DNA of 64,000 bases, taken from the IMG/VR virus record IMGVR_UViG_3300032308_001420, positions 11,685-75,684 of that record. The stretch is one strand, 5' to 3'. The stretch is from a virus. Taxonomy: Duplodnaviria > Caudoviricetes. Below the pieces are notes generated by a model that ran no database searches, was not told where the DNA came from, and saw nothing but the letters and a program-made list of their open reading frames with translations. Positions 1 through 64,000 of the stretch are shown here, piece by piece (the stretch's first letter is position 1; each line of letters begins with the position of its first letter). The position numbers and the translations under genes were made by a program.

Positions 1-2209
1 GCTTTGAAGCCCCAGTAACAAACTGATCTTTGAATTGGTCAAATTCTTTTGCATCTTTCTTCTTTCCAATAATCTTGCGGACCTTATCAGCCTCTGACCA
101 GGACATTCCTCCTAGGTGTACGCATGCCTGCATAACCTGCTCTTGATATATAATAACACCATATGTGTTTTCAGTAAACTCTTTCATTATAGTATGACTA
201 TAGTCTACCGCTTCCCGCCCATGCTTTCTATTAATATAAGCAGCGCCAACGGTATTCATAGCGCCAGGGCGTACTAATGCATTAGATGCCACTAGGTCTT
301 CAAATTTGTCAACGCCCATTTTCATAAGCAAATTTGTATATGGGGTTGCTTCTGCTTGAAATACACCCTTAGTATATCCTTCGCTCAACATCTTATAGAC
401 ATTTTTATCGTCTAATGTTAATTCAGATAAAACTACATCCTTGCCATGTCTTTCTTTAATAGAGGCAAGGGTGTCAGATATTACTGAAAGAGTTTTTAAA
501 CCCAAGGCATCCAGCTTAATTAAGCCAATGTCTGCTACTGTATCCATGTCATATGCAACTACTGGAATTCTTCCAGATACTTTATCCTGTGCATCCTCAC
601 GAGATTCAACTGGAGCAAATTTTCTAATATCATCTTTTGCAACAACTACTCCAGCAGCATGGACTCCTACTGAACGAATTCTTCCACGAAGTCTTTCTGC
701 AAGCCAAACTACTTCTGGGTAACGAAGTCTAAACTCTTTTGTGTTTGGTGAGTCTACGAAGTCTTCAAACGTGTCCACTGACTTTAATGCACGATTAACT
801 TCTTGTAGGGGAACCATAAAAACACGAGATGCATCACGAACAACTCCCTTATCTTTAAAGTAAGTAAAAGTAGAAATAGAAGCAACGTACTTAAACTTCT
901 TCTTTAAATAGTCTTTTACTTCTTTACGTCTACGATCCTCAAAGTCTGTATCAATATCTGGAAAATCATTACGCTCTGGATTAATAAATCTAAAAAACAA
1001 TAGATCATATTTAATTGGATCAACTTCTGTGATTCCAAGAACATAACATACGAGTGAGCCTGCAGCAGATCCACGTCCTGGACCAACTTTTATATTATTA
1101 TCTTTAGCCCAATTAATCATATCCGCAACGACCAAAAAATATGAGGCAAAACTTTTTGAGGCAATAACCTGAAGCTCTTCTTCTAAGCGTTCCCTATAAA
1201 TTGGGTCTGAAGCCTTCTGAATGCTCTCTAAGCCCTTTTCAGCCAGCTCTCGTAGCTTTTCATCAGCATCTGTCTTTGGGACGGGCAGAAGGTCTAAGCC
1301 CTGATAAAAATCATACTCAGATACCTTATCAGCAATTTCCATAGTATTATCATATATGTCTGTTCGATTAATTCCAGATTTATTAAAATCAGACTCTATC
1401 TCTGATCTTGATTGAATAAATAAGTTATAGTTTTGAAATGATATTTTTCTATCAGGATAAAGATAGTTTAATCTATCATTGATGTCCTTAATATTTCTTG
1501 ACATATCAAAGTCGGCATCTTTATCCATCTTAGGAGATGTTGATAGTATGAGCATTGCCTCTTCTAGAACTCTATCTTCTTCTTTAGCAAAGTGGGCATC
1601 TCCTGTTGCCACCGCTTTAATTTTAAGTTCATCTGCTAACTCAAGAAGCTTTGAATTTATTTCTTGGGGATTGTGAGACTGCACTTCAATATAGAAATCC
1701 TCAGCAAAATTTTTCTTAAAATCTTGTAGGATAATCTTTGCTTCTTTGAACTCACCCTTTTCAATGCACTTCGAAATAAGACCATTAAGACATCCAGAAA
1801 GAACGATAATACCTTCTTTGTATTCATTTAAAACCTCTCTATCAATGCGTGGCTTATGGTAAAAGCCTTCATTCCACGCAAGCTCTTGAAGCGTGTTTAT
1901 ATTTTCTAAACCCTTTTTATTTTTAGCCAATAAAATAATATGGTTATAAGCTTGAATAGACTTATCGGTCTTAGATGAACGATCAAATCTATCTGTTGGG
2001 GATATGTACGCTTCTACTCCAAGTATGGGTTTAATTCCTTGCTCTTTACATGCTATCTGCATGTCTCTGTGAGAGGATAATGTTCCATGATCTGTAATTG
2101 CTAGTGCTGTTTGTCCAGCATCTTTTGCTGCCTTTACAAGTTCGGCAGGAGAATTAAGCCCATCCATTAATGAATAGTATGAATGCACATGAAGGTGTGT
2201 AAAGTTCAA
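1..2209 (-). CDS. dnaE: DNA polymerase III alpha subunit (family C), 3'-truncated by the window edge
   Basis: Not in the ORF track because it has no stop in the window. Manual translation from TTG at 2209 (GGAG RBS upstream) gives MNFTHLHVHSYYSLMDG..AITDHG..GVEAY..GPGRGSAAGSLV..PDIDTDF..GVHAAGVV..KLDALGLKTL..GVFQAE..YQEQVM, open to position 2. Confidence 0.97.
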   Translation of the reverse strand, partial: MNFTHLHVHSYYSLMDGLNSPAELVKAAKDAGQTALAITDHGTLSSHRDMQIACKEQGIKPILGVEAYISPTDRFDRSSKTDKSIQAYNHIILLAKNKKGLENINTLQELAWNEGFYHKPRIDREVLNEYKEGIIVLSGCLNGLISKCIEKGEFKEAKIILQDFKKNFAEDFYIEVQSHNPQEINSKLLELADELKIKAVATGDAHFAKEEDRVLEEAMLILSTSPKMDKDADFDMSRNIKDINDRLNYLYPDRKISFQNYNLFIQSRSEIESDFNKSGINRTDIYDNTMEIADKVSEYDFYQGLDLLPVPKTDADEKLRELAEKGLESIQKASDPIYRERLEEELQVIASKSFASYFLVVADMINWAKDNNIKVGPGRGSAAGSLVCYVLGITEVDPIKYDLLFFRFINPERNDFPDIDTDFEDRRRKEVKDYLKKKFKYVASISTFTYFKDKGVVRDASRVFMVPLQEVNRALKSVDTFEDFVDSPNTKEFRLRYPEVVWLAERLRGRIRSVGVHAAGVVVAKDDIRKFAPVESREDAQDKVSGRIPVVAYDMDTVADIGLIKLDALGLKTLSVISDTLASIKERHGKDVVLSELTLDDKNVYKMLSEGYTKGVFQAEATPYTNLLMKMGVDKFEDLVASNALVRPGAMNTVGAAYINRKHGREAVDYSHTIMKEFTENTYGVIIYQEQVMQACVHLGGMSWSEADKVRKIIGKKKDAKEFDQFKDQFVTGASK

Positions 2210-2235
2210 CTTAATTCTCCGCCTCTATTAACTTG

Positions 2236-2913
2236 TTACCAGTCTACGCTGCCGCTTGAGGCAGACCTAGACTGTTCTTCGCCATTTGAAGCTTCTCCAG
2301 CAAAGAAAGCTTCTTGCTCTGTGTAAGGTAGGTCTCTTACAGCAGATGTTTCTAGGTCAAATAATTCCAATGAAGATGTGTCGAATGCAGACTCATCCTT
2401 TGCCAATGGAATTATTGTATAACTAGTATCTGTTTTTGTACCACTTCGCTTAATGCGCCACATTAAATTTGTAATGCTTCCCATTTCTCCAGCATACTCA
2501 ATTAATGTTGGAGTAACAGTCTTTCCGCTGCTACCCTGTGATAATATTGCTACATACGGATCTTCTTTTCCATCGTCAACTAATACGTTAATGTAGAGTC
2601 GTGAGCGACCCTTCCATCCAGCCTTATAGTCCTTACGATGTTGTTCGCAACCGTAACACTTGCCTTGATCTTCCATTGTGCAGAGTGCCTTGCGACGATA
2701 GTCTTTTGGGTTAGTGTGCTCAACAGCAATAAACCCTAAACCGTTTTTTTGATTATAACTTGGTGAATCTGGATCAAGCTCCTGTAGGAAACGAACCTTG
2801 ACGCTTTCACCATCTTCTAGCTTTACCCAACGACCCTTTGTTGAATCAGAATCATTGTATGTAGGCTTATCTAAAGCCTTATTTAAATCTTTTAGTCCTC
2901 TTACGATACCCAT
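2236..2913 (-). CDS. Single-stranded DNA-binding protein (phage gp32-like, Zn-binding)
   Basis: KVRFL, H..C..CxxC Zn motif, WRIKRSGTKTDTSYTI OB-fold strand, acidic tail ending in DW; lies between primase and DnaE. Confidence 0.8.
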   Translation of the reverse strand: MGIVRGLKDLNKALDKPTYNDSDSTKGRWVKLEDGESVKVRFLQELDPDSPSYNQKNGLGFIAVEHTNPKDYRRKALCTMEDQGKCYGCEQHRKDYKAGWKGRSRLYINVLVDDGKEDPYVAILSQGSSGKTVTPTLIEYAGEMGSITNLMWRIKRSGTKTDTSYTIIPLAKDESAFDTSSLELFDLETSAVRDLPYTEQEAFFAGEASNGEEQSRSASSGSVDW

Positions 2914-2961
2914 TATTTCCTCATTTCATATAGTTGATGGTATAAATCCATCTGTATTACT

Positions 2962-2970
2962 ATTATATCA
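2962..2970 (-). promoter_or_regulatory. Extended -10 promoter (TGATATAAT) for the SSB-dnaE genes
   Basis: TGnTATAAT about 50 nt upstream of the SSB start; GAGGA RBS follows. Confidence 0.6.
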
Positions 2971-3966
2971 TTACTTCCAAGATCTGTATTCTATATCTGA
3001 TACTGCATTTTTAATACAGGCTTTAATTTCTTCATCAGTCATATCGCCTGCATCCTTTGCATCATGTGGATATATCTTACCATATTCATAAGAAGCCCAC
3101 AAGACATCTTTCATCCTTAGTTTATTGGCTATGCTAAGTCCTAATTCTCTGCCAGCCAAATCTGCATCTGTCATAATTGTTATTCTATTAAAATATCTAT
3201 TAAGTATATGATGTTGCTCTTTAGACAAAAACCCTCCAAGTGTTGCAACAACATTTGGAAAACCAGCTTGATGAATTCTAATTGCATCAAAGCTTGACTC
3301 AACAATTATTACATGGTCGCCAATCTTCTTTGCCCTATGAACATTAAACATTGTTTTGCTCTTAGGTAAGTTTGTGCTATTTTTAAAAGACTTACCCTCA
3401 ATTGATCTACCAACAATTCCAATTGGCATTCCATCTGGACTATGCACTGGAACAGTAACCATATCCATATTTGAGGAATACCCCAAACCAAAATAGTCCA
3501 TAGCCTCACTATTAATATTACGTGATATAAAATAATTGCATGCTCTAGTACTATTAGACCTGTCGTTAGATAGTTTATCTAATGTATCATTATTAAATTC
3601 CTCAAACATTGGCTTATCTTCCATTGCTTCCGCCAACATCTCATCAAAGTTTTCTAATGATTCCGTTTCTTTTGCAGAAATAAATCGCATGGCTTCAAAG
3701 TCATTCTTGTGCATGACTCGTTTAATTAATTCTAATAATGTTCCAGCTTCGCCACATGAAGGATTAAAGCATATGAATGCTCCCTTTTCACGGCTTACGC
3801 TAAAGCTTGATGTATGTCTATTTGAATGAAATGGGCAATAGCATAGGAAATCATTTGAAGTTTCTCCAACAATGTCTAAGCCAATACTTTTTAGTATTGA
3901 CTTTATGTGCGCTGGGGAATATTGCGTGGTATCAATTTCCCTTGAGAAATTCCCTCTAACCGCCAT
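2971..3966 (-). CDS. dnaG: DNA primase (CHC2 zinc finger + TOPRIM)
   Basis: CPFH..C..C zinc finger; IVESSFDA and TDADLAG TOPRIM acidic motifs; KDAGD. Confidence 0.93.
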   Translation of the reverse strand: MAVRGNFSREIDTTQYSPAHIKSILKSIGLDIVGETSNDFLCYCPFHSNRHTSSFSVSREKGAFICFNPSCGEAGTLLELIKRVMHKNDFEAMRFISAKETESLENFDEMLAEAMEDKPMFEEFNNDTLDKLSNDRSNSTRACNYFISRNINSEAMDYFGLGYSSNMDMVTVPVHSPDGMPIGIVGRSIEGKSFKNSTNLPKSKTMFNVHRAKKIGDHVIIVESSFDAIRIHQAGFPNVVATLGGFLSKEQHHILNRYFNRITIMTDADLAGRELGLSIANKLRMKDVLWASYEYGKIYPHDAKDAGDMTDEEIKACIKNAVSDIEYRSWK

Positions 3967-4193
3967 GCCTTCCTCTTTCCTACATATACTCCATGGATAG
4001 TCATTAAAAACTTCCAGCCTTCTCCGTCAAAGTCTAACGCAAAGGCTGGGTCTATGTCAAGGACTTTTGCATATCCTCTTGACCGCATATCTTCCGTTAA
4101 AAGTTTTTCATACTGTTCTTTAACTCTGATGATATCTGAATCACTTCTAAATACAGCATCTATTTGAAATCTATTAATTTTTTTGTGCGTCAT
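3903..4193 (-). CDS. Hypothetical protein (start probably MTHKK at 4193)
   Basis: ORF coupled by overlaps to helicase and primase. Confidence 0.6.
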   Translation of the reverse strand: MTHKKINRFQIDAVFRSDSDIIRVKEQYEKLLTEDMRSRGYAKVLDIDPAFALDFDGEGWKFLMTIHGVYVGKRKAWRLEGISQGKLIPRNIPQRT

Positions 4194-5421
4194 TTGCAAA
4201 TGGGTTCTCATAAATCTCTTTAACGATACCACGATTGATATCCCAGTCTAGGTACATCCCAAACTCTTGTCCGTGTCTATTCTTTCTTGAAACAACTTCT
4301 ACCATTTGAGTTCCAGTATACTTATGAATAGCAATGGCCATGTCAGCATCGTACTCAATTGCCTTTGACCAAGCTACCTGAGAAAGCATTGGAGGATTGT
4401 CTTGATCTGAAACGTCATCCATTGTTGCTGCAGTAATATCAATTACTGGAATGTTATTAGTCATGGCAAGCATCTTGAACTCACGAGAGATATTCATGTT
4501 ACGTTCAGTTGCGCCCATACTCTTTTTGTTATCAGAAAATAGTTGATGGTAATCTAAAATAACAAGGTCTGGCTTGTGCTGATCAATCTTACCTTGAATT
4601 GTAGCGGGAGTAACTTCGGCCATACCTTCATTTGATACGAGCACAAATCCATTCTTGTTCTCAAACTTTTTGTTTGACCATGACTTAAAATCATCTAAAT
4701 TAATATCGCCAGTTGCTAGATCACTTGCTCTAAATAATCCAGAACCAAGCATTGTATATATACGGTCACGCATGTTTTCTGGAGACATTTCTAAAGATAC
4801 AATCATAGGCTTAAATCCTTGCTCCCATGCTTTACATGCAAGGTAAGATGTGAACCATGTCTTACCACGTCCTGGCCATCCGATAGCAACGATAAGATGT
4901 CCTGGAGCCATGCCAGTTGGGTATGCTAAATCAATAGCCTCAAAGCCAGTTTTAATTCCTGGTGATCCGCCCATCTCTGCTGATCTAAGTTTAGTTGCTT
5001 CAAAATGCTTAATAGCATTGTCAGCATCTGTTACATCTAAGTCACGAACATTACTTGTAAACTTACTAAGACTGGCAAGTTGGGATTGCATTTCAGACAG
5101 GACTCTAGATGCAGCATCCTCTTTTAGCATTGAGCCGCTTTTAATTATAATGTTCTTGAGTCTATTAGAAAGATACTCATTCTTAAGTTTATCTAAATAG
5201 TATCCAGTCTCTGCTTTAACGTTTGTGTCAATCTCAAAATCTTTAAACTTTTCAAGAAGGATGCCAGCTTCTGGAACAGCCTTAAACTTATAATAATAGG
5301 ACTTTAATCCTTCCCAAATATCTTTATGGGAAGTAAATAGTTCATCTACATTGTCTGCTAAAAGAGTACTTATGTCTTTATTCTTGCATACTGCTGAAAT
5401 TAATGTTGCTTCTGTATTCAT
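4174..5421 (-). CDS. dnaB: DnaB-like replicative helicase
   Basis: Walker A GWPGRGKT, VSLEM, Walker B VILDYHQL, IEYDADM, KNRHG. Confidence 0.95.
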   Translation of the reverse strand: MNTEATLISAVCKNKDISTLLADNVDELFTSHKDIWEGLKSYYYKFKAVPEAGILLEKFKDFEIDTNVKAETGYYLDKLKNEYLSNRLKNIIIKSGSMLKEDAASRVLSEMQSQLASLSKFTSNVRDLDVTDADNAIKHFEATKLRSAEMGGSPGIKTGFEAIDLAYPTGMAPGHLIVAIGWPGRGKTWFTSYLACKAWEQGFKPMIVSLEMSPENMRDRIYTMLGSGLFRASDLATGDINLDDFKSWSNKKFENKNGFVLVSNEGMAEVTPATIQGKIDQHKPDLVILDYHQLFSDNKKSMGATERNMNISREFKMLAMTNNIPVIDITAATMDDVSDQDNPPMLSQVAWSKAIEYDADMAIAIHKYTGTQMVEVVSRKNRHGQEFGMYLDWDINRGIVKEIYENPFANDAQKN

Positions 5422-5741
5422 TCTATACCGCCTCTTTCAACCATATGCTTCGTTTCTTCTAGCAACAAACGACGTCTCTCTTTATCTTTTTCTACCTCGG
5501 TAATAGCTGCATCCATCCTATCAAAATTATAAAAGAAAAATTGTAAAGGATGTCCACTTTTAGATAAGCTAAAGTAGTATAACAAAATTTCTTTAGCTCG
5601 GTCAATACCAACACTGTCTATAACATCTTGCATTGCCCACTTTTCTCTAAACTTATTGATCTTAGGCATTGCTCCATACTTTTGCTTATATAACGATTGA
5701 TAAAAGCTTATTAATATATATGGCTCTTTCTCACTTGGCAC
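5418..5741 (-). CDS. Hypothetical protein (possible helicase loader or partner)
   Basis: 107-aa helical ORF overlapping the helicase start. Confidence 0.55.
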   Translation of the reverse strand: MPSEKEPYILISFYQSLYKQKYGAMPKINKFREKWAMQDVIDSVGIDRAKEILLYYFSLSKSGHPLQFFFYNFDRMDAAITEVEKDKERRRLLLEETKHMVERGGIE

Positions 5742-5949
5742 TCTTTAACTCTTCTTCTACTTCACGAGTTTTTTGAATAAGCTTATCTTCTACAAACTTA
5801 TACACACGCTCTGTTGCAAAATCAACTGTTTCTCCAAGTCGCAGGTCGTCTTCTACTCCGATGCTAATTTTAATGCTTTCATAGTTGCCAAGATTTCTAG
5901 TAAACGATAGGTCTACTTTTACTTTAGTTGTCATTACTCCGCCTTCCAT
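5731..5949 (-). CDS. Conserved small phage protein (TRNLGNYESIKI type); start probably MTTK at 5934
   Basis: Motif xTxNLGNYESx[KR]I is common in phage replication regions. Confidence 0.65.
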   Translation of the reverse strand: MEGGVMTTKVKVDLSFTRNLGNYESIKISIGVEDDLRLGETVDFATERVYKFVEDKLIQKTREVEEELKSAK

Positions 5950-6416
5950 ACAGGTACAAATTTTCCGTCTTCTGTCTTAGTATACAATATAATGTTGTGT
6001 TTGAGAATAGCCATCAATTCAGTTTTTGAAGGAAGTCTACCAGCATGACCTTCTTCTGAAATAAATTCATGTAAGTCTAATATGTCTTTTTGATTAAACA
6101 TATACTTAGACCACTTGCTATCAGGGTTTCCAATAGGATAAACTTTTTGTGGGGCTTTTATTTTGCCCTCCAAAATATAATCTTCTATTGTAACTTTATG
6201 TTTCCCAAGAATTTCTCCGACCTGTACAGTTGTGTATGCATTTTCCATACTCTTATAAACTTGAGAGTAGGAATACATTACACGTTTTCTGTCTGGGTAA
6301 CACCAAGCTATCAGTTCGTCTTTTGCCCTAGATGCTTTTAATACTTTATGTATCTTATCATTTAAGAAGAAATAGAGGAACTTCTTTTGTGCAGGGATTC
6401 TCTTTCGTCTAGCCAT
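5934..6416 (-). CDS. Helix-turn-helix (MerR/excisionase-like) DNA-binding protein
   Basis: YTTVQVGEILGKHKVTIEDYILEGKIKAP..YMFNQKDI winged-HTH pattern. Confidence 0.75.
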   Translation of the reverse strand: MARRKRIPAQKKFLYFFLNDKIHKVLKASRAKDELIAWCYPDRKRVMYSYSQVYKSMENAYTTVQVGEILGKHKVTIEDYILEGKIKAPQKVYPIGNPDSKWSKYMFNQKDILDLHEFISEEGHAGRLPSKTELMAILKHNIILYTKTEDGKFVPVWKAE

Positions 6417-6547
6417 TTTGCAAGCGCATTCGTTTCCTTATTAATCATCCATCGTTTTCCACACATAACGCAGAACAGCTCCATGTGTAGCTTTTGTGAG
6501 AATACTCTATCAATGAATACTCTTCCGTCACATTTTTTACATCTCAT
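6362..6547 (-). CDS. Small zinc-ribbon protein
   Basis: CKKC..CVMC pairs; start overlaps the upstream stop. Confidence 0.7.
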   Translation of the reverse strand: MRCKKCDGRVFIDRVFSQKLHMELFCVMCGKRWMINKETNALAKWLDERESLHKRSSSISS

Positions 6548-7350
6548 TATAAACTAAACAACTTTCCATCAACCACGCATGTATAATTTGGAGATACATG
6601 AATCATTTGAACGTGTGGGTATTCTCCATTTTCAATATGTGCAATAGCAAATCCTTTTTGCCAGTCATGATGTTGAGTATATTTCATTCCTGGACCCTTC
6701 TCATCACACATATGTCCAATTTCATATCCACGCAAAGTTTCACCCAAACCATTGTTTCTAAGTTCATATGTTACCATATGTGAAGCAATTCTGTGTGAGT
6801 GTCCTCTAATTAAAGAAACTTGCATATCTTCCATGTCTTTTCTAACCGCACCTGTTGCGGAAACAGAAAGCCCATGATGAACATGTATGTCTCCGAAGCG
6901 GCGGCGTGGAAGGCTGTCATAATAAATGTAATCATATCCTAAAGAATCTAATCCCCACAAAGCTTCTGGGGTAACTTCATTTATATAGTCTGGTAGCTTT
7001 GCATCAATGTAACTAAAAATTCTAACGTCATGGTTTCCTAAAGCGGAAAACAGTTGTGCATTAGGTAACATCTCTCTGGTCTTGGAATAAAAATCTCTTG
7101 CACCCTTTGCCTCATGTCGCATCATCGGAACAATTAAGTCACGACTATCATCTTTATGCAATTGCATAAACTCAGCTGAGCGTCCCTCTGTATACTTGCT
7201 GTAACATGCTTGATCATCAGTGTCTCCAAGATAGTCAACCACATCTGGTTTAAACCACTTCATAACTTTAAACCACAAAGCAATCATCTTATCATCTTGA
7301 TAAGGAAACTGCTGATCGGATGATATCATCCACTTTAAATCATTTGACAT
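6547..7350 (-). CDS. Calcineurin-like metallophosphoesterase
   Basis: SDQQ, GDTDD, GNHD, HHG and GHSH motifs. Confidence 0.88.
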   Translation of the reverse strand: MSNDLKWMISSDQQFPYQDDKMIALWFKVMKWFKPDVVDYLGDTDDQACYSKYTEGRSAEFMQLHKDDSRDLIVPMMRHEAKGARDFYSKTREMLPNAQLFSALGNHDVRIFSYIDAKLPDYINEVTPEALWGLDSLGYDYIYYDSLPRRRFGDIHVHHGLSVSATGAVRKDMEDMQVSLIRGHSHRIASHMVTYELRNNGLGETLRGYEIGHMCDEKGPGMKYTQHHDWQKGFAIAHIENGEYPHVQMIHVSPNYTCVVDGKLFSL

Positions 7351-7372
7351 TAAACTACCTTAATAATTAAAA

Positions 7373-7392
7373 AAGTCACGAATACGTGACTT
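7373..7392 (-). terminator. Hairpin with U-run (AAGTCACG-tatt-CGTGACTT-TTTT) in the leader of the replication operon
   Basis: Perfect 8-bp inverted repeat followed by T-run on the minus strand. Confidence 0.5.
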
Positions 7393-7405
7393 AGATGTTA
7401 CAGTA

Positions 7406-7433
7406 ATTGTAACATATGATTACTGATTGTCAA
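7406..7433 (-). promoter_or_regulatory. Sigma70/SigA-type promoter TTGACA-N16-TACAAT with TG extension
   Basis: Near-consensus -35 and -10 upstream of the replication block. Confidence 0.7.
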
Positions 7434-7437
7434 TCTT

Positions 7438-7863
7438 TTAGCCGATATAGTTTTTAAGCTCTAGGGCAATCCAATTAATTGTATATTCTGTCTTGGTTGT
7501 TTTAGAATTGCTTGATCTGCCATAAACTCTATGATCTGCTCCGCTTTTCCCAACCCATATTGTTAGTTGTTCTCCAGCTGGAACTGAGCTTCCTAATGAC
7601 GCAACAACAACTGGGTTTACCAATGTGGTTCCGACTGGAATTGAAACTCCAGAAGTATTTGATCCAGAAGTAAGGTTTAGTGTAACTGTTCCTACATTTC
7701 CAGTTAAAACTTTAGGATTTGATTGGTCTCCAATTGTATTATTAAATAAATTATTAGAGGTTGTATATGTTGTAAGAATATCTTCTCTTAATTGATTTAA
7801 TGCATTTGGATCTAATGGGGCACCCTCATTAAAGGGAACGCTCTTTATTGAATTTGCTGCCAT
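7438..7863 (-). CDS. Hypothetical virion-associated protein
   Basis: Beta-rich ORF ending in INWIA, a fibre-like C-terminal pattern; last gene of the tail region. Confidence 0.55.
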   Translation of the reverse strand: MAANSIKSVPFNEGAPLDPNALNQLREDILTTYTTSNNLFNNTIGDQSNPKVLTGNVGTVTLNLTSGSNTSGVSIPVGTTLVNPVVVASLGSSVPAGEQLTIWVGKSGADHRVYGRSSNSKTTKTEYTINWIALELKNYIG

Positions 7864-8253
7864 TATAAATTTTCTCCTAATTCATGCATACTTACTTCAA
7901 AAGCGCTTACTTCTATTACCTTTGATCTGTCTAAACCAAACTTATCAAATGAGTCTGGATCAACAATATGCCTCTTTTTATTTTGTGATATTAAATATAT
8001 TTTACCATCTGCTATGTTCTTTATCAATGTGCCGTCTCTAAATCCTAGTTTACCCGCCAATTTAATTCCTGCCACAGCTGATTCAGTAGCCTCAACTGTC
8101 GTAAACATCCAAGACTTTTCTGCCCTGTCTGATATAAGCTTAAACCTTTTGCCATCTTTAATCCAATAGGTAGCCTTGTCTGTTTTTACAGCCAAGCCTG
8201 ATGGGAATTGAGTTGGGCTAGTTACTATCTTTTGCTGGCTCTTCTTGAACATC
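7863..8253 (-). CDS. Hypothetical protein with two internal repeats (YWIKDGKRF / YLISQNKKRHI); start probably MFKK
   Basis: ORF track 7863..8306; the extra N-terminal part overlaps another small gene. Confidence 0.6.
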
Positions 8254-8373
8254 TTTTTCCATAAGTTGAGTAAGCTCTGCCCGTAGTATTGCAATTTGAG
8301 TTTCATAGTTTGCTACAATCTCTCCGATGCGTTGCTGGAGGGCGGTGATAATTAATTCTGCCTTTGTTGACAT
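8218..8373 (-). CDS. Small coiled-coil protein, 51 aa (MSTKAELIITALQQRIGEIVANYETQIAILRAELTQL...)
   Basis: Manual translation, below the ORF-track cutoff; GGAAG upstream. Confidence 0.7.
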   Translation of the reverse strand: MSTKAELIITALQQRIGEIVANYETQIAILRAELTQLMEKDVQEEPAKDSN

Positions 8374-8406
8374 TATTCTTCCAATCTATTAGTACTAAGG
8401 ATAACA

Positions 8407-10701
8407 TTATCCTTCCAGGGCGTCAAGTCTTGATTTGATGGACTTTATGCTGGCATCTTGCTCTTGAATAATCTGTAGTAAAAATATAGGAAGAGTTTCG
8501 TAGGCAAAATAATCTGGCTGTCCCCCTGAGTCGTATTGAATTAATTCGTCAAGGCCCAGGTCTTGTGCTTCTTCAGCTATAAATCCGTACTGTTGAACTC
8601 CCGATTCATCATTTTTGTATTTAAATTTTTTAACTGGCAAGTTTAGAAGAGCTTCGGAATTAATTGAATAACTTTCTATTTGCTCTTTTTTCCTACGAGT
8701 CGAAGCAACATATCCGTAGAGCCCAGAGTCGCTGACACGCATAGCACGAGTTGTTCCGCCCATATCATTACTATAAGTTTTAAGTACACGAACATTTCCG
8801 CTTGAAGATAAAAACTCAAACAGTGAGCCAGTTACTCCAAATGTAGCAGATGCGCTTCCACGAAGGCTGCCTGTAATTTCCGTAGGTGCTTCTAAATAAA
8901 TTATGCTTCCAAGGACATCAACAACTCCAGTTAGTATGTCTGTCTGTAAATAAATAACCTTATCCGCAGAAATTTTTCCTCCAGAAATAGTTAATGTGTT
9001 ATTTGCATAAGCTCCTGCAGTGCCAGTAGTTGTAAGGGATCCAGATATAACTGCACCAGTTGCTGAAAGAATGCCTCCAGATGTAACTCCAAAATTACCG
9101 CTTGTTGTTGTAATTGTTCCATTAGAGGCAATGTCTAATGAGGTTGTATCTAGTGCACTTGCAGTAATTGTTCCAGATATTTCTGCACCTGTTGCAATCA
9201 ATTTGCCAGCAGCAGTTACTTCAAATCCTCCTGAATTTAAAATTCTTCCAGTATCAAAAATTGTAAGGTTGGTTGTGGTAATTGTTCCGTTGCTATTTAA
9301 TGTTAAATTACCTGAAGATAATGTTGAAGTTCCTATAGTCCATCCAGAAATTGTGCTTGAAGATAAGCCAAGTGTAAATCTACCAGATGCTGTTGATCCT
9401 CCATTTGCGCTGTGATAAATACCAAGTGAGGGGCTAATTATTATTGAGTTTCCAGTTGAAGACCCTGCTCTAATTACTCCGCTACTATCTAATTTAAATG
9501 TGCCGCCAGAATTTTGTATACCATCTGCAGCAATTGTAATTCCACCGATGCTTCCGCCAGATGCAGTTATTGTTCCACTAAATGATCCTGTAGCTGCAGA
9601 TAAACTTCCAGCAAACGTTCCAGTTGCTGCAGACAATGCGCCACTAAATGTTCCATCTCCAACCACGGTAAGCTTATCTCCATTATAGCTAAGGACTGGA
9701 TTTGAAACTCCGCCACTTCCATAAATAATAAATGGATCACCTGTTCCAGATAGTTTAATATGTTTTCCAGATGTGCTTCCAACTGTTATTGTTGAACCAG
9801 ATGACAATGTTCCTGTGGCAATTTTATCAGCATTTATTGTTACAATATCCCCACTTGTTACCTGACCAATTCTTACTGGATTTCCGCTTGCTGAAACTGC
9901 TGTTGATGTATCAGTGCCATTTGTAGTTGCAATTTTTACATAATAATCTACGCCATATGTTAAAGCAGTTCCATTTACAACTGTTCCTACACCGATGTTT
10001 AAAGTATTTTGTCCATTAGCAAAATTTAAAACATCTACTTGATTAGATGAAGATGGGGTAAATCCAGAAGAAGTACCCACATAAACTTTTGCAGCATCAA
10101 ACCCAAATGGCTGATCTCCTCCAGTTGAAGTTTTTCCATTCCAAGATAATTGAATTGCTCCAAGAACCGATGAAACTGTTGGTGTAGACGGTGTTACTGA
10201 GGATTCGGCAGCTGGTGCCGCAGAAGTTACGGTAACTGTTCTTGCTGTACTAAACAAAGATTCTGAACCGTTTACTGTTAATATTTTTAATTGAACTATG
10301 TATGTTCCAGCAACTGCTGCAAAAGTTTGTGTTCCAGCCTGCTTAAAAAATCCAGCAGGCTTTGTTCCATCTCCAAATGTAGTTCCAGATATATGAACAT
10401 TTACTCTATCAAAATTAGATGCTGCTGCTGATAGGGCATTATTGCCATCCCATGTTACTTTAATAAACCCTGCTCCGCCAACAACATCTCCAGATCCCAA
10501 ATTAGGTTCTGATGGAATTGTTGCAAATTCGGTAACAAATGTTTTTACTGAACTCCATGCGCCCAATGTTCCATTTTTATTTTTCCATCTAAATTGAAGT
10601 GGGTATGCAGTTCCTAAATCTAAATCTGTAATGCTAACTAGAAAATAATTACCATCATCTTTGGACTCTGATACATCTTTCAGTAGATCTTGATATGACA
10701 T
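8407..10701 (-). CDS. Tail fibre/spike with FN3-like N-terminal domains and C-terminal intramolecular chaperone (peptidase S74)
   Basis: STRRKKEQI cleavage motif, YGFIAEE, terminal coiled coil; Gly/Ser/Thr beta-repeat shaft. Confidence 0.85.
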   Translation of the reverse strand: MSYQDLLKDVSESKDDGNYFLVSITDLDLGTAYPLQFRWKNKNGTLGAWSSVKTFVTEFATIPSEPNLGSGDVVGGAGFIKVTWDGNNALSAAASNFDRVNVHISGTTFGDGTKPAGFFKQAGTQTFAAVAGTYIVQLKILTVNGSESLFSTARTVTVTSAAPAAESSVTPSTPTVSSVLGAIQLSWNGKTSTGGDQPFGFDAAKVYVGTSSGFTPSSSNQVDVLNFANGQNTLNIGVGTVVNGTALTYGVDYYVKIATTNGTDTSTAVSASGNPVRIGQVTSGDIVTINADKIATGTLSSGSTITVGSTSGKHIKLSGTGDPFIIYGSGGVSNPVLSYNGDKLTVVGDGTFSGALSAATGTFAGSLSAATGSFSGTITASGGSIGGITIAADGIQNSGGTFKLDSSGVIRAGSSTGNSIIISPSLGIYHSANGGSTASGRFTLGLSSSTISGWTIGTSTLSSGNLTLNSNGTITTTNLTIFDTGRILNSGGFEVTAAGKLIATGAEISGTITASALDTTSLDIASNGTITTTSGNFGVTSGGILSATGAVISGSLTTTGTAGAYANNTLTISGGKISADKVIYLQTDILTGVVDVLGSIIYLEAPTEITGSLRGSASATFGVTGSLFEFLSSSGNVRVLKTYSNDMGGTTRAMRVSDSGLYGYVASTRRKKEQIESYSINSEALLNLPVKKFKYKNDESGVQQYGFIAEEAQDLGLDELIQYDSGGQPDYFAYETLPIFLLQIIQEQDASIKSIKSRLDALEG

Positions 10702-10702
10702 T

Positions 10703-11857
10703 TTAGAAATCCAAATCTAATCTATACTCTACGTCTACTGGTCTTCCAGCCAATTTTGATAATGGTAAGGCAAATACCGATCTACTAATTAATCCAAACT
10801 CTGGATCAAATGTATCTTCGTCGTTTATTCTTAATCCATCTGCGCCAATAGATGTTGTTGTCGATGAATTTGGAGTAACTATAATTCCTATTTGTGTAAT
10901 ATTTTTTTTATCTGGTGAATTTACTGAACCAGAAAAAATTGTACCTAGCGAAATGTCTGGGACAATCTTGTATCCTAACCCTGCTTGAGGAGTAATTGTA
11001 ATCTCATAATATTTAGTTGATGTATTATAAAACCTTAGCTTTATGCTGGATAAATTTGAATCTTCTTTATAGTAAGCAAAGGATATGGAGTCATTTACGC
11101 TATACCCAGAAAAATCTAACGGGTTTATATCTGAGATATATTCTCTTGCTGCCGTTCCATTTGAAGACATTGTTAAGAGATTTCCACCAATTTTATAATT
11201 TGATGTTGACACAGTCGGATTACTTAAAGATGAATCTGCCCATAGCAGCGCATCTGAAAAATCAGATATATACTGACTATCAAAATTATTTACAGATGTT
11301 CTTGTTGATGGATAAATTCCAACTTCTGAAATTTCTGCTACGACATCTTGAGGAATAGTTGTTTTATATATTACGGAATATGTTGAAATACCCCCAGATG
11401 TTTCTATATCTGTACTTCCAAACAATACTGGCAATCTATAAAATTCAAAACCTAGTCTTGTGTCATTTTCTGTTGCCTTTTTAAAAGACCGTCCAGAAGT
11501 TGATCCAGAAACAGCCGTTCCTGTTGCAGCATTGGTTACAGTAAATTGTGTTGTGCTTCTTGAAGCAACTGTAACATTTGTCAAGTTAAAAGCTGAAGTA
11601 GATAGCCCAGTAATGCTTACCACGTCTCCTACCGCAAAGTAGTTGTTTGCTGTGTATGTTACAGTTCCAGCTGATGCTGATGCTGCTGTAACCAAAGCTT
11701 CTTTTCTATCAATTCCAAAAGCCATATCCTTTTGTGTTGCAGTTATATTACCAGCAATAAAATTAGTTAAAAATCTTTTGCCAAACTTAGTAATAATATT
11801 GGATGAGCGGCAGATCTCCTTGCCATCTTGATAAAATACATATGTTCCTTTAATCAT
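10703..11857 (-). CDS. Minor tail protein
   Basis: NIITKFGKRFL N-terminus, ISEVGIY; lies in the tail module. Confidence 0.7.
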   Translation of the reverse strand: MIKGTYVFYQDGKEICRSSNIITKFGKRFLTNFIAGNITATQKDMAFGIDRKEALVTAASASAGTVTYTANNYFAVGDVVSITGLSTSAFNLTNVTVASRSTTQFTVTNAATGTAVSGSTSGRSFKKATENDTRLGFEFYRLPVLFGSTDIETSGGISTYSVIYKTTIPQDVVAEISEVGIYPSTRTSVNNFDSQYISDFSDALLWADSSLSNPTVSTSNYKIGGNLLTMSSNGTAAREYISDINPLDFSGYSVNDSISFAYYKEDSNLSSIKLRFYNTSTKYYEITITPQAGLGYKIVPDISLGTIFSGSVNSPDKKNITQIGIIVTPNSSTTTSIGADGLRINDEDTFDPEFGLISRSVFALPLSKLAGRPVDVEYRLDLDF

Positions 11858-12270
11858 AGCTTTTCGGAAGGATTATAAATCCTTGCGTCTACCCCCTCAA
11901 TATTTACTTTATCTTTACTTGTATTTGTTACCTTAATAACAATCTTTGCCTTTTCTACTTTAGTCACTGGGTCATAATATTTTGTAGAACTAAATAGCTC
12001 TATGTCAGTTAAATTAGGAACGTCTGGCAAATCTCTTTCTTCTACGGCAACTACGGCGGATGGATTTTCTATTGCTTCTCGTGTTCCTACTGATATAGGT
12101 GATCCAAATGATGCAGTTAGGTATCTACCGTATTGCACTTCATTAGATTTGGAAGTAATAATTGCATACGGATTAAACCAAATGGTGTCTGGGTGACCTT
12201 CTGGTAAAACAATTTTAGGGTTAGAAACAATTGCTTGTTCTGGAACTCTATTTGGATTTTCTGAAACCAT
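11854..12270 (-). CDS. Hypothetical minor tail protein
   Basis: Position; leaderless-type promoter directly upstream. Confidence 0.55.
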   Translation of the reverse strand: MVSENPNRVPEQAIVSNPKIVLPEGHPDTIWFNPYAIITSKSNEVQYGRYLTASFGSPISVGTREAIENPSAVVAVEERDLPDVPNLTDIELFSSTKYYDPVTKVEKAKIVIKVTNTSKDKVNIEGVDARIYNPSEKL

Positions 12271-12276
12271 TTTTTT

Positions 12277-12285
12277 ATTATACCA
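12277..12285 (-). promoter_or_regulatory. Extended -10 (TGGTATAAT) 6 nt upstream of ATG, leaderless type
   Basis: No SD; spacing puts the TSS at the start codon. Confidence 0.65.
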
Positions 12286-12294
12286 TTTAGTCGA

Positions 12295-14013
12295 CTATAA
12301 AGTTCGACATGTAACAGTAGTCTCCAATCCTTGATTAAATGAGTTAGTCACGCTTGTTACAATTAACTTTTCGGTTCCGTCAAAATCTTGGTATGGAGAA
12401 GAAACTGAAACTATATCTCCTACATTTAACATAGGGTTTCCAAATACGGTTAAGTTTACAATCTTTCCTCTATTTACAACTTTTTCTTTAATCCATGTTG
12501 CAAGTTCTTTTACTGCATCTAATGTTTGCAGCCATTTTGATTCAAAAACAATTGGTTCTTTTGGACCGTATGTAAAGTCTTCATCAGTTATATACTCAAG
12601 AGTTCCTGAGTCTCCAATTGTATTTCCAAACAGGTAGAATGAGGAACCAATTCCATCTGCTAGCGGTATTGTAGTTGAAGAATTATTTAGAACATACGCT
12701 TCCCCGCCAAAATTAGAATATTTTTGAGAAATAATTTTTGCTAATGGGTTGGCTCCAGTTGACCACCTTACTGGAACTGATGGCCTAGAATCAAATTTAA
12801 TTTCTCTTTTAATTATTTCTCTTACGGTTGTACCAAACTCTTCAAATGAGTTTAATTTTTTTGTAACTTCGTCATCGTCAGAATAGTTTAGATATTGATA
12901 ATCGCCATAAAGATTATTTAAGATATCATTTGAAAACTGCCCTTGATAAAAATTAATAGAATACTGTGAGTCCAAATATTCTTTTGATGTAATCTTTGAG
13001 GCAAACACATAGTCGAACATTGCTGTTCCTTTTGTACAGATTAGTGCTACTCTATTTGTTGGAGCTGCAGTTTTATAATCTCCAGCAGCCTTTTGTAAAC
13101 TTGCATTATCTGATGCAGTTATCTTAAATCCATTTATATATGCAGTTATATCTATATTGCTTTGATGGAACTTTACCTTTATATCAATATTGTATGTTTT
13201 ACCGCCATAAATTCCATCTAGGGTTGTATCTAATGATTTTTGGCTAGTACTTAAATCTCTAATCCCGCCATTATAAATTTTTACAATTCTTACTGTTTTA
13301 TTGTTAGAGCCAATTGATGCTGGGATAGTTTGAATTAATAAAGCATATCCTTCTTTATGAAACTCATCCATAAAAAACCCTATGCCAGCTCCCTGAATTG
13401 GATCTTCAAAAAGAGGAGTCATTTTTATGCTAGTTCCAAATGTAAAGTAACCTGGCTCTGAAGCATAAGAGCTTGCCAATATTGCACCAGTTCCTGGATT
13501 ATATGTCCATGTATTTGCAAACGCCTGCAATGCAGGAAAATCTTTACTAACAATTGTAGACTTCTTTGCTTCTGTATTTGTTAATTGTAAATAAGATTTA
13601 CCAACTTCAAGTTTTGCTGGATTTTTTGGGTCTGCTTTTATTCCAGAATTATTAACTGCAAAAACTTCCATATAGAATTTAGGCATTTCTGTTTTATTTC
13701 CAAATGCGGAAACATTGTAGGGAGTTATTGTAAAAACATAAATTCCTCCTTCTACTAAACCAGTAAGCGTTAAGGTATGTTCTTTTAATGCTGAGTTTAC
13801 AGAATAATCTGGATCTGTAATCAATGACCCAGATAAAGCGCCTGTCGCAAGATACCTCTGTCTTGTTACAACATATTTTGTAGCTGTTTGTTCTGCAGAA
13901 AGTCTAACTATTATTTGTACAGACGTTAAAGATACTTGTTTAATCTCTGGTCGAATTTGAAGTGTTGCTTCTTCAATTCCATCGATTAGCAATCTGTTTG
14001 ACCATGGTTGCAT
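12295..14013 (-). CDS. Minor tail protein (tail-tip C-terminal part; FN3 and lectin-like regions)
   Basis: C-terminal FGNPMLNVGDIVSV..IVTSVT hub-type motif; start at 14013 coupled by TAATG. Confidence 0.7.
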   Translation of the reverse strand: MQPWSNRLLIDGIEEATLQIRPEIKQVSLTSVQIIVRLSAEQTATKYVVTRQRYLATGALSGSLITDPDYSVNSALKEHTLTLTGLVEGGIYVFTITPYNVSAFGNKTEMPKFYMEVFAVNNSGIKADPKNPAKLEVGKSYLQLTNTEAKKSTIVSKDFPALQAFANTWTYNPGTGAILASSYASEPGYFTFGTSIKMTPLFEDPIQGAGIGFFMDEFHKEGYALLIQTIPASIGSNNKTVRIVKIYNGGIRDLSTSQKSLDTTLDGIYGGKTYNIDIKVKFHQSNIDITAYINGFKITASDNASLQKAAGDYKTAAPTNRVALICTKGTAMFDYVFASKITSKEYLDSQYSINFYQGQFSNDILNNLYGDYQYLNYSDDDEVTKKLNSFEEFGTTVREIIKREIKFDSRPSVPVRWSTGANPLAKIISQKYSNFGGEAYVLNNSSTTIPLADGIGSSFYLFGNTIGDSGTLEYITDEDFTYGPKEPIVFESKWLQTLDAVKELATWIKEKVVNRGKIVNLTVFGNPMLNVGDIVSVSSPYQDFDGTEKLIVTSVTNSFNQGLETTVTCRTL

Positions 14014-16250
14014 TATTCCCAGCTCACAATCCCAGTAGTCCAAACATTTGTATCTATTGAACTAACTGTTGGCTTATGTGATGCTGGCGTGGTGCCAAGG
14101 GCACCTCTTTTTTTAACACGATACTTTCCAGTAGGCTGAAAATATTTAGCTTCAGATCTTGCTAAATATCTATACTGATTTAAATCTGTTGAAGATTCAA
14201 TCCATACATTTTCTTCATCTACGCCAACAACACCATCTTTTGGTAAGTATCTATATTCAATTGCATCGAACTCTATTATCTCAGAGTTAATTAAAAAATA
14301 TCCATCAAAATTAAATACTGATTGAAGCTCACTATATTTATCTATTGTTGATAAATCTAAAACTAAGTTAGTATCTTCTGCTGGAGTGGTTGCTAAAATT
14401 TCATTCTTTAGTCCGCCTGCTGTTAAGTATGTTTCTGAAGACTGCCACAACGCAGCGCTTTGTCCTACATAACTTGAATTTGTTGGAGTGCTCCATAAAA
14501 CTCTGACCTGGTTTGCGGAGGGAATTTCTTTTTGAGACATAGAAATGATATTTGGAAGATTTGATCCTGAAGCGGAATCACGAAAATTCCATGATGAAGA
14601 TCTAGCTGTATCATATATATATTCTCTACTGTAAAACTGTAAAGTCCCATCGTCATCTATAAATGCATTCATTTGAATATCTCTACACAGCTCTTGTATA
14701 TATTCCCAAACTGTCTTGTTGCCGTCGGTCCACCAATAACTAATTACTGGAATAGACTTATCGTCTTCTTTTAAATTAAATTGATAATTAGTAAATCCAA
14801 CTGAATCAAGGAGTCTTCTTATAACCGCTGTTACTGGATAAAAATCACATAAAATATCTGGAGCAATTGTTTCCATTAATTGCTTAGCTCCATCTAAGGC
14901 AACTAAATTTAAATTTCCATATGAATCAATTGACCAGCTATCTATAAAATATACACCCTGATATTCTTTATCGTATTTATTTGGTGAAGTGCCCAAAGAT
15001 CCGTCTGTATGATAAATTATAAAGTAAGGCTTTATCTCTGCATTTTTAGTTAAATAAATTAAATCTGTAGGAGATGCAGGCCAACTTTCATCTCTATTGT
15101 ATGGAACTATTTGTAATGCATCTTGATTATACTTTACTGCAGAAATTTGAATACTGTTTGCTGTAACTTTTCCAATTGGCAAAATGTCTTGGGATGAGTC
15201 TGAAGATTCTTTTGTTACTGTCATATTAACTATATCTGATGATATGTCTTTTACCCATCTAGCTGATATCTCAATTACTCCAATATATTTTCCCCCGCCT
15301 GCATTTGTTGCTTCAAGTCTAATTGATTTTATTGCTTGTGGGGTAGAAAAAGAATATGGCTCTGAAATAGATGTAGCGTTCCAGTTGGTTCCATTCCAAT
15401 ATCTTTCTATTCTTCCACTAGATGGAGGTGCTGTATAGGTTGTAGTTATTGCAGCTCCAGATACTGGTGTAACAGTTATTCTGTACTGTGTTGGAAGAGA
15501 ATGATTTTTCTCAAACTGTACTACAATCTTGTTTGCATATGCAGGCTTTGTTGGCGTTGCAGTTCCAGAAGAATTAACAATTGTTGCCGTTGCTGATGCT
15601 CCAGTAACTGCTGTTCCAGTTGCTACATCTGATATTGTAAATGTTTTTTCCGTTGGTGTAGATTCAATAATTTTGTTTGATAGATTAAATGCACTTGTTG
15701 ATAATCCTGTTATTGTTACTCTATTGCCAGAAATAAAACCATGATTAGAACTTGTTTTATATACAACCTTCTTATTTCCATCTTGAGTTGTGCCAGCGGA
15801 ATATGCTTCAATTATTGTTGATGTACTCTGTACATACTTTACGGTAATATCTGCGTTATCATCTTTTGGTGTCACCCAATACTTATATGATGTAGATAGA
15901 CCTGGATAATAAACTCTTGGCTGTGTGTTTGGATATTCTACTGTTCTGAATCCAGAAAAGCTATTTAGCGGGGTATCAACAGAAGAAATAATATAATATT
16001 TAATTCCAGAAGAAAGAGGCCTAAATGGTTTAATTACTGAGTCTACTGGAAACAACTTTTTAAAAGGATTTATTTGAATTGGAGATGCTGTTCCAACTCC
16101 ATCTATATACTCTGAATCTGTAGATGCAGTTACAGCTGTAATATTGTTTAACATTGTATTCATATTATATTCAATTGTTGCGCCTACATTAATTGATATA
16201 GATGAATTTTGATAATAAACTGTTTGTAAATTTTCTGCAACTGTAGGCAC
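14013..16250 (-). CDS. Minor tail protein (baseplate hub/Tal-like)
   Basis: GVYFIDSWS..LVALDGAK..TVWEYIQELCRDIQMNAFIDDDGTLQF, typical of tail-tip hub proteins; second gene after the TMP. Confidence 0.72.
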   Translation of the reverse strand: MPTVAENLQTVYYQNSSISINVGATIEYNMNTMLNNITAVTASTDSEYIDGVGTASPIQINPFKKLFPVDSVIKPFRPLSSGIKYYIISSVDTPLNSFSGFRTVEYPNTQPRVYYPGLSTSYKYWVTPKDDNADITVKYVQSTSTIIEAYSAGTTQDGNKKVVYKTSSNHGFISGNRVTITGLSTSAFNLSNKIIESTPTEKTFTISDVATGTAVTGASATATIVNSSGTATPTKPAYANKIVVQFEKNHSLPTQYRITVTPVSGAAITTTYTAPPSSGRIERYWNGTNWNATSISEPYSFSTPQAIKSIRLEATNAGGGKYIGVIEISARWVKDISSDIVNMTVTKESSDSSQDILPIGKVTANSIQISAVKYNQDALQIVPYNRDESWPASPTDLIYLTKNAEIKPYFIIYHTDGSLGTSPNKYDKEYQGVYFIDSWSIDSYGNLNLVALDGAKQLMETIAPDILCDFYPVTAVIRRLLDSVGFTNYQFNLKEDDKSIPVISYWWTDGNKTVWEYIQELCRDIQMNAFIDDDGTLQFYSREYIYDTARSSSWNFRDSASGSNLPNIISMSQKEIPSANQVRVLWSTPTNSSYVGQSAALWQSSETYLTAGGLKNEILATTPAEDTNLVLDLSTIDKYSELQSVFNFDGYFLINSEIIEFDAIEYRYLPKDGVVGVDEENVWIESSTDLNQYRYLARSEAKYFQPTGKYRVKKRGALGTTPASHKPTVSSIDTNVWTTGIVSWE

Positions 16251-16251
16251 T

Positions 16252-16722
16252 TTATACCTCTTCCATTGAAATAGATATATTCCAGTGTGCTTGAATTCCT
16301 CGTTTAACTAAATTAAATGTGCAATCTGTAAATGATACAGTATGAGACTCATATCCAGAAGATGCTTGACCTACACCATTTTTTGCATAGTTAATTCTAA
16401 TTTCAAATACACCTTTTCCTAGTGTGCTTGCATAAAATGTTCTTAGGTCTTCCGCTCCCCAGTATCCGTCTGCTGTTTCAGTTCTATAGGATGGAACTAA
16501 ATCCCATGAAATACTGAAAGATTTTTTATCAGCAATAAAAAACTTTCTTAGTGTTCCGTTAGACATTCTCTGTGTTTGTTGAATTCTATTATGTCCTACT
16601 GTAAATGGGCCACGATTATGGTCTGTAACGGTATTCCATTTTGTTGTTCCATCTCCGCCATTTGCAGAAGCATCTACGCCGTAGATTTGAAGGAGGGCTC
16701 CCCTAGGTAAAGTAATAGCCAT
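16252..16722 (-). CDS. Distal tail (Dit-like) protein
   Basis: QRMSNGTLRKFFIADKKSFSISW..ISMEEV; directly after the TMP. Confidence 0.7.
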   Translation of the reverse strand: MAITLPRGALLQIYGVDASANGGDGTTKWNTVTDHNRGPFTVGHNRIQQTQRMSNGTLRKFFIADKKSFSISWDLVPSYRTETADGYWGAEDLRTFYASTLGKGVFEIRINYAKNGVGQASSGYESHTVSFTDCTFNLVKRGIQAHWNISISMEEV

Positions 16723-19700
16723 TAGTTTCTTCTTCCCACTCCAGTCATTGCTGCTCTCATTACATTCTTTTGATCAAGCATGTCTACAACCATTGTTGCA
16801 ATCATTTTTTCATCTTGTCCTGGTTGTGCATTCACAACAAATCCACCAACATCATAGTGGTGAACTGCTCCACCTTTATTATATCCTGGAATTTGATTTT
16901 TGCCAAGGGATACTGTATTTGTAGGAATATTGTATCTTGGTCCTACTGCTCCACCCATTGCATAAGCTGGAACACTCATATTAGAATAACTAGATGGATT
17001 TACATACCCACCTCTTGCAAAACCAAGACCCAGCTCTTCCAATATAGTTCCCTTTGGCTTATTAAGTGCAATCCACTTTGCCGTGTCTATTGAAATATCG
17101 CCAGTTTGACCAGCATTAATTCTTGGCATAATTGATCCAGTCATGCCAGATTTATTCATAAGAGGTCCTAGATTTTCTCCAGCTCCCATAAATCCTTCTT
17201 TGCTAAGCAAGCTCCATAAACCATAATTTTGTCTCTTTAAATCTTTTGAAAAATCCAAATACTTACCGAAAGGTATTTTTGTTATCTTATTAACAGAGCC
17301 ATATGACTCTCCCCATTGCCCAGGAACATTATATCCGCCAGCATATAAATCAGCTTCTGCCTTTGAGCTTGTTCCATAGAATCCCATTCCATAATAAGGA
17401 TCACGAGCATAATCTCCAGATAAATCTGTGACTCCACTAAATGGTCCATCAGAGTTTTGTCCTAGGTCGGCAGACCCATGGAACATTCCCTTCTTAACCA
17501 TTTTCTTAGCTTTAAAATAATTCATATATTGATTAAATAAATTAATTGGCTTATATGCCAGATCTTTGCTCTTTGATAAAATTCCAGCAAGCTTACCTAT
17601 TAGGCCCCCGCCTGCATATTTACGAACTGGTCCGCCCATCGCATAATCTGATGTGTCTCCATAGTTAGTTTTTTTATACCAATCTGCGTCTGCAGAAATT
17701 TTAGGAATATCTTCATCCCATCCTACTATTTTTTTAGAAGACAATCTACTCTCAATTGCTGTTTTAACATTTTCTATATATTGCTTATACAGCTTTATTG
17801 GCATTGAATCTGCTGAGTAACCAGATGCGCTTAACATTTCTATTAAATCGCTATCTTTTATACCAGACAATGTTGACTGTGCTCTCTGAAGACCCTCTAA
17901 ATATGCATCTCTTTCAGATTCTGGTAAGTATGAAAGCCCTTGATAGTATCTATTTTTTAGCCTATCAATAGATTTTTGTTGATCTCCAAATATATCTAAT
18001 GAATGCTTGGAGTCTCCAATTCTGCCAAAATCAATAGCGCCAGCTTTTTTACCTATTGGATTTATAATTAAATTTCCGCCATGTGCATCTGAGTATCCAA
18101 GTGCATCTAATATTGCATTTCTATAAGATCTTTCAGAAGTCATTCCAAGAGCAGCAAATGTTCTTGTGGGCAATGCGCTGACATTTTCTAGTGGCTTAAA
18201 TGCACTCCAAAACATTGGATCTTTTGATAGCTTTTCAACTATAATCTTTTCTGTAATAGAACCCTTAGATATCTCATCTACTGATTTGCTAAATATTCCA
18301 AGGTTGTGTGGGAAGGAATAAGGTGTTTTGTAGGGCTTTATTACTGGAGCAACCAGGCCAGCCTTGCCTGCAAAAATAGAGCCAAATATTTCTCGTCTTA
18401 CTTCATCTGGAGTTATTTCGTTTAAAGACTTAAGATATCCAGTATCGCCAGACTTTATATGCTCTACAAGCTGTGTAATATTTAATGATGCTGGAACATT
18501 GGATTCTAGTGTTTTAAATTCTGTATAGTCAAGTAATTCTGGAAACTTTATTACATCATTTATATCTTTTGTTGTTTTACCCATTTTAATTTTAATGGGA
18601 GATGAAGCAGCTGCAGATGCTGCTTTGCTTATTCCACCTATTTTACTTCCTAAACCCGCTCCCATAAAATTGAGTGGCAGCATTGCTGCAGATAGTGAAT
18701 CGCCTTTTCTGCCTTGTCCAGCAATTTTTCTTAGTAGTGCTGCTGTTCCAAATGTTTCTGCACCTGGCATTCCGCTAAGGCTAGATACATATCTTTGGAA
18801 CCAATTTTGTTTTTTAGCTGGGCTAGAAGAACCAAATGATGACATTCCCATTGCATGTGGAGCAGAACTTACCATGCCACCATCTGCAAAACCAAATGGC
18901 CAAACATTTTTTACTAGTTTTAATGTTTTTGGTGCGTCACCAAACATCTGTCCATATACTTTTGCTGGTAAAGAGTAAATTTCAGGTAATGATTCTAATA
19001 AATCTTTGCCACTTAATAACTGTGGAAACTCCATGCTTCCCTGTGCCTTGCTATTTCTTACAGCACCTTCACCTAAGAAATTTGTAAGCTGGGATATTTT
19101 TTTATCAATTCCAAACATTGGCAATTCTTCGCCAAGTTTTGCTGATCCTATCATTGCGCTATATAAAGCGGCTATATGTGGATTAGTAGAAAAATAAGTT
19201 GAAAGATCTCTTTCTCCAGTTCTCCAAGCGCTACCTGCGGTGTTTCTTACACCCTTAAATAATTTAATAACGTCATCTGGAAGCAAGTCATAAAATTCTT
19301 TTGCATAGTATTCATTAAATTTTCCTACATCAGAAAAATCAATTTTTGGATATTTAGCCTTTAGTAATGCTTCTCTTTGCGCCTGGACAAGTTCCCAAGC
19401 ACCAGCACCTGCTTTGCTTAGACTTCCTTCCTGTATCCATCCTTTGAGCGCTTCCTTTGCTGAGCTTGGGCTAAAGGTAATTCCAGTTTCTGGAATTTTG
19501 ATTGAAGATGGATCTAACTTTGATAAATCTTGTACAGCCTTGGCATCAATGTCTGCCATACCGAAGGATTTCATTTCAGGGGTAAGTTTTGATATAGCTC
19601 CTGGTACCTTTGCTGCGCCCCGTCCAACTCCTCCAAGTGGCAGTAGTGCTGCAGATAAGTAGTCTAATTTATTTCCAGTTCCAGAAAATACATTTGCAAC

Positions 19701-22700
19701 TTCTTTTCCGCCTAAGAAATCATAACCAAGACTATGCTTACCAAATTTAAATGGGTCCATAGTTTTTAAAAATTTATGCATAAACTTTGATAATAATGAT
19801 TGTTTGCTAGCCAATCCGCCATTTGCAAGTCTGCTTGGTCCGTAGTCAGACAGAGGATTTATAACTCTTCCTCCGCCTGCAAACATCAGTGGACCTAGTC
19901 CGTAGGCACCGCTTCCAATGCCTCCCATAGAGGCTCCAGAGCCTGCCATACGCATAGGATCTCTATCTATACCCATTCCTGGGCTTGTAAATGGTTTACG
20001 TGGCTGCTCAGCCATCTGATGCATGTAGTCTGAATGCTGTGGAACATTTCCACTAAACTTAAGTCCTGGAATTTCTGTTCCGCCCCATATGTCCATACCT
20101 GGACTACGTGGCCCAATAAACCTAGAAAGTTCTCCCCAGTATTGTCCAAAAGGATTTCCTATAGGCTTTCCAGATCTTGAATAAGGAACACCTGGCTTCT
20201 TTTGTCTTGGTACAGTTAGAGGTCCCTTTATCCAATTTCCAGAATCATCAAAAGAACTTGTAACCTTTCCACCTTGTGCAAATTTCTTTATATTAACCTT
20301 TGTGCCTGCAAAAATTCTTGATCCGCCCATATATTTTGGATCATTTAATTGTGGATTCATTTCCATTAATTGCTTGACGCTAATGCCATACTTTGCAGCA
20401 ATTGCAGATAATGTATCTCCTCTGCCTACTGTGTATCTATCATTTTCATAATCTGACTTAGCATCATCTGCGCTGTAATATTCTGGTGTGCCATATCCAT
20501 ATTTAATAGTATCTACTGGCTTATATGAAGGTCTTCCGAATCCTACAATTGGAGCATTCTTCATATTGTATTGTCTTACTTTTGCAAGTACTCCGCCGCC
20601 GCTTCTTTGACTTCCAGAGCCAGATGTATTTCCTTCTATAGTTGAAACTGCATTCTTACTTAAAACTTTTCTTACTAGTCCTACGTGAGAAATTCTATTG
20701 ACGCCATCTCCTGGGAAATCCATAAAGGCTAGATCTCCACGAACTGGACTCATTGTTGTCCACTTCCCACTCTTCATAAATGATTGAGCTCCACCAGGAG
20801 TCCATATCATACTTGATAAATCTACTCCAGATTTCTTTGCCGCCCAATTTATAAATGCACCACACCATGCAATATATCTAGTTTGTAGATCATATGCCTT
20901 CTGTGCAAATCTTCCAAATATTGTGTCGTTGCCTCTTCCTTCTTTATAGCCCAACATAGACTCTGCTGTTTTAATCATTGAGTCTGCTGTGCCCATCTTA
21001 GTTACCTTGCCGCCATTAGCAAATCTGCCAGCGTTTAGGTTATCAAGGAAATCTGGGCCAAGGTCTCTACTTGCCTTCTCAACTGAAGAAGCTTTAATTA
21101 CATATTCACCATCTGAAAGATATGCTGGGATAGAATCAGATGTTGAAGTTCCTGGACCCATTACGTCTCCGCCTGGAGCGTAGTGTTTTACAGCCCCACC
21201 TTGTGCAAAAGTAAAGTTACTTCCTGGGTTGTCGTATCCTGGGTTATACCATCTTCCAACAAGTTTATTATTTTTTAAAACATCGCCATTCTTTTTATAT
21301 AAATATCCACCCTGATTTACATCTTTAATTGGCCCCAACATTTCTAAACTTTGTCCGCCTCCATATGTTGGATGCACAAATGATTGATTTGATCCAGCAG
21401 GTCCACCTACTGGAACTGGCATAACACGAGCTTGCTCTCTTGTGTACTTAACTCCAGTTGAACGATTTTGAAATCCTCCAGTAGCGGGATCAAAAGATAA
21501 TTTAGTTCCTGATGTTGGCGTAGGAGTTCCAGATAATATTTTCTTTAATAATCCCAAAACTTCTGTATCTGATGTTTTAAGTTCTCCCTTTTCGTTGTAA
21601 ATTGCTTTACCAAATGCTGACTTAGCTATTTCCTCTATGCCACTTGGATTTGGAACAAATCTGCTTCCTACATAGCTACCGCCGCCACCAGATAAAGATC
21701 TTGCTATGTCTTTATATCCAGCTTTTTCTAAATCAGATATAAGCAGATTAAGTCTATCTTTCTCTGTTGGACTTAATTCACCATCTGTTGCAGAAGTTGT
21801 TAGTGCAAGAAGCTCTGTGAGTAAGGAGCTAAGATTTTCAACTTTTGCGTTTGCTGCATCAGCTGTCTTTTTTGCTGAATCTACTTTATTCTGAAGTCCA
21901 TCAATTCTTGCATTAAGTGCATCAATTAATGATTGTTCTTTTGAAATATCCTCTTCTGCCTTTAAATCAATAGCTCTCTTTGCTAAAGCAACTTGTTGAG
22001 ACCCAACTAATTGTTGAATTGCAATTTGTGCTTGTGCTGCACCAGACATATCTCCAGCAGCTAATTTATCTTGATACTCAAGCTGCTTTGCCTTAATTCT
22101 AAGATTAATGTCTTCATCTGCATTTTCTTCATCTAAAGCTTTCTTTCTTGCGTCCGCTTCTTCTTTTATTTTTTGAATCTTTTTATTATGTAATTCAATT
22201 TCTTTACGAAGAGCCTTAGCTGAAAGTTCTGCGTTTTGAATAATTTGTTCTGCATTTGTTTTTGAAACCTTTGCCATATCCTTTACAATTTGTGAATATG
22301 GACCAGATTTTAATGCTTCTCTTTGTTTTTCAATTATTATAGAAAGAGCTTCAGCGGCTGCTGGCCCCATATTTACAAAATCTAAAGCTATTCCAGATGT
22401 AGAAAGTCTAACTTTTGCCATAATGCTTGCCAAAGTATCTGTTGTGTTTAGAAGCCTGTTCATCTCCGCATTTTGCTTTACTATAGCATTGACACCCTCA
22501 ATTCCAATTGCTACATTTCCACTAGATGTTGCCTTTATCTGCTTTAATATTTCCTGATAAGATTCTGAAGAAGTTATGAGTTTGCCATTTTTATCTTTTG
22601 TATTCTCAATTGAATCTGCTAAATTATTATAAGCATTTAATGCGGTATCCAAGGACTTGCTTAGCTGGTCTGTATTTCCATTTTTAATTACATTATTAAA

Positions 22701-25700
22701 TGTTTCCAGGGTAGACTTTGCAGCAGAAGCTTTATCTGTAATAGTTCCAAAACCTTTATCTCCTAATACTGACAAAGCCTGGGCTGATTTATTTGAAATT
22801 GAAATTAATGCATATATTAATTCATTTGCATTTTCTACAGACATCCCGCTTGATACAAACATGGCTTTTAGTTGAGTTGCTTTCTGTGCCAGCTCTTGCT
22901 CAGATGCTACATTTAGCATTTTAAGTTCTGTTGGTAACTGTTCCTTAGCTTGCTTTTTTAGTTCATCAAATTCTTTTACAGTTATATCTATTCCTTGACC
23001 AGGAGCTTTTGTTGTAGTATATTTAAATGCTGCCGCCGCTGCATTTCTTAATTCAATTTCCTTTTTGTTTTTTTCTATAGATGAAGTTAAAGTTTTATAG
23101 TTAAGATTTAGCTTTTTTACAGTTTCTTCTTCTAGGCCAAAGGCGGAGTCAATTATTCTTCGTCTCTCATTAATTTTGTCATTAATGGTTTTTATTGCAA
23201 CTCCTACACCAAGCAAGACAGCTATTAATTTGACTGGCCCAGGCATTTTTGTAAAAAGTTGAAATGCTTTTGTTAATAAAGTTGTTTGAGTTCTTGCTGT
23301 TCCTGCAGCCCTAGACATAAGGAACATGTCTGTTGCCATTTGACCAACCATGTATCCGCCCATTTGCCCAATACCGCCAAACATTCTGCCGCCAACTTGA
23401 CTTAATCCAAATCCAGCAGCCTGTCCTAGAAGCATTGACTTCATGTATCCAGATGCTCCAATTCTTGGCTGAACAATTCTTTGTTCGTTTTCTTCCGCAA
23501 AGTATTGAACCCCAGGAACTACCCCGCCCTTTGAGAATCCAGGAATAATTCCACCAGACATTTTTGGAACAAATATTTCTGGACCATTCTCTCCAACTAA
23601 ATACGGTCTACCACCAGTAACTGGTCCTCCGCCTGCACGAGCACCGTCAACAACTGTCTCTAATTGTATTTTGCCATTTCCTGCATCAACAATTCTAAAC
23701 TTACCGCCAAAGATTGCCTCTTGTTCTGACCTTGAATTATGTCCAGCTACCTTTTGTCCAAATGGTGCTGAGAATTTTGCATCTGGGAAAATCTCTGATG
23801 ATGGAACAACATTTCTATTTCTTACAATTGCTTCTAATAGAATAGCTTTTTGGTCTCCTGGAGCAGAATGGCCAGGAGCAAATAAACTTGCTATGTCCCT
23901 ATTTTGACTCCACGATGAGCGGCGCATTATAAATTCTCTTCCAATTAAAGGAGTATAGTCTCCAGTTAATTTTGCCTGAGATATTAAATCTAATATATCT
24001 GCTGGCAGCGGATTTGATTTATTATTCTTTAAAAATATTCCTCTGTATAGTCTTCCAGTATATTTTCTTGATAAAGTTTTTACTGCTTCTGTAGCGCCTG
24101 GAGTTTGCAAAATGCCATAGTTTCCAGCCATGTATTGACGCAATATATATTTGCCACGATCCTCTAAATTACCAATTGGGAACTGAGGAAGTACTGCTTG
24201 TCTTGCAAATCTATCGTCACGATATAAAATTTCACGAGTCCACTCAGGCTCATTTTGCATATTTTTTGGAACCATTGTTGTTCCAATTTGTAATGGCCCG
24301 TGAAGTGGATCTTGGTTTCCTAGTGTATATTGATATCCTGGTTGTCTAAACTGCTGTTGTGGTTTCCATTTTCCAGTTAATTTATCAAGCTTTGACTTAG
24401 ATAAAGACTTTACTATTCTTCCAACCATGTTGGTTCCAAAGTTTTGTATGATTCCGCCCATATTTTTTCTTTGTATTCTAGCTACTTTATTTTCTTTTAG
24501 GGCAACATAATCTCGTTCGTATAATGCGGTTGGATTGTATTGAGTTAAAACTCTTTCTATTTCTGGAATTACATCTTTTGTAAAAGTAAACTCTGCGCCA
24601 AGCTCTGGTCTATCTCCTATAGTTGGAAGTTGATCTACTGAGACACCACGTCTTTGTGCTTCGTTTTCAAATCTTGTTCTTATTGCTGAATCTATTGCTT
24701 CTTCAGCTTCATCCCATTGAGAAAGAGGAATTTTTGCAGCTCTTAATTGATTTCTATATTTGTTTACTCCTGCTACCTTAACAAGGTCTCTTCTTAAAAA
24801 GTCGGATGGTCTAAGGTTATTTTGGTTTGCTGATAAATTAGTTGCCGCTGTATAATCTACAATATAGTTGCTTACTAATACTTTTCCATCTCCTAGTTTT
24901 TTACTTACTGTAAGATGCGTACCATGTCTTGGCTCTGCATATGGAAGTGCATCTAGTCCATTTTCTACAAACCTTGAATTTAATTCGCTAACATTTTTTG
25001 ACTGTAATGTTCTTGATGTTTGAGAATGAAGTGCTGGATCTTTTTTAGACCTAGTTAATTTATCTGTAAAGTTTTTAGCTACATCTAAATATTTTTGTTT
25101 TAATACAGGATCTGGAATATCACCAATTTGAGAAATAAATCCTCTAGCATCTGCCCCTCTTGCTTTTATGCCATGAACAGTTTCTACTACATCTCTATTT
25201 CTAGTTGTAGAAAGACCTTTAACAATTCTATTAGGCATCATTCTGCCAAAGAATTGCATACCCTCTATCATTCCGCCTTTATTTTTATTTTGAATTGGAA
25301 CTATTACCGCTTTACCCTTATTGTATAGATGAAGTCCTTCTGGGTCACGAGCTGTTTGTTCTTTAGTTACAACAAATTCTCCTGGAGTAAGCATTGCTGG
25401 AACGGTATCTGTATTTCCTTGACCAGGTACAAATCTACCTTGTTCGGTAGTAAATACCTGTCCGCCCATGTTTAATCTTTTTGGTCTAGTTGTTTCTGTT
25501 GAATATGGTGCGCCAAATGTTTTAACTCTAAGCGCTTCAGCAATTCTTGTAATAAGGTTTCTGTTTCTTGGTCTTGTAAGTTCTTTCATATTTGATTTTC
25601 CAGTTACTGGGTCAAATGCTGGTTGATCTACAATTGGCAACTGTGTTAAATTAATTGTTCTTCCTTGTGCAGTAGCAACTCCTGTTGCTGCCTGCCCCAT

Positions 25701-28181
25701 CATTGCTTCAATCTGTTGGTTTAATGCAATAACTCTTGCTCTTGCTTGTTCAACAGTTATCTTAGATGCTTGAAGATCTGCAACTATTTGTGCTGATTCT
25801 GATGCGGCAAGTGATGTTAATCTTGACATTTCTGGAAGAAGCGCTTGATATGAATCTGATAATGATGTAGTTATTAGTCCAGTTGCTGCAACTTCTCTCT
25901 TTAATAATGCTATTTCTTCTTTTGATTGCATTGCTAATGCACCAGTCATTGCATGCCACTTAGCAGCTTCTTCTGCAACAATTCCTGTTGAAACTCCACG
26001 TACCGAGCTGACTCCCTCTATCTTTGGTAGATCGCCAGACATATACATTTGTGGGTTATTGCTTATTTTTTGATTAACTAATGGTGCTCCTGGAACAATG
26101 CCAAATATTGTTTGTGCAGCTTTTTGTTCTGGTGTCATCTGGCTTACTGGATTTGGATGAGAAAAAGATCTAGTATCTCTATCGCTTACAAGTGGGTGGC
26201 TTGGAACAACTTCTCTTGCACCAGCAATAATTGTTTGCCCAGCAATTGTTGATATTGTTGGTTGTGATGAAATTGTAGCTGATCCTGCTTTTGTTTGTAA
26301 TTGAGTTAATTGATCATTTACATAGCTAAGCGCTTCTCCAAGTGCCATGGCTGCTTTAGCATCATTATAAAATGTTTGCTCTACTAAGTTTCCAGCTTTT
26401 TGTGCTGCTAAAATTTCTGGTGTTAATAAACGCCATCCTTCGCCGCCTTTAAAAAATGCTCTAAGATGAGCGGCGCCCTTAACAACATATCCCAAGAAGT
26501 TTGCCAGCACACCAGTTAACATAATAATTGGGCCAGCTAATGCTGTAAATCCAGCAAATAGGCTCATTAAAGTTTTTACTGGTCCAGGTAGTTTATTCGC
26601 AAAATTTACAATCTTGTCAAGAACATTTATTAAAAATGTTCCAACATTTAAGAACTGCTCTCCTACTCCAGCCAAGTCTGCTTTTAGTTGCTCTAATGCT
26701 CTACGGAATCTACCAGAAGCAGATTCAGTAATTTGTGCTAATTCTCGTCCAGCTACACTTGCTAAGTCACCTGCGCTTGCATTCATTAAATCTAAAACTT
26801 GTAAAGTCTGGCTACCCTGTCTACCTAGGTTATCAAAAAGGGCTGACAGTCTAGCAAATTGGAACTTACCAAAAAGCTGTTCAATTGCTTTTGTTTTGCT
26901 AAGCGGATCAAGTCTGTCTAAAGCTTTTTGCAAATCTAAAATAGTGGCAGTTAAATTTCCAGCGTTACTTGTAACAATTTGACCTAAATCAATACCAAGT
27001 CCCAGGAACATTTCTTTTGCGACTTTAGTAGGATTGATAAGTGAAGCTAGGGATGATTTAATTGCATTTGCGCCTTCTGATGCATTAATTCCTCCTTCTT
27101 TCATTGCTGTCAAATATAAAGCAAGATCTTCTATGTCTCCACCCAAAGATTTAACTACTGGACCCGCCTTTGGAATAGCTTCTACTAAATCATTAAGAGT
27201 TGTTGAAGTTTGGTTTTCAACAGCGTTGAGGAAGTTAATAGACTCTGCTAACTCTTGAGTATTTTGATTAAAAGCTGTTTGAATTGCAAGAGTAGCCTTC
27301 ATTGCTTCTTGTCTATCTACTTCACCAAGAACTGAAAGTCTAGTAGTTTCTCTTACTGAGTTAAGAAGCTCTGCTCCTTGTTTTCCAGTTGCAGCTATAT
27401 CTGCAGATAGGGCTATAGTTTCTTTATAAGATGCGCCATATTGTCCTGCTAATTCTTTTGCTGTTGCAGCAACTTCTTTTCTTACTGTAGCTAACTCTGC
27501 TGCAGAGCTTCCTGCTATTCCGCCATAAACTTTTGTTAAACGAACTAACTGCTCGTCTGCTTCTCTAAATGCATCTGCTGCTGCTTTACCAAATGCTGCA
27601 ATTGGAACTGTTAAACCAACTGTTAGCTGTCTACCTGCCCACTGTGTATTTTTACCCCAGTTAATTAATTGAACTCCGCCATCTTGAATAACCTTATTAA
27701 AGATTTGCATTTCTTGCTTAAGCAGAGCTGCTTTGTTTTTAGTTTCGTCTAAACCTCTTGGTATATTAACATTGAATTGCATAAGCCCCTCGGCATTTCT
27801 ACCGAGAGGCTGAATGATTGCATTCTGTAAGGCTACCTGCTGTCTAGCAAGATCTCTAATTAATCCGCCAGAAGTTCTACTGTGCTGTTGCCAGACACCG
27901 TAATACTCTCTTAACTTTAATCTACCCTGATCTAAATTTTTTCCAAATTTATCAACATCAGCTGTTAAATTAACAAAGTGTGTAGAGAATTGTCCAGTAC
28001 TTCTTAAAGTACTTGCAAAGCCCTGCTGTATCTTTGTTGCATTTAAAGCTAACGCTTTATCTGTGTTAGTTAAAGTTTGCTTTAATTGAGATAACTGAAG
28101 ATTAACCTTATTAACATTTGAAATAAGATCTGAAAAGTCTGCACTAGCAACTATATTGGTGACTACATTTTCGCTAGCCAT
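16722..28181 (-). CDS. Tape measure protein, 3819 aa, polyvalent (TP901-type core plus ART-like x3, CHAP, LysM, kinase-like domains)
   Basis: Follows the chaperone pair; N-terminal TMP core (GLTVPIAAFG, GINASEGANAIKS), SDSIPAYLSDGEYV and YLVGENGPEIFVP TMP motifs, embedded enzymatic motifs. Confidence 0.95.
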   Translation of the reverse strand: MASENVVTNIVASADFSDLISNVNKVNLQLSQLKQTLTNTDKALALNATKIQQGFASTLRSTGQFSTHFVNLTADVDKFGKNLDQGRLKLREYYGVWQQHSRTSGGLIRDLARQQVALQNAIIQPLGRNAEGLMQFNVNIPRGLDETKNKAALLKQEMQIFNKVIQDGGVQLINWGKNTQWAGRQLTVGLTVPIAAFGKAAADAFREADEQLVRLTKVYGGIAGSSAAELATVRKEVAATAKELAGQYGASYKETIALSADIAATGKQGAELLNSVRETTRLSVLGEVDRQEAMKATLAIQTAFNQNTQELAESINFLNAVENQTSTTLNDLVEAIPKAGPVVKSLGGDIEDLALYLTAMKEGGINASEGANAIKSSLASLINPTKVAKEMFLGLGIDLGQIVTSNAGNLTATILDLQKALDRLDPLSKTKAIEQLFGKFQFARLSALFDNLGRQGSQTLQVLDLMNASAGDLASVAGRELAQITESASGRFRRALEQLKADLAGVGEQFLNVGTFLINVLDKIVNFANKLPGPVKTLMSLFAGFTALAGPIIMLTGVLANFLGYVVKGAAHLRAFFKGGEGWRLLTPEILAAQKAGNLVEQTFYNDAKAAMALGEALSYVNDQLTQLQTKAGSATISSQPTISTIAGQTIIAGAREVVPSHPLVSDRDTRSFSHPNPVSQMTPEQKAAQTIFGIVPGAPLVNQKISNNPQMYMSGDLPKIEGVSSVRGVSTGIVAEEAAKWHAMTGALAMQSKEEIALLKREVAATGLITTSLSDSYQALLPEMSRLTSLAASESAQIVADLQASKITVEQARARVIALNQQIEAMMGQAATGVATAQGRTINLTQLPIVDQPAFDPVTGKSNMKELTRPRNRNLITRIAEALRVKTFGAPYSTETTRPKRLNMGGQVFTTEQGRFVPGQGNTDTVPAMLTPGEFVVTKEQTARDPEGLHLYNKGKAVIVPIQNKNKGGMIEGMQFFGRMMPNRIVKGLSTTRNRDVVETVHGIKARGADARGFISQIGDIPDPVLKQKYLDVAKNFTDKLTRSKKDPALHSQTSRTLQSKNVSELNSRFVENGLDALPYAEPRHGTHLTVSKKLGDGKVLVSNYIVDYTAATNLSANQNNLRPSDFLRRDLVKVAGVNKYRNQLRAAKIPLSQWDEAEEAIDSAIRTRFENEAQRRGVSVDQLPTIGDRPELGAEFTFTKDVIPEIERVLTQYNPTALYERDYVALKENKVARIQRKNMGGIIQNFGTNMVGRIVKSLSKSKLDKLTGKWKPQQQFRQPGYQYTLGNQDPLHGPLQIGTTMVPKNMQNEPEWTREILYRDDRFARQAVLPQFPIGNLEDRGKYILRQYMAGNYGILQTPGATEAVKTLSRKYTGRLYRGIFLKNNKSNPLPADILDLISQAKLTGDYTPLIGREFIMRRSSWSQNRDIASLFAPGHSAPGDQKAILLEAIVRNRNVVPSSEIFPDAKFSAPFGQKVAGHNSRSEQEAIFGGKFRIVDAGNGKIQLETVVDGARAGGGPVTGGRPYLVGENGPEIFVPKMSGGIIPGFSKGGVVPGVQYFAEENEQRIVQPRIGASGYMKSMLLGQAAGFGLSQVGGRMFGGIGQMGGYMVGQMATDMFLMSRAAGTARTQTTLLTKAFQLFTKMPGPVKLIAVLLGVGVAIKTINDKINERRRIIDSAFGLEEETVKKLNLNYKTLTSSIEKNKKEIELRNAAAAAFKYTTTKAPGQGIDITVKEFDELKKQAKEQLPTELKMLNVASEQELAQKATQLKAMFVSSGMSVENANELIYALISISNKSAQALSVLGDKGFGTITDKASAAKSTLETFNNVIKNGNTDQLSKSLDTALNAYNNLADSIENTKDKNGKLITSSESYQEILKQIKATSSGNVAIGIEGVNAIVKQNAEMNRLLNTTDTLASIMAKVRLSTSGIALDFVNMGPAAAEALSIIIEKQREALKSGPYSQIVKDMAKVSKTNAEQIIQNAELSAKALRKEIELHNKKIQKIKEEADARKKALDEENADEDINLRIKAKQLEYQDKLAAGDMSGAAQAQIAIQQLVGSQQVALAKRAIDLKAEEDISKEQSLIDALNARIDGLQNKVDSAKKTADAANAKVENLSSLLTELLALTTSATDGELSPTEKDRLNLLISDLEKAGYKDIARSLSGGGGSYVGSRFVPNPSGIEEIAKSAFGKAIYNEKGELKTSDTEVLGLLKKILSGTPTPTSGTKLSFDPATGGFQNRSTGVKYTREQARVMPVPVGGPAGSNQSFVHPTYGGGQSLEMLGPIKDVNQGGYLYKKNGDVLKNNKLVGRWYNPGYDNPGSNFTFAQGGAVKHYAPGGDVMGPGTSTSDSIPAYLSDGEYVIKASSVEKASRDLGPDFLDNLNAGRFANGGKVTKMGTADSMIKTAESMLGYKEGRGNDTIFGRFAQKAYDLQTRYIAWCGAFINWAAKKSGVDLSSMIWTPGGAQSFMKSGKWTTMSPVRGDLAFMDFPGDGVNRISHVGLVRKVLSKNAVSTIEGNTSGSGSQRSGGGVLAKVRQYNMKNAPIVGFGRPSYKPVDTIKYGYGTPEYYSADDAKSDYENDRYTVGRGDTLSAIAAKYGISVKQLMEMNPQLNDPKYMGGSRIFAGTKVNIKKFAQGGKVTSSFDDSGNWIKGPLTVPRQKKPGVPYSRSGKPIGNPFGQYWGELSRFIGPRSPGMDIWGGTEIPGLKFSGNVPQHSDYMHQMAEQPRKPFTSPGMGIDRDPMRMAGSGASMGGIGSGAYGLGPLMFAGGGRVINPLSDYGPSRLANGGLASKQSLLSKFMHKFLKTMDPFKFGKHSLGYDFLGGKEVANVFSGTGNKLDYLSAALLPLGGVGRGAAKVPGAISKLTPEMKSFGMADIDAKAVQDLSKLDPSSIKIPETGITFSPSSAKEALKGWIQEGSLSKAGAGAWELVQAQREALLKAKYPKIDFSDVGKFNEYYAKEFYDLLPDDVIKLFKGVRNTAGSAWRTGERDLSTYFSTNPHIAALYSAMIGSAKLGEELPMFGIDKKISQLTNFLGEGAVRNSKAQGSMEFPQLLSGKDLLESLPEIYSLPAKVYGQMFGDAPKTLKLVKNVWPFGFADGGMVSSAPHAMGMSSFGSSSPAKKQNWFQRYVSSLSGMPGAETFGTAALLRKIAGQGRKGDSLSAAMLPLNFMGAGLGSKIGGISKAASAAASSPIKIKMGKTTKDINDVIKFPELLDYTEFKTLESNVPASLNITQLVEHIKSGDTGYLKSLNEITPDEVRREIFGSIFAGKAGLVAPVIKPYKTPYSFPHNLGIFSKSVDEISKGSITEKIIVEKLSKDPMFWSAFKPLENVSALPTRTFAALGMTSERSYRNAILDALGYSDAHGGNLIINPIGKKAGAIDFGRIGDSKHSLDIFGDQQKSIDRLKNRYYQGLSYLPESERDAYLEGLQRAQSTLSGIKDSDLIEMLSASGYSADSMPIKLYKQYIENVKTAIESRLSSKKIVGWDEDIPKISADADWYKKTNYGDTSDYAMGGPVRKYAGGGLIGKLAGILSKSKDLAYKPINLFNQYMNYFKAKKMVKKGMFHGSADLGQNSDGPFSGVTDLSGDYARDPYYGMGFYGTSSKAEADLYAGGYNVPGQWGESYGSVNKITKIPFGKYLDFSKDLKRQNYGLWSLLSKEGFMGAGENLGPLMNKSGMTGSIMPRINAGQTGDISIDTAKWIALNKPKGTILEELGLGFARGGYVNPSSYSNMSVPAYAMGGAVGPRYNIPTNTVSLGKNQIPGYNKGGAVHHYDVGGFVVNAQPGQDEKMIATMVVDMLDQKNVMRAAMTGVGRRN
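20290..20980 (-). other. CHAP amidase + LysM domains inside the TMP
   Basis: AWCGAFINW (catalytic Cys), SHVGLV (His), TIEGNT; LysM YTVGRGDTLSAIAAKYGISVKQLMEMNP. Confidence 0.9.
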
Positions 28182-28191
28182 TTTTTAGATG

Positions 28192-28563
28192 TTACCCCTT
28201 TTCATATCCTAATCCCGCTCCGATTCCAAATCCTGCCTGGGCTGCAAGTGGTCCTTGTAGTGAAACAACATCGTTTGCACCTGCATTTATTCCCAAGGCT
28301 CTTCTTTGTATATCTTCAAAGGTTGGACCTTCTTGTTCTTCTTCATCTTGACCTAAATCAATTCCTTGAATAGATGCTAAGAATCTTCTTTTCTCTGATT
28401 CAGTTTTTTGCATTGACTTTAAAGTCTGAATGAGTTCTGGCATTGATAAGTTATCTTCTAGCTCGTCGTAATTCTTCCAATGACCTAAAAGAAAAACTTC
28501 TCCCAATAAAGCGGCAAGATCTAGTTCTGACCAGCCAGAACCGCTGCCGCTAGAAGGTTTGGG
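28192..28563 (-). CDS. Tail assembly chaperone, -1 frameshift extension (gpGT-like)
   Basis: The -1 frame is open from the slippery site (PKPSSGSGSGWSELDLAALLGEVFLLGHW..) and is in frame with ORF 28192..28506. Confidence 0.85.
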   Translation of the reverse strand, partial: PKPSSGSGSGWSELDLAALLGEVFLLGHWKNYDELEDNLSMPELIQTLKSMQKTESEKRRFLASIQGIDLGQDEEEQEGPTFEDIQRRALGINAGANDVVSLQGPLAAQAGFGIGAGLGYEKG

Positions 28564-28853
28564 TCATCCATCTTAATTCCTCCGCATACTTCAAGAATGC
28601 GGTTGATTGTTGGAACATCCAATGCGTCTTCTAGTGCATCTCTATCTTTTACTAGATCTGGCAATTGCTTTTCTAATGCTACTGCACATGCATCAATGAG
28701 AATTGTAAGCGTCTCATCCTCTGATGTAACTTCTGCTGTCTTCTGAATTGCTGCCATGAACTTTCTAAGTTCTTTAATTGTCAAAGGCTTTAACTTTACC
28801 TTAGCCCCGTTTTGTAGTTCAATTTCTTCTACGTCGTAGATTGTAGTTGCCAA
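28521..28853 (-). CDS. Tail assembly chaperone (gpG-like)
   Basis: VKLKPLTIKELRKF; between major tail and TMP; TTG start with GGAGG RBS. Confidence 0.88.
   Translation of the reverse strand: MATTIYDVEEIELQNGAKVKLKPLTIKELRKFMAAIQKTAEVTSEDETLTILIDACAVALEKQLPDLVKDRDALEDALDVPTINRILEVCGGIKMDDPNLLAAAVLAGQN
28557..28563 (-). promoter_or_regulatory. Programmed -1 frameshift slippery heptamer C CCA AAC
   Basis: X XXY YYZ in the correct phase; a TGA in the -1 frame lies immediately 5' of it. Confidence 0.85.
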
Positions 28854-28879
28854 TTTATCCTCCTAGGATTGTCTTAATT

Positions 28880-28908
28880 ATTATAACAAAACACTCTTAC
28901 TAATACAA
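28880..28908 (-). promoter_or_regulatory. Promoter TTGTAT-N17-TATAAT (TG-extended) for chaperone/TMP genes
   Basis: Consensus elements directly downstream of the major-tail terminator. Confidence 0.65.
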
Positions 28909-28909
28909 G

Positions 28910-28939
28910 CAGAAACCCCCAATTTCTTGGGGGTTTCTG
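28910..28939 (-). terminator. Intrinsic terminator after the major tail gene
   Basis: 12-bp inverted repeat CAGAAACCCCCA / TGGGGGTTTCTG. Confidence 0.8.
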
Positions 28940-28959
28940 AATTAAATAATTAAATTTAA

Positions 28960-29679
28960 TTATGCATAAACACGGTCAATAATCTTACCGTATTCTTGGC
29001 CAGCGTATGCAGCCTCTCCTGATGGGAGAAGACGGAATGTTACTGGGAATGTTGTTGGTGTGTTACGTGCTAGAGAGAACTGTGACTGCTGTACTGAAAG
29101 AACACGACGTGCATAATATACACGCTCATTCTTTCCGTAGCTGTTGATGTTGTAATCTGGAGCTGGTCCAACTGCAACTAGCTGACGCTCAACTGGTGCA
29201 GAAAGCAAAGCTCCTGCTGCCAAACCGAGTACCTGTGGTGTTGAAGATGTTGGCTCTGCTGTTGTTAGAGTATCATCTCCATCGAATCCTGATGCCTCAG
29301 TGATTCCAGATGCGCCTCCTGGCTGACCGAACACAACGAGAAGATTCTCAAGTGTTCCTTCTGCCATTTCAGTTGCTAGCATAACTTCCATTGACTCCTT
29401 GAACAGCTTAGCTGTATCTAGAAGCTGATCTACCGTTACGTTACCGTATGTTGGGTTATAAGTAATCTGAAGACCATTGTTTGTGTATCCAACGTTGCGC
29501 CACTTTGTAGTTGCCGCATTAAGTGTAGTGATATATGATGCAGATGTGTTGAACTCTACCTTATCAGTACCCTTTGTTGGATCAAGATTTGAATCGCCAT
29601 CGTATGCTGCTTGGTTGATAAACAACGGTGAAGCACCAACGATAATGTTCTTGGCTGAATTGTATGTATCTCTTGCCAT
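28960..29679 (-). CDS. Major tail (tube) protein
   Basis: NIIVGA..VGYTNNGLQITYNPT..VDQL..LATEMAEGTLENL..FPVTFRLLP siphovirus tube pattern; strong RBS. Confidence 0.9.
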   Translation of the reverse strand: MARDTYNSAKNIIVGASPLFINQAAYDGDSNLDPTKGTDKVEFNTSASYITTLNAATTKWRNVGYTNNGLQITYNPTYGNVTVDQLLDTAKLFKESMEVMLATEMAEGTLENLLVVFGQPGGASGITEASGFDGDDTLTTAEPTSSTPQVLGLAAGALLSAPVERQLVAVGPAPDYNINSYGKNERVYYARRVLSVQQSQFSLARNTPTTFPVTFRLLPSGEAAYAGQEYGKIIDRVYA

Positions 29680-29756
29680 TTATTTCTTACCTCCTGTTTT
29701 TTTCAAAAAATCTAATAAATCTGTCAAGCTGGCTAGGCTTCTTTCCTCTTGGTATA

Positions 29757-29785
29757 ATAATAAGCCTTTTTAGGTAAAAAGGCAA
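29757..29785 (-). promoter_or_regulatory. Promoter TTGCCT-N17-TATTAT for major tail, with the inverted repeat GCCTTTTT-N4-AAAAAGGC across it
   Basis: Direct reading; same -35 as the protease promoter. Confidence 0.6.
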
Positions 29786-29786
29786 A

Positions 29787-30296
29787 CTATATAAACCGCC
29801 CGTTTGAATCAGACAAACGGGAATATTTAATTTCTAGGACTATGTCTGTAGACAAAAATCCTTGTAGCTCCTCTGAGGGAGCCGCTGGAGAGATGTCGGC
29901 AATAAATATGCTATAGAATTGAAACTTATTTGACAGGTTTGTCCAGTTATTCACATCTCTTGCAGACTCATCTACCCTTCTAAATAAGTCAGTCATAAAA
30001 TTTCTAATCTCATTGATGTCATTAATATCTGTGGAATATATGGTAAACAATACTTGCTCACAGCATATAGCCCATAGGTCTTCATATGACATTCCTATCT
30101 TGTCATAGACTATGTGTTTCTTCCCGCTCAAAAAATGATTTAATTCTGGAGATTGTTGGACGGGAATAATAGGTACTATTTCATCCCCTATACTATCGCT
30201 ATAATAATCAGATGCAGTAAATATATCAGCATCCTTTAATTTCTGCCACAAGTACTTACGCAATTCAAGCATTGCATCTAATCTATAATTAACCAT
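29787..30296 (-). CDS. Tail terminator / tail completion protein
   Basis: Position before major tail; size and beta pattern. Confidence 0.65.
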   Translation of the reverse strand: MVNYRLDAMLELRKYLWQKLKDADIFTASDYYSDSIGDEIVPIIPVQQSPELNHFLSGKKHIVYDKIGMSYEDLWAICCEQVLFTIYSTDINDINEIRNFMTDLFRRVDESARDVNNWTNLSNKFQFYSIFIADISPAAPSEELQGFLSTDIVLEIKYSRLSDSNGRFI

Positions 30297-31078
30297 TAGA
30301 CCATACCTCCAAATGCTGAACTTAATGCAAAGTCTGCTTGTGATCTAACAGAGTTTGGAGAAAATGAATATCTAACTCTTCTAATATCTGATGGCAATCC
30401 AAGTGCTTTGCTTATTGAACTATTAAATAATCTTTGGAACCCCGATCTTTTAATAGATTGATTAACTAGGTCTCCTGTAAAGAAATATTTATATGCGGTC
30501 TTGAATGAGTCTTTTGCCCTAATGCCTCCAGGCTTCCTGACGGTCACTGAAGCCCCTTTAGGCATAAAGACGGTATCACCATTAACTTCGAATACAATGC
30601 GCTCAGATGACCTTGGAGCAATTACTACGGGTACTCCAGATTCCATCACGGAAGCTTTATTTGCAAATACGTGTGTATGCTTGCCCTTTTTAGTTGGTAC
30701 CATTGATTTAGATAATTTAAAATTATATGTTAATTGAAATGACAATCCATCCTGTGGTAACTTATTTAATTCAAAAAGTCTAGATTCTTTGTCTCCAGTT
30801 TTTTTCCATTCATAAACATGGTGCAATGCTAATGGTGCCGTTCTTGCTTTTGCATCAATATACTCACCAAAATCTTTTTCTATTTGATTAAATATAACTG
30901 TGCTAAATTTATTTTGAAAATTCTTGTTTGATGTCAATTTAGACATTACGGTAGCTTTATAATAAACCGCTGCCGATATTTGAGCAACCAAGCTATCTTT
31001 TAAATGCTTATTTCTTGTTCCCATCATAAGGGGTTCAAGTCCGCTTGCTGCCGCTACTAATGCTGTACTAGAGTCCAA
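30296..31078 (-). CDS. Neck/tail completion protein (putative)
   Basis: Position; basic protein with FANKASVMESG..VIAPR motif. Confidence 0.55.
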   Translation of the reverse strand: MDSSTALVAAASGLEPLMMGTRNKHLKDSLVAQISAAVYYKATVMSKLTSNKNFQNKFSTVIFNQIEKDFGEYIDAKARTAPLALHHVYEWKKTGDKESRLFELNKLPQDGLSFQLTYNFKLSKSMVPTKKGKHTHVFANKASVMESGVPVVIAPRSSERIVFEVNGDTVFMPKGASVTVRKPGGIRAKDSFKTAYKYFFTGDLVNQSIKRSGFQRLFNSSISKALGLPSDIRRVRYSFSPNSVRSQADFALSSAFGGMV

Positions 31079-31496
31079 TTTGCTGGTTCTCCGATCTTTT
31101 CGTCGTAGAGTTATATCCTAGTACCCTACCGAATGGATCTGTAAGCGGAGTGGTTCCTACGACCTCAAATACCGTTGGTGTATCTGTTGGAAAATTTAAT
31201 TCTGTCCAAATACAGTTACCTTGTGAGTCACGGATATTTGTAATCTTTTCTCTAAGGGTAAGCTTTTCTGAAGTTCTTATCTGCACTACTTGATCGTTTA
31301 TATATTTATTACTAAATATTTGAGTGTCACTGCTTCTTGTAGTTGCAGAATTACTTACAATTCCTTTGGCATGGCAGTCTAAAGTTTTATAATAAACCCA
31401 CTCTTTTACAATTGATCCAGTCTCTATATCTTGGGCATCAAATTGTTTGTAAACGTCTAGTTTCATAGACAAGACGGAGTCTATGATGCCGTTCAT
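31068..31496 (-). CDS. Head closure (stopper) protein
   Basis: Position; beta-barrel pattern of head-tail joining proteins. Confidence 0.65.
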   Translation of the reverse strand: MNGIIDSVLSMKLDVYKQFDAQDIETGSIVKEWVYYKTLDCHAKGIVSNSATTRSSDTQIFSNKYINDQVVQIRTSEKLTLREKITNIRDSQGNCIWTELNFPTDTPTVFEVVGTTPLTDPFGRVLGYNSTTKRSENQQIGL

Positions 31497-32489
31497 TTAT
31501 ATAAGCACCATAGAAGTAATAATATATGGGTTAAGCAATTGGTCTGCAAATTGATTTCCAGTACCAGAATAAGCCTGTCCAGTATATTCAAACTTCCAGT
31601 CAAATGTCTGAACGTTCTTCAAATACTTCTGTCTCCACAAAATATCCTTTGAGAAATAATCTTTCATAAGTTCTTTTGCAGCCATTTGAACATTGTCTGG
31701 AACTTCATTCCAACCATATCTTCCATAAACACGATATCTGGTGTGCTTGTTAAATGCCTCACCATTATATGTGTCATTAATTGTTGGTGGAACCATTCCA
31801 TTTGCAATATACACAGTATTGTCTAAAAGGTTTGTTCTATCAATTCTAATTCCGAATCCGCTTTCAGTAACCTGTGGAGTATATAGCCAATTATTTACAA
31901 CTGGACTTACTGTATTATCTACAAGAAGGATGTCGTTGCCGTATAGCTTTTGAATAGAATCAATTTTATATGGAAGGGCCAATATGTCTGAGTCCATTCC
32001 ATATGCAATTTCTACATCATCGTATAGGAAAAAATCTTGCCCTGTGTAATCTTCAATTACTTTACGAGCATACTTTTCCGCCTGCTGAATTTGATAATAG
32101 GTTTTGTAATTTGGATCGCTTGAATCTACCCCAATATTTAGCTCATCTATTGCTTCATAAATGTTTGTATATGGAGTTACAACATTTGCATATGTAATGC
32201 CAGTTGCTGAGCTACCACCTACCTGATATTCCCATACTAGCTTAAATTTTCTTTGTCTTTGAGCATATGATAAAGGAATAACAACTTGATAGTTTCCATA
32301 GTCTACTTCAATTTTTGTTGAAGTAAGCGTTGTTAAAACAGTAGTTGGAGATATTGCTGGAGAGATTGTAACATCTTCAGTAATGTCATATAGCTTTACT
32401 GTAGGTGCTGAGTCTGCATCTAATACTTCTCCCTGCCAAAAGATTTTGTGCTTTAGTGGTGAATTAGTATTTAAATATATCTCTGCCAT
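31497..32489 (-). CDS. Head-to-tail adaptor with N-terminal Ig-like domain
   Basis: ARKVIEDYTGQDF..YGWNEVPDNVQMAA..ADQLLNPY adaptor motifs. Confidence 0.8.
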   Translation of the reverse strand: MAEIYLNTNSPLKHKIFWQGEVLDADSAPTVKLYDITEDVTISPAISPTTVLTTLTSTKIEVDYGNYQVVIPLSYAQRQRKFKLVWEYQVGGSSATGITYANVVTPYTNIYEAIDELNIGVDSSDPNYKTYYQIQQAEKYARKVIEDYTGQDFFLYDDVEIAYGMDSDILALPYKIDSIQKLYGNDILLVDNTVSPVVNNWLYTPQVTESGFGIRIDRTNLLDNTVYIANGMVPPTINDTYNGEAFNKHTRYRVYGRYGWNEVPDNVQMAAKELMKDYFSKDILWRQKYLKNVQTFDWKFEYTGQAYSGTGNQFADQLLNPYIITSMVLI

Positions 32490-32504
32490 TATTAACGGTT
32501 AAGC

Positions 32505-32900
32505 TCAGCCGTAGAAGTCTTGAACTTCCTTTGGTGTCGCTGGGCGGAACCCCTCCTCTTTATCAAAAATTGCTTGCGCTTTATCTTTATGCATTGCTAC
32601 AAAAGGATGCTCTTTGGTGAATGTAAATCCCAGAATATCGTATCTGAAATTGTTTCTTGTCATTCTTACCAAAACCGTGTCTTCTGCAAGATCCTGCTTT
32701 GGGTTAAACTTTGGAAGGATTTCGATCTCTTCTTTTTCATCTTCAATCTTTTTAATTGTTTGTTCATATACTGCCCAAGTTACGCCTTCTTCTGTAAGAG
32801 CGGCAATAATATCATTTTTGTTTTTTAGGCTATTTGTATCAACTGCAAAGTCCTCTGCAATTTTCTTTAGCTCTGCTACCTTTAATGTGTCAAACGACAT
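32505..32900 (-). CDS. Rho-N/HeH-like helical domain protein
   Basis: LKVAELKKIAEDFAV..KNDIIAAL. Confidence 0.65.
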   Translation of the reverse strand: MSFDTLKVAELKKIAEDFAVDTNSLKNKNDIIAALTEEGVTWAVYEQTIKKIEDEKEEIEILPKFNPKQDLAEDTVLVRMTRNNFRYDILGFTFTKEHPFVAMHKDKAQAIFDKEEGFRPATPKEVQDFYG

Positions 32901-32926
32901 GTAATCTCCTTAGTCTAGGTGTTTTA

Positions 32927-32935
32927 ATTATAGCA
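32927..32935 (-). promoter_or_regulatory. Extended -10 promoter TGCTATAAT
   Basis: Directly downstream of the capsid terminator. Confidence 0.6.
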
Positions 32936-32950
32936 TTACTAAATTAAAAT

Positions 32951-32982
32951 GAAAAGCCCCCAAAATTAATTGGGGGCCTTTC
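32951..32982 (-). terminator. Intrinsic terminator after the major capsid gene
   Basis: GCCCCCAA / TTGGGGGC stem followed by TTTTCATTTT on the minus strand. Confidence 0.85.
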
Positions 32983-33001
32983 TTGCGGATTTAATCCTAA
33001 A

Positions 33002-34051
33002 TTATGAAGCAACCTTAACGTTCTTCACAACTACCCAAGCATCTGCTTGTTCGATCTGGACGCCAACACGAGTATACATTGTGTACTCAATTGAGTCCTT
33101 ACGTGGCCAGAAGAAGCGGTAAACAGTTACATCACGCTTGATACCAATAACAACGTTATTTGGGAATGTCAAGTGGATATCTCCGTGGTTACCTGTCTCT
33201 CCTGAATAGTCGCCGTCCTGTGCTTCGTTTAGAAGTGGAACTTCAACAATTGGAATACCAAATGCATAAGGCGCTACGTAACCTGCTGGTCCTGAGACTG
33301 GCTGTACATCGCCACGGATGATGCTTGAAGCAATATCCTGTGGGATTGTCTGGTTAGTACCGATGCTGTTTGCATATAGGAAATCTTGGATTAGGTTTGA
33401 ACCTACCAAGAAGCGAAGGTCTGCACGACGCTGCTTGTACTTACGTGGGAGAGCCTTTAGCGCAGAGTTAAATGCTGCACGTGTAATTGCTCCTCCACCG
33501 TTGTCTACAACGTGACCGTTTGCCTTTGCCTTCTTTACAACGCCGTCAAATGACTTGTACAGGGCATCGCCTGTTAGGGATACGTTTCCATTGAGGACTA
33601 CGTCTTCAATATCGTTACCTGCCTGTGTTGCCATCATACGTGCAATGTGATCTTCTAGATCTGGACCCTCAATATTGTCTTCTAGAGACTCTGTTGATAG
33701 TTCCCAATCTAGACGAAGCTTCTTTGTTGTCAAAGAAATCTTTGAGAAAGATACTGCTGAGTTTGCTGCTGTATCGTCTGCTTCGGTTGCAAGCTTCATT
33801 AGCTTCTCGCCTACTGACATACGGTCAATCTCTGTTGTATCTGCCTTCATGCGGACTGTACGTGCGACCTTACCAATTACGGTTGCGTCGAACATATAGT
33901 CTAGAAAACGAGCTGATTGCTCTGGGTTTAGTAGACCGCCTTCACCTTCAGAACCAACGTGTACGCCAGTTGTCGCTACTGCTGACCCTGACATAGAGGT
34001 TGTTACGGAAGTATTAGCTGCTACTGACTTTTCTAATAGTTCATTACTCAT
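33002..34051 (-). CDS. Major capsid protein (HK97 fold)
   Basis: GGLLNPEQSARFLDYM, ELSTESLEDNIEG, NDIEDVVLNG; follows protease; distinct high-expression codon usage. Confidence 0.93.
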   Translation of the reverse strand: MSNELLEKSVAANTSVTTSMSGSAVATTGVHVGSEGEGGLLNPEQSARFLDYMFDATVIGKVARTVRMKADTTEIDRMSVGEKLMKLATEADDTAANSAVSFSKISLTTKKLRLDWELSTESLEDNIEGPDLEDHIARMMATQAGNDIEDVVLNGNVSLTGDALYKSFDGVVKKAKANGHVVDNGGGAITRAAFNSALKALPRKYKQRRADLRFLVGSNLIQDFLYANSIGTNQTIPQDIASSIIRGDVQPVSGPAGYVAPYAFGIPIVEVPLLNEAQDGDYSGETGNHGDIHLTFPNNVVIGIKRDVTVYRFFWPRKDSIEYTMYTRVGVQIEQADAWVVVKNVKVAS

Positions 34052-34072
34052 TATATTTTCACCTACCTTTGT

Positions 34073-35386
34073 TTATCTAATTAATTCTTGTACGGAACCG
34101 AGGAAAGAACCGTTCCATTTTGACTTCTTTATTGTAGTTACTTCCTGAGACCCGCCAAGGTCTGAGGACTTCTTAATTGCAGTCTCACCTTCTACTGCAT
34201 CGACACGCTTCTGTACGCCATCAATCGTGTTTCTGATATCTGATACTGTCTTTGACAATGTATCATATTGCTCTGCCAACTCTGTAATTCTGGAATCAAC
34301 GCTCTTGCTGAAAGACTCAACTGTTTCTGTAACAGTCTTAACCTGTGCAGCATTTGCATCTGTTGCCTTACTTAGAGTTTCTGAGAAAAAGCCTTTTAGA
34401 TCGCCTAACATCTTTGCAAAATCAGGTTCATCAACCTCAACTTCTGATACGTCGGCTGCTTTTTCCAGAGTTTCGGCAGAAGCGTCTGCTACTGCATCTT
34501 CTGCAGGAGCTTCTTCAGCAGCTGGTGTTTCTTCAACAACAGGTGCTGTCTCTTCAACAGTGGTTTCTTCAACTACTGTGGTTTCTGTATTTTCTGACAC
34601 TTCATTACCTCCTTCTGCGTTTGCCTGTTTTGCAATTGTTTGTGTTTCAGGCAACGTGGATCTTGACTTGTGTAAATCAAGAATTCTATCTATTTCTTTT
34701 GCTTTGTTAACATCACTTGATTCTACCCAACCAATTAAGGTTGCAGGCTTTCCTGATATTGGTGAATCAAATTCTTTTTCTGTTGATACAAAGATCGAAT
34801 CGCTTTCTTCGCAATAAAAAATATTCTCTGTTACGACATCTGCCGCCATGCCCTTGAAAATCATTTTTCCATTCATCTTTTCAATTGACAAAATGTTGCA
34901 AAGTTCATTTGCTGGTGAATCAACAATTGAAAGTTCAACTAGCTCATAGTCTTTAATGAAACGAACTGTTTCTCCATTTGCCTTGTTGACTTCATTGTCT
35001 GACTCTAGAATCTTTCCGCCAATTGAAAAACCTGCAAGTGTTCCGTCTAGAACTTTCTCCCAGGTATCCTGTGCGCCTTTTGAAATGTAAGATGTTACAT
35101 AAACTCCATTGTAAAATTCTTTTGATGCGGGATCATAATAAGTTTCTGGCTTAAATGATACAACCTTGCCAACTGCAATTGGCTGATGCATTTCACGAAG
35201 ATTCCCACGGAATCTTTCAAATGCTTTCATGCTAGCTTCTGCTGTAACTACATCGCCAGTCTGATCAACGTTATCTAGTGTTGCAAATCCTGATACTGTT
35301 CTCTTCTCACGATTTACTTTTGTAAATGGAACTGCCAGATGGAGGTTATTTCCATTTGAAGACCAGTTAGATTTTTCAATGTTCAT
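34073..35386 (-). CDS. Prohead protease (HK97 family) fused to an acidic/coiled-coil scaffold region
   Basis: VSGFAT..DQTGDVV..REMH..GFSIGG..ELSIVDSPAN; start MNIEK at 35386. Confidence 0.92.
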   Translation of the reverse strand: MNIEKSNWSSNGNNLHLAVPFTKVNREKRTVSGFATLDNVDQTGDVVTAEASMKAFERFRGNLREMHQPIAVGKVVSFKPETYYDPASKEFYNGVYVTSYISKGAQDTWEKVLDGTLAGFSIGGKILESDNEVNKANGETVRFIKDYELVELSIVDSPANELCNILSIEKMNGKMIFKGMAADVVTENIFYCEESDSIFVSTEKEFDSPISGKPATLIGWVESSDVNKAKEIDRILDLHKSRSTLPETQTIAKQANAEGGNEVSENTETTVVEETTVEETAPVVEETPAAEEAPAEDAVADASAETLEKAADVSEVEVDEPDFAKMLGDLKGFFSETLSKATDANAAQVKTVTETVESFSKSVDSRITELAEQYDTLSKTVSDIRNTIDGVQKRVDAVEGETAIKKSSDLGGSQEVTTIKKSKWNGSFLGSVQELIR

Positions 35387-35393
35387 ATGCTTA

Positions 35394-35422
35394 ATTTTAT
35401 CTATTTGTAGATAAAAAGGCAA
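35394..35422 (-). promoter_or_regulatory. Promoter TTGCCT-N17-TAAAAT, 7 nt from the ATG (leaderless type)
   Basis: Direct reading. Confidence 0.65.
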
Positions 35423-35439
35423 ATAGTGGTTGAGTAGAT

Positions 35440-37029
35440 TTATTCAACCGTTCTTCCGTCTCCTTGAGCATTTCTGCCTTCCCCTGAAATATCTGGAGAA
35501 TTGGCTTGTCTTTCTTGCTCTCTTCGACGGGTGTTATTTGCTTGGCTTCTAATTTCAGCTTGTTGCTGTGGCTTTAATTCAACCATATCATCGCCACCAT
35601 CCAAAGGTATCATTCCTCTTCTAATTCTAACTTCATTAGGAGTAATTACCTGCATTCTTAAATATCTTTCATCAATCTTAGATTGAGTATCCTCATCTGT
35701 AAGAGTTAATTCATTAAATTTAAGAGAAAGCGCATCTGTCTTTTCTTCAATAATTCTATTTAATTTCTTCTCTAATGTCATTTGTGATGGACGGCAAACT
35801 TGCTCTTTAAATGTTTTATCTGCATCTCTTGCAACCGCCAAATTAACACCTTCTGGAGTTCCAATTTTATTAATTGGTACACGATGGGCCAATAGGATTT
35901 CATCTCTATTTGCTTTACGATATACGTTAAATGATGACTCTTGTGCTCCCGCCTCAATAGGCTCCATTTTAAATTCAACCTTTGAATCTGGCGAATCTGC
36001 TGGAAGCGGAATATATAGAGATCTATGGTTCTTGCCTCTAAGCCCAACCTGGAAAAATTCAAGAAGCTTGCGTTCTGATTCTGGAGAAAGCTTTGCGCCC
36101 TTTACGGTAATAATATATCTTGGGACTGCCTTGTTTTCAAAGTAGTCCAGGTTATACTTTCCAGCAAACTCATTTCCCGCCAGGGCATTCTGTGCCGCAA
36201 TGATATCTGGGATGCCGTAGTAGTTATTCATCGGAGTGTACTTCTTTAAATGAATAATTTCATTTGGTCGATCTTCTTGACCAGCAATTGGATTCTCTGT
36301 TTCTGTGTCTCCAAAATTGCGGAAGAATACAGCCTTGCCATAAAGCAATTGAATAAATCCATCACGCAATCTACGAACACGCATTGTCTTTGCTGGAATA
36401 TGACCAATATATCCAATGTTGCCTGCTGTTGTGCGGCTAATTTCAATATAGCCATTTCCTGTTGCTTCTAAATCTGTGTATGCTTTGATAAGAGTTTGCG
36501 TAAAAGTGTCTTCATCATTTGTTGAGTCAAGCCATAGTTGTAAATCTTGCTTTAACTTATTAAGCTTTCTGCGTGCCCGTTCTAATTGTTTTGGATCCTC
36601 AATTGAATCAAATGCGTCGTTTGTCTTTTTAGTTTCTGTAAAGTCATAGCCAAGTCCAACAATGTTTGCTACCTTTGCATTTATTGCTGCATAGTTATAT
36701 GTTGAAATTTCATAAATCTTAGAAAGGTATTCTAAATTATATGGTGGTTCAATAAGATCAAATAGGGAATATCCAGTGATTGCCTGTGCTAATAAATTCT
36801 GTTGTGTTCCAGTATCTTCTCTACCAGTAAATGACTTAGATAATTCTCTGCTCATCTTACGACGAAATGCTGGGCTTAGCCCAGATACTTTTTTAAGGGA
36901 GTCTTCCTGCATCATAAATGGATCTGATGGATCCATCTCTGGATCCTTCTTTAGTCTAAACAAATCCGATGCAGAAGAAATCTCAATTCTGCTTGTTGAT
37001 TCTAAATCGCTATCTTGTACAAACTCCAT
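35440..37029 (-). CDS. Portal protein
   Basis: DLEATGNGYIEI, EIIHLK..YYGIPD, YFENKAVP, ILLAHRVP, ITPNEVR. Confidence 0.95.
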   Translation of the reverse strand: MEFVQDSDLESTSRIEISSASDLFRLKKDPEMDPSDPFMMQEDSLKKVSGLSPAFRRKMSRELSKSFTGREDTGTQQNLLAQAITGYSLFDLIEPPYNLEYLSKIYEISTYNYAAINAKVANIVGLGYDFTETKKTNDAFDSIEDPKQLERARRKLNKLKQDLQLWLDSTNDEDTFTQTLIKAYTDLEATGNGYIEISRTTAGNIGYIGHIPAKTMRVRRLRDGFIQLLYGKAVFFRNFGDTETENPIAGQEDRPNEIIHLKKYTPMNNYYGIPDIIAAQNALAGNEFAGKYNLDYFENKAVPRYIITVKGAKLSPESERKLLEFFQVGLRGKNHRSLYIPLPADSPDSKVEFKMEPIEAGAQESSFNVYRKANRDEILLAHRVPINKIGTPEGVNLAVARDADKTFKEQVCRPSQMTLEKKLNRIIEEKTDALSLKFNELTLTDEDTQSKIDERYLRMQVITPNEVRIRRGMIPLDGGDDMVELKPQQQAEIRSQANNTRRREQERQANSPDISGEGRNAQGDGRTVE

Positions 37030-37039
37030 TGCCGTCTCC

Positions 37040-37381
37040 TTATTTAGGAAGAATTAACTTCTTCATTTCGTCTTTATGGTTTCCAACATCTAAAGGATCT
37101 GGAATTAGTCCCCACTCAAGTCTTTTTTGCTGGTACTCAAATTCTTCATCATCAATTTTTCTGCGTCCTGAAAGGAATTTTGGTTGTCCCTCATAGATAC
37201 CATAAGACCCAACTTCATTTACAAGGGCTTCAATCTTTGACTTATTGCCTTTCATGGATGTGACTGACAAGAAATTGCCTTCGTCGTCTCCGACCCATCT
37301 GCCATCTGGCATTTCCCAAACATAAATACCAAGTCTGGTTTCTTCATCCATGACCTGTGTGTTAATCTTATTGATATCCAT
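37040..37381 (-). CDS. Conserved hypothetical protein upstream of portal
   Basis: Clean ORF; TGGTAAAAT 8 nt upstream. Confidence 0.7.
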   Translation of the reverse strand: MDINKINTQVMDEETRLGIYVWEMPDGRWVGDDEGNFLSVTSMKGNKSKIEALVNEVGSYGIYEGQPKFLSGRRKIDDEEFEYQQKRLEWGLIPDPLDVGNHKDEMKKLILPK

Positions 37382-37443
37382 AGAGTTTTATTTTACCATT
37401 CTTTGCTGTCAAAGTCCAGCTTTTTGTCATAGAAGATGACAAA

Positions 37444-39324
37444 TTATACGTTTTGGATTACAACCCAGTCATTGTCATAGTACTCTACTGAGCTTTCTGT
37501 CAGGGTAATTGACGCATTTGAGCTGTCATCTATTACAGAAGTGCTTCCAAGTATATAAAGGTTGTAGTGCTCTAATGCTTGCGTTGAAGTAAATTGTGCT
37601 TGATATAGGGCTAAGTTTTGAAATAAGCCAGCAACTGATCCATACAAAGAATAGTCGAACTTTAAATTGCCTCCAACTGCACTAGAAAATACTATTACGA
37701 TATGGTGTAATTGCCCTACCTTAAACACATTAGACACATTTGTCTCTGATGTTTTATTTACACCATTAACATAAATTGCTGAGATATTTGTTTTACTAAC
37801 TGTGCCTGTATTTCTCCATGAGTAGTTTGAGGCGGAATATCCATTTGTTGCTGTAGTTGATATTAGACCACTATCTGTTAGGGCATATGGAGTATAGAAG
37901 AATTCTAGGGTATTTACATCAGATTGTGTAGTCAAATAAAAACCAGAATCTTGTACCGTTTTAATTCCATTTCTGGCATCTCTAGATAAAATAGGGTACT
38001 TATTATTTCCAGTAGTTATCTCATATTCTGAGACACCTGCTACTCCATCTAATGTTGTCATATATGATCCAGAGTTATTTGAATAAAAAATTTGATCATT
38101 ATAGAAAGACATTGAAAGGCTGTATAATTTTGGAACATACTTACTAGCATCTGTTGACTCAAAAGTTATCTTTATAAAGAATGTTCTTTGTGTTGAGAAG
38201 TCATTAAGAACAAATTCTGGTATTGCCCCGCCATTTATACACTCAACATATGTAGACCCATCTAAAGATACTTCAACTGTAATTCCATTATCTCCGTCCC
38301 AATCAATTTTTGAAGAATCAATTGTAAGGGCTGCTGGAATTGAAATTATATCTTCTATATATGTGCTAGAAGATACTGCTGATTCTGTTTGAATTAAAGC
38401 AATTGAGTTATCGTTTTGATTATAATAAAGATCTTCATTCATTATATCTGGCCAAGACCTGTTGGCTGGATAAGAATAAAAGTATTGAGTTGCTATTGAG
38501 TTATCATATACTTCAAATAGCTGTCCAGATTCAGGTGTAACTATTTGAATTGGAAAAATTCCAGAGGCTTGATTATAGTGTGAACTTATTTGATTATCAG
38601 AAAGAGTATATCTATATACAGCAACACTGTTTATTAAAAAATAATCATTTTCATTTAAGGCTGGTCCGCTCTTTAAAAATAAAGATGTATTTTGAAACGG
38701 CGGAGAAGAAAGATCTTTTGTCTTTTGTAGTTGCCCATTAATATAAATAGATGCAGAAGAAACTGAATATGTGCACACTATATGTAGAACCTTGTTTAAA
38801 TATGGAACTGTGCAGAATATCTCATCGCTATCCATTTTAAATACTATATTGCCATTATCGTAAAAAACTCCAACACTGTTTGAAGAATCTCCAACTAATG
38901 GGGTTATGCTATTTGTATCAAATTTTGGATATATCCAGGCCTCTATTGTAAAATCATTATCTGAAGAATACACAGTTCCAAACTGACTAGATGTTGTAGA
39001 AGCAGTATAGTCTTTTGTAAAAGAATATTGAATTGAATTAGAGCTTGTTATTTTAGTTGATCTTGAATTTCCTACTAATACAGGAAGAATGCCTACTTCT
39101 GGATCCCCGCCATATACTCCATCATTTTCGCATCCTGAATGATCATACGCTATATCTCCATATATGTTTGCATAAGCAGATAAAAGCGGGTCGTCTAAAA
39201 TATCTTGATAGGTTTCATATAAATTTTCTAAAGATGTATAACTTGAAATATCTGCTGTTGTTAAATCATCTAAAGGATAATATCCAATAGGGTAGTCAGA
39301 AAGAACTATAGATTTATATGACAT
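37444..39324 (-). CDS. LamG/concanavalin A-like lectin-domain virion protein
   Basis: VLSDYPIGYYPLD..FTIEAWI..HIVCTY..IYING..VAVYRYTLSDNQISSHY; second LamG-like unit at the C-terminus. Confidence 0.8.
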   Translation of the reverse strand: MSYKSIVLSDYPIGYYPLDDLTTADISSYTSLENLYETYQDILDDPLLSAYANIYGDIAYDHSGCENDGVYGGDPEVGILPVLVGNSRSTKITSSNSIQYSFTKDYTASTTSSQFGTVYSSDNDFTIEAWIYPKFDTNSITPLVGDSSNSVGVFYDNGNIVFKMDSDEIFCTVPYLNKVLHIVCTYSVSSASIYINGQLQKTKDLSSPPFQNTSLFLKSGPALNENDYFLINSVAVYRYTLSDNQISSHYNQASGIFPIQIVTPESGQLFEVYDNSIATQYFYSYPANRSWPDIMNEDLYYNQNDNSIALIQTESAVSSSTYIEDIISIPAALTIDSSKIDWDGDNGITVEVSLDGSTYVECINGGAIPEFVLNDFSTQRTFFIKITFESTDASKYVPKLYSLSMSFYNDQIFYSNNSGSYMTTLDGVAGVSEYEITTGNNKYPILSRDARNGIKTVQDSGFYLTTQSDVNTLEFFYTPYALTDSGLISTTATNGYSASNYSWRNTGTVSKTNISAIYVNGVNKTSETNVSNVFKVGQLHHIVIVFSSAVGGNLKFDYSLYGSVAGLFQNLALYQAQFTSTQALEHYNLYILGSTSVIDDSSNASITLTESSVEYYDNDWVVIQNV

Positions 39325-40556
39325 TATCCACCTACCGCAGATTTAAGATATCTAACTATTACTATACCACTTCCGCCACTTCCTCCTGTATGAACAACTC
39401 CAGTGTCTGAATCATAGCTGGCTCCGCCACCACCACCACCAGTATTTGCTGTTCCAGCAATTCCATTTGCAGTAGATCCAGATGAAGGAGTTCCAGCATT
39501 TCCGCCTCCTCCAGAGCCTCCAGTTCCACGAGTTGCGGCAAAGTTAAAGTTTGTTCCGCCTCCACCTCCGCCAGCAAAGGATCCTCCAGAACCAGAAGAT
39601 GTTACGGATGCCCATACCGAATATGAGTTTGTTCCGCTTCCGCCATTTCCAGCAGTTCCAATTGCTGAAGCATTTCCACCAACTGCTCCTGCACCACCAC
39701 CACCACCCGAAGTTGCAGTAGTGACATTTGAAGAAGATAAAGCTGTTCCTCCAGCAAATCCTTGACCTGAAATTCCAGATGTTGGAGAGCTGTTAAATGA
39801 TAAATCTGATCCTCCTGGTCCAGCTCCAAAAATTACTTGTCCGTTTCCTCCACAACCAGATCCACCATTAGTGCCATTGCTTCCTCCTCCAGTTGCAGTT
39901 AATGCACCGACAGATGAGTTTGAGCCAACATTACCTCCTGCTGTTCCTGTTCCTCCTCCACCAATAGTAACTGATGTATTGCCTACTGACAAAGATGTTG
40001 CGGATGAATACAAAACTCCGCCTGCGCCACCGCCTCCACCAGTATACCAAACTGATCCGCTTGTTGAAGATCCAACACCAGATCCACCGCCTGCAATTGT
40101 TAATATGTCTGCAGTTAAAGAAGCATTTAAAACTGCAAGTGTTCCATTTGCAGTAAACTTTCTATAGTAGTAAGTTGAGTCAGAATATAGCGTTCCACCA
40201 GTCACTGATGGTATTGCATTTGGAGTTATAGAAGAAGAAGCAGATGATAAATCACTTGTTCCTATTGAATTTGTTGCAGTCATTGTAAAAGTGTAGGCTT
40301 GATTTGAAACAAATGACCCTGTGACAGAAATTGATCCATCTAAATCTGTATTTGTAAACGTGAGTGATAATGACGGACTACTAACAATTCCAACTGTAGT
40401 AATTGATGAGCCATTTGAAGCACCTAATGTATATTCAATTGTTACCTGTGTAGCACTTACTCTAGTTACTGAGTTAATTGTTGGTGCATTTGGTCTTGCT
40501 GCTTTTCCACGAAATCCATTTAAAGATGAACTGGCTATTGTTTGAATTAAGGGCAT
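39324..40556 (-). CDS. FN3 + glycine-rich domain protein (putative fibre/adhesin)
   Basis: FN3 (YTFTMTATNSIGTS), IAGGGSG, ANTGGGGGG, GGSGIVIVRY. Confidence 0.8.
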   Translation of the reverse strand: MPLIQTIASSSLNGFRGKAARPNAPTINSVTRVSATQVTIEYTLGASNGSSITTVGIVSSPSLSLTFTNTDLDGSISVTGSFVSNQAYTFTMTATNSIGTSDLSSASSSITPNAIPSVTGGTLYSDSTYYYRKFTANGTLAVLNASLTADILTIAGGGSGVGSSTSGSVWYTGGGGGAGGVLYSSATSLSVGNTSVTIGGGGTGTAGGNVGSNSSVGALTATGGGSNGTNGGSGCGGNGQVIFGAGPGGSDLSFNSSPTSGISGQGFAGGTALSSSNVTTATSGGGGGAGAVGGNASAIGTAGNGGSGTNSYSVWASVTSSGSGGSFAGGGGGGTNFNFAATRGTGGSGGGGNAGTPSSGSTANGIAGTANTGGGGGGASYDSDTGVVHTGGSGGSGIVIVRYLKSAVGG

Positions 40557-40565
40557 TATCTACTC

Positions 40566-41690
40566 CTATGCAAACTTCGTTTGTGATCCAAATACCGTGT
40601 AAGTAGCTGATGATGTTTTTAAAATTGTGTAAACGTAAGTGTCTACACTAGAAGCATTTCCTGCACTTGGTGCAGCTCCATTTAACCATTTAATACTGCT
40701 TTGTGTTGTTCCGTCAATTTGAAAAGTAGACGGATACGAAGCGGTTGATGCTCCAGTTGTATTTAAAAATGCTATTGTCATAGACTGTCCATTAGACATC
40801 AAAGAATTCAAAGTAACTCCAGAACTACCTCTAACATTTAAAGTAAATGCACTTGTTGACCCAGTTGTATAATACCAAACACTAGAAGTTGCTACATCCA
40901 TATTAATTGTTGAAGATGTTGCTGATGCAACAATATTTGCTGTTTCAAGTAATCCAGTAACTGCAGAATTTGTTTGTATTACTCCCTGAGTACCAGTAGT
41001 TCCTTGAGCTCCCGTTGCGCCTTGTGAGCCAGTTGTACCCTGTGAGCCTGTTGCACCTTGTGAACCAGTAGTACCTTGTGAACCAGTTGTACCAGTAGTA
41101 CCTTGTGAACCAGTAGTACCAGTAGTACCTTGTGAACCAGTAGTACCAGTAGCACCTTGTGAACCAGTTATTCCTTGGGCGCCAGTTGTTCCCTGTGTTC
41201 CAGTTGCGCCTTGTGCACCTTGAATAGGGCCAACATTTGTCCAAGCAGATCCAGTCCATACATACAAATCGCCAGAAATTATATAAGCATCTCCAACTGT
41301 TCCTGTTGGATGTGCCGACTGTAGAGCTCCTAGTGTTGCGTATGTTCCTAAAATATCAACGCCAGTTCCAGCAACTCCTTGTGCGCCAGTTGTTCCTTGA
41401 GTTCCTGTTGCGCCTTGTGTTCCAGTAGCTCCTTGTGTGCCAGTAGTGCCTTGTGTGCCCTGTGCGCCTTGTGTACCAGATGTGCCTTGTGTACCATTGG
41501 CTCCTTGTGTTCCTGTTGCACCCTGTGCTCCAGTGGTTCCCTGTGCTCCTTGGGAACCAGTAGTTCCTTGCGCTCCAGGATTTGCAGTTAAATAAGTATC
41601 AATGTTTTGTGCAAGTAGTTGGATATCCGCAGGAATATCTGGCGGATCTGAATAAGCAGGAAAACTAAAACCCTTTGATGTTGAGCCCAT
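40566..41690 (-). CDS. Collagen-like fibre protein
   Basis: Two G-X-Y tracts (GAQGTTGSQ); start MGSTSK at 41690. Confidence 0.85.
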
Positions 41691-41697
41691 TTTAAAA

Positions 41698-42270
41698 TTA
41701 TACCACAATTCCCATAAAATCTAAGTTTCTTTTAACGGATGAAGAATACATATTAGGCATGGGTATCTTATAAAGCTTAATAAATAATTCTTGGCTTTCA
41801 TCTTGTCGTCCTACCCACCAGGCAGCTACGGCTTTTTGAAATGTTAAGCAAAAATCTCCTGGGTAATCAACACCTATTGGAAGAGGTGCATGATTTTCTG
41901 ATAATCTATAAAGACCAACTTCTGCATAAGTATATGCTTGCTGCCAATTTTTATTTCTTTCGCTATAACGAGAAAGCAAGAACCATGCTTCAGGTCTTCC
42001 TGGTTGATATGCAGCAGCCTTTAAAAAAAGATTTTCTACTGTAGCCTGTCTATTTTTTTGATTTTCAAAACAATTTGCTGACTTTAATAATGATGCATAC
42101 ACATACTCTGGGTGTGAATAGTAACCATATTCTGCCGCCCTTAAATAAAATGAAATAGCGGCAGCAGTTTGTCCTACAAGTTCATACTCTGTAGCAATGC
42201 TAAAACAAAGTTTTGGGTCAAAAGGATCTTTGCTTAGTTTTTCAACTAATTCATTTATTACCTCAAACAT
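41698..42270 (-). CDS. TPR-repeat protein of the type found with glycosyltransferases
   Basis: [34 protein letters not shown]. Confidence 0.75.
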
Positions 42271-43261
42271 TTATGGCCTCTGCAATCATATTATCTATTA
42301 CGTCTCCTGGCACCCTTAGAGCAAAAGCTGCGTTATCTACGTAGCCGAATGTTACTAGAAGGTCGTTATCTAATTGTGCAGCGCCAGCACAAAATTCTAT
42401 TTGCCCATCTAAAAATGACCAACATTCTGGAGACATTCCCTGAAGAATAAAATTGTCATCCCATACACATAATCTATGTCTGTAGGTAGCATTTTTCTGC
42501 TTCATATAATTTTTATATAGGACAACTTCATGCGTAATAGCGATGTACTTATCTTTCCATTTAATAACTTGGGATCCACCACGCTGATCAGAATTAATAG
42601 CATTGCCTTCTTCGTGAGACACTTGCTCACATTTGGCTTCTTTAGGATCAGCTTTAACTACCTCTGTAGGAGATGTCCATTTAATATATTGAAATTCTCT
42701 ATCTAAAATCGGCATCCAGTTTTTTTCACAATACGAGTTTTCATCTATTGGTGCTGGAATTCTAATACGTGATATTTCTTCTGCCGTCCAATTATCTTTA
42801 TCAATCTTTAATTCTGATAATTCCATGCGACCAACTCCGTTGGTTGTTGTATCTCTGCGAACTCCTGTAGCATAATATTTGCTATCCCATTTAACAAGTC
42901 TGGCATCTTCTAATCCAACAAATGTCCATATCGGCTTAACATCTAATTTAGTTGTATCAATCAATGTCCAGTTAATTATATTTAAATCTTTATCAAGACG
43001 GCAGAGGTAGTTAGCAGTTACCAATCTTTGATCTTCTTCTGGATGTAAATATGCTAATGGTCCCCATACACTAGGAAATCTTTGATCATTTTCAGAGTGA
43101 TATAAAGTATAGTTTATATGTCTTAATATACATAGGATATCTCCATCATCATCTATAAAGATAGAGGGGTTCATTAATCCTGTCCCGCCCGTTTCTTCGG
43201 CGGAAATAATAAGAGGAACTAATTTTCCCCCACTAGATATTGATCTTTGTACTAGATTCAT
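42263..43261 (-). CDS. Five-bladed beta-propeller glycoside hydrolase/phosphorylase-like protein (GH130/DUF377-like)
   Basis: MNPSI, GLEDARL, EKNWMP, RGGS, IEFCAG, TFGYVD. Confidence 0.75.
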   Translation of the reverse strand: MNLVQRSISSGGKLVPLIISAEETGGTGLMNPSIFIDDDGDILCILRHINYTLYHSENDQRFPSVWGPLAYLHPEEDQRLVTANYLCRLDKDLNIINWTLIDTTKLDVKPIWTFVGLEDARLVKWDSKYYATGVRRDTTTNGVGRMELSELKIDKDNWTAEEISRIRIPAPIDENSYCEKNWMPILDREFQYIKWTSPTEVVKADPKEAKCEQVSHEEGNAINSDQRGGSQVIKWKDKYIAITHEVVLYKNYMKQKNATYRHRLCVWDDNFILQGMSPECWSFLDGQIEFCAGAAQLDNDLLVTFGYVDNAAFALRVPGDVIDNMIAEAINV

Positions 43262-43268
43262 ATAAGCA

Positions 43269-43297
43269 ATTCTACTATATTAAACAGCTATTGTAAA
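43269..43297 (-). promoter_or_regulatory. Promoter TTTACA-N17-TAGAAT, 7 nt from the ATG (leaderless type)
   Basis: Direct reading. Confidence 0.7.
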
Positions 43298-43315
43298 TGT
43301 TTAAGATTTATAAGC

Positions 43316-44101
43316 TTAACGGTATTCTTTTGGTTGTCTAAACTGGTTTTTATATGAATCAAAAAACCTAGTTTTAAGCTTATTGGTTGTCTTAGCCTGG
43401 TCGATTAAATTTTCTTCTTTGCCAATATCCATTTGCCATTCTTCTCTTTTAAATGGAATAACTTGAGCAATTGGGGTTCCCGCTGGAATCAATCCTTGCC
43501 ATTTAGTATCATTTAAAACAAAAGGGAAGTTTACTGGGGAAGTATAAGTATCCGTATCAACTACTCCAGGCATAATTGTAAATACTGATTCTCTGTGCCA
43601 AGGCTGCACAAAAGCAACAGAATATCCTGGTGGTGTTTGAATAGCCCATGGGTTTATCCATTTAGGATAAGAACCTTGATGTCCATTTCTGCTTGGATGA
43701 TTTAAAGCTTGTTCTACAGGATGAAATTGAAGAATTCCAAAATTAGCCCATTCATAATGAGGTACAGTTTTTGGAAATTTATATTCCTTTGCTTTTTCTT
43801 CTGAAAGAGGTATGGTTTCTCCAGTTTTATCAAAGTGCTCTGAGTCTGCATATTCAGCATTTATTTGTGAAATATAAACGTCTACTGGAGTTTTAATAAT
43901 ATATCCAGAGTTAATTGCGTCAAAGACTGGCATGCATCTTTTTATTGTTCCTGTAGTCATGCCTTTTCCATTAGGAACTTTTTCTCCACCCATATAAGAC
44001 TCTATATCTTTATACCATTGAGGAATGTTTTTTGATGCTGGCTCAGGTGGATATAATTCTTCTATACCAAAAATGTTAGTAAAAGTAATTATCTGTGACA
44101 T
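43316..44101 (-). CDS. Conserved phage hypothetical protein (DUF6065-like, dUTPase-like beta fold)
   Basis: KRCMPVFDA..GYII..KWINPWAIQTPPGYS..PGVVDTD..IPAGTPIAQVIPFKRE. Confidence 0.65.
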   Translation of the reverse strand: MSQIITFTNIFGIEELYPPEPASKNIPQWYKDIESYMGGEKVPNGKGMTTGTIKRCMPVFDAINSGYIIKTPVDVYISQINAEYADSEHFDKTGETIPLSEEKAKEYKFPKTVPHYEWANFGILQFHPVEQALNHPSRNGHQGSYPKWINPWAIQTPPGYSVAFVQPWHRESVFTIMPGVVDTDTYTSPVNFPFVLNDTKWQGLIPAGTPIAQVIPFKREEWQMDIGKEENLIDQAKTTNKLKTRFFDSYKNQFRQPKEYR

Positions 44102-44107
44102 GTAAAA

Positions 44108-44136
44108 AGTATACTACCTTTTAAATTGAAAGTAAA
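44108..44136 (-). promoter_or_regulatory. Promoter TTTACT-N17-TATACT, 6 nt from the ATG (leaderless type)
   Basis: Direct reading. Confidence 0.7.
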
Positions 44137-44152
44137 TAGTTTTTAATTTACT

Positions 44153-46186
44153 TTATGGTCTTCCATAAATAAGAATTCTTCCAGATCCACCAGTTGCTCC
44201 ATTTCCATGGCCACCACGAGATTCTCCAGATCCATAATAATATGTACTTCCAGATCCTCCACCGCCAGCGCCTCCTCCTGGACCACTTCCTGCAGAACCT
44301 GAGTTTCCAGCACCGCTTCCGCCGCCGCCACCATTTCCGCCAGCGCCTCCAAATGAAGCTCCTCCAGCTGCTCCATTTCCACTTGGAGAGTTAGGACCAC
44401 CATCAGGAGGAGTAGGATATCCATTAAATCCTCCTGCGCCTCCAGAACCTCCACCTCCACCCCATGCAAATGTTGTTGCATTGAGAGTATTAAATGTTAC
44501 TGATGTTGAAGATCCTCCAGCATTTCCATTACCTGAATTTACATTGCTATTTCCAACTCCGCCAGTATAATTGGTAGCATTTAACGTTCCGCCTAATGCA
44601 CCTGATGCTGTTGTTGCTCCAGCAATATTGCTTGAGCCTGTACCTCCGTTTCCACGAGCACCGCTTGTAGAACCATTTCCTCCGTTAGCTGTTGCCACAG
44701 ATGATCCACCTATTGTCAAATTACTTGCTGATCCTGCATTTCCATTACCACCTCCAGTACCTGCTGCTCCTCCTGCACCAATAGTTAAACCTAAAACTGT
44801 TCCAGAATTTATTGCATATTCATCAAAAGCCACTAGGCCTGAGCCTCCTGCTCCATAACCAGCTGCCCATGAACCATTAGGGCTAGCGCTGCCTCCGCCA
44901 CCTCCAGCAACAAATGCTCTAAGCCTTGTATATCCTGATGGCCATGTATAGTTTTGTGTAGAATTAGCTGTTAATAATAAAGCGTACTGTGGATTTGGCT
45001 GAACAGCATTTGATGCAGATGATGATGATAAAGAACTACCATTTGCATTATTTGCAACTAGTGTAAATGTATAGGATGTGTTTACTGCAAAAGATCCAGT
45101 AATTGTTAATGGGCTTGTTGTTCCAGCCGCAGTTGTTACCGCTAGTGAAGGTGATGCTGTTGCTGTATAGCTTGTAATATTAGAATTTCCAGTTGAGGGA
45201 GCAGTAAAAGTTAAAGAAACTGTAGTTGCATTTACTACAGTTGCTGTTCCGATTATTGGTCTATCTGGTACTGTTGAAGGTGTTAAAGCAGAAGAAGCAG
45301 AACTTAATGCTGAATTTCCATTAGCGTTAGTTGCAACTGCTCTGAATGTATATGATGTACCAGAAGTCAATCCAGCAACTGTAACTGGGCTTCCGCCTGA
45401 ACCAGTTAAAGATCCTGGAGTTGAAGTAACTGTAAATCCTGATACTGCCTTGCCACCTGTGCCATTGGCTGTTACTGGAACAGATGCAGAAACAGTAGAT
45501 CCAAATGCTGCGCCAGTTATATTTGTTGGTGTTCCTGTAGTTGGAGCTTGCGGAACAGATGTTGCAGTTATAGAGTTTGATGAAGAAGATGCTAAAGCAT
45601 TACCGTAACCATTTGTTGCTGTAACGGTAAAGGTGTATGATGTTCCTTGTGCTAATCCAGAAACAGTAATTGGAGAAGATGAAGCAGTTCCAGTAAAAGA
45701 GCCTGGAGTTGAAATTGCTGTAAATGAAGAAGCAAGTCCTCCACCTGAGCCTGCTGTAAATGCAACACTAGCTGAACCTGATCCATGAGTAATATTTGTT
45801 CCTATATCTGTTGCTGTTGCAGAAGTTGCAGAAGTTGGAATAACTCCGAGTTGAGACCAGCCTGCTGCTGTGTAAACTTCAATATATCCTGTTTGAGTGT
45901 TTGAATGAATCTGTCCAACTGATGGGGATCCTGGGCGGGAAGCAGTGTTTCCTACTGAATATGTTCCAGGCAATCCTGCTAATGTTGCGGGGGCATAAGT
46001 GGTGCCAGCAGATGAATATAATACTTGTCCTGATGTAGGAGAGGTTGTTGTTCCTGTTCCGCCAAATTGTGTTGCAATTGAAGAAGTTGAGTCTACATTT
46101 CCAGAAGCGTCGGAAACAAGAGGGCCAGCAGAAGTAATACCTGCTACCTGCAGCTTATTTTTAACTTTAAAATCTTTATTTGCCAA
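44153..46186 (-). CDS. FN3 x3 + glycine-rich fibre/adhesin paralogue
   Basis: KDFKVK N-terminus, three FN3 repeats, Gly-rich C-terminal domain. Confidence 0.8.
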   Translation of the reverse strand: MANKDFKVKNKLQVAGITSAGPLVSDASGNVDSTSSIATQFGGTGTTTSPTSGQVLYSSAGTTYAPATLAGLPGTYSVGNTASRPGSPSVGQIHSNTQTGYIEVYTAAGWSQLGVIPTSATSATATDIGTNITHGSGSASVAFTAGSGGGLASSFTAISTPGSFTGTASSSPITVSGLAQGTSYTFTVTATNGYGNALASSSSNSITATSVPQAPTTGTPTNITGAAFGSTVSASVPVTANGTGGKAVSGFTVTSTPGSLTGSGGSPVTVAGLTSGTSYTFRAVATNANGNSALSSASSALTPSTVPDRPIIGTATVVNATTVSLTFTAPSTGNSNITSYTATASPSLAVTTAAGTTSPLTITGSFAVNTSYTFTLVANNANGSSLSSSSASNAVQPNPQYALLLTANSTQNYTWPSGYTRLRAFVAGGGGGSASPNGSWAAGYGAGGSGLVAFDEYAINSGTVLGLTIGAGGAAGTGGGNGNAGSASNLTIGGSSVATANGGNGSTSGARGNGGTGSSNIAGATTASGALGGTLNATNYTGGVGNSNVNSGNGNAGGSSTSVTFNTLNATTFAWGGGGGSGGAGGFNGYPTPPDGGPNSPSGNGAAGGASFGGAGGNGGGGGSGAGNSGSAGSGPGGGAGGGGSGSTYYYGSGESRGGHGNGATGGSGRILIYGRP

Positions 46187-46259
46187 TTTGGTTCACTGTC
46201 CCCTTATTGATTATATCTATATTTTAGCATTGTTTAAATACAAATGCATTAAAATTTTA

Positions 46260-47978
46260 TTATACTGCAGTTTTTAGATATCTAACAATTACAATTCCTG
46301 ATCCGCCAGCACCACCAAAATAAGTGCCTGGAAAATCTCTACGTGCACCGCCTGCACCTCCTCCAGTGTTAGCAGTACCATCAAGTCCGTTGTTATCGGT
46401 ACGAGATGCTCCACCTCCATGTGATGCTGAGCCAGGAGTTGCACCTCCGCCTCCACCACCACCTGCGTATCCTCCACCTACACCAGTACCAGTAGCAGAA
46501 GCCCAAGAACTAAATGCTGTACTTCCAGCACCACCTGCACCACCATTGCCAGCGCTAGCGTTACCACCAACTGCTCCAGCACCACCACCGCCAGCGCCTA
46601 CGAAAGAAGTTTCCGTACCACTTGATGGTGCAGTTCCTCCACTATTGCCCTGACCTGCGGTTCCAGCACCAGGAGAAACTACTTGTATTGTGTAAGATGG
46701 GTTTCTTCCTCTAGCGCCACCACCTCCTGAACCTCCAGTTGCAGAAGCAGTACCATCACCATTAGCGCCATAACTACCACCTATTGCTGTAGTAAGACCA
46801 GTAAAACTTGTATTTCCAGCCAAGTCATAACTATTGCTAGGGCCTCCTGCACCTATAGAAATAGTTTTATTACCTGGAGTTAAAGTAGCATTTTCTGTGT
46901 AAACAAGACCACCAGCACCACCACCAGCAGAAGCATAATAAGAGCCTGAACTATTTGAAAATCCACCATTTCTAGCGCCTCCGCCACCAGCAACCATAAT
47001 AACATCTGCTGTTAAATTGCTATCAGAAATTCCCAAAGTTCCATTTGCAGTAAATGTTCTATAAAAGTATGTTGCATCTGATGAAAGTGTTCCACCTGTG
47101 ACAACAGGCTTAACAAGAGGAGTTACACTATTAGAAGCACTTGATGCAATGGATACTCCATTAGCATTTGTCGCAGTTATTGTAAATGTATAAGAAGTTC
47201 CACTTGTAAGTCCAGTTACTGTAATTGGAGACGAGCTTGAAGTTCCAGTAATACCACCAGGTGAAGAAGTTGCTGTGTAGCTAGTTATTGAAGATCCACC
47301 AGTTGCATTTGCTGTAAATGTAATTGTTGCAGATGTGGGTCCTGCTACAGATGCTGTACCAATTGTTGGTGCTTGAGGAACTGTTGTAGCAGTTATAGAA
47401 GATGTTGGTGCTGTTGCTGTAGCATTTCCATAGCCATTTGTTGCAATTATTGTAAAAGTGTATGCTGTTGCAGACTGCAAACCAGTAACTGTTACTGGTG
47501 AAGAAGAGCCTGATCCAGTAAAACCGCCTGGAGAAGACGTTGCTGTATATGTTGAAGCTAATCCACCACCAGATGCTGGTGTAAATGTTACTGTTGCAGA
47601 TCCATTATTAAATGCTCTGGATGTGCCTACATTTGTTGCTGTTCCAATAGTTGGAGTAAGAGGAATTACGCCAAGTTGCGACCAGCCTGCTGCAGTATAA
47701 ACTTCAATATAACCAGTTTGTGTATTTGAGTAAATATCACCTAATGCAGGAGATCCTGGTCTACTTGCTGTATCTCCTTTTGTAAATCCATTTGGCAATG
47801 TAACCCAAGATGTTGTTGTTCCGTTGGTTTGTAAAACTTTATTAGTGTTATCTGTTTGAGTTGGTAGTAATGCATTTAGAGCATTAGATGCAGATGTTTG
47901 TCCTGTTCCGCCCTCTGTTATAGGAAGGGGTGTACCAAGATCTAGTCCTGATTTTACTTTAAAATCTTTATCTGCCAT
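46260..47978 (-). CDS. FN3 x2 + glycine-rich fibre/adhesin paralogue
   Basis: KDFKVK N-terminus, FN3 repeats, GGSGIVIVRY end. Confidence 0.8.
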   Translation of the reverse strand: MADKDFKVKSGLDLGTPLPITEGGTGQTSASNALNALLPTQTDNTNKVLQTNGTTTSWVTLPNGFTKGDTASRPGSPALGDIYSNTQTGYIEVYTAAGWSQLGVIPLTPTIGTATNVGTSRAFNNGSATVTFTPASGGGLASTYTATSSPGGFTGSGSSSPVTVTGLQSATAYTFTIIATNGYGNATATAPTSSITATTVPQAPTIGTASVAGPTSATITFTANATGGSSITSYTATSSPGGITGTSSSSPITVTGLTSGTSYTFTITATNANGVSIASSASNSVTPLVKPVVTGGTLSSDATYFYRTFTANGTLGISDSNLTADVIMVAGGGGARNGGFSNSSGSYYASAGGGAGGLVYTENATLTPGNKTISIGAGGPSNSYDLAGNTSFTGLTTAIGGSYGANGDGTASATGGSGGGGARGRNPSYTIQVVSPGAGTAGQGNSGGTAPSSGTETSFVGAGGGGAGAVGGNASAGNGGAGGAGSTAFSSWASATGTGVGGGYAGGGGGGGATPGSASHGGGASRTDNNGLDGTANTGGGAGGARRDFPGTYFGGAGGSGIVIVRYLKTAV

Positions 47979-48027
47979 TGGTACACCTATCCTTTAATTA
48001 TTTTATTATTATAAAATTAATATAATA

Positions 48028-48366
48028 TTATCCTATAATTTTCCAATTTAAATTTTCTTCGTCCCAGGTATAAATATTTTCATCTTTTGGATAAGGAATT
48101 GGTGGATTCCACCTTATTTCTTCTTCATCAAATACCCAAGAACTAAAAGGCTTTTGTGGAATAAATATATCTTTATTTTCATCATATGTATCTCCAATTC
48201 CAGCAAATTTATTTCTAAAATTAGAATTATATGATGTTTGAATCCATCTGCCTCCTAGATTATCAACAAGCCACTTATAGCCTTCGTCGCCATTTGGATC
48301 ATCATTATTTCCAACTGTTACACGAATGACAGTATTATTTTCATCAATTTCTGCCCAATGACTCAT
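48028..48366 (-). CDS. Small fibre-partner protein (MxHWAE.DENN family)
   Basis: Paralogue of 50379..50738; AGIGDTYDENKDIFIP..WNPPIPYP..WDEENLNW. Confidence 0.7.
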   Translation of the reverse strand: MSHWAEIDENNTVIRVTVGNNDDPNGDEGYKWLVDNLGGRWIQTSYNSNFRNKFAGIGDTYDENKDIFIPQKPFSSWVFDEEEIRWNPPIPYPKDENIYTWDEENLNWKIIG

Positions 48367-48400
48367 TTTTTTCTCCTTGTCTTTTTATTAAAATATGTTA

Positions 48401-50374
48401 TCAAGTTAGATAACGAATAACAACAATTCCTGATCCGCCTGCTCCACCATTATTTGCAGCTTTATTTGCAATATCTGTACGTGTGTCTATGCCACCACCA
48501 CCACCGCCGCCTCCTCTGTTAACAGTCCCTGCGCCTCCATGATTACCACCGCTTGTTGAAGCGCCTCCTCCATTTCCACCTGTTGTTGGTCCTGCTGTTC
48601 CTGAAGTACTTGTGCCGTTATCGCCACCAGCTCCACCGCTTCCTCCACCTGCATAAATAATATTAGATCCAGTTTGATAATTATTGTTTTCTCCAACTCC
48701 GCCTGCTCCGCCAGTAACAAGGACGGCAACTCCTCCAACTGCACCTTTTCCTCCACCTCCTTGAGAACCCATGTTACCAGTCTGAGTTCCTGAACGACTT
48801 CCACCATTGTTACCTTGTGATGGACTAGTAGATGGTGTATTTCCTGCCCCACCATCTCCTCCTCCTCCAGGAGATGAACCTCCACCAGAACCACCCGCAG
48901 CGCCACCTGTACCTAAAGCCTGACTTCCGCCAAATCCACCACCTGTTGATGTGTAGCCAAATGCGGTAGAATCATTGCCATTTTGACGACTAGGTGCAGC
49001 GTCTGTATGTGCTGGAGCGCCAGAACCTACAACAATTGGATAGGTTCCAGTTGGGTTAGTAAATGAAAGAACACGCATTCCTCCAGCACCTCCTCCTCCA
49101 CCAGACAATCTATTTCCGTTTCCAACACCATAACCAATATTGCCTGAACCGCTACCAGCACCACCTCCTGCAACAAGAAGGACCTCTAGAGTTCCACTGT
49201 TACCACTTTGTACAAAACTACCGTTGCCTGTAAATGTGTGAACAGTATATGCTCCAACTGTTGTTTTTGTTCCGCCTGTTGCTGATATTGGAGTATCTGT
49301 TGTAATTGAGTTAGAAGCAGAAGATGCTAATGAATTTCCATTTGCATTTGTTGCACTAACAGTAAATGTGTAAGATGTTGTTGGAGATAAGCCAGTTATA
49401 GTAAATGTACCAGAACCAGATTGATTTAGTGTTGATGTTACTGATCCAGGAGATGATGTTGCTGTATAAGATGTAATTGTAGATCCACCATTACTTGCAG
49501 GAGCACTAAATGTCAAAGTTGCAGTTGTTGTTCCTGTTTTTGTTGCAGTTCCAATAGTTGGTGCTTGAGGAACTGTTGAAGGTGTTAATGAAGAAGATGC
49601 AGAACTTGCTGTTGAGTTACCATTAGCGTTAGTTGCAACTGCAGTAAAAGTATAAGATGTTCCAGATGTTAGGCCAGCAACTGTTACAGGGCTTGTGCCT
49701 GAGCCAGTCAGAGATCCTGGGCTAGATGTTACTGTAAACCCTGAAACTGCCTTACCACCTGTTGCATTAGCTGTTACTGGAACAGAGGCAGAAACTGTAG
49801 ATCCAAATGCTGCTCCAGTTATATTTGTTGGCGTTCCAATGCTTGGTGTTTGTGGAACTGTTGTAATGGTTGCAGAGTTAGATGCTGAAGACGCTAAAGC
49901 GTTTCCATATCCATTAGTTGCGGTTACTGTAAAAGTCAAAGATGTATTGGAAGGAATTCCAGTAACAACTACTGGTGAAGAAGATCCAGAACCTGAATAG
50001 CCACCAGTTGTTGATGTTGCTGTAAAACTTGATGCCAATCCTCCGCCAGTTGCTGCTGTAAATGTAACGCTTGCAGCCCCATTATTGTATGCTCTATCTG
50101 TTCCAACATCTGTTGCTGTTCCAATAGTTGGAGATAAAGGAATTACGCCTAATTGTGACCAACCTGATGCTGTATAAACCTCAATATATCCTGTTTGTGT
50201 ATTTGAATAAACGTCTCCTACGGAAGGAGATCCTGGTCTAGATGCTGTATTACCTCTTAATACGTGTCCATTTTCTGCTGTTGCATGTGCAGAAATAGCA
50301 GCAGCTGTTTCAACATCTGTAGCCAGATCACTGGCTGTTGTTAAAAGTGCTGCTAAATCTCTGCTTCTTGTCAT
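48401..50374 (-). CDS. FN3 x3 + glycine-rich fibre/adhesin paralogue
   Basis: MTRSRDLA N-terminus, three FN3 repeats, GGSGIVVIRY end. Confidence 0.8.
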   Translation of the reverse strand: MTRSRDLAALLTTASDLATDVETAAAISAHATAENGHVLRGNTASRPGSPSVGDVYSNTQTGYIEVYTASGWSQLGVIPLSPTIGTATDVGTDRAYNNGAASVTFTAATGGGLASSFTATSTTGGYSGSGSSSPVVVTGIPSNTSLTFTVTATNGYGNALASSASNSATITTVPQTPSIGTPTNITGAAFGSTVSASVPVTANATGGKAVSGFTVTSSPGSLTGSGTSPVTVAGLTSGTSYTFTAVATNANGNSTASSASSSLTPSTVPQAPTIGTATKTGTTTATLTFSAPASNGGSTITSYTATSSPGSVTSTLNQSGSGTFTITGLSPTTSYTFTVSATNANGNSLASSASNSITTDTPISATGGTKTTVGAYTVHTFTGNGSFVQSGNSGTLEVLLVAGGGAGSGSGNIGYGVGNGNRLSGGGGGAGGMRVLSFTNPTGTYPIVVGSGAPAHTDAAPSRQNGNDSTAFGYTSTGGGFGGSQALGTGGAAGGSGGGSSPGGGGDGGAGNTPSTSPSQGNNGGSRSGTQTGNMGSQGGGGKGAVGGVAVLVTGGAGGVGENNNYQTGSNIIYAGGGSGGAGGDNGTSTSGTAGPTTGGNGGGASTSGGNHGGAGTVNRGGGGGGGGIDTRTDIANKAANNGGAGGSGIVVIRYLT

Positions 50375-50378
50375 TTAA

Positions 50379-50738
50379 TTATTCAACCATGTCCCAGTTG
50401 CATGTATCTTCATTGAGAGTCCAAGTAACTTCCTTTGTCCCGCCCTCAGCTTCTGGGTCTGCGATTGTGGTCGGCGGCATAGGTGGAATAAATGCATCTC
50501 TTACTGAATCCCATGTGTATCCAATACCTGCATAATTCTTTCTAAATCCTGGTTCATCTGTAATTTCATTTGTCTCAGGATTTTTACGCTTTCCTGCAAT
50601 TGCATTATATGAAGTCTTTACCCAAGTTCCGCCAAGATTATCAATTAGCCATTGATATCCTTCATCTGGATCATTATTGTCTCCAACAAGTACTCTTGTT
50701 ACAATGTTGTTCTCATCTAATTCGGCCCAATGTGCCAT
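50379..50738 (-). CDS. Small fibre-partner protein (MxHWAE.DENN family)
   Basis: Paralogue of 48028..48366. Confidence 0.7.
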   Translation of the reverse strand: MAHWAELDENNIVTRVLVGDNNDPDEGYQWLIDNLGGTWVKTSYNAIAGKRKNPETNEITDEPGFRKNYAGIGYTWDSVRDAFIPPMPPTTIADPEAEGGTKEVTWTLNEDTCNWDMVE

Positions 50739-50769
50739 AATATTTCTCCTTTGTTTTCTTTATCTTATT

Positions 50770-50952
50770 TTAGCATTCTTTAATGCTAAAATCTATTGGA
50801 TGTATAAATTTTTTTCCATCCCATTTTCCACCAACTGTTGCTAATCCATATTCAACTTTCATTTCTATTCCAGTTAAATCTTTATGATTAATCAATTCAT
50901 TTTCCCAACACCAGCCAACTACAATGTTGTCTTTATCTATTAAAGCATACAT
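50770..50952 (-). CDS. Small fibre-partner protein (MYALIDKDNIVV..GGKWDGKKF)
   Basis: Start coupled (TAATG) to the upstream Gly-rich gene. Confidence 0.6.
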   Translation of the reverse strand: MYALIDKDNIVVGWCWENELINHKDLTGIEMKVEYGLATVGGKWDGKKFIHPIDFSIKEC

Positions 50953-51818
50953 TAGTAATATAACCAAACTCCTCCAGAACCACCAGATCCTCCAGTTCCA
51001 CCATTTCCAACTTGTCTTCCTCCAGCTCCGCCTCCACCGCCGCCGCCTCCAGTATTTGCAGAAGCAGAAACTCCATTACCTCCAGAAGCTCCAGATGAAT
51101 TAACTGGACCTGCTCCACCATTTCCAGCAGAACCCCAGGGACTAGCTCCACCAGCCCCACCAGAAGATCCTGGGCTAGATGCTCCGCCTCCTCCGCCACC
51201 TCCGCCAGATGGACCTCCAGCTCCTCCAAACCCTCCACGGGAAGTTCCATAATTTCCAGTTATTCCAGTTACGCCTCCAGAACCATATGCTCCACCAGCT
51301 CCACCATTATATCCTCCAGATGTAACATCTGCAGTCTGTCCAGATCCACCTCCGCCTCCAGAACCACCCTGGCCTCCATCTAGGCCTCCTGTAGAATAAG
51401 AAGTAGCGCCTCTACTAAAATTTTTAGCACCATAACCACCACTTGCACCTGCAAAACCACATGCTGATGAATTTCCATTATTGCCTGGATTGGTTGGAGT
51501 TTGCTGTGACCCTGAAGCTCCGCTGCTACCAGAACCACCAGCTCCAATAATTACAGATAAAGATGTTGATCCATGTGTTGGCACAAGACCAAAACTATAA
51601 TATCCTCCTCCGCCTCCGCCACCGCCTGCACCAGTTACTCCACCATTGTCAAAACCTGTTGATCCTCCAGAACCACCACCACCGCCACCTAAACAAGCTA
51701 TATATAGCATATTTGTTCCAGATGGAATTGTAGCTGTTCCGTTTGATGTAAAAGTTTGTCTTAAACTTGGTTGAATAGTGCTAAAAGATGCACCCAAACT
51801 TGATAAATTAATAGGCAT
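50952..51818 (-). CDS. Glycine-rich domain protein
   Basis: QTFTSNGTATIPSG..LGGGGGG..GGSGGVWLYY; start probably MPINL. Confidence 0.75.
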   Translation of the reverse strand: MPINLSSLGASFSTIQPSLRQTFTSNGTATIPSGTNMLYIACLGGGGGGSGGSTGFDNGGVTGAGGGGGGGGYYSFGLVPTHGSTSLSVIIGAGGSGSSGASGSQQTPTNPGNNGNSSACGFAGASGGYGAKNFSRGATSYSTGGLDGGQGGSGGGGGSGQTADVTSGGYNGGAGGAYGSGGVTGITGNYGTSRGGFGGAGGPSGGGGGGGGASSPGSSGGAGGASPWGSAGNGGAGPVNSSGASGGNGVSASANTGGGGGGGGAGGRQVGNGGTGGSGGSGGVWLYY

Positions 51819-52330
51819 TATCCCATCCTCCATCCATATGTTGATCCTGTGTATAAAAATAAAGCGGCTCCGCCTGAGATATCTATTGTAGCATTATCTG
51901 ATTGTCCATTAATCTTTAAAGAATTTCTTAATACTGTAATATTGTTTGTTCCCGCCGCATTTGATGCATCTACAATTTGAATTTCATCTCCAACTGTAGG
52001 AGAAGCAGGTAAGGTTAAAGATCTTGCTGCTGTTGTATCTACAAAATATCTTGTTCCCGCCACTAATGTAATATTTGAATTTATTGAAGAATTTGTAACA
52101 GATGCTGGGCCTGTTGCTCCAGTTGTGCCTTGTGCGCCAGTTGTTCCTTGTGTACCAGATGTTCCTTGTGCGCCCGTTGTACCTTGTGCTCCTGTAGTTC
52201 CCTGTGGGCCCGTAGAGCCCTGTGTGCCCGTTGTACCCTGTGTTCCAGTAGTTCCTTGTGCACCGACGGGGGTAGAGATAGCAAGGTCTTGCCATGCAGT
52301 TCCATCATATACTTTAACAATTTTAGCCAT
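51818..52330 (-). CDS. Short collagen-like protein with a T4 gp9/gp10-like C-terminal domain
   Basis: G-X-Y tract then YFVDTT..LTLPASPTVGDEIQIVD..NNITVLRN..YGW. Confidence 0.75.
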   Translation of the reverse strand: MAKIVKVYDGTAWQDLAISTPVGAQGTTGTQGTTGTQGSTGPQGTTGAQGTTGAQGTSGTQGTTGAQGTTGATGPASVTNSSINSNITLVAGTRYFVDTTAARSLTLPASPTVGDEIQIVDASNAAGTNNITVLRNSLKINGQSDNATIDISGGAALFLYTGSTYGWRMG

Positions 52331-52442
52331 CAGTTGTCTTTTCTAAATCAAGAAGGTGTTGAGCGTATTCTTCGTCATTCATCTCACGAACAATCTCTTC
52401 TTGAGTTTGGCAATTAATAATTACTACATTAGGTCTTGTCAT
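52323..52442 (-). CDS. Small protein, 39 aa (MTRPNVVIINCQTQEEIVREMNDEEYAQ...)
   Basis: Manual translation; fills the gap and is coupled by overlaps at both ends. Confidence 0.65.
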   Translation of the reverse strand: MTRPNVVIINCQTQEEIVREMNDEEYAQHLLDLEKTTDG

Positions 52443-53011
52443 TAGTTTGCTCCATAAAGTGCTAGTCCGCCAGCCGTTGCGCCATTGTAACCAGTAGAAT
52501 TAAGAGTTAAAGTTAATGATGTTATTGGGTTAGTATTTTTCCAAGTTCCCCAATTTTCAGTTTGATGTTCACCCTGAGAAGAATTAATAAAAGAACCGTG
52601 TGACGCAACCCTTTTATACGCAAGAGATGTATTTACATCAAAAACATCAACCCAACCACCTTGATGTGTATAACCATTGGTTGGACTATAATAAGAAAGA
52701 TAAAAAGCATCAGAATTGTTATATGAAGTTACTGCAAAACTACTAGCGCCAGGAAGAATTCCTTTTTGCATATGTGTATAACCACTGTTAGACGAATTAA
52801 ATGTTACTTTAATATTACCGCCACCTTCATATTCTCTAATTAAAAGCCTTAGATATCTGTAACCAGAAATAGAACTAAATGTAATGCTAGCACCTGTTGA
52901 CGTGGTAGAGGTTATAAGTTCCCAGCTAGGTTCACCAGAAGACCAGCCTGCTGATGTTCCATCTGTTACTGAAATACCAGATGAAGGAGCAGGAAATACT
53001 GCAATACCCAT
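52442..53011 (-). CDS. Putative fibre tip / receptor-binding domain protein
   Basis: WELITSTT..ITFSSISGYRYLRL..ITSLTL..LALYG; start MGIAVFP. Confidence 0.65.
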   Translation of the reverse strand: MGIAVFPAPSSGISVTDGTSAGWSSGEPSWELITSTTSTGASITFSSISGYRYLRLLIREYEGGGNIKVTFNSSNSGYTHMQKGILPGASSFAVTSYNNSDAFYLSYYSPTNGYTHQGGWVDVFDVNTSLAYKRVASHGSFINSSQGEHQTENWGTWKNTNPITSLTLTLNSTGYNGATAGGLALYGAN

Positions 53012-53012
53012 A

Positions 53013-53318
53013 TTATGATACCTCCATACCTGAGATATGAAAGTTAACAGATGTTGCAGATGCTCCACCAGTAATAGTATTTGTAGTAGCAAGTACCTGT
53101 TTTAAATCAATATATGCTGTTGAGTTTGCTGCAATAGCTGCAGTTGTATGAATTGCAGTACCTGCTAAAGCAAGCGTGAATGTCTGAGCAGAGCCAGATG
53201 TATTAGTAACAGCAATGTTGGTTACAACTGTTGTTGTAGAAGACGGTACTGTATATAATGTTGTTGCTGTATTTGTTGTTGCTGCTCCCCTGAACAGTGC
53301 TTTTGCTGTATTTGGCAT
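53013..53318 (-). CDS. Small beta-sandwich virion protein
   Basis: TTLYTVPSSTTTVVTNIAVTN..ISGMEV, a common phage structural family. Confidence 0.65.
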   Translation of the reverse strand: MPNTAKALFRGAATTNTATTLYTVPSSTTTVVTNIAVTNTSGSAQTFTLALAGTAIHTTAAIAANSTAYIDLKQVLATTNTITGGASATSVNFHISGMEVS

Positions 53319-54151
53319 TAGTAGGCTCCCATTATATTTGCTATTTCTATATCGTTAACTCTTGCAATTGTAGCATAAGTTGAACCTGCGTTTGACTGTG
53401 TCAAATAAGTTGAGCCTGCATTTGATTGTGTCAAATATGTAGATGCTGCAGTTGAAGATGTTAGATAAGATGATAAATCAATTGTTCCCCAAGATGAGGC
53501 TGATCCATTTGTTGTTAAATATTTGCCGCTATTCCCAGTCTGGGAAGGAACGGCAACTAAAATTGCTGAATTAATTTCTGCCTGTGTATATGTATTAGTA
53601 GGAGAAATTAATGTAATTCCTATTACTTCAATTATATCGCTTACCGCCGCCGCAGATAATAGTGTAATTGTATTAGAATTTGAAGTTGTATAATCAGATG
53701 TTCTTACAAGCAAAATTCCATTTAAGTATACGCTTTCTGTTCCATCTGTAAATGAATTTGTAACTGTAAAAACTGTTTGTCCAGCAGTTGCTGTAAATGT
53801 CTGTCTTCTAACTAAAGTTGGATCAAATGCTGGGGCAGATGAATCAGAATCTACCCAAATTTGTCCAGCTACTGGATAAGATGGTTCTGATGTTTGATAA
53901 GCTGTAGATAAAACTGTATTCCATTGTGTGGTTGTACCATTTGTTTGTAAATACTTATTTGTATTGTCTGTTTGAAGGGGTAGCAAGGCATTTAAGGCGT
54001 TTGCAGCTGTTGTCTGTCCTGTTCCACCCTCTGCAATTGCTAGGGTCGCAGAAGAGCTTATAGCGCCAGATGAATCAGTTTTTACAATTCCCGCTGTAGA
54101 TAGGGCGGGAATAACTAATCCATTCTTTACCTTAAAGTCTTTATTAGACAT
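53318..54151 (-). CDS. Fibre-like virion protein (KDFKVK N-terminus)
   Basis: FTATAGQTVF..VYLNGILL..DYT baseplate-wedge-like repeat; tandem STYLTQSNAG. Confidence 0.7.
   Translation of the reverse strand: MSNKDFKVKNGLVIPALSTAGIVKTDSSGAISSSATLAIAEGGTGQTTAANALNALLPLQTDNTNKYLQTNGTTTQWNTVLSTAYQTSEPSYPVAGQIWVDSDSSAPAFDPTLVRRQTFTATAGQTVFTVTNSFTDGTESVYLNGILLVRTSDYTTSNSNTITLLSAAAVSDIIEVIGITLISPTNTYTQAEINSAILVAVPSQTGNSGKYLTTNGSASSWGTIDLSSYLTSSTAASTYLTQSNAGSTYLTQSNAGSTYATIARVNDIEIANIMGAY
53375..53470 (-). repeat. About three imperfect 30-nt tandem repeats encoding STYLTQSNAG
   Basis: SSYLTSSTAA-STYLTQSNAG-STYLTQSNAG-STYAT. Confidence 0.75.
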
Positions 54152-54161
54152 TTATTACCCC

Positions 54162-56507
54162 TTAAAGTGCTACTTTGCTAAATTTAACCGTTACATTTGT
54201 ACTTGCGGCATCTGTTGCTGTTACCTGCAATACTGCATTTGTTGAAGACACTGCTGCTGAAACAACTACTCCTGCAATTGTTCCACCAGTTTCTGTGATT
54301 GCAAATTCTGTCATGTCTACAGAAGTTCCGTCTGTCTGAACAATTACCTTAGATGTTCTAACCTTTGAACCCTGCTTTAATGAAACCATATATTCAATTG
54401 ATGTAAATGCTGACAATGCTGTGGTGTCTACAGTTTCTACTGTATTTCCAGTAACAGTGTCTGTTCCAGTTACAATTGGTACTACTAATGTTCCCCATGA
54501 AGCAGATGTTCCATCTGTTGTTAGGTACTTACCTGAATTTCCTGATTGAGAAGGAAGACTGATTGGTGCTGCCGCCCACTCAACTCCATTTGTTGCACTT
54601 GAGTTTGCTGTAAGCAAATACCCGTTTGTACCAACGGCAAGCTTGGCGGGAGTATTATCGGCTGAAGCAACTAAAATATCTCCCTTTGTGTCAAATAATG
54701 ACTCATCTACCTTGCCGTCTAATTGTGTTTGAATTGATGAAGTTACACCGTCTACATAATTTAGCTCTGTTGTAGACAAAGTTGCACCGTCAAGAATATT
54801 TAATTCTGTTGAAGTTGATGTAAGATCTACGTTTTCATTAACCTTTGGCAGAGTCAGAGTTTTATTGGTAAGAGTGTCTGTGCTTGAAGCAGAAATCTTT
54901 CCATCAATCTGAGTCTGAATTGCTGATGTAACGCCATCTACATAATTTAATTCTGTAGCTGTAGCTGTAAGAGCTACATCTTCATTAATCTTTGGACTTG
55001 TTAAAGTCTTATTAGTTAAAGTTTGAGCGGTAGAAAGATCTGCAGTAATTGCTGTATCAATTGATAATGTTCCAGCTGTTGCTTCAGATAAACCATTTCC
55101 TGCAATTACTACCTGACCAGCATTAAACTGAATATAAGAAATTGATGTTGTTCCAATTGTAATTGTTCCAGTTGTGCTTACAATAAAACCATATCCTGCT
55201 TGTGATCCATTTTGTACGAATACAAAGTCTCCATATGCAATTTCTCCTGCTGGAGAATTATCTGCATCTGTTGCACGAGTTAATACCCATGGAGCAGATC
55301 CTGAGCCAATATCTGTTATTGTATAAAGACCATTTTGCTTTCCATCTGTTTGATTCTTGACAAGGATTCTATCTCCAAGTGTAAATGATGTATGGGTATC
55401 TAAAGCTATCCAGGCACGATTTGTGTCGGCAGTAAGTGTAGCTCCTACACCGCTTGTTCCATTGCTATAATTTGCTGATAAATTTGTTGTTGTGGCTGCA
55501 TGTACTGGTGTATGAAAGTTCAATCCAGCTGTAGTATTATCTACATATGCTTTTGTTGCCGCATCAGATGCTGATTGTGGTTCACCTAATCCAGTAATTT
55601 TATATGTAGCCATAGCCACATTTGCAGTTGGTGCACCTACTGCGCTTAGCGCAAATTCTGATGGATCTACTGAAATTGCACCTGTTGAATCATCGTAGTC
55701 TAATCCGTTTCCAACGGCATTTCCTACTGCATCCTGTGCTAACTCATCAGAAAAATACTTATTTGTTGATCCTTGTGCCACATCATCTGTTCCTAATGTG
55801 CGTGAACCACCAAGTGATGTAGATGTACCATTAATTGTAATTGATGAATTTGAAAGCTTATCATTTGCAATTGATCCAGCAAGCATAGCATTTGAAACTG
55901 ATGCTGTATCTCCAGTTGTTACAATTGTTCCAGTTACATCTGGAACTGTAATTGTACGATCTGCTGTTGGGTCTGTTACTTGTAAAGTTGTCTCATATGA
56001 ATCTGCTGTTGCGCCTTCAAAAACAATTGCTGTTGGAACATTAATATTTCCTGTAAATGTAGCACCTGAGAGTGCTGCATATGCATTTAAATCTGTTGCA
56101 AGTACTACTGTACCAGTAGCATCTGGGAATGTAATTGTTCTATCTGCTGTAGGATTTGTAAATACTACAGTTGTTTCATTTGAATTATCTGTTTCACCTT
56201 CTACAATAAATCCTGGACCCAGAATTAATGCATTTCCAGAATTATCCATTTGGACAAGTCCGCCTTTTACGTTAACATCTTCTGATAGTACATAATCGCC
56301 TAGCGCTGATGTAAGACCTGCTGGGGTTACGTTTACATAGGATGAAATGCTATTCCATGCTGTTCCAACAGTTGGGGCAGTTACTGCAGGACCAAGCTTA
56401 AACTTACCTGTATCTATTTCAATACCCATTTCACCTGGATATAGTAGTGGATTATTTGTTGTCCAGTTACTTGCGGTGTCTCTTCTTAATTGAATTCTAA
56501 TTGCCAT
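54162..56507 (-). CDS. Long fibre protein with Mtd-N-like N-terminal domain
   Basis: IQLRRDTASNWTTNNPLLYPGEMGIEIDTGKFKLG; PTADRTIT repeats; GDRILVKNQ..NGLY domain; TLTNKTLT repeats. Confidence 0.8.
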   Translation of the reverse strand: MAIRIQLRRDTASNWTTNNPLLYPGEMGIEIDTGKFKLGPAVTAPTVGTAWNSISSYVNVTPAGLTSALGDYVLSEDVNVKGGLVQMDNSGNALILGPGFIVEGETDNSNETTVVFTNPTADRTITFPDATGTVVLATDLNAYAALSGATFTGNINVPTAIVFEGATADSYETTLQVTDPTADRTITVPDVTGTIVTTGDTASVSNAMLAGSIANDKLSNSSITINGTSTSLGGSRTLGTDDVAQGSTNKYFSDELAQDAVGNAVGNGLDYDDSTGAISVDPSEFALSAVGAPTANVAMATYKITGLGEPQSASDAATKAYVDNTTAGLNFHTPVHAATTTNLSANYSNGTSGVGATLTADTNRAWIALDTHTSFTLGDRILVKNQTDGKQNGLYTITDIGSGSAPWVLTRATDADNSPAGEIAYGDFVFVQNGSQAGYGFIVSTTGTITIGTTSISYIQFNAGQVVIAGNGLSEATAGTLSIDTAITADLSTAQTLTNKTLTSPKINEDVALTATATELNYVDGVTSAIQTQIDGKISASSTDTLTNKTLTLPKVNENVDLTSTSTELNILDGATLSTTELNYVDGVTSSIQTQLDGKVDESLFDTKGDILVASADNTPAKLAVGTNGYLLTANSSATNGVEWAAAPISLPSQSGNSGKYLTTDGTSASWGTLVVPIVTGTDTVTGNTVETVDTTALSAFTSIEYMVSLKQGSKVRTSKVIVQTDGTSVDMTEFAITETGGTIAGVVVSAAVSSTNAVLQVTATDAASTNVTVKFSKVAL

Positions 56508-56508
56508 T

Positions 56509-56808
56509 TTATGCTGTTCCCCCATCTATTGAATCATTAAATACTGTTGTTGCTCCCCCGCCATTTATTGAAACTACATAATCAGTATTTTCTGCGTAAT
56601 TTCCATAATCAACGGTTCTAATTCCTCCATCTGTGTAGTGTGTATGGTCCAAAATTGCTTTTGGACCAGCCACATCATACCAAATTTCTCCGTTATATGC
56701 CTTAATAGTTCTTTCTTCTGTATTATAATACATTTGTCCAGTTATTGGATTAGATGGCGCTGTTGCCATATTAACCAATACTATCGGAGTTAAGAACTTT
56801 TTGGCCAT
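56509..56808 (-). CDS. Small fibre-associated protein
   Basis: MAKKFL..APSNPITGQMYYNT, N-terminus paralogous to the upstream collagen protein. Confidence 0.65.
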   Translation of the reverse strand: MAKKFLTPIVLVNMATAPSNPITGQMYYNTEERTIKAYNGEIWYDVAGPKAILDHTHYTDGGIRTVDYGNYAENTDYVVSINGGGATTVFNDSIDGGTA

Positions 56809-56810
56809 GT

Positions 56811-59672
56811 TTATGCCTGTACTACTACTCTGTATGTTTCTCCTGAAACAGGAGCTACAGCAAATCCGATTGTTACAGCAGATGTAGTTATTCTTGTAAT
56901 ATCTGTCTCAACCTTAGCACCTGTTGCAACTTCATAAACAGCAACTTGAATATCTAATGTATCAAGGCCGTGTGTTATTGCAAATTCTGTTGCACTAAAT
57001 GGATTTGTTGGTGTAATAGTAGTTGCATACTTTCGTACAACAACTGCTGTATTAATTGCTACATCATCAGCATTTACTGTAATACCTGTTCCAGCACCAA
57101 CATTAAATGTTGTTCCAGATTGTGTAAGACCAGAACCTGCTGTAAATGCTCCAGCTCCTGAGAACTGTGTAAACGTTAATGCTGTTGTTCCTAATGTTAT
57201 TGCATCATCTGTTGTAAGAACCCAGCCAGTGTTTCCATTAACTGTACCTTCTGATACAAATGTAAACATTCCTGCTGTAACTTCTGAGCTTATATTTGCA
57301 TCTTCTGCACGATCTGGTGCTCCAGATTCCTTTACAACGTAGATACCATTTTCAGAAGCAGTTGCTTGATTCTTAACAAGTACACGGTTACCAGTAACAA
57401 GAGTTACTCCGTCAAGAGTATCCCCGTTTTCAAGTGCTGAGGCTAATGTTACTGATTCAGTAGTTGCTACACGAACTGATGCTTTAACATCTAGTCCACT
57501 TGCAGTTGCATCTACATAAGCCTTAGTAGCAATTGTTGTGGTATCAACTGTAAGTTCGCCGCCACCTGAAAGTGATAGGCCTGAACCAACGCTTAGGATT
57601 CCTGCATTAGTGCCTTGAATACCCTGAGAACCTGTAGTTCCTTGAGCACCAGTAGTTCCCTGCGAACCAGTGTTACCAGTTGTTCCCTGAGATCCTGTTG
57701 TTCCTTGTGTTCCAGTAGTTCCTGTTGCACCTTGTGCACCAGTATCTCCTACTGCTCCTTGTGCACCTGTAGAACCAATTTCTCCTTGGCTTCCAGTTAT
57801 ACCTTGGGCTCCTGTAGAACCTTGAGCACCAGTTGTACCCTGAGCACCTGTTGTACCCTGTGTGCCAGTTGTACCAGTTGTACCTTGTGCGCCAGTTGTA
57901 CCTTGAGATCCTGTCTCACCTTGTGTACCAGTCGTTCCCTGTGCGCCAGTAGTTCCTTGTGCACCAGTTGTACCTTGAGTACCTGTTGTGCCCTGTGCTC
58001 CAGTTTCACCCTGTGCACCAGTTGTACCCTGAACACCAGCAATACCTACTGCACCAGCAAGATTTACTTGCCAGGTTGTATGTGTTCCAGAACCAATATG
58101 ACGTGTTTTATCAAAATCAAGTCTTCCTGTACCGCTATTGTATGTTGTTACACGAGCATATTGAATATTAGAACCGTCATAGGCAAGAATAATATCTTGA
58201 CCAACCGTGTAATCAACTGCAGTATCTGTAACAGTTACAAAACCAGTTCCGTTATTAGCAAGTGATACTGAACCAGTTGCAGAAGTTGAGTACTTATCTC
58301 CAGCTAAACCGTCGGTTCCTTGAGAACCAGTAGTTCCCTGAGAACCTACTGCACCTTGTGTTCCAGTTGTTCCTTGGGCACCAGTAGTACCTTGTGCTCC
58401 AACTTCTCCCTGGGTTCCAGTAGTTCCCTGTGACCCAATGGCACCCTGTGTACCAGTAGTACCTTGTGCTCCAGTAGATCCCTGTGCACCAATTTCTCCT
58501 TGTGTACCAGTAGTTCCTTGAGTACCAGTTGTACCAGTATTACCTTGTGCGCCCTGTGAACCAGTTGTTCCTTGGCTTCCAGTGGAACCAATAGCACCTT
58601 GTAAGCCAACTTCGCCTTGTGCTCCAGTAGATCCTTGCGCTCCAGTTGTTCCCTGAGAGCCAGTGTTACCAACAGATCCTTGTGCACCTGTTGTTCCCTG
58701 AGCTCCTACATCACCAGTTCTAGCAAAAGTGATAAGTACAGGATCTGATTCTCCAAATGATCCTGAACCACTGAGGTATGTAACATCAATATTGAAATAA
58801 GTGGCTTGATCAACCATCGAGTTAATTGCATACATCGCAAATACTGCAGGGTTAGATTTCTTTGAGATCTTTACGTGACCCTTGATAGGGGATGTAGAGT
58901 CATCAATAGTTGCTAAATATGAAGAGATGTTTGTTGTATTTACATCTTCATCATCAATTAATAGTTTTGTTGCAGATGCAAGTGTGTTGTTAAATCTAAC
59001 AATACCTGACCCTGGGTCTGCAATAGACGTGTCAGTGTAGTAAGCGTACTCAACAGTTACACCGCCAAATGAACCTTCGGCTCCTTGTATACCAGTTTCA
59101 CCTTGTGTACCAGTGGTACCTTGTGCTCCTGTTGTTCCTTGTGCACCAATAGCGCCTTGTGTACCAGTTGTTCCTTGTGCACCAGTTGTACCTTGAGCAC
59201 CCTGGGTACCAGTAGTACCTTGAGAACCTATAGCACCTTGTGTACCAGTTGTACCTTGTGCTCCTGTTGTTCCTTGTGCACCATCAGAACCAACGTATCC
59301 GTCTGTACCTTGTGCACCAGTAGTACCCTGTGAACCTGTAGTGCCCTGTGTACCAGTTGTTCCTTGTGCACCAACAGCGCCTTGTGTACCAGTTTCGCCC
59401 TGTGTACCAGTTGTACCTTGTGCTCCTGTTGTTCCTTGTGAACCAGTCGTACCTGTTGTTCCTTGAGATCCTGTTGTACCAGTAGCGCCTTGTGCGCCTG
59501 TGCTGGTGTTAATCCATGCGCTACCATTCCATGATCGTAAAAATCCTAAAACTGTGTCAAAATAAATCTGCCCAACCACTGGTGAAGCTGGTGCCGTTGA
59601 TAAATTTTGAATTCTTGCATTTAATAGCTCATTCTTATTGAGATCTATTCCTACCATAAACTTTCTTGCCAT
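56811..59672 (-). CDS. Long collagen-like fibre protein
   Basis: Three G-X-Y tracts separated by globular domains; GNRVLVKNQ..ENGIY domain; HGL C-terminal domain. Confidence 0.88.
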   Translation of the reverse strand: MARKFMVGIDLNKNELLNARIQNLSTAPASPVVGQIYFDTVLGFLRSWNGSAWINTSTGAQGATGTTGSQGTTGTTGSQGTTGAQGTTGTQGETGTQGAVGAQGTTGTQGTTGSQGTTGAQGTDGYVGSDGAQGTTGAQGTTGTQGAIGSQGTTGTQGAQGTTGAQGTTGTQGAIGAQGTTGAQGTTGTQGETGIQGAEGSFGGVTVEYAYYTDTSIADPGSGIVRFNNTLASATKLLIDDEDVNTTNISSYLATIDDSTSPIKGHVKISKKSNPAVFAMYAINSMVDQATYFNIDVTYLSGSGSFGESDPVLITFARTGDVGAQGTTGAQGSVGNTGSQGTTGAQGSTGAQGEVGLQGAIGSTGSQGTTGSQGAQGNTGTTGTQGTTGTQGEIGAQGSTGAQGTTGTQGAIGSQGTTGTQGEVGAQGTTGAQGTTGTQGAVGSQGTTGSQGTDGLAGDKYSTSATGSVSLANNGTGFVTVTDTAVDYTVGQDIILAYDGSNIQYARVTTYNSGTGRLDFDKTRHIGSGTHTTWQVNLAGAVGIAGVQGTTGAQGETGAQGTTGTQGTTGAQGTTGAQGTTGTQGETGSQGTTGAQGTTGTTGTQGTTGAQGTTGAQGSTGAQGITGSQGEIGSTGAQGAVGDTGAQGATGTTGTQGTTGSQGTTGNTGSQGTTGAQGTTGSQGIQGTNAGILSVGSGLSLSGGGELTVDTTTIATKAYVDATASGLDVKASVRVATTESVTLASALENGDTLDGVTLVTGNRVLVKNQATASENGIYVVKESGAPDRAEDANISSEVTAGMFTFVSEGTVNGNTGWVLTTDDAITLGTTALTFTQFSGAGAFTAGSGLTQSGTTFNVGAGTGITVNADDVAINTAVVVRKYATTITPTNPFSATEFAITHGLDTLDIQVAVYEVATGAKVETDITRITTSAVTIGFAVAPVSGETYRVVVQA

Positions 59673-59684
59673 CTTTTTATCTCC

Positions 59685-60140
59685 TTAAGACAGGTACGCT
59701 GTCCCTGAAAATGGTTGAGCCATTGTCAGCGTTATTTGGTTAATACTATTATAATCTATTCCTGTTTCCAATACATTTCCTGCACTATCCTTAATTGTTA
59801 CGTTAGGATAGAAACCTAAATTGTGTGCTATTACCTTTGAATAAACATCACTTACTGGTCCTGTTACGGACCCCACTTCCCATGTTACATAATATGCATA
59901 AGTTCCAGCAGCTGCTGCACCCAAAGTAACTGTCTGTGCGCCGACCCATGTTGAATCGGATAGCTTTGGGCCATAAAATATTTTTGATACTGTGTCGTAG
60001 TAATAATCGTCTTGTAGTCCAAGGTTGTTTGCTGGTGCCCCAGATCCATTTAATATTGTTTTTCCTCTTGCACCTTGTGGGCCAGGAACTGTTACTGTAA
60101 CTTGATTTCTAGATGATAAAGATGTTACTATGTTTGTCAT
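59685..60140 (-). CDS. Virion structural protein
   Basis: GPQGARG..LNGSGAP..HNLGFYPNVT..FSGTAYLS. Confidence 0.65.
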   Translation of the reverse strand: MTNIVTSLSSRNQVTVTVPGPQGARGKTILNGSGAPANNLGLQDDYYYDTVSKIFYGPKLSDSTWVGAQTVTLGAAAAGTYAYYVTWEVGSVTGPVSDVYSKVIAHNLGFYPNVTIKDSAGNVLETGIDYNSINQITLTMAQPFSGTAYLS

Positions 60141-60487
60141 TATATTGTCACCGACCTTGATAACGTCATAAATCCTTCAAGTATCTTAACCTTATTGGTA
60201 TTGGAATCAGTAAGCATAATGTCGTATGAGGATTTTGGAAAAAACAATTTATTTGTTTGTGTAGGTGTCATTCTAATTGTGAGCTGGCCGTTGGTAGGAT
60301 CAATCGTTATTCCGCCACTTGGTGAAGTTAATGTAAAAGCTAACTTGCTTCCGCCTTTTGCATCACGAACCTGCATTTTAGCAGAGGCTCCAGTAAGATC
60401 TATGGCTTCGCCTTCTGGATCTTTGTATTCAACGATAAACGAGAAAGTAGCATTTTGATCTACTTCCCAATTTTTTTGTCCTGCCAT
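60140..60487 (-). CDS. BppU/LtfC-like beta-sandwich fibre-attachment protein
   Basis: DQNATF..IDLTGASAKMQVR..YDIML..ILEG. Confidence 0.7.
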   Translation of the reverse strand: MAGQKNWEVDQNATFSFIVEYKDPEGEAIDLTGASAKMQVRDAKGGSKLAFTLTSPSGGITIDPTNGQLTIRMTPTQTNKLFFPKSSYDIMLTDSNTNKVKILEGFMTLSRSVTI

Positions 60488-60512
60488 TTACTAGTACTCC
60501 TAAATAGGAAAA

Positions 60513-60538
60513 CTCCTATGCTTATTTTAGCATAGGAG
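60513..60538 (-). terminator. Hairpin terminator after the holin-like gene, overlapping a TGCTAAAAT -10 element
   Basis: CTCCTATGCT-N6-AGCATAGGAG followed by TTTT. Confidence 0.7.
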
Positions 60539-60557
60539 CAATCCTAATCGTGTTTAA

Positions 60558-60785
60558 TTACTTTGTTGACTTAAAGCCAAACTCTTTGTTACTTGGGCTA
60601 AGCGCCTTTAAAATTACTGGAGCAACGGCGGCAACGCCACCCATTAGCAAATCTCTTGGATTTGTATTTCCAGTCATGTACAAAGCAATTGCTGCTGAAA
60701 GAAATGCTCGTGCATATGTTCCTAGCGCTGCTAAAATTTCCTCTGTCATTGTAACCTTTCCGTCCTTATTTAGATCTCTGTTCAT
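60558..60785 (-). CDS. Putative holin (two TM helices, basic C-terminus)
   Basis: TYARAFLSAAIALYM..LLMGGVAAVAPVILKALSP..FG resembles actinophage holins. Confidence 0.65.
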   Translation of the reverse strand: MNRDLNKDGKVTMTEEILAALGTYARAFLSAAIALYMTGNTNPRDLLMGGVAAVAPVILKALSPSNKEFGFKSTK

Positions 60786-60848
60786 TTGATCATCTCCAAT
60801 TTTGGGCGTTGTGCCCAGAATTTTGAGGGTATCTCCCCCAATACTATT

Positions 60849-60877
60849 ATTCTACCATTAAGCTGAAATATCTACAA
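60849..60877 (-). promoter_or_regulatory. Promoter TTGTAG-N17-TAGAAT (TG-extended)
   Basis: Overlaps the end of nrdJ, upstream of the holin-like gene. Confidence 0.55.
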
Positions 60878-62792
60878 TCTCACAATTTCCATCAGAGGTG
60901 CAAGCTAGGGTCTGTGTTCCACTAGTTCCATCCTCTGTCTCGTAGAAAGACAAATCTTCCCAACGAATGCTTTTAGGCATTTTGCCAAGCAGGTCTAGGT
61001 ACTCTTCTTTTGTAACTTCCTGGTATGGAGCCTGCTTATAACTGTGATCTGAATGAGGCAGGAATGAAATACCTGATACTTCATCAAAATGCTTATATAC
61101 CCAAGCACCTACTTCCATCCACTCATCTTCTTTTACTGAAACAGTAATGGATGGCTTGTGTTCACACCATGCACGCTGATATACAAGCCAAATATTTAAA
61201 TGTTCGATAGCTGTTAAATCATTTCTAACAATTGCGCCTTCTGGTGCTTTTACTGGAAATGAAAATACATAAGTGTCATTTGGCTTCATTACATCATCTT
61301 CTACTGGAATTCCGACTTCCTTTAAAAATGTAGAAATAGGATCTCCCTTTGAACCACGAACTGTTCTAATGTAATATGGAGAATGCCATGCATGCATACC
61401 AGAAGAAACTCCTACCAATTGAGATACTGTTCCAGATGGCTTTACACATGTAATAGCTGCAGATTCTTGAATGCCAATATTGCCTGCCTCATCTTTGTTT
61501 TTTTGTCTTGCTACTTCTCTAAGTGTCATTAAAAATGCTTCTAGTGAAACCAAATCATCTTTTCCTGACATAAACTTGTGACCAAATTGTCCAGTTAAAG
61601 ATACACCAAGTAGGCGTTCTTCTTCTGTGTTATCTTTCCAAATTTTACGAAGATACTTAAAGTCTGTAAGAGTTGATTGCCATGTTCCAAGAATGGTGGC
61701 CAATTCTACTTTACGCTGAATATCTTTCTTTGTATCGTTTTCACGTAATACGACTTCTGAAAGATTACAAAACTGATAAGGACGGAGAATAATTTCCGAA
61801 CACGGGTTTGTTCCATAGTGTATGTCTGCATCTCTTCTTCCAAATTTTGCAGCTTGTGCTTGTGCAGCTGCAACGTTGTAAATACCACGCTCTCCTGATT
61901 TTGAATCATATAGCGACTTCCATTCTGCAATAAATTGCTCCATGTCTGGCTTACGAGAATAAGCAACAGAGTTGTTTGAAAGAGCACGTTGAGAATTGTT
62001 TTCCCACCAGTTTCCTGACTTTGCTTGTGCCATTTCGATATCATTAATATTTGAAAGAGAAATCATGGCAGATCGACGAACTCCACCAACAACAACAATC
62101 TCTCCTATCTTACACATAATGTCGTGTGCTTCAATTGGTTTTAATTGACGACCTGCTGCTGACTTGAACTTTGCAATTGTAAAATCAAAAAGGTTGATTA
62201 GTGGTTGTGGACCAGATGAGCGTCCGCCCATTGTCTTAAGACGAGCACCAGCTGGACGAAGCTTACTTACATCAACTGCTGGAATCTGTCCTGACCAAAG
62301 TAAAGCAAGCAGCTCACGGTATGCTTTTGCCCAACCCTGCTTTGAATCTTCAACTGTAATTACTGTAGATGATTTTTCAAATGATTCTGGGACGGCAGGA
62401 AGCTTATTAATATACTTGTACTCAACAGAAAATCCAACACCAGTTCCACACATAAGAATATACATAGTCTCATCAAATGATCTTGGTGAATCAACTGGGA
62501 CAAATGAGCAGTTATAGCCTGCCACATGATCTCTATCTAATGCTGCACCAGCAGTCATTACAGATCTCATTGACGGCATTACGTTTCTGTTAAAAACCGC
62601 ATCTTTAACTTCTTCTACAATTTTTTTATCTGGAACATAGTTGTGTTCTTTTAAAAGGTGACCCATCATAAAATCAAAATATCGATCTACTGTTTCTCCC
62701 CATGTTTCTCTGCGATTTTCTTCAGGCATCCATCTTGCATAGCGAGACAATGCGATAAAGTTTTCATATGGGTTTTCAATAGTTCTTGACAT
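60858..62792 (-). CDS. nrdJ: Class II (adenosylcobalamin-dependent) ribonucleotide reductase, monomeric RTPR type
   Basis: YNCSF, GTGVGFS, GGVRRSA, TNPCSEI (radical Cys), CVKPSGTVSQL, C-terminal Cys pair. Confidence 0.95.
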   Translation of the reverse strand: MSRTIENPYENFIALSRYARWMPEENRRETWGETVDRYFDFMMGHLLKEHNYVPDKKIVEEVKDAVFNRNVMPSMRSVMTAGAALDRDHVAGYNCSFVPVDSPRSFDETMYILMCGTGVGFSVEYKYINKLPAVPESFEKSSTVITVEDSKQGWAKAYRELLALLWSGQIPAVDVSKLRPAGARLKTMGGRSSGPQPLINLFDFTIAKFKSAAGRQLKPIEAHDIMCKIGEIVVVGGVRRSAMISLSNINDIEMAQAKSGNWWENNSQRALSNNSVAYSRKPDMEQFIAEWKSLYDSKSGERGIYNVAAAQAQAAKFGRRDADIHYGTNPCSEIILRPYQFCNLSEVVLRENDTKKDIQRKVELATILGTWQSTLTDFKYLRKIWKDNTEEERLLGVSLTGQFGHKFMSGKDDLVSLEAFLMTLREVARQKNKDEAGNIGIQESAAITCVKPSGTVSQLVGVSSGMHAWHSPYYIRTVRGSKGDPISTFLKEVGIPVEDDVMKPNDTYVFSFPVKAPEGAIVRNDLTAIEHLNIWLVYQRAWCEHKPSITVSVKEDEWMEVGAWVYKHFDEVSGISFLPHSDHSYKQAPYQEVTKEEYLDLLGKMPKSIRWEDLSFYETEDGTSGTQTLACTSDGNCEIVDISA

Positions 62793-62882
62793 TTTTTGGT
62801 TACACCTTTTCTTCCGCCTTACGGATTGATTAAATTTGAATGAGGTCTAAGTGTATCAAACTTTATTTTAGTGGGGAAGGGG

Positions 62883-63869
62883 TTAAGAAAACTTTTTAAA
62901 GATGTGTTCAAAAGCTTTATTAGTCAACTGATCCCAATTATATTCTTCATGAATTTTAGTCGACTGAGCATAATAATAACCAGAGTATGCTTTAAAGTTT
63001 AAAGACACATCTCTCATTAGTTTAGCTAAGTGTCTTTGATTTGGTTCATAAACTTTACCATCATGAAAAGACCAGGGGGAATCTATAAATTCTGACTTTA
63101 ATTTAAGTGGTCCAATGTAATCAGAATAATGTGCCCAATCATAAGTAGATATAACTGGCATTCCAGTTGCAAGTGCTTGTAATGGGATAAAACCAAATCC
63201 CTCTCCATAACTAGGATATATTAAAACATCATGCTTATGATAAAGATCTACTAATTCTTTTTCGCTTAGCTTTTCAGTAATTATAGTAATGTTGTTATAT
63301 ATAGCATCTGGTAAACCAACTATGTTCTTATCGATAAAGTTATTATATACACGTGTAGTATTATGATTGTATGCTTTGATAGTTAAAGAGTACTTATGAT
63401 TGTTTCCATAGAGAGATGTAAATGTATCAACTACCATCTGTCCCGCTTTTCTTGGTGCAGGTTCTCCAACATGTAAAAATCTTATTACGCCATCATCTTT
63501 TCTTCTTATTGGCGTCCACATTGGATCAATTCCATGAGGATATACTTTAACATCATCAATTCCATTATTTTCAAAAACATCTTTACACCAGTTTGATGTT
63601 GTCCATACTTCATCACATGTATCCATAATTGGCTTCCATTCTTTTGGAAGTTCTGTAGATTCCCATGGAGTATAACTAATTTGATATTGATCTTTATTTA
63701 ACTTAAAATAAACTGGCTGAGAAAAATTTAATTGTACTGGAAATTTTGGATTTTCAATTTCTACATTATGTCCAAGTCTTATTAGAGATTCCATAATTTT
63801 TAAGCTTGCGTTACCGTAACCGTTAAAGGTTTTAAGATTATCTGTCGGTGTTGAGAATGATATATCCAT
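62883..63869 (-). CDS. Glycosyltransferase family 4 (GT-B)
   Basis: NGYG, PWEST, PHGID, RK, PSYGEGFGFIPLQALATGMPVI. Confidence 0.9.
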   Translation of the reverse strand: MDISFSTPTDNLKTFNGYGNASLKIMESLIRLGHNVEIENPKFPVQLNFSQPVYFKLNKDQYQISYTPWESTELPKEWKPIMDTCDEVWTTSNWCKDVFENNGIDDVKVYPHGIDPMWTPIRRKDDGVIRFLHVGEPAPRKAGQMVVDTFTSLYGNNHKYSLTIKAYNHNTTRVYNNFIDKNIVGLPDAIYNNITIITEKLSEKELVDLYHKHDVLIYPSYGEGFGFIPLQALATGMPVISTYDWAHYSDYIGPLKLKSEFIDSPWSFHDGKVYEPNQRHLAKLMRDVSLNFKAYSGYYYAQSTKIHEEYNWDQLTNKAFEHIFKKFS

Positions 63870-63890
63870 AATATTTTCTGGTTGACTGAC

Positions 63891-63920
63891 TTGACAGTAA
63901 CTTACTGACAATGTTAAGAT
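63891..63920 (+). promoter_or_regulatory. Divergent promoter TTGACA-N18-TAAGAT (TG-extended)
   Basis: Followed by AAGGAGG RBS and ATG. Confidence 0.7.
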
Positions 63921-63947
63921 TATAGTTCGTTATCTCTAAAGGAGGAA

Positions 63948-64000
63948 ATGCCAATGGAGAATATAAAGCAAAAGCTAAGCGATTTTGCTCACAGTACGAC
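63948..64000 (+). CDS. Start of a plus-strand gene (MPMENIKQKLSDFAHST..), truncated
   Basis: Perfect AAGGAGG RBS; open to the window end. Confidence 0.6.
   Translation, partial: MPMENIKQKLSDFAHST

Follow-up and report, generated by a model that had tools for sequence, protein, structure and literature searches.

A recurrent [F/Y]-A-x-G-G motif marks module boundaries and cassette exchange in a giant phage tape measure protein

Introduction

In phage T5 the tape measure protein (TMP) pb2 is cut after R1127. The site was mapped by mass spectrometry; the products are pb2* and pb2C, and the muralytic domain stays in pb2C, as reported in PMC10038345. This is the only exactly mapped TMP cleavage. 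The sequence AEGGMM starts at residue 1128 and represents one of only two A-x-G-G occurrences in the 1,219 amino acids of pb2. For lambda gpH an unmapped cut lies in a glycine-rich region containing FATGG, and a cut at the FATGG of residue 733 would leave about 12.7 kDa. Processing of TP901-1 Tal at a glycine-rich motif just ahead of its catalytic domain is reported in PMC11409707. The C-terminal helices of the TMPs of T5, 80alpha and JBD30 were located in the hub (PMC10038345 for T5). The authors of the JBD30 structure predicted a hook at residues 1022-1066 of gp46 and likened it to the T5 "hook", by which the TMP is held in the baseplate hub once ejection has taken place.

Here, we analyzed an [F/Y]-A-x-G-G motif in a stretch of 64,000 nucleotides of a virus of the Caudoviricetes (the window), which contains a single open reading frame for a TMP of 3,819 amino acids, termed P0001 (16722..28181, minus strand).

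Results

P0001 was identified as a TMP by matches to PHROG TMP families (best match phrog_10030, E 2e-123). Its gene is preceded by a candidate gene for a tail assembly chaperone and followed by genes for minor tail proteins. The features of the gene region are collected in Table 1.

Table 1: Motif copies (joints), modules and cassettes of P0001 and its upstream neighbour. Amino acid (aa) positions of joints refer to the first motif residue.
Feature	Window position	Strand	aa	Remarks
Tail assembly chaperone candidate	28524..28853	-		upstream of TMP gene; phrog_10504 E 1e-33, phrog_344 "tail assembly chaperone" E 7.8e-4
PhageMin_Tail domain (PF10145)	26868..27464	-	240-438	Pfam E 1.1e-27; N-terminal helical part without motif copy
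Joint LNMGG, loose	25461..25475	-	903	codons 904-907 mark the end of a 75% nucleotide block also present in L004 and relatives
Module A copy 1, GNTDTVPAMLTPGEFVV element	25287..25460	-	908-965	paralogous to aa 2343-2386 of P0001 itself; alignment A3, row 18
Joint KNKGG, loose	25272..25286	-	966	21 HSP ends clustered at aa 970-988; paralogous with aa 1233-1264
Cassette D1	24468..25271	-	971-1238	mostly helical in low-confidence AF2 model; in 11/104 homologues
Joint KNMGG, loose	24453..24467	-	1239	N-x-G-G-x-I invariant in alignment A2; 15 HSP ends clustered at aa 1235-1243
Cassette D2, ADP-ribosyltransferase (ART) fold	23640..24452	-	1244-1514	R / S-x-S / E-x-E
Joint RAGGG	23625..23639	-	1515	variant nearest T5 site R|AEGG; 23 HSP ends clustered at aa 1508-1515
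Module B, PVTGGRPYLVGENGPEIFVPKMSGGIIPG	23538..23624	-	1520-1548	element near C-terminus of ordinary TMP families
Joint FSKGG, loose	23523..23537	-	1549	nucleotide blocks stop at codon 1548 in 7 loci
Joint FAQGG, strict	21195..21209	-	2325	left edge of 86% nucleotide block common to L002
Joint YAPGG, strict	21168..21182	-	2334	tandem with 2325
Module A copy 2, GPGTSTSDSIPAYLSDGEYVI element	21024..21167	-	2339-2386	conserved TMP module, lambda gpH / JBD30 / Douge type
Joint FANGG, strict	21009..21023	-	2387	G73 and G74 invariant in A3; 96 HSP ends clustered at aa 2385-2431
CHAP domain of CHAP-LysM cassette	20628..20873	-	2437-2518	PF05257 E 7.7e-6; PHROG endolysin families aa 2396-2554
LysM domain	20289..20435	-	2583-2631	PF01476 E 5e-12; PDB LysM chains matched
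Joint FAQGG, strict	20268..20282	-	2634	3 aa after LysM
Joint FAGGG, strict	19869..19883	-	2767	right edge of 83-86% nucleotide block, 16 loci, codons 2767-2771
Joint LANGG, loose	19815..19829	-	2785	P0009 98% identical to aa 2785, then unrelated until aa 3721
Cassette D3	18891..19814	-	2790-3097	about 100-aa adaptor (LSAALLPL) and further domain; in 23/104 homologues
Joint FADGG, strict	18876..18890	-	3098	left edge of 95% nucleotide block common to L020
Cassette D4	17646..18875	-	3103-3512	in 9/104 homologues; AF2 pLDDT 33, unusable
Joint YAMGG, strict	17631..17645	-	3513	
Joint YAGGG, strict	17604..17618	-	3522	tandem with 3513
Cassette D5, possibly ART-PolyVal-like (lead only)	17022..17603	-	3527-3720	in 26/104 homologues
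Joint FARGG, strict	17007..17021	-	3721	right edge of L020 95% nucleotide block, codon 3725
Joint YAMGG, strict	16950..16964	-	3740	
Joint YNKGG, loose	16869..16883	-	3767	
Joint YDVGG	16842..16856	-	3776	predicted hairpin HHYDV-GG-FVVNA; AF2 strands aa 3774-3778 and 3781-3785, pLDDT 53-68
C-terminal helix	16743..16811	-	3791-3813	AF2; in conserved C-terminal ~100 aa

An initial annotation of the window had listed 17 copies of the motif. All of them were recovered inside P0001 within about 10 nt of where they had been placed, and an 18th copy, YDVGG, lies just below the region delimited there. The pattern [F/Y]-A-x-G-G, by which the motif had been named, describes 10 of the 18 copies strictly; the other eight are looser variants which were chosen by eye, so that tests including them are partly post hoc. 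The strict pattern was expected 0.25 times from the composition of P0001 and reached a maximum of 4 in 2,000 shuffles. For [FYL][AN]xGG 13 occurrences compare with 0.87 expected and a maximum of 5. The two long helical segments (aa 1-900 and aa 1640-2160) contain no copy, as had been claimed. Tandem copies with a spacing of 9 aa occur at 2325/2334, 3513/3522 and 3767/3776, and the last 100 aa contain four copies.

At least one strict copy was found in 101 of 105 related giant TMPs. A logo across these homologues, as proposed in the initial annotation, was built from 170 non-redundant strict copies and recovered an eight-residue pattern, which broadens the consensus to [G/K/R]-[F/Y]-A-x-G-G-x-[V/I/A] with Gly/Pro/Ser-rich flanks. 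V, I or A is found two residues past GG (+6) in 94% and G, K or R at -1 in 67% of the copies. The enrichment of V/I/A falls at a position that was not used for selecting the copies, which supports a real motif. On the DNA level the 18 copies vary at synonymous positions (TTT/TAT/TAC, GCA/GCT/GCG, GGC/GGT, GGA/GGG/GGC), and the GGY-GGA codon-pair preference is identical at 31 non-motif GG dipeptides. Since the synonymous sites vary, selection acts on the peptide. The motif is conserved as a peptide and not as DNA.

The placement of the copies between domains is supported: PHROG endolysin alignments begin at aa 2396, just past FANGG, the Pfam LysM match stops at aa 2631, 3 aa before FAQGG, and homology-block boundaries coincide with motifs. 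In an AF2 model of aa 960-1560 all four copies lie in segments with a pLDDT below 50, which is weak evidence since 319 of the 601 residues fall below this value. Half of the internal ends of BLASTP HSPs of at least 300 aa (134/268) are found no more than 10 aa from a motif, compared with 11.5% of the region, and so are 12 of the 22 end clusters that recur (n≥5). De-duplicated cluster tests against the query were only modestly significant (p 0.01-0.05), and strict copies tested with short HSPs gave p=0.2. Recurrent ends without a motif occur near aa 1002, 1569-1575, 2855-2867, 3188-3222 and 3278-3280. With blastn, 63 of 152 HSP ends and 9 of 33 distinct end clusters (p=2e-4) lie within 5 codons of a motif, which cover 6.6% of the gene. 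In five of five block edges inspected base by base the nucleotide similarity breaks off inside the motif codons. An all-vs-all comparison across the family placed 242 of 2,429 recurrent end clusters near a strict motif (shifted control: mean 63, maximum 85), whereas the control pattern [FY]Ax(not G)(not G) showed no enrichment (190 vs 262). Ends away from motifs form the majority, 80-90% family-wide.

Whole cassettes are swapped among relatives. The CHAP-LysM cassette (aa 2320-2773) shows 86-87% identity in loci whose remaining TMP parts show 27-54%. Locus L020 shares a 95% nucleotide block (codons 3100-3725) from FADGG to FARGG; the same FADGG also forms the right edge of 77-81% nucleotide blocks in L016, L018 and L021-L024. 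Presence or absence of seven cassettes yields 29 combinations in 104 homologues, and thus the cassettes assort independently. The C-terminal aa 3721-3819 show 89-90% identity in P0003, P0009, P0010, P0012 and P0013 despite differing upstream cassettes. The term recombination joint, used in the initial annotation, is supported as a description, because protein and nucleotide blocks end on motifs, whereas the variable synonymous sites and ordinary GG codon pairs give no sign of a recombination signal in the DNA. The motif marks module boundaries, and cassettes are exchanged there.

The AF2 core of cassette D2 (aa ~1339-1510) has a pLDDT of 63-85 and gave Foldseek matches to Vis, C3, Certhrax and VIP2 (E 1e-4 to 1e-2). 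Its YRG, RRSSWS and E-x-E elements are invariant in the 23 rows of alignment A2; a Pfam search gave no ART match at E≤1. For D5 an ESM Atlas feature score of 0.87 to clusters with PF18760 possibly indicates an ART-PolyVal-like domain, which we take as a lead only; Pfam gave no match at E≤1. Module B matched phrog_1538 (profile positions 704-741 of 811), phrog_10574 and phrog_30701, contains invariant columns in A2 and showed a weak BLASTP match to T5 pb2 around R1127. Module A was matched in 1,088 phage records, annotated as TMP in all but one of the 40 rows listed, and in PDB chains 8zdo_S and 8rk3_A from the Douge and JBD30 TMPs; the element is present in 103 of 104 homologues. Internal paralogous units comprise aa 903-966 and 2334-2391, 960-994 and 1233-1264, 2764-2898 and 3095-3215 (the latter pair including the D3 adaptor), and 2311-2338 and 3501-3526.

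Discussion

We favour, with a probability of about 0.4, the reading that the motif is a standard module joint, an exchange site and probably a maturation cleavage or hinge site. The motif is the conserved core of the standard joint that links modules outside the helical part of TMPs; ordinary TMPs carry it once or twice next to the gpH-type module close to their C-terminus. The lineage of P0001 has multiplied this joint, partly via duplicated joint-plus-adaptor units, and strung exchangeable cassettes between the copies. These comprise CHAP-LysM, the ADP-ribosyltransferase fold of D2, the possible ART-PolyVal domain of D5 and three others. Related phages gain, lose and swap them by recombination with crossovers inside the motif codons. 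The joint is the only sequence common to unrelated cassettes, and a junction there leaves every module intact. The peptide may be kept as a processing (or hinge) site where the TMP is cut during maturation, and the pieces would remain in the tail lumen and exit ahead of the DNA. The precedent is the T5 cut at R1127|AEGG, which, carried over to P0001, would place the scissile bond immediately ahead of Ala. We regard the boundary-and-exchange part as highly probable, and the cleavage part as falling somewhat short of even odds.

That the copies are protease sites releasing effectors, as the initial annotation proposed, is plausible. T5 pb2 resembles P0001 only weakly, and one pairwise comparison aligned the two in alternative registers (E 0.001 and E 0.046); T5 pb2 was not found with the module A profile against the PDB. 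The prohead protease, which the initial annotation suggested for co-expression, is improbable as the enzyme because tails are assembled apart from heads. Among the 36 PHROG-scanned and 38 Pfam-scanned window proteins, a search for a tail-associated protease, JAB, C39 or zincin peptidase found none; the sole matches of this kind were a head maturation protease and a Peptidase_S74 fibre chaperone. The virus record is about 70% complete, so a protease may lie outside of it. Ala is preceded by F, Y, L, M, K or R (R in T5), so that a single protease specificity is not evident. The tandem copies fit a cleavage code poorly: cutting there and at the four copies of the last 100 aa would yield useless mini-peptides, and these copies look more like a repeated structural hairpin.

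A possible but somewhat less probable reading is that the motif is an uncleaved structural connector. Each copy would form a short β-hairpin with a Gly-Gly turn and tandem copies a small β-meander, which organises the TMP in the lumen or docks to hub, distal tail protein or tube, like the pb2* "hook" after ejection; the cassettes would stay on one chain and be threaded out serially. The hairpin predicted at YDVGG directly before the C-terminal helix supports this, although the prediction is of low confidence and concerns one copy only. The tandem spacing and the four copies in the conserved C-terminus suit a repeated unit. Assembly or ejection signals, the third proposal of the initial annotation, are likewise possible, as motif copies lie on either side of module A, and this module aligns with JBD30 gp46 1016-1088, the region of the proposed hook. 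The occurrence of the motif in phages of very different hosts fits a tail-intrinsic partner better than a host protease. However, no copy is resolved in solved structures: lambda gpH is unresolved at ~690-817, and the JBD30 and Douge structures were built only for the last 33-42 residues. A single chain also leaves unexplained how modules that act on the wall (CHAP-LysM) and others that presumably act in the cytoplasm (ART) reach different compartments, and the T5 cut directly before AEGG becomes a coincidence.

Two further readings deny the peptide a role of its own. It is improbable that the copies are relics of repeatedly duplicated joint-plus-adaptor units or simply reflect linkers rich in glycine. 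Eight to ten of the 18 copies sit in longer internally paralogous units and P0001 contains 10% Gly, but composition predicts far fewer strict copies than found, and within the paralogous units the motif is best kept while the flanks diverged to 26-46% identity. Moreover, the eight-residue pattern recurs in the 170 non-redundant copies and in the distant TMPs of lambda, JBD30 and Douge. Slightly less probable still is a DNA-level recombination signal (a GGYGG-type hotspot or phage recombinase site) that drives the exchange with the peptide as incidental. The block edges inside motif codons and the blastn ends close to motifs would suit such a signal. The synonymous variation and the unspecific codon-pair preference speak against it, and the copies have no more than about 8-9 specified bases of DNA in common. 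At conserved positions such as the aromatic residue and the V/I/A at +6 it is the amino acid that is defined, and ordinary TMPs without cassettes keep the motif too.

One or two copies had been said to be common in ordinary TMPs, and this held in the four that were checked: lambda gpH (FATGG 733, YATGG 778), phi1026b gp14 (LATGG 1221, FAAGG 1277), JBD30 gp46 (FASGG, HATGG) and Douge gp16 (YAGGG, YANGG). In these proteins the copies adjoin the conserved "GPGTxTSDSIPAxLSxGEYV" module. The motif is therefore part of a general C-terminal TMP module and not special to the phage of P0001. While the motif itself already exists in ordinary TMPs, the novelty of P0001 is the multiplication of the joint, with copies bounding cassettes.

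The tape measure protein and its gene

The source of the window is a 75.7-kb IMG/VR virus record with an estimated completeness of 70%. The gene under study has chaperone-like open reading frames upstream and minor tail protein genes downstream, the position expected of a tape measure protein (TMP), and the portal, head protease and capsid genes are found further upstream. Pfam assigned PF10145 (PhageMin_Tail) to residues 240-438 of the protein with an E value of 1.1e-27 (97.6 bits at a cut-off of 33.2). Nine PHROG TMP families matched at E ≤ 1e-21 (best E 2e-123), and the TMP families span residues 1 to about 800-1,100. On the basis of this domain, the gene position and the gpH-type C-terminal module of the form GPGTxTSDSIPAxLSxGEFV described below, the protein is a TMP of the PF10145 type. 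Its N-terminal 900 residues are 34-36% identical to the TMPs of Streptomyces phages of about 130 kb. The last 999 residues gave no tblastn match among 50,697 phage records, and at the level of sequence the cargo of this TMP lineage is without counterpart among the sequenced isolates of those records. A phmmer search of the PDB with the whole TMP returned LysM chains only.

Features of the tape measure gene and its surroundings (positions in the window, residues of the TMP)
Feature	Window position	Strand	TMP residues	Remark
Minor tail protein genes	12298-16250	-		phrog_10359; downstream of the TMP gene
TMP open reading frame	16722..28181	-		3,819 aa; contains every motif copy discussed
Chaperone-like open reading frames	28195-28853	-		upstream of the TMP gene
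D1			971-1238	cassette
D2, predicted ADP-ribosyltransferase fold	23640-24452	-	1244-1514	AlphaFold2 and Foldseek
CHAP			2437-2518	Pfam, E 7.7e-6
LysM			2583-2631	Pfam, E 5e-12
D3			2790-3097	cassette
D4			3103-3512	cassette
D5	17022-17603	-	3527-3720	ESM Atlas lead (aa 3527-3716)

The remainder of the window (all minus strand) includes a ribonucleotide reductase-like gene (60861-62792) and a group 1 glycosyltransferase gene (62886-63911) at its upstream end. Three paralogous fn3 and Gly_rich_2 genes of phrog_2295 (44156-46186, 46263-47978 and 48404-50374) form a block which also holds a Laminin_G_3 protein (37447-39324) and a collagen-like tail fibre protein (40569-41708). The N-terminal domain of a Major tropism determinant (Mtd_N, E 3.7e-9) is present in a 787-aa protein (54165-56525), and the adjoining 953-aa protein (56814-59672) contains nine stretches of collagen repeats. 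In Bordetella phage, Mtd serves as target of the diversity-generating retroelement.

Motif copies and consensus

The initial annotation had listed 17 copies of an [FY]AxGG-like motif as marks of the domain boundaries. All 17 were found, each within about 10 nt of the position reported for it, and an 18th copy (YDVGG, aa 3776) was located just beyond the range covered there. Ten copies follow the strict pattern [FY]AxGG (aa 2325, 2334, 2387, 2634, 2767, 3098, 3513, 3522, 3721 and 3740), compared to 0.25 expected from composition and a maximum of 4 in 2,000 shuffles. The described absence of the motif from both helical stretches was confirmed, with zero copies in aa 1-900 and aa 1640-2160.

A word-based search with TMP aa 2300-3819 yielded a family of 104 other TMPs of 2,100-5,300 aa. 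At least one strict copy is present in 101 of the 105 family proteins (range 0-10), the maximum of ten being reached by the window TMP and two other members. A motif logo, proposed as a check together with the initial annotation, was built from 170 non-redundant strict copies and reads [G/K/R]-[F/Y]-A-x-G-G-x-[V/I/A]. The second position past the GG, which was not used for selecting the copies, is V in 56%, I in 20% and A in 18%, and G, P, S and K are frequent in the flanks. Ordinary TMPs were said to possess one or two copies, which was right for all four that were checked (lambda, phi1026b, JBD30 and Douge).

Cassettes between the motif copies

The motif copies, termed joints in the following, are closely spaced to the ends of the wall hydrolase domains. 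PHROG endolysin alignments start at aa 2396, directly past FANGGKV, and FAQGG (aa 2634) begins 3 aa past the end of LysM. The CHAP-LysM cassette lies C-terminal to hydrophobic, Gly-rich stretches at aa ~1570-1660, which were read off the translation.

Cassette D2 was modeled with AlphaFold2 from a 23-row alignment. The core of the model reached a pLDDT of 63-85 and is moderately confident. Roughly the 30 best Foldseek rows were all ADP-ribosyltransferases (ARTs; Vis, C3, Certhrax and VIP2) with E values of 1e-4 to 1e-2, the best being Vis 4xzk (E 1.1e-4, TM-score to the target about 0.4). ADP-ribosyltransferases of the R-S-E class (C3/VIP2/Vis type) are characterized by a catalytic Arg, S-x-S and E-x-E in this order. 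Invariant in the 23-row alignment are Y-R-G (1379-1381), R-R-S-S-W-S (1420-1425) and E-Q-E (1486-1488). As modeled, D2 has an ADP-ribosyltransferase fold with the catalytic R, S-x-S and E-x-E in order. A curated ART profile such as PF03496 was not found for D2, no ART family being matched at Pfam E ≤ 1, and in the ESM Atlas PF03496 was a lead only, with a 20% share (score 0.88). The ESM Atlas clusters nearest to D2 are stand-alone viral proteins of 205-250 aa.

For D5 the ESM Atlas pointed to ART-PolyVal clusters (PF18760, score 0.87), and the D5 consensus shows HGS...YGMGFYGT; an HMM match of D5 to any family was not found. D5 is a possible second ART, of the ART-PolyVal type, and is treated as a lead. 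The AlphaFold2 model of aa 3090-3819 had a mean pLDDT of 33 and was unusable for the folds of D4 and D5. Searches for shorter stand-alone forms of D3-D5 gave 32 matches, and the seven inspected resemble TMP fragments or C-terminal gene calls; the outcome has no bearing on cargo encoded separately or on genes split at a joint.

Among the 104 homologues D1 was present in 11, D2 in 29, CHAP-LysM in 42, a G/P-rich piece in 45, D3 in 23, D4 in 9 and D5 in 26, which amounts to 29 cassette combinations. The second copy of module A (A2, see below) was found in 103 of the 104. The order of the shared parts differs in six homologues, some of which may be alignment artefacts.

The motif as core of larger modules

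Longer paralogous units occur within the TMP, and the motif forms their best-preserved core. The pair aa 903-966 and 2334-2391 represents module A (GPGTxTSDSIPAxLSxGEYVI), a gpH-type C-terminal module with a motif copy at both ends, which is present twice in the window TMP. Further pairs are aa 960-994 and 1233-1264, aa 2764-2898 and 3095-3215 (a joint plus an adaptor of ~100 aa) and aa 2311-2338 and 3501-3526 (a tandem joint).

A search with module A and its flanking sequence (aa 2320-2395) matched 1,088 phage records, and 39 of the 40 matches listed were annotated as TMP. Two stretches of gp16 of mycobacteriophage Douge (PDB 8zdo_S) are matched, residues 954-1013 and 1411-1462 (profile E 3.5e-27), and one of JBD30 gp46 (PDB 8rk3_A), residues 1016-1088 (profile E 1.7e-8), where FASGG precedes and HATGG follows. 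Lambda gpH reads FATGG(733)-FTGTGGKYEPAGIVHRGEFVF...-YATGG(778); this motif pair brackets 'AGIVHRGEFVF' in the arrangement of window aa 2325-2391. In phi1026b gp14 the corresponding stretch is LATGG(1221)-...SDSIPAQLSNGEFVV...-FAAGG(1277). Module B (aa 1515-1553, ...GGRPYLVGENGPEIFVP...) aligns with PHROG families of ordinary TMPs at their C-terminal ends. A three-copy complex prediction for aa 2318-2396, based on an alignment over module A (A3), gave a score of 0.02 and speaks neither for nor against self-association. MAFFT sets 'DEDIPKISADAD' (aa 3486-3500, window 17681-17725, minus strand) against the 'SDSIPAxLSDGE' columns of the relatives' module A. This stretch, which directly precedes the tandem joint 3513/3522, may represent what is left of a decayed module A, or a misalignment.

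Exchange of cassettes at the joints

The window TMP was compared with the 104 homologues at the protein level. Within aa 880-3800, 134 of 268 internal ends of HSPs of at least 300 aa fell within 10 aa of one of the 18 copies, although these intervals make up 11.5% of the region. With the strict copies alone (aa 2300-3800) 66 of 136 ends were near the motif at 12.3% coverage. The enrichment was weaker when the ends were collapsed to clusters (14/63, p = 0.011; strict copies only 9/36, p = 0.027, and p = 0.2 once short HSPs were included). For clusters with at least 5 ends, 12 of 22 lay within 10 aa of a copy. Recurrent ends without the motif were observed near aa 1002, 1569-1575, 2855-2867, 3188-3222 and 3278-3280, and two of these sites coincide with ends of adaptor segments. 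In the family-wide all-versus-all comparison a strict copy was found no more than 10 aa away from 242 of the 2,429 recurrent end clusters, compared to a mean of 63 and a maximum of 85 in a shifted-position control (500 shifts). The corresponding values were 507 of 2,494 versus 163 for a looser motif pattern and 190 versus 262 for the control pattern [FY]Ax(not G)(not G). The expectation that breakpoints between homologues map to the motif was therefore borne out as an enrichment of ends at the motif, but not as a general rule, since 80-90% of the family-wide alignment ends lie elsewhere.

At the nucleotide level 25 viral loci were compared. The CHAP-LysM cassette, from codons 2328/2335 to 2767-2771, is 83-87% identical among the loci which share it, whereas the TMP DNA of the same loci outside this cassette is 66-75% identical or not alignable and the proteins are 27-54% identical there. 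In one related locus (L020) a block of 95% nucleotide identity extends from codon 3100 to 3725, that is from FADGG to FARGG. Ends of blastn HSPs fell within 5 codons of a copy in 63 of 152 cases, with 6.6% of the gene lying this close, and distinct end clusters did so in 9 of 33 (p = 2e-4). At all five block edges inspected at single-base resolution, similarity ends within the motif, mostly at the GG codons, and the partner sequences have their own variants there (MKLGG, FANGG, MATGG, FHAGG and FNVGG). On these alignments, the joints are module boundaries where relatives exchange cassettes. The initial annotation was confirmed as to its observation and supported in part as to its interpretation.

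The 18 copies vary at synonymous sites, and their GGY-GGA codon-pair preference is identical at 31 other GG dipeptides of the TMP gene. Because synonymous sites vary and the conserved features are amino-acid features, the motif is kept as a peptide. The synonymous variation and the ordinary GG codon pairs led us to reject a dedicated (Chi-like) DNA recombination signal. Crossovers at the motif are best explained by short shared sequence together with selection for intact modules. Across the whole TMP gene GGY-GGA is preferred for Gly-Gly and GGA-GGA is avoided, a codon-pair bias which may reflect avoidance of Shine-Dalgarno-like GGAGG.

Function of the joint

During tail morphogenesis T5 pb2 is cut after R1127, a site determined by mass spectrometry (Linares et al. 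2023, PMC10038345). The C-terminal product pb2C retains the muralytic domain and remains in the tail, as does pb2*, the last 42-43 residues of which anchor between hub subunits after ejection (PMC10038345). In pb2, as in the window TMP, a hydrophobic segment precedes the peptidoglycan-hydrolase domain and a hub-binding helix lies at the C-terminus, and the pb2 cut separates the channel-forming part from the enzyme domain. Residue 1128 opens AEGGMMYPGVSYQMGEHGTEVVTP, and A-x-G-G occurs only twice in the 1,219 residues of pb2. The bond R1127↓A1128 followed by AEGGMM corresponds to the A-x-G-G-x-hydrophobic part of the window motif, with Arg where the latter has an aromatic residue. Downstream of the cut T5 'YQMGEHGTEVVTP' resembles 'YLVGENGPEIFVP' of module B, and window aa 1515-1539 (R-AGGG-PV...YLVGENGPEIFVP) read like the T5 pattern R↓A-E-G-G-h-h followed by 'GExGxE..xP' and may be its counterpart. 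Pairwise BLASTP between T5 and the window TMP was weak (E 0.001-0.046) and gave two registers, the second one aligning FVPR↓AEGG with FVPK-MSGG. The module A profile did not match T5 pb2 in the PDB. T5 also differs in having one site and one enzyme domain versus 18 copies and about 7 cassettes in the window TMP.

In lambda, gpH is converted to gpH* and gpHC by removal of a C-terminal piece of ~14 kDa from a glycine-rich region (PMC12617516). FATGG of gpH lies in that region, and a cut there would leave about 12.7 kDa. In gpH aa 700-782 FATGG (733) and YATGG (778) are arranged around GEFVF, inside the stretch to which the unmapped gpH to gpH* cut is assigned. The link between motif and cut in lambda is a match of position and size only. 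Unlike the window TMP, gpH is without cargo domains. For JBD30 gp46 a hook at 1022-1066 was predicted and a cut at 1066 was proposed from a peptide-cutter prediction (PMC11445458); this hook overlaps the module A match. No motif copy is visible in 8rk3 or 8zdo because the last 33-42 residues alone are built. Cargo cassettes are not reported in the JBD30 and Douge TMP papers (PMC11445458, PMC13033339). Tal of TP901-1/Tuc2009 is processed at the glycine-rich NGGGNSGGGD, at the junction ahead of the wall-degrading catalytic domain (PMC11409707). Tal is likewise a tail protein with a glycine-rich site before a wall-degrading domain; it differs from the window TMP as a hub/fibre protein with another motif and a single site.

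By analogy to these proteins, cleavage at the joint would be the most likely function of the motif peptide, with a probability of about 0.4. A close rival is an uncleaved joint which would act as a hairpin or docking element, and a hairpin was indeed predicted, at low confidence, for one copy (HHYDV-GG-FVVNA); together with the C-terminal helix it stands out in the model of aa 3090-3819 at pLDDT 53-68. Three features were counted against a simple cleavage code, namely the tandem spacing of some copies at 9 aa, the presence of four copies within the conserved C-terminal 100 aa beside the hub-binding helix and the variable residue ahead of the joint Ala. The two readings were weighted in this way because of these features, the hairpin and the fact that a protease was not found. 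A tail protease, a gpK-like JAB/NlpC-P60 protein or a C39 peptidase was not detected among 36 window proteins with PHROGs and 38 with Pfam, in a record of ~70% completeness. Apart from a fibre chaperone domain and the head protease, these scans yielded no protease candidate in the window. Double-glycine processing systems comprise C39 leader peptidases and JAB/MPN+ peptidases cutting after GG. Across the whole TMP no peptidase family other than CHAP was found at Pfam E ≤ 1, and a divergent peptidase without Pfam match may reside in cassettes D1, D3 or D4.

Three candidates for the cleavage agent were rejected. CHAP was discarded as processing enzyme since about 60 of the 105 family members are without PF05257, yet nearly all have the motif. 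Asn-Gly self-cleavage chemistry was dismissed since x is N in 26% of the copies only. RVP_2 in the 745-aa minor tail protein was sub-threshold (18.2 bits, cut-off 20.3). This retroviral-type aspartyl protease match (14016-16250, minus strand, E 0.0023) is the sole protease-like signal near the TMP and is probably due to chance. A Peptidase_S74 intramolecular chaperone domain, as typically seen in tail fibres or spikes that cleave themselves, is located at the C-terminus of a 764-aa protein encoded at window 8410-10701 (minus strand).

A broader version of the cleavage reading, which we regard as doubtful, takes [large residue]↓A-x-G-G-x-[V/I/A] as a general maturation code of long-tailed phage TMPs and giant TMPs as polyproteins using it. 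Both the T5 site and the lambda gpH to gpH* site would then obey this code, the lambda cut being at or beside F733-A734. A giant TMP as polyprotein would load the tail lumen with up to seven separately released enzymes. For the window the payload would comprise one wall hydrolase plus one or two ADP-ribosyltransferases entering the host ahead of the DNA, and phages would re-equip it through cassette swaps at the joints.

Comparison with known systems

TMPs are the textbook rulers of phage tails, with additional roles as channel and, in some phages, as carrier of one embedded wall hydrolase. Head-packaged proteins such as T4 Alt are a known route for injected phage proteins. If true, a cassette-chain TMP with ART-like domains would open a second route, through the tail lumen, by which host-takeover or counter-defence proteins are injected. 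The joint offers a concrete, testable candidate for the unmapped lambda gpH cut. If the joint acts as a portable signal, for processing or as a hinge, it would mark points for phage engineering at which foreign domains can be inserted into a TMP with tail assembly unbroken, and should the maturation code hold, such TMPs would constitute a naturally occurring plug-and-play platform for protein delivery.

In the open-access literature no description was found of a conserved joint motif in phage TMPs, of its multiplication or of an exchange of cassettes at it. Already known are TMPs with an embedded wall hydrolase and the maturation cleavage of the T5 and lambda TMPs. Known as well are polyvalent proteins split by an embedded peptidase (PMC5512222) and a TMP-related effector with an exchangeable domain (PMC13277306). 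Polyvalent proteins combine unrelated conflict or effector domains on one polypeptide in phages and conjugative elements (Iyer et al. 2017, PMC5512222). Delivery together with the DNA, followed by splitting into units, has been suggested for them, the proposed agent being an embedded zincin-like MPTase (PMC5512222). The window TMP carries at least two unrelated domains, as polyvalent proteins do (CHAP, LysM and the ART fold, with ART-PolyVal as a lead only), and ARTs, including ART-PolyVal, and peptidoglycan hydrolases are described there as typical of this class. The zincin-like MPTase of polyvalent proteins was not detected in the window TMP by Pfam, and the term 'tape measure' was not found by search in PMC5512222. 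Unlike polyvalent proteins, the window TMP has a tail length-determining protein as scaffold, with units set off by a specific short joint. In the Sle1-type TMP-related effectors of actinobacterial contractile injection systems the functional domain varies between species and is exchangeable (PMC13277306). These effectors are contractile injection system cargo, not phage TMPs, and the abstract of that report does not mention a joint motif. Compared with all these systems, the window TMP is a T5/lambda-type C-terminal module multiplied into a cassette array.
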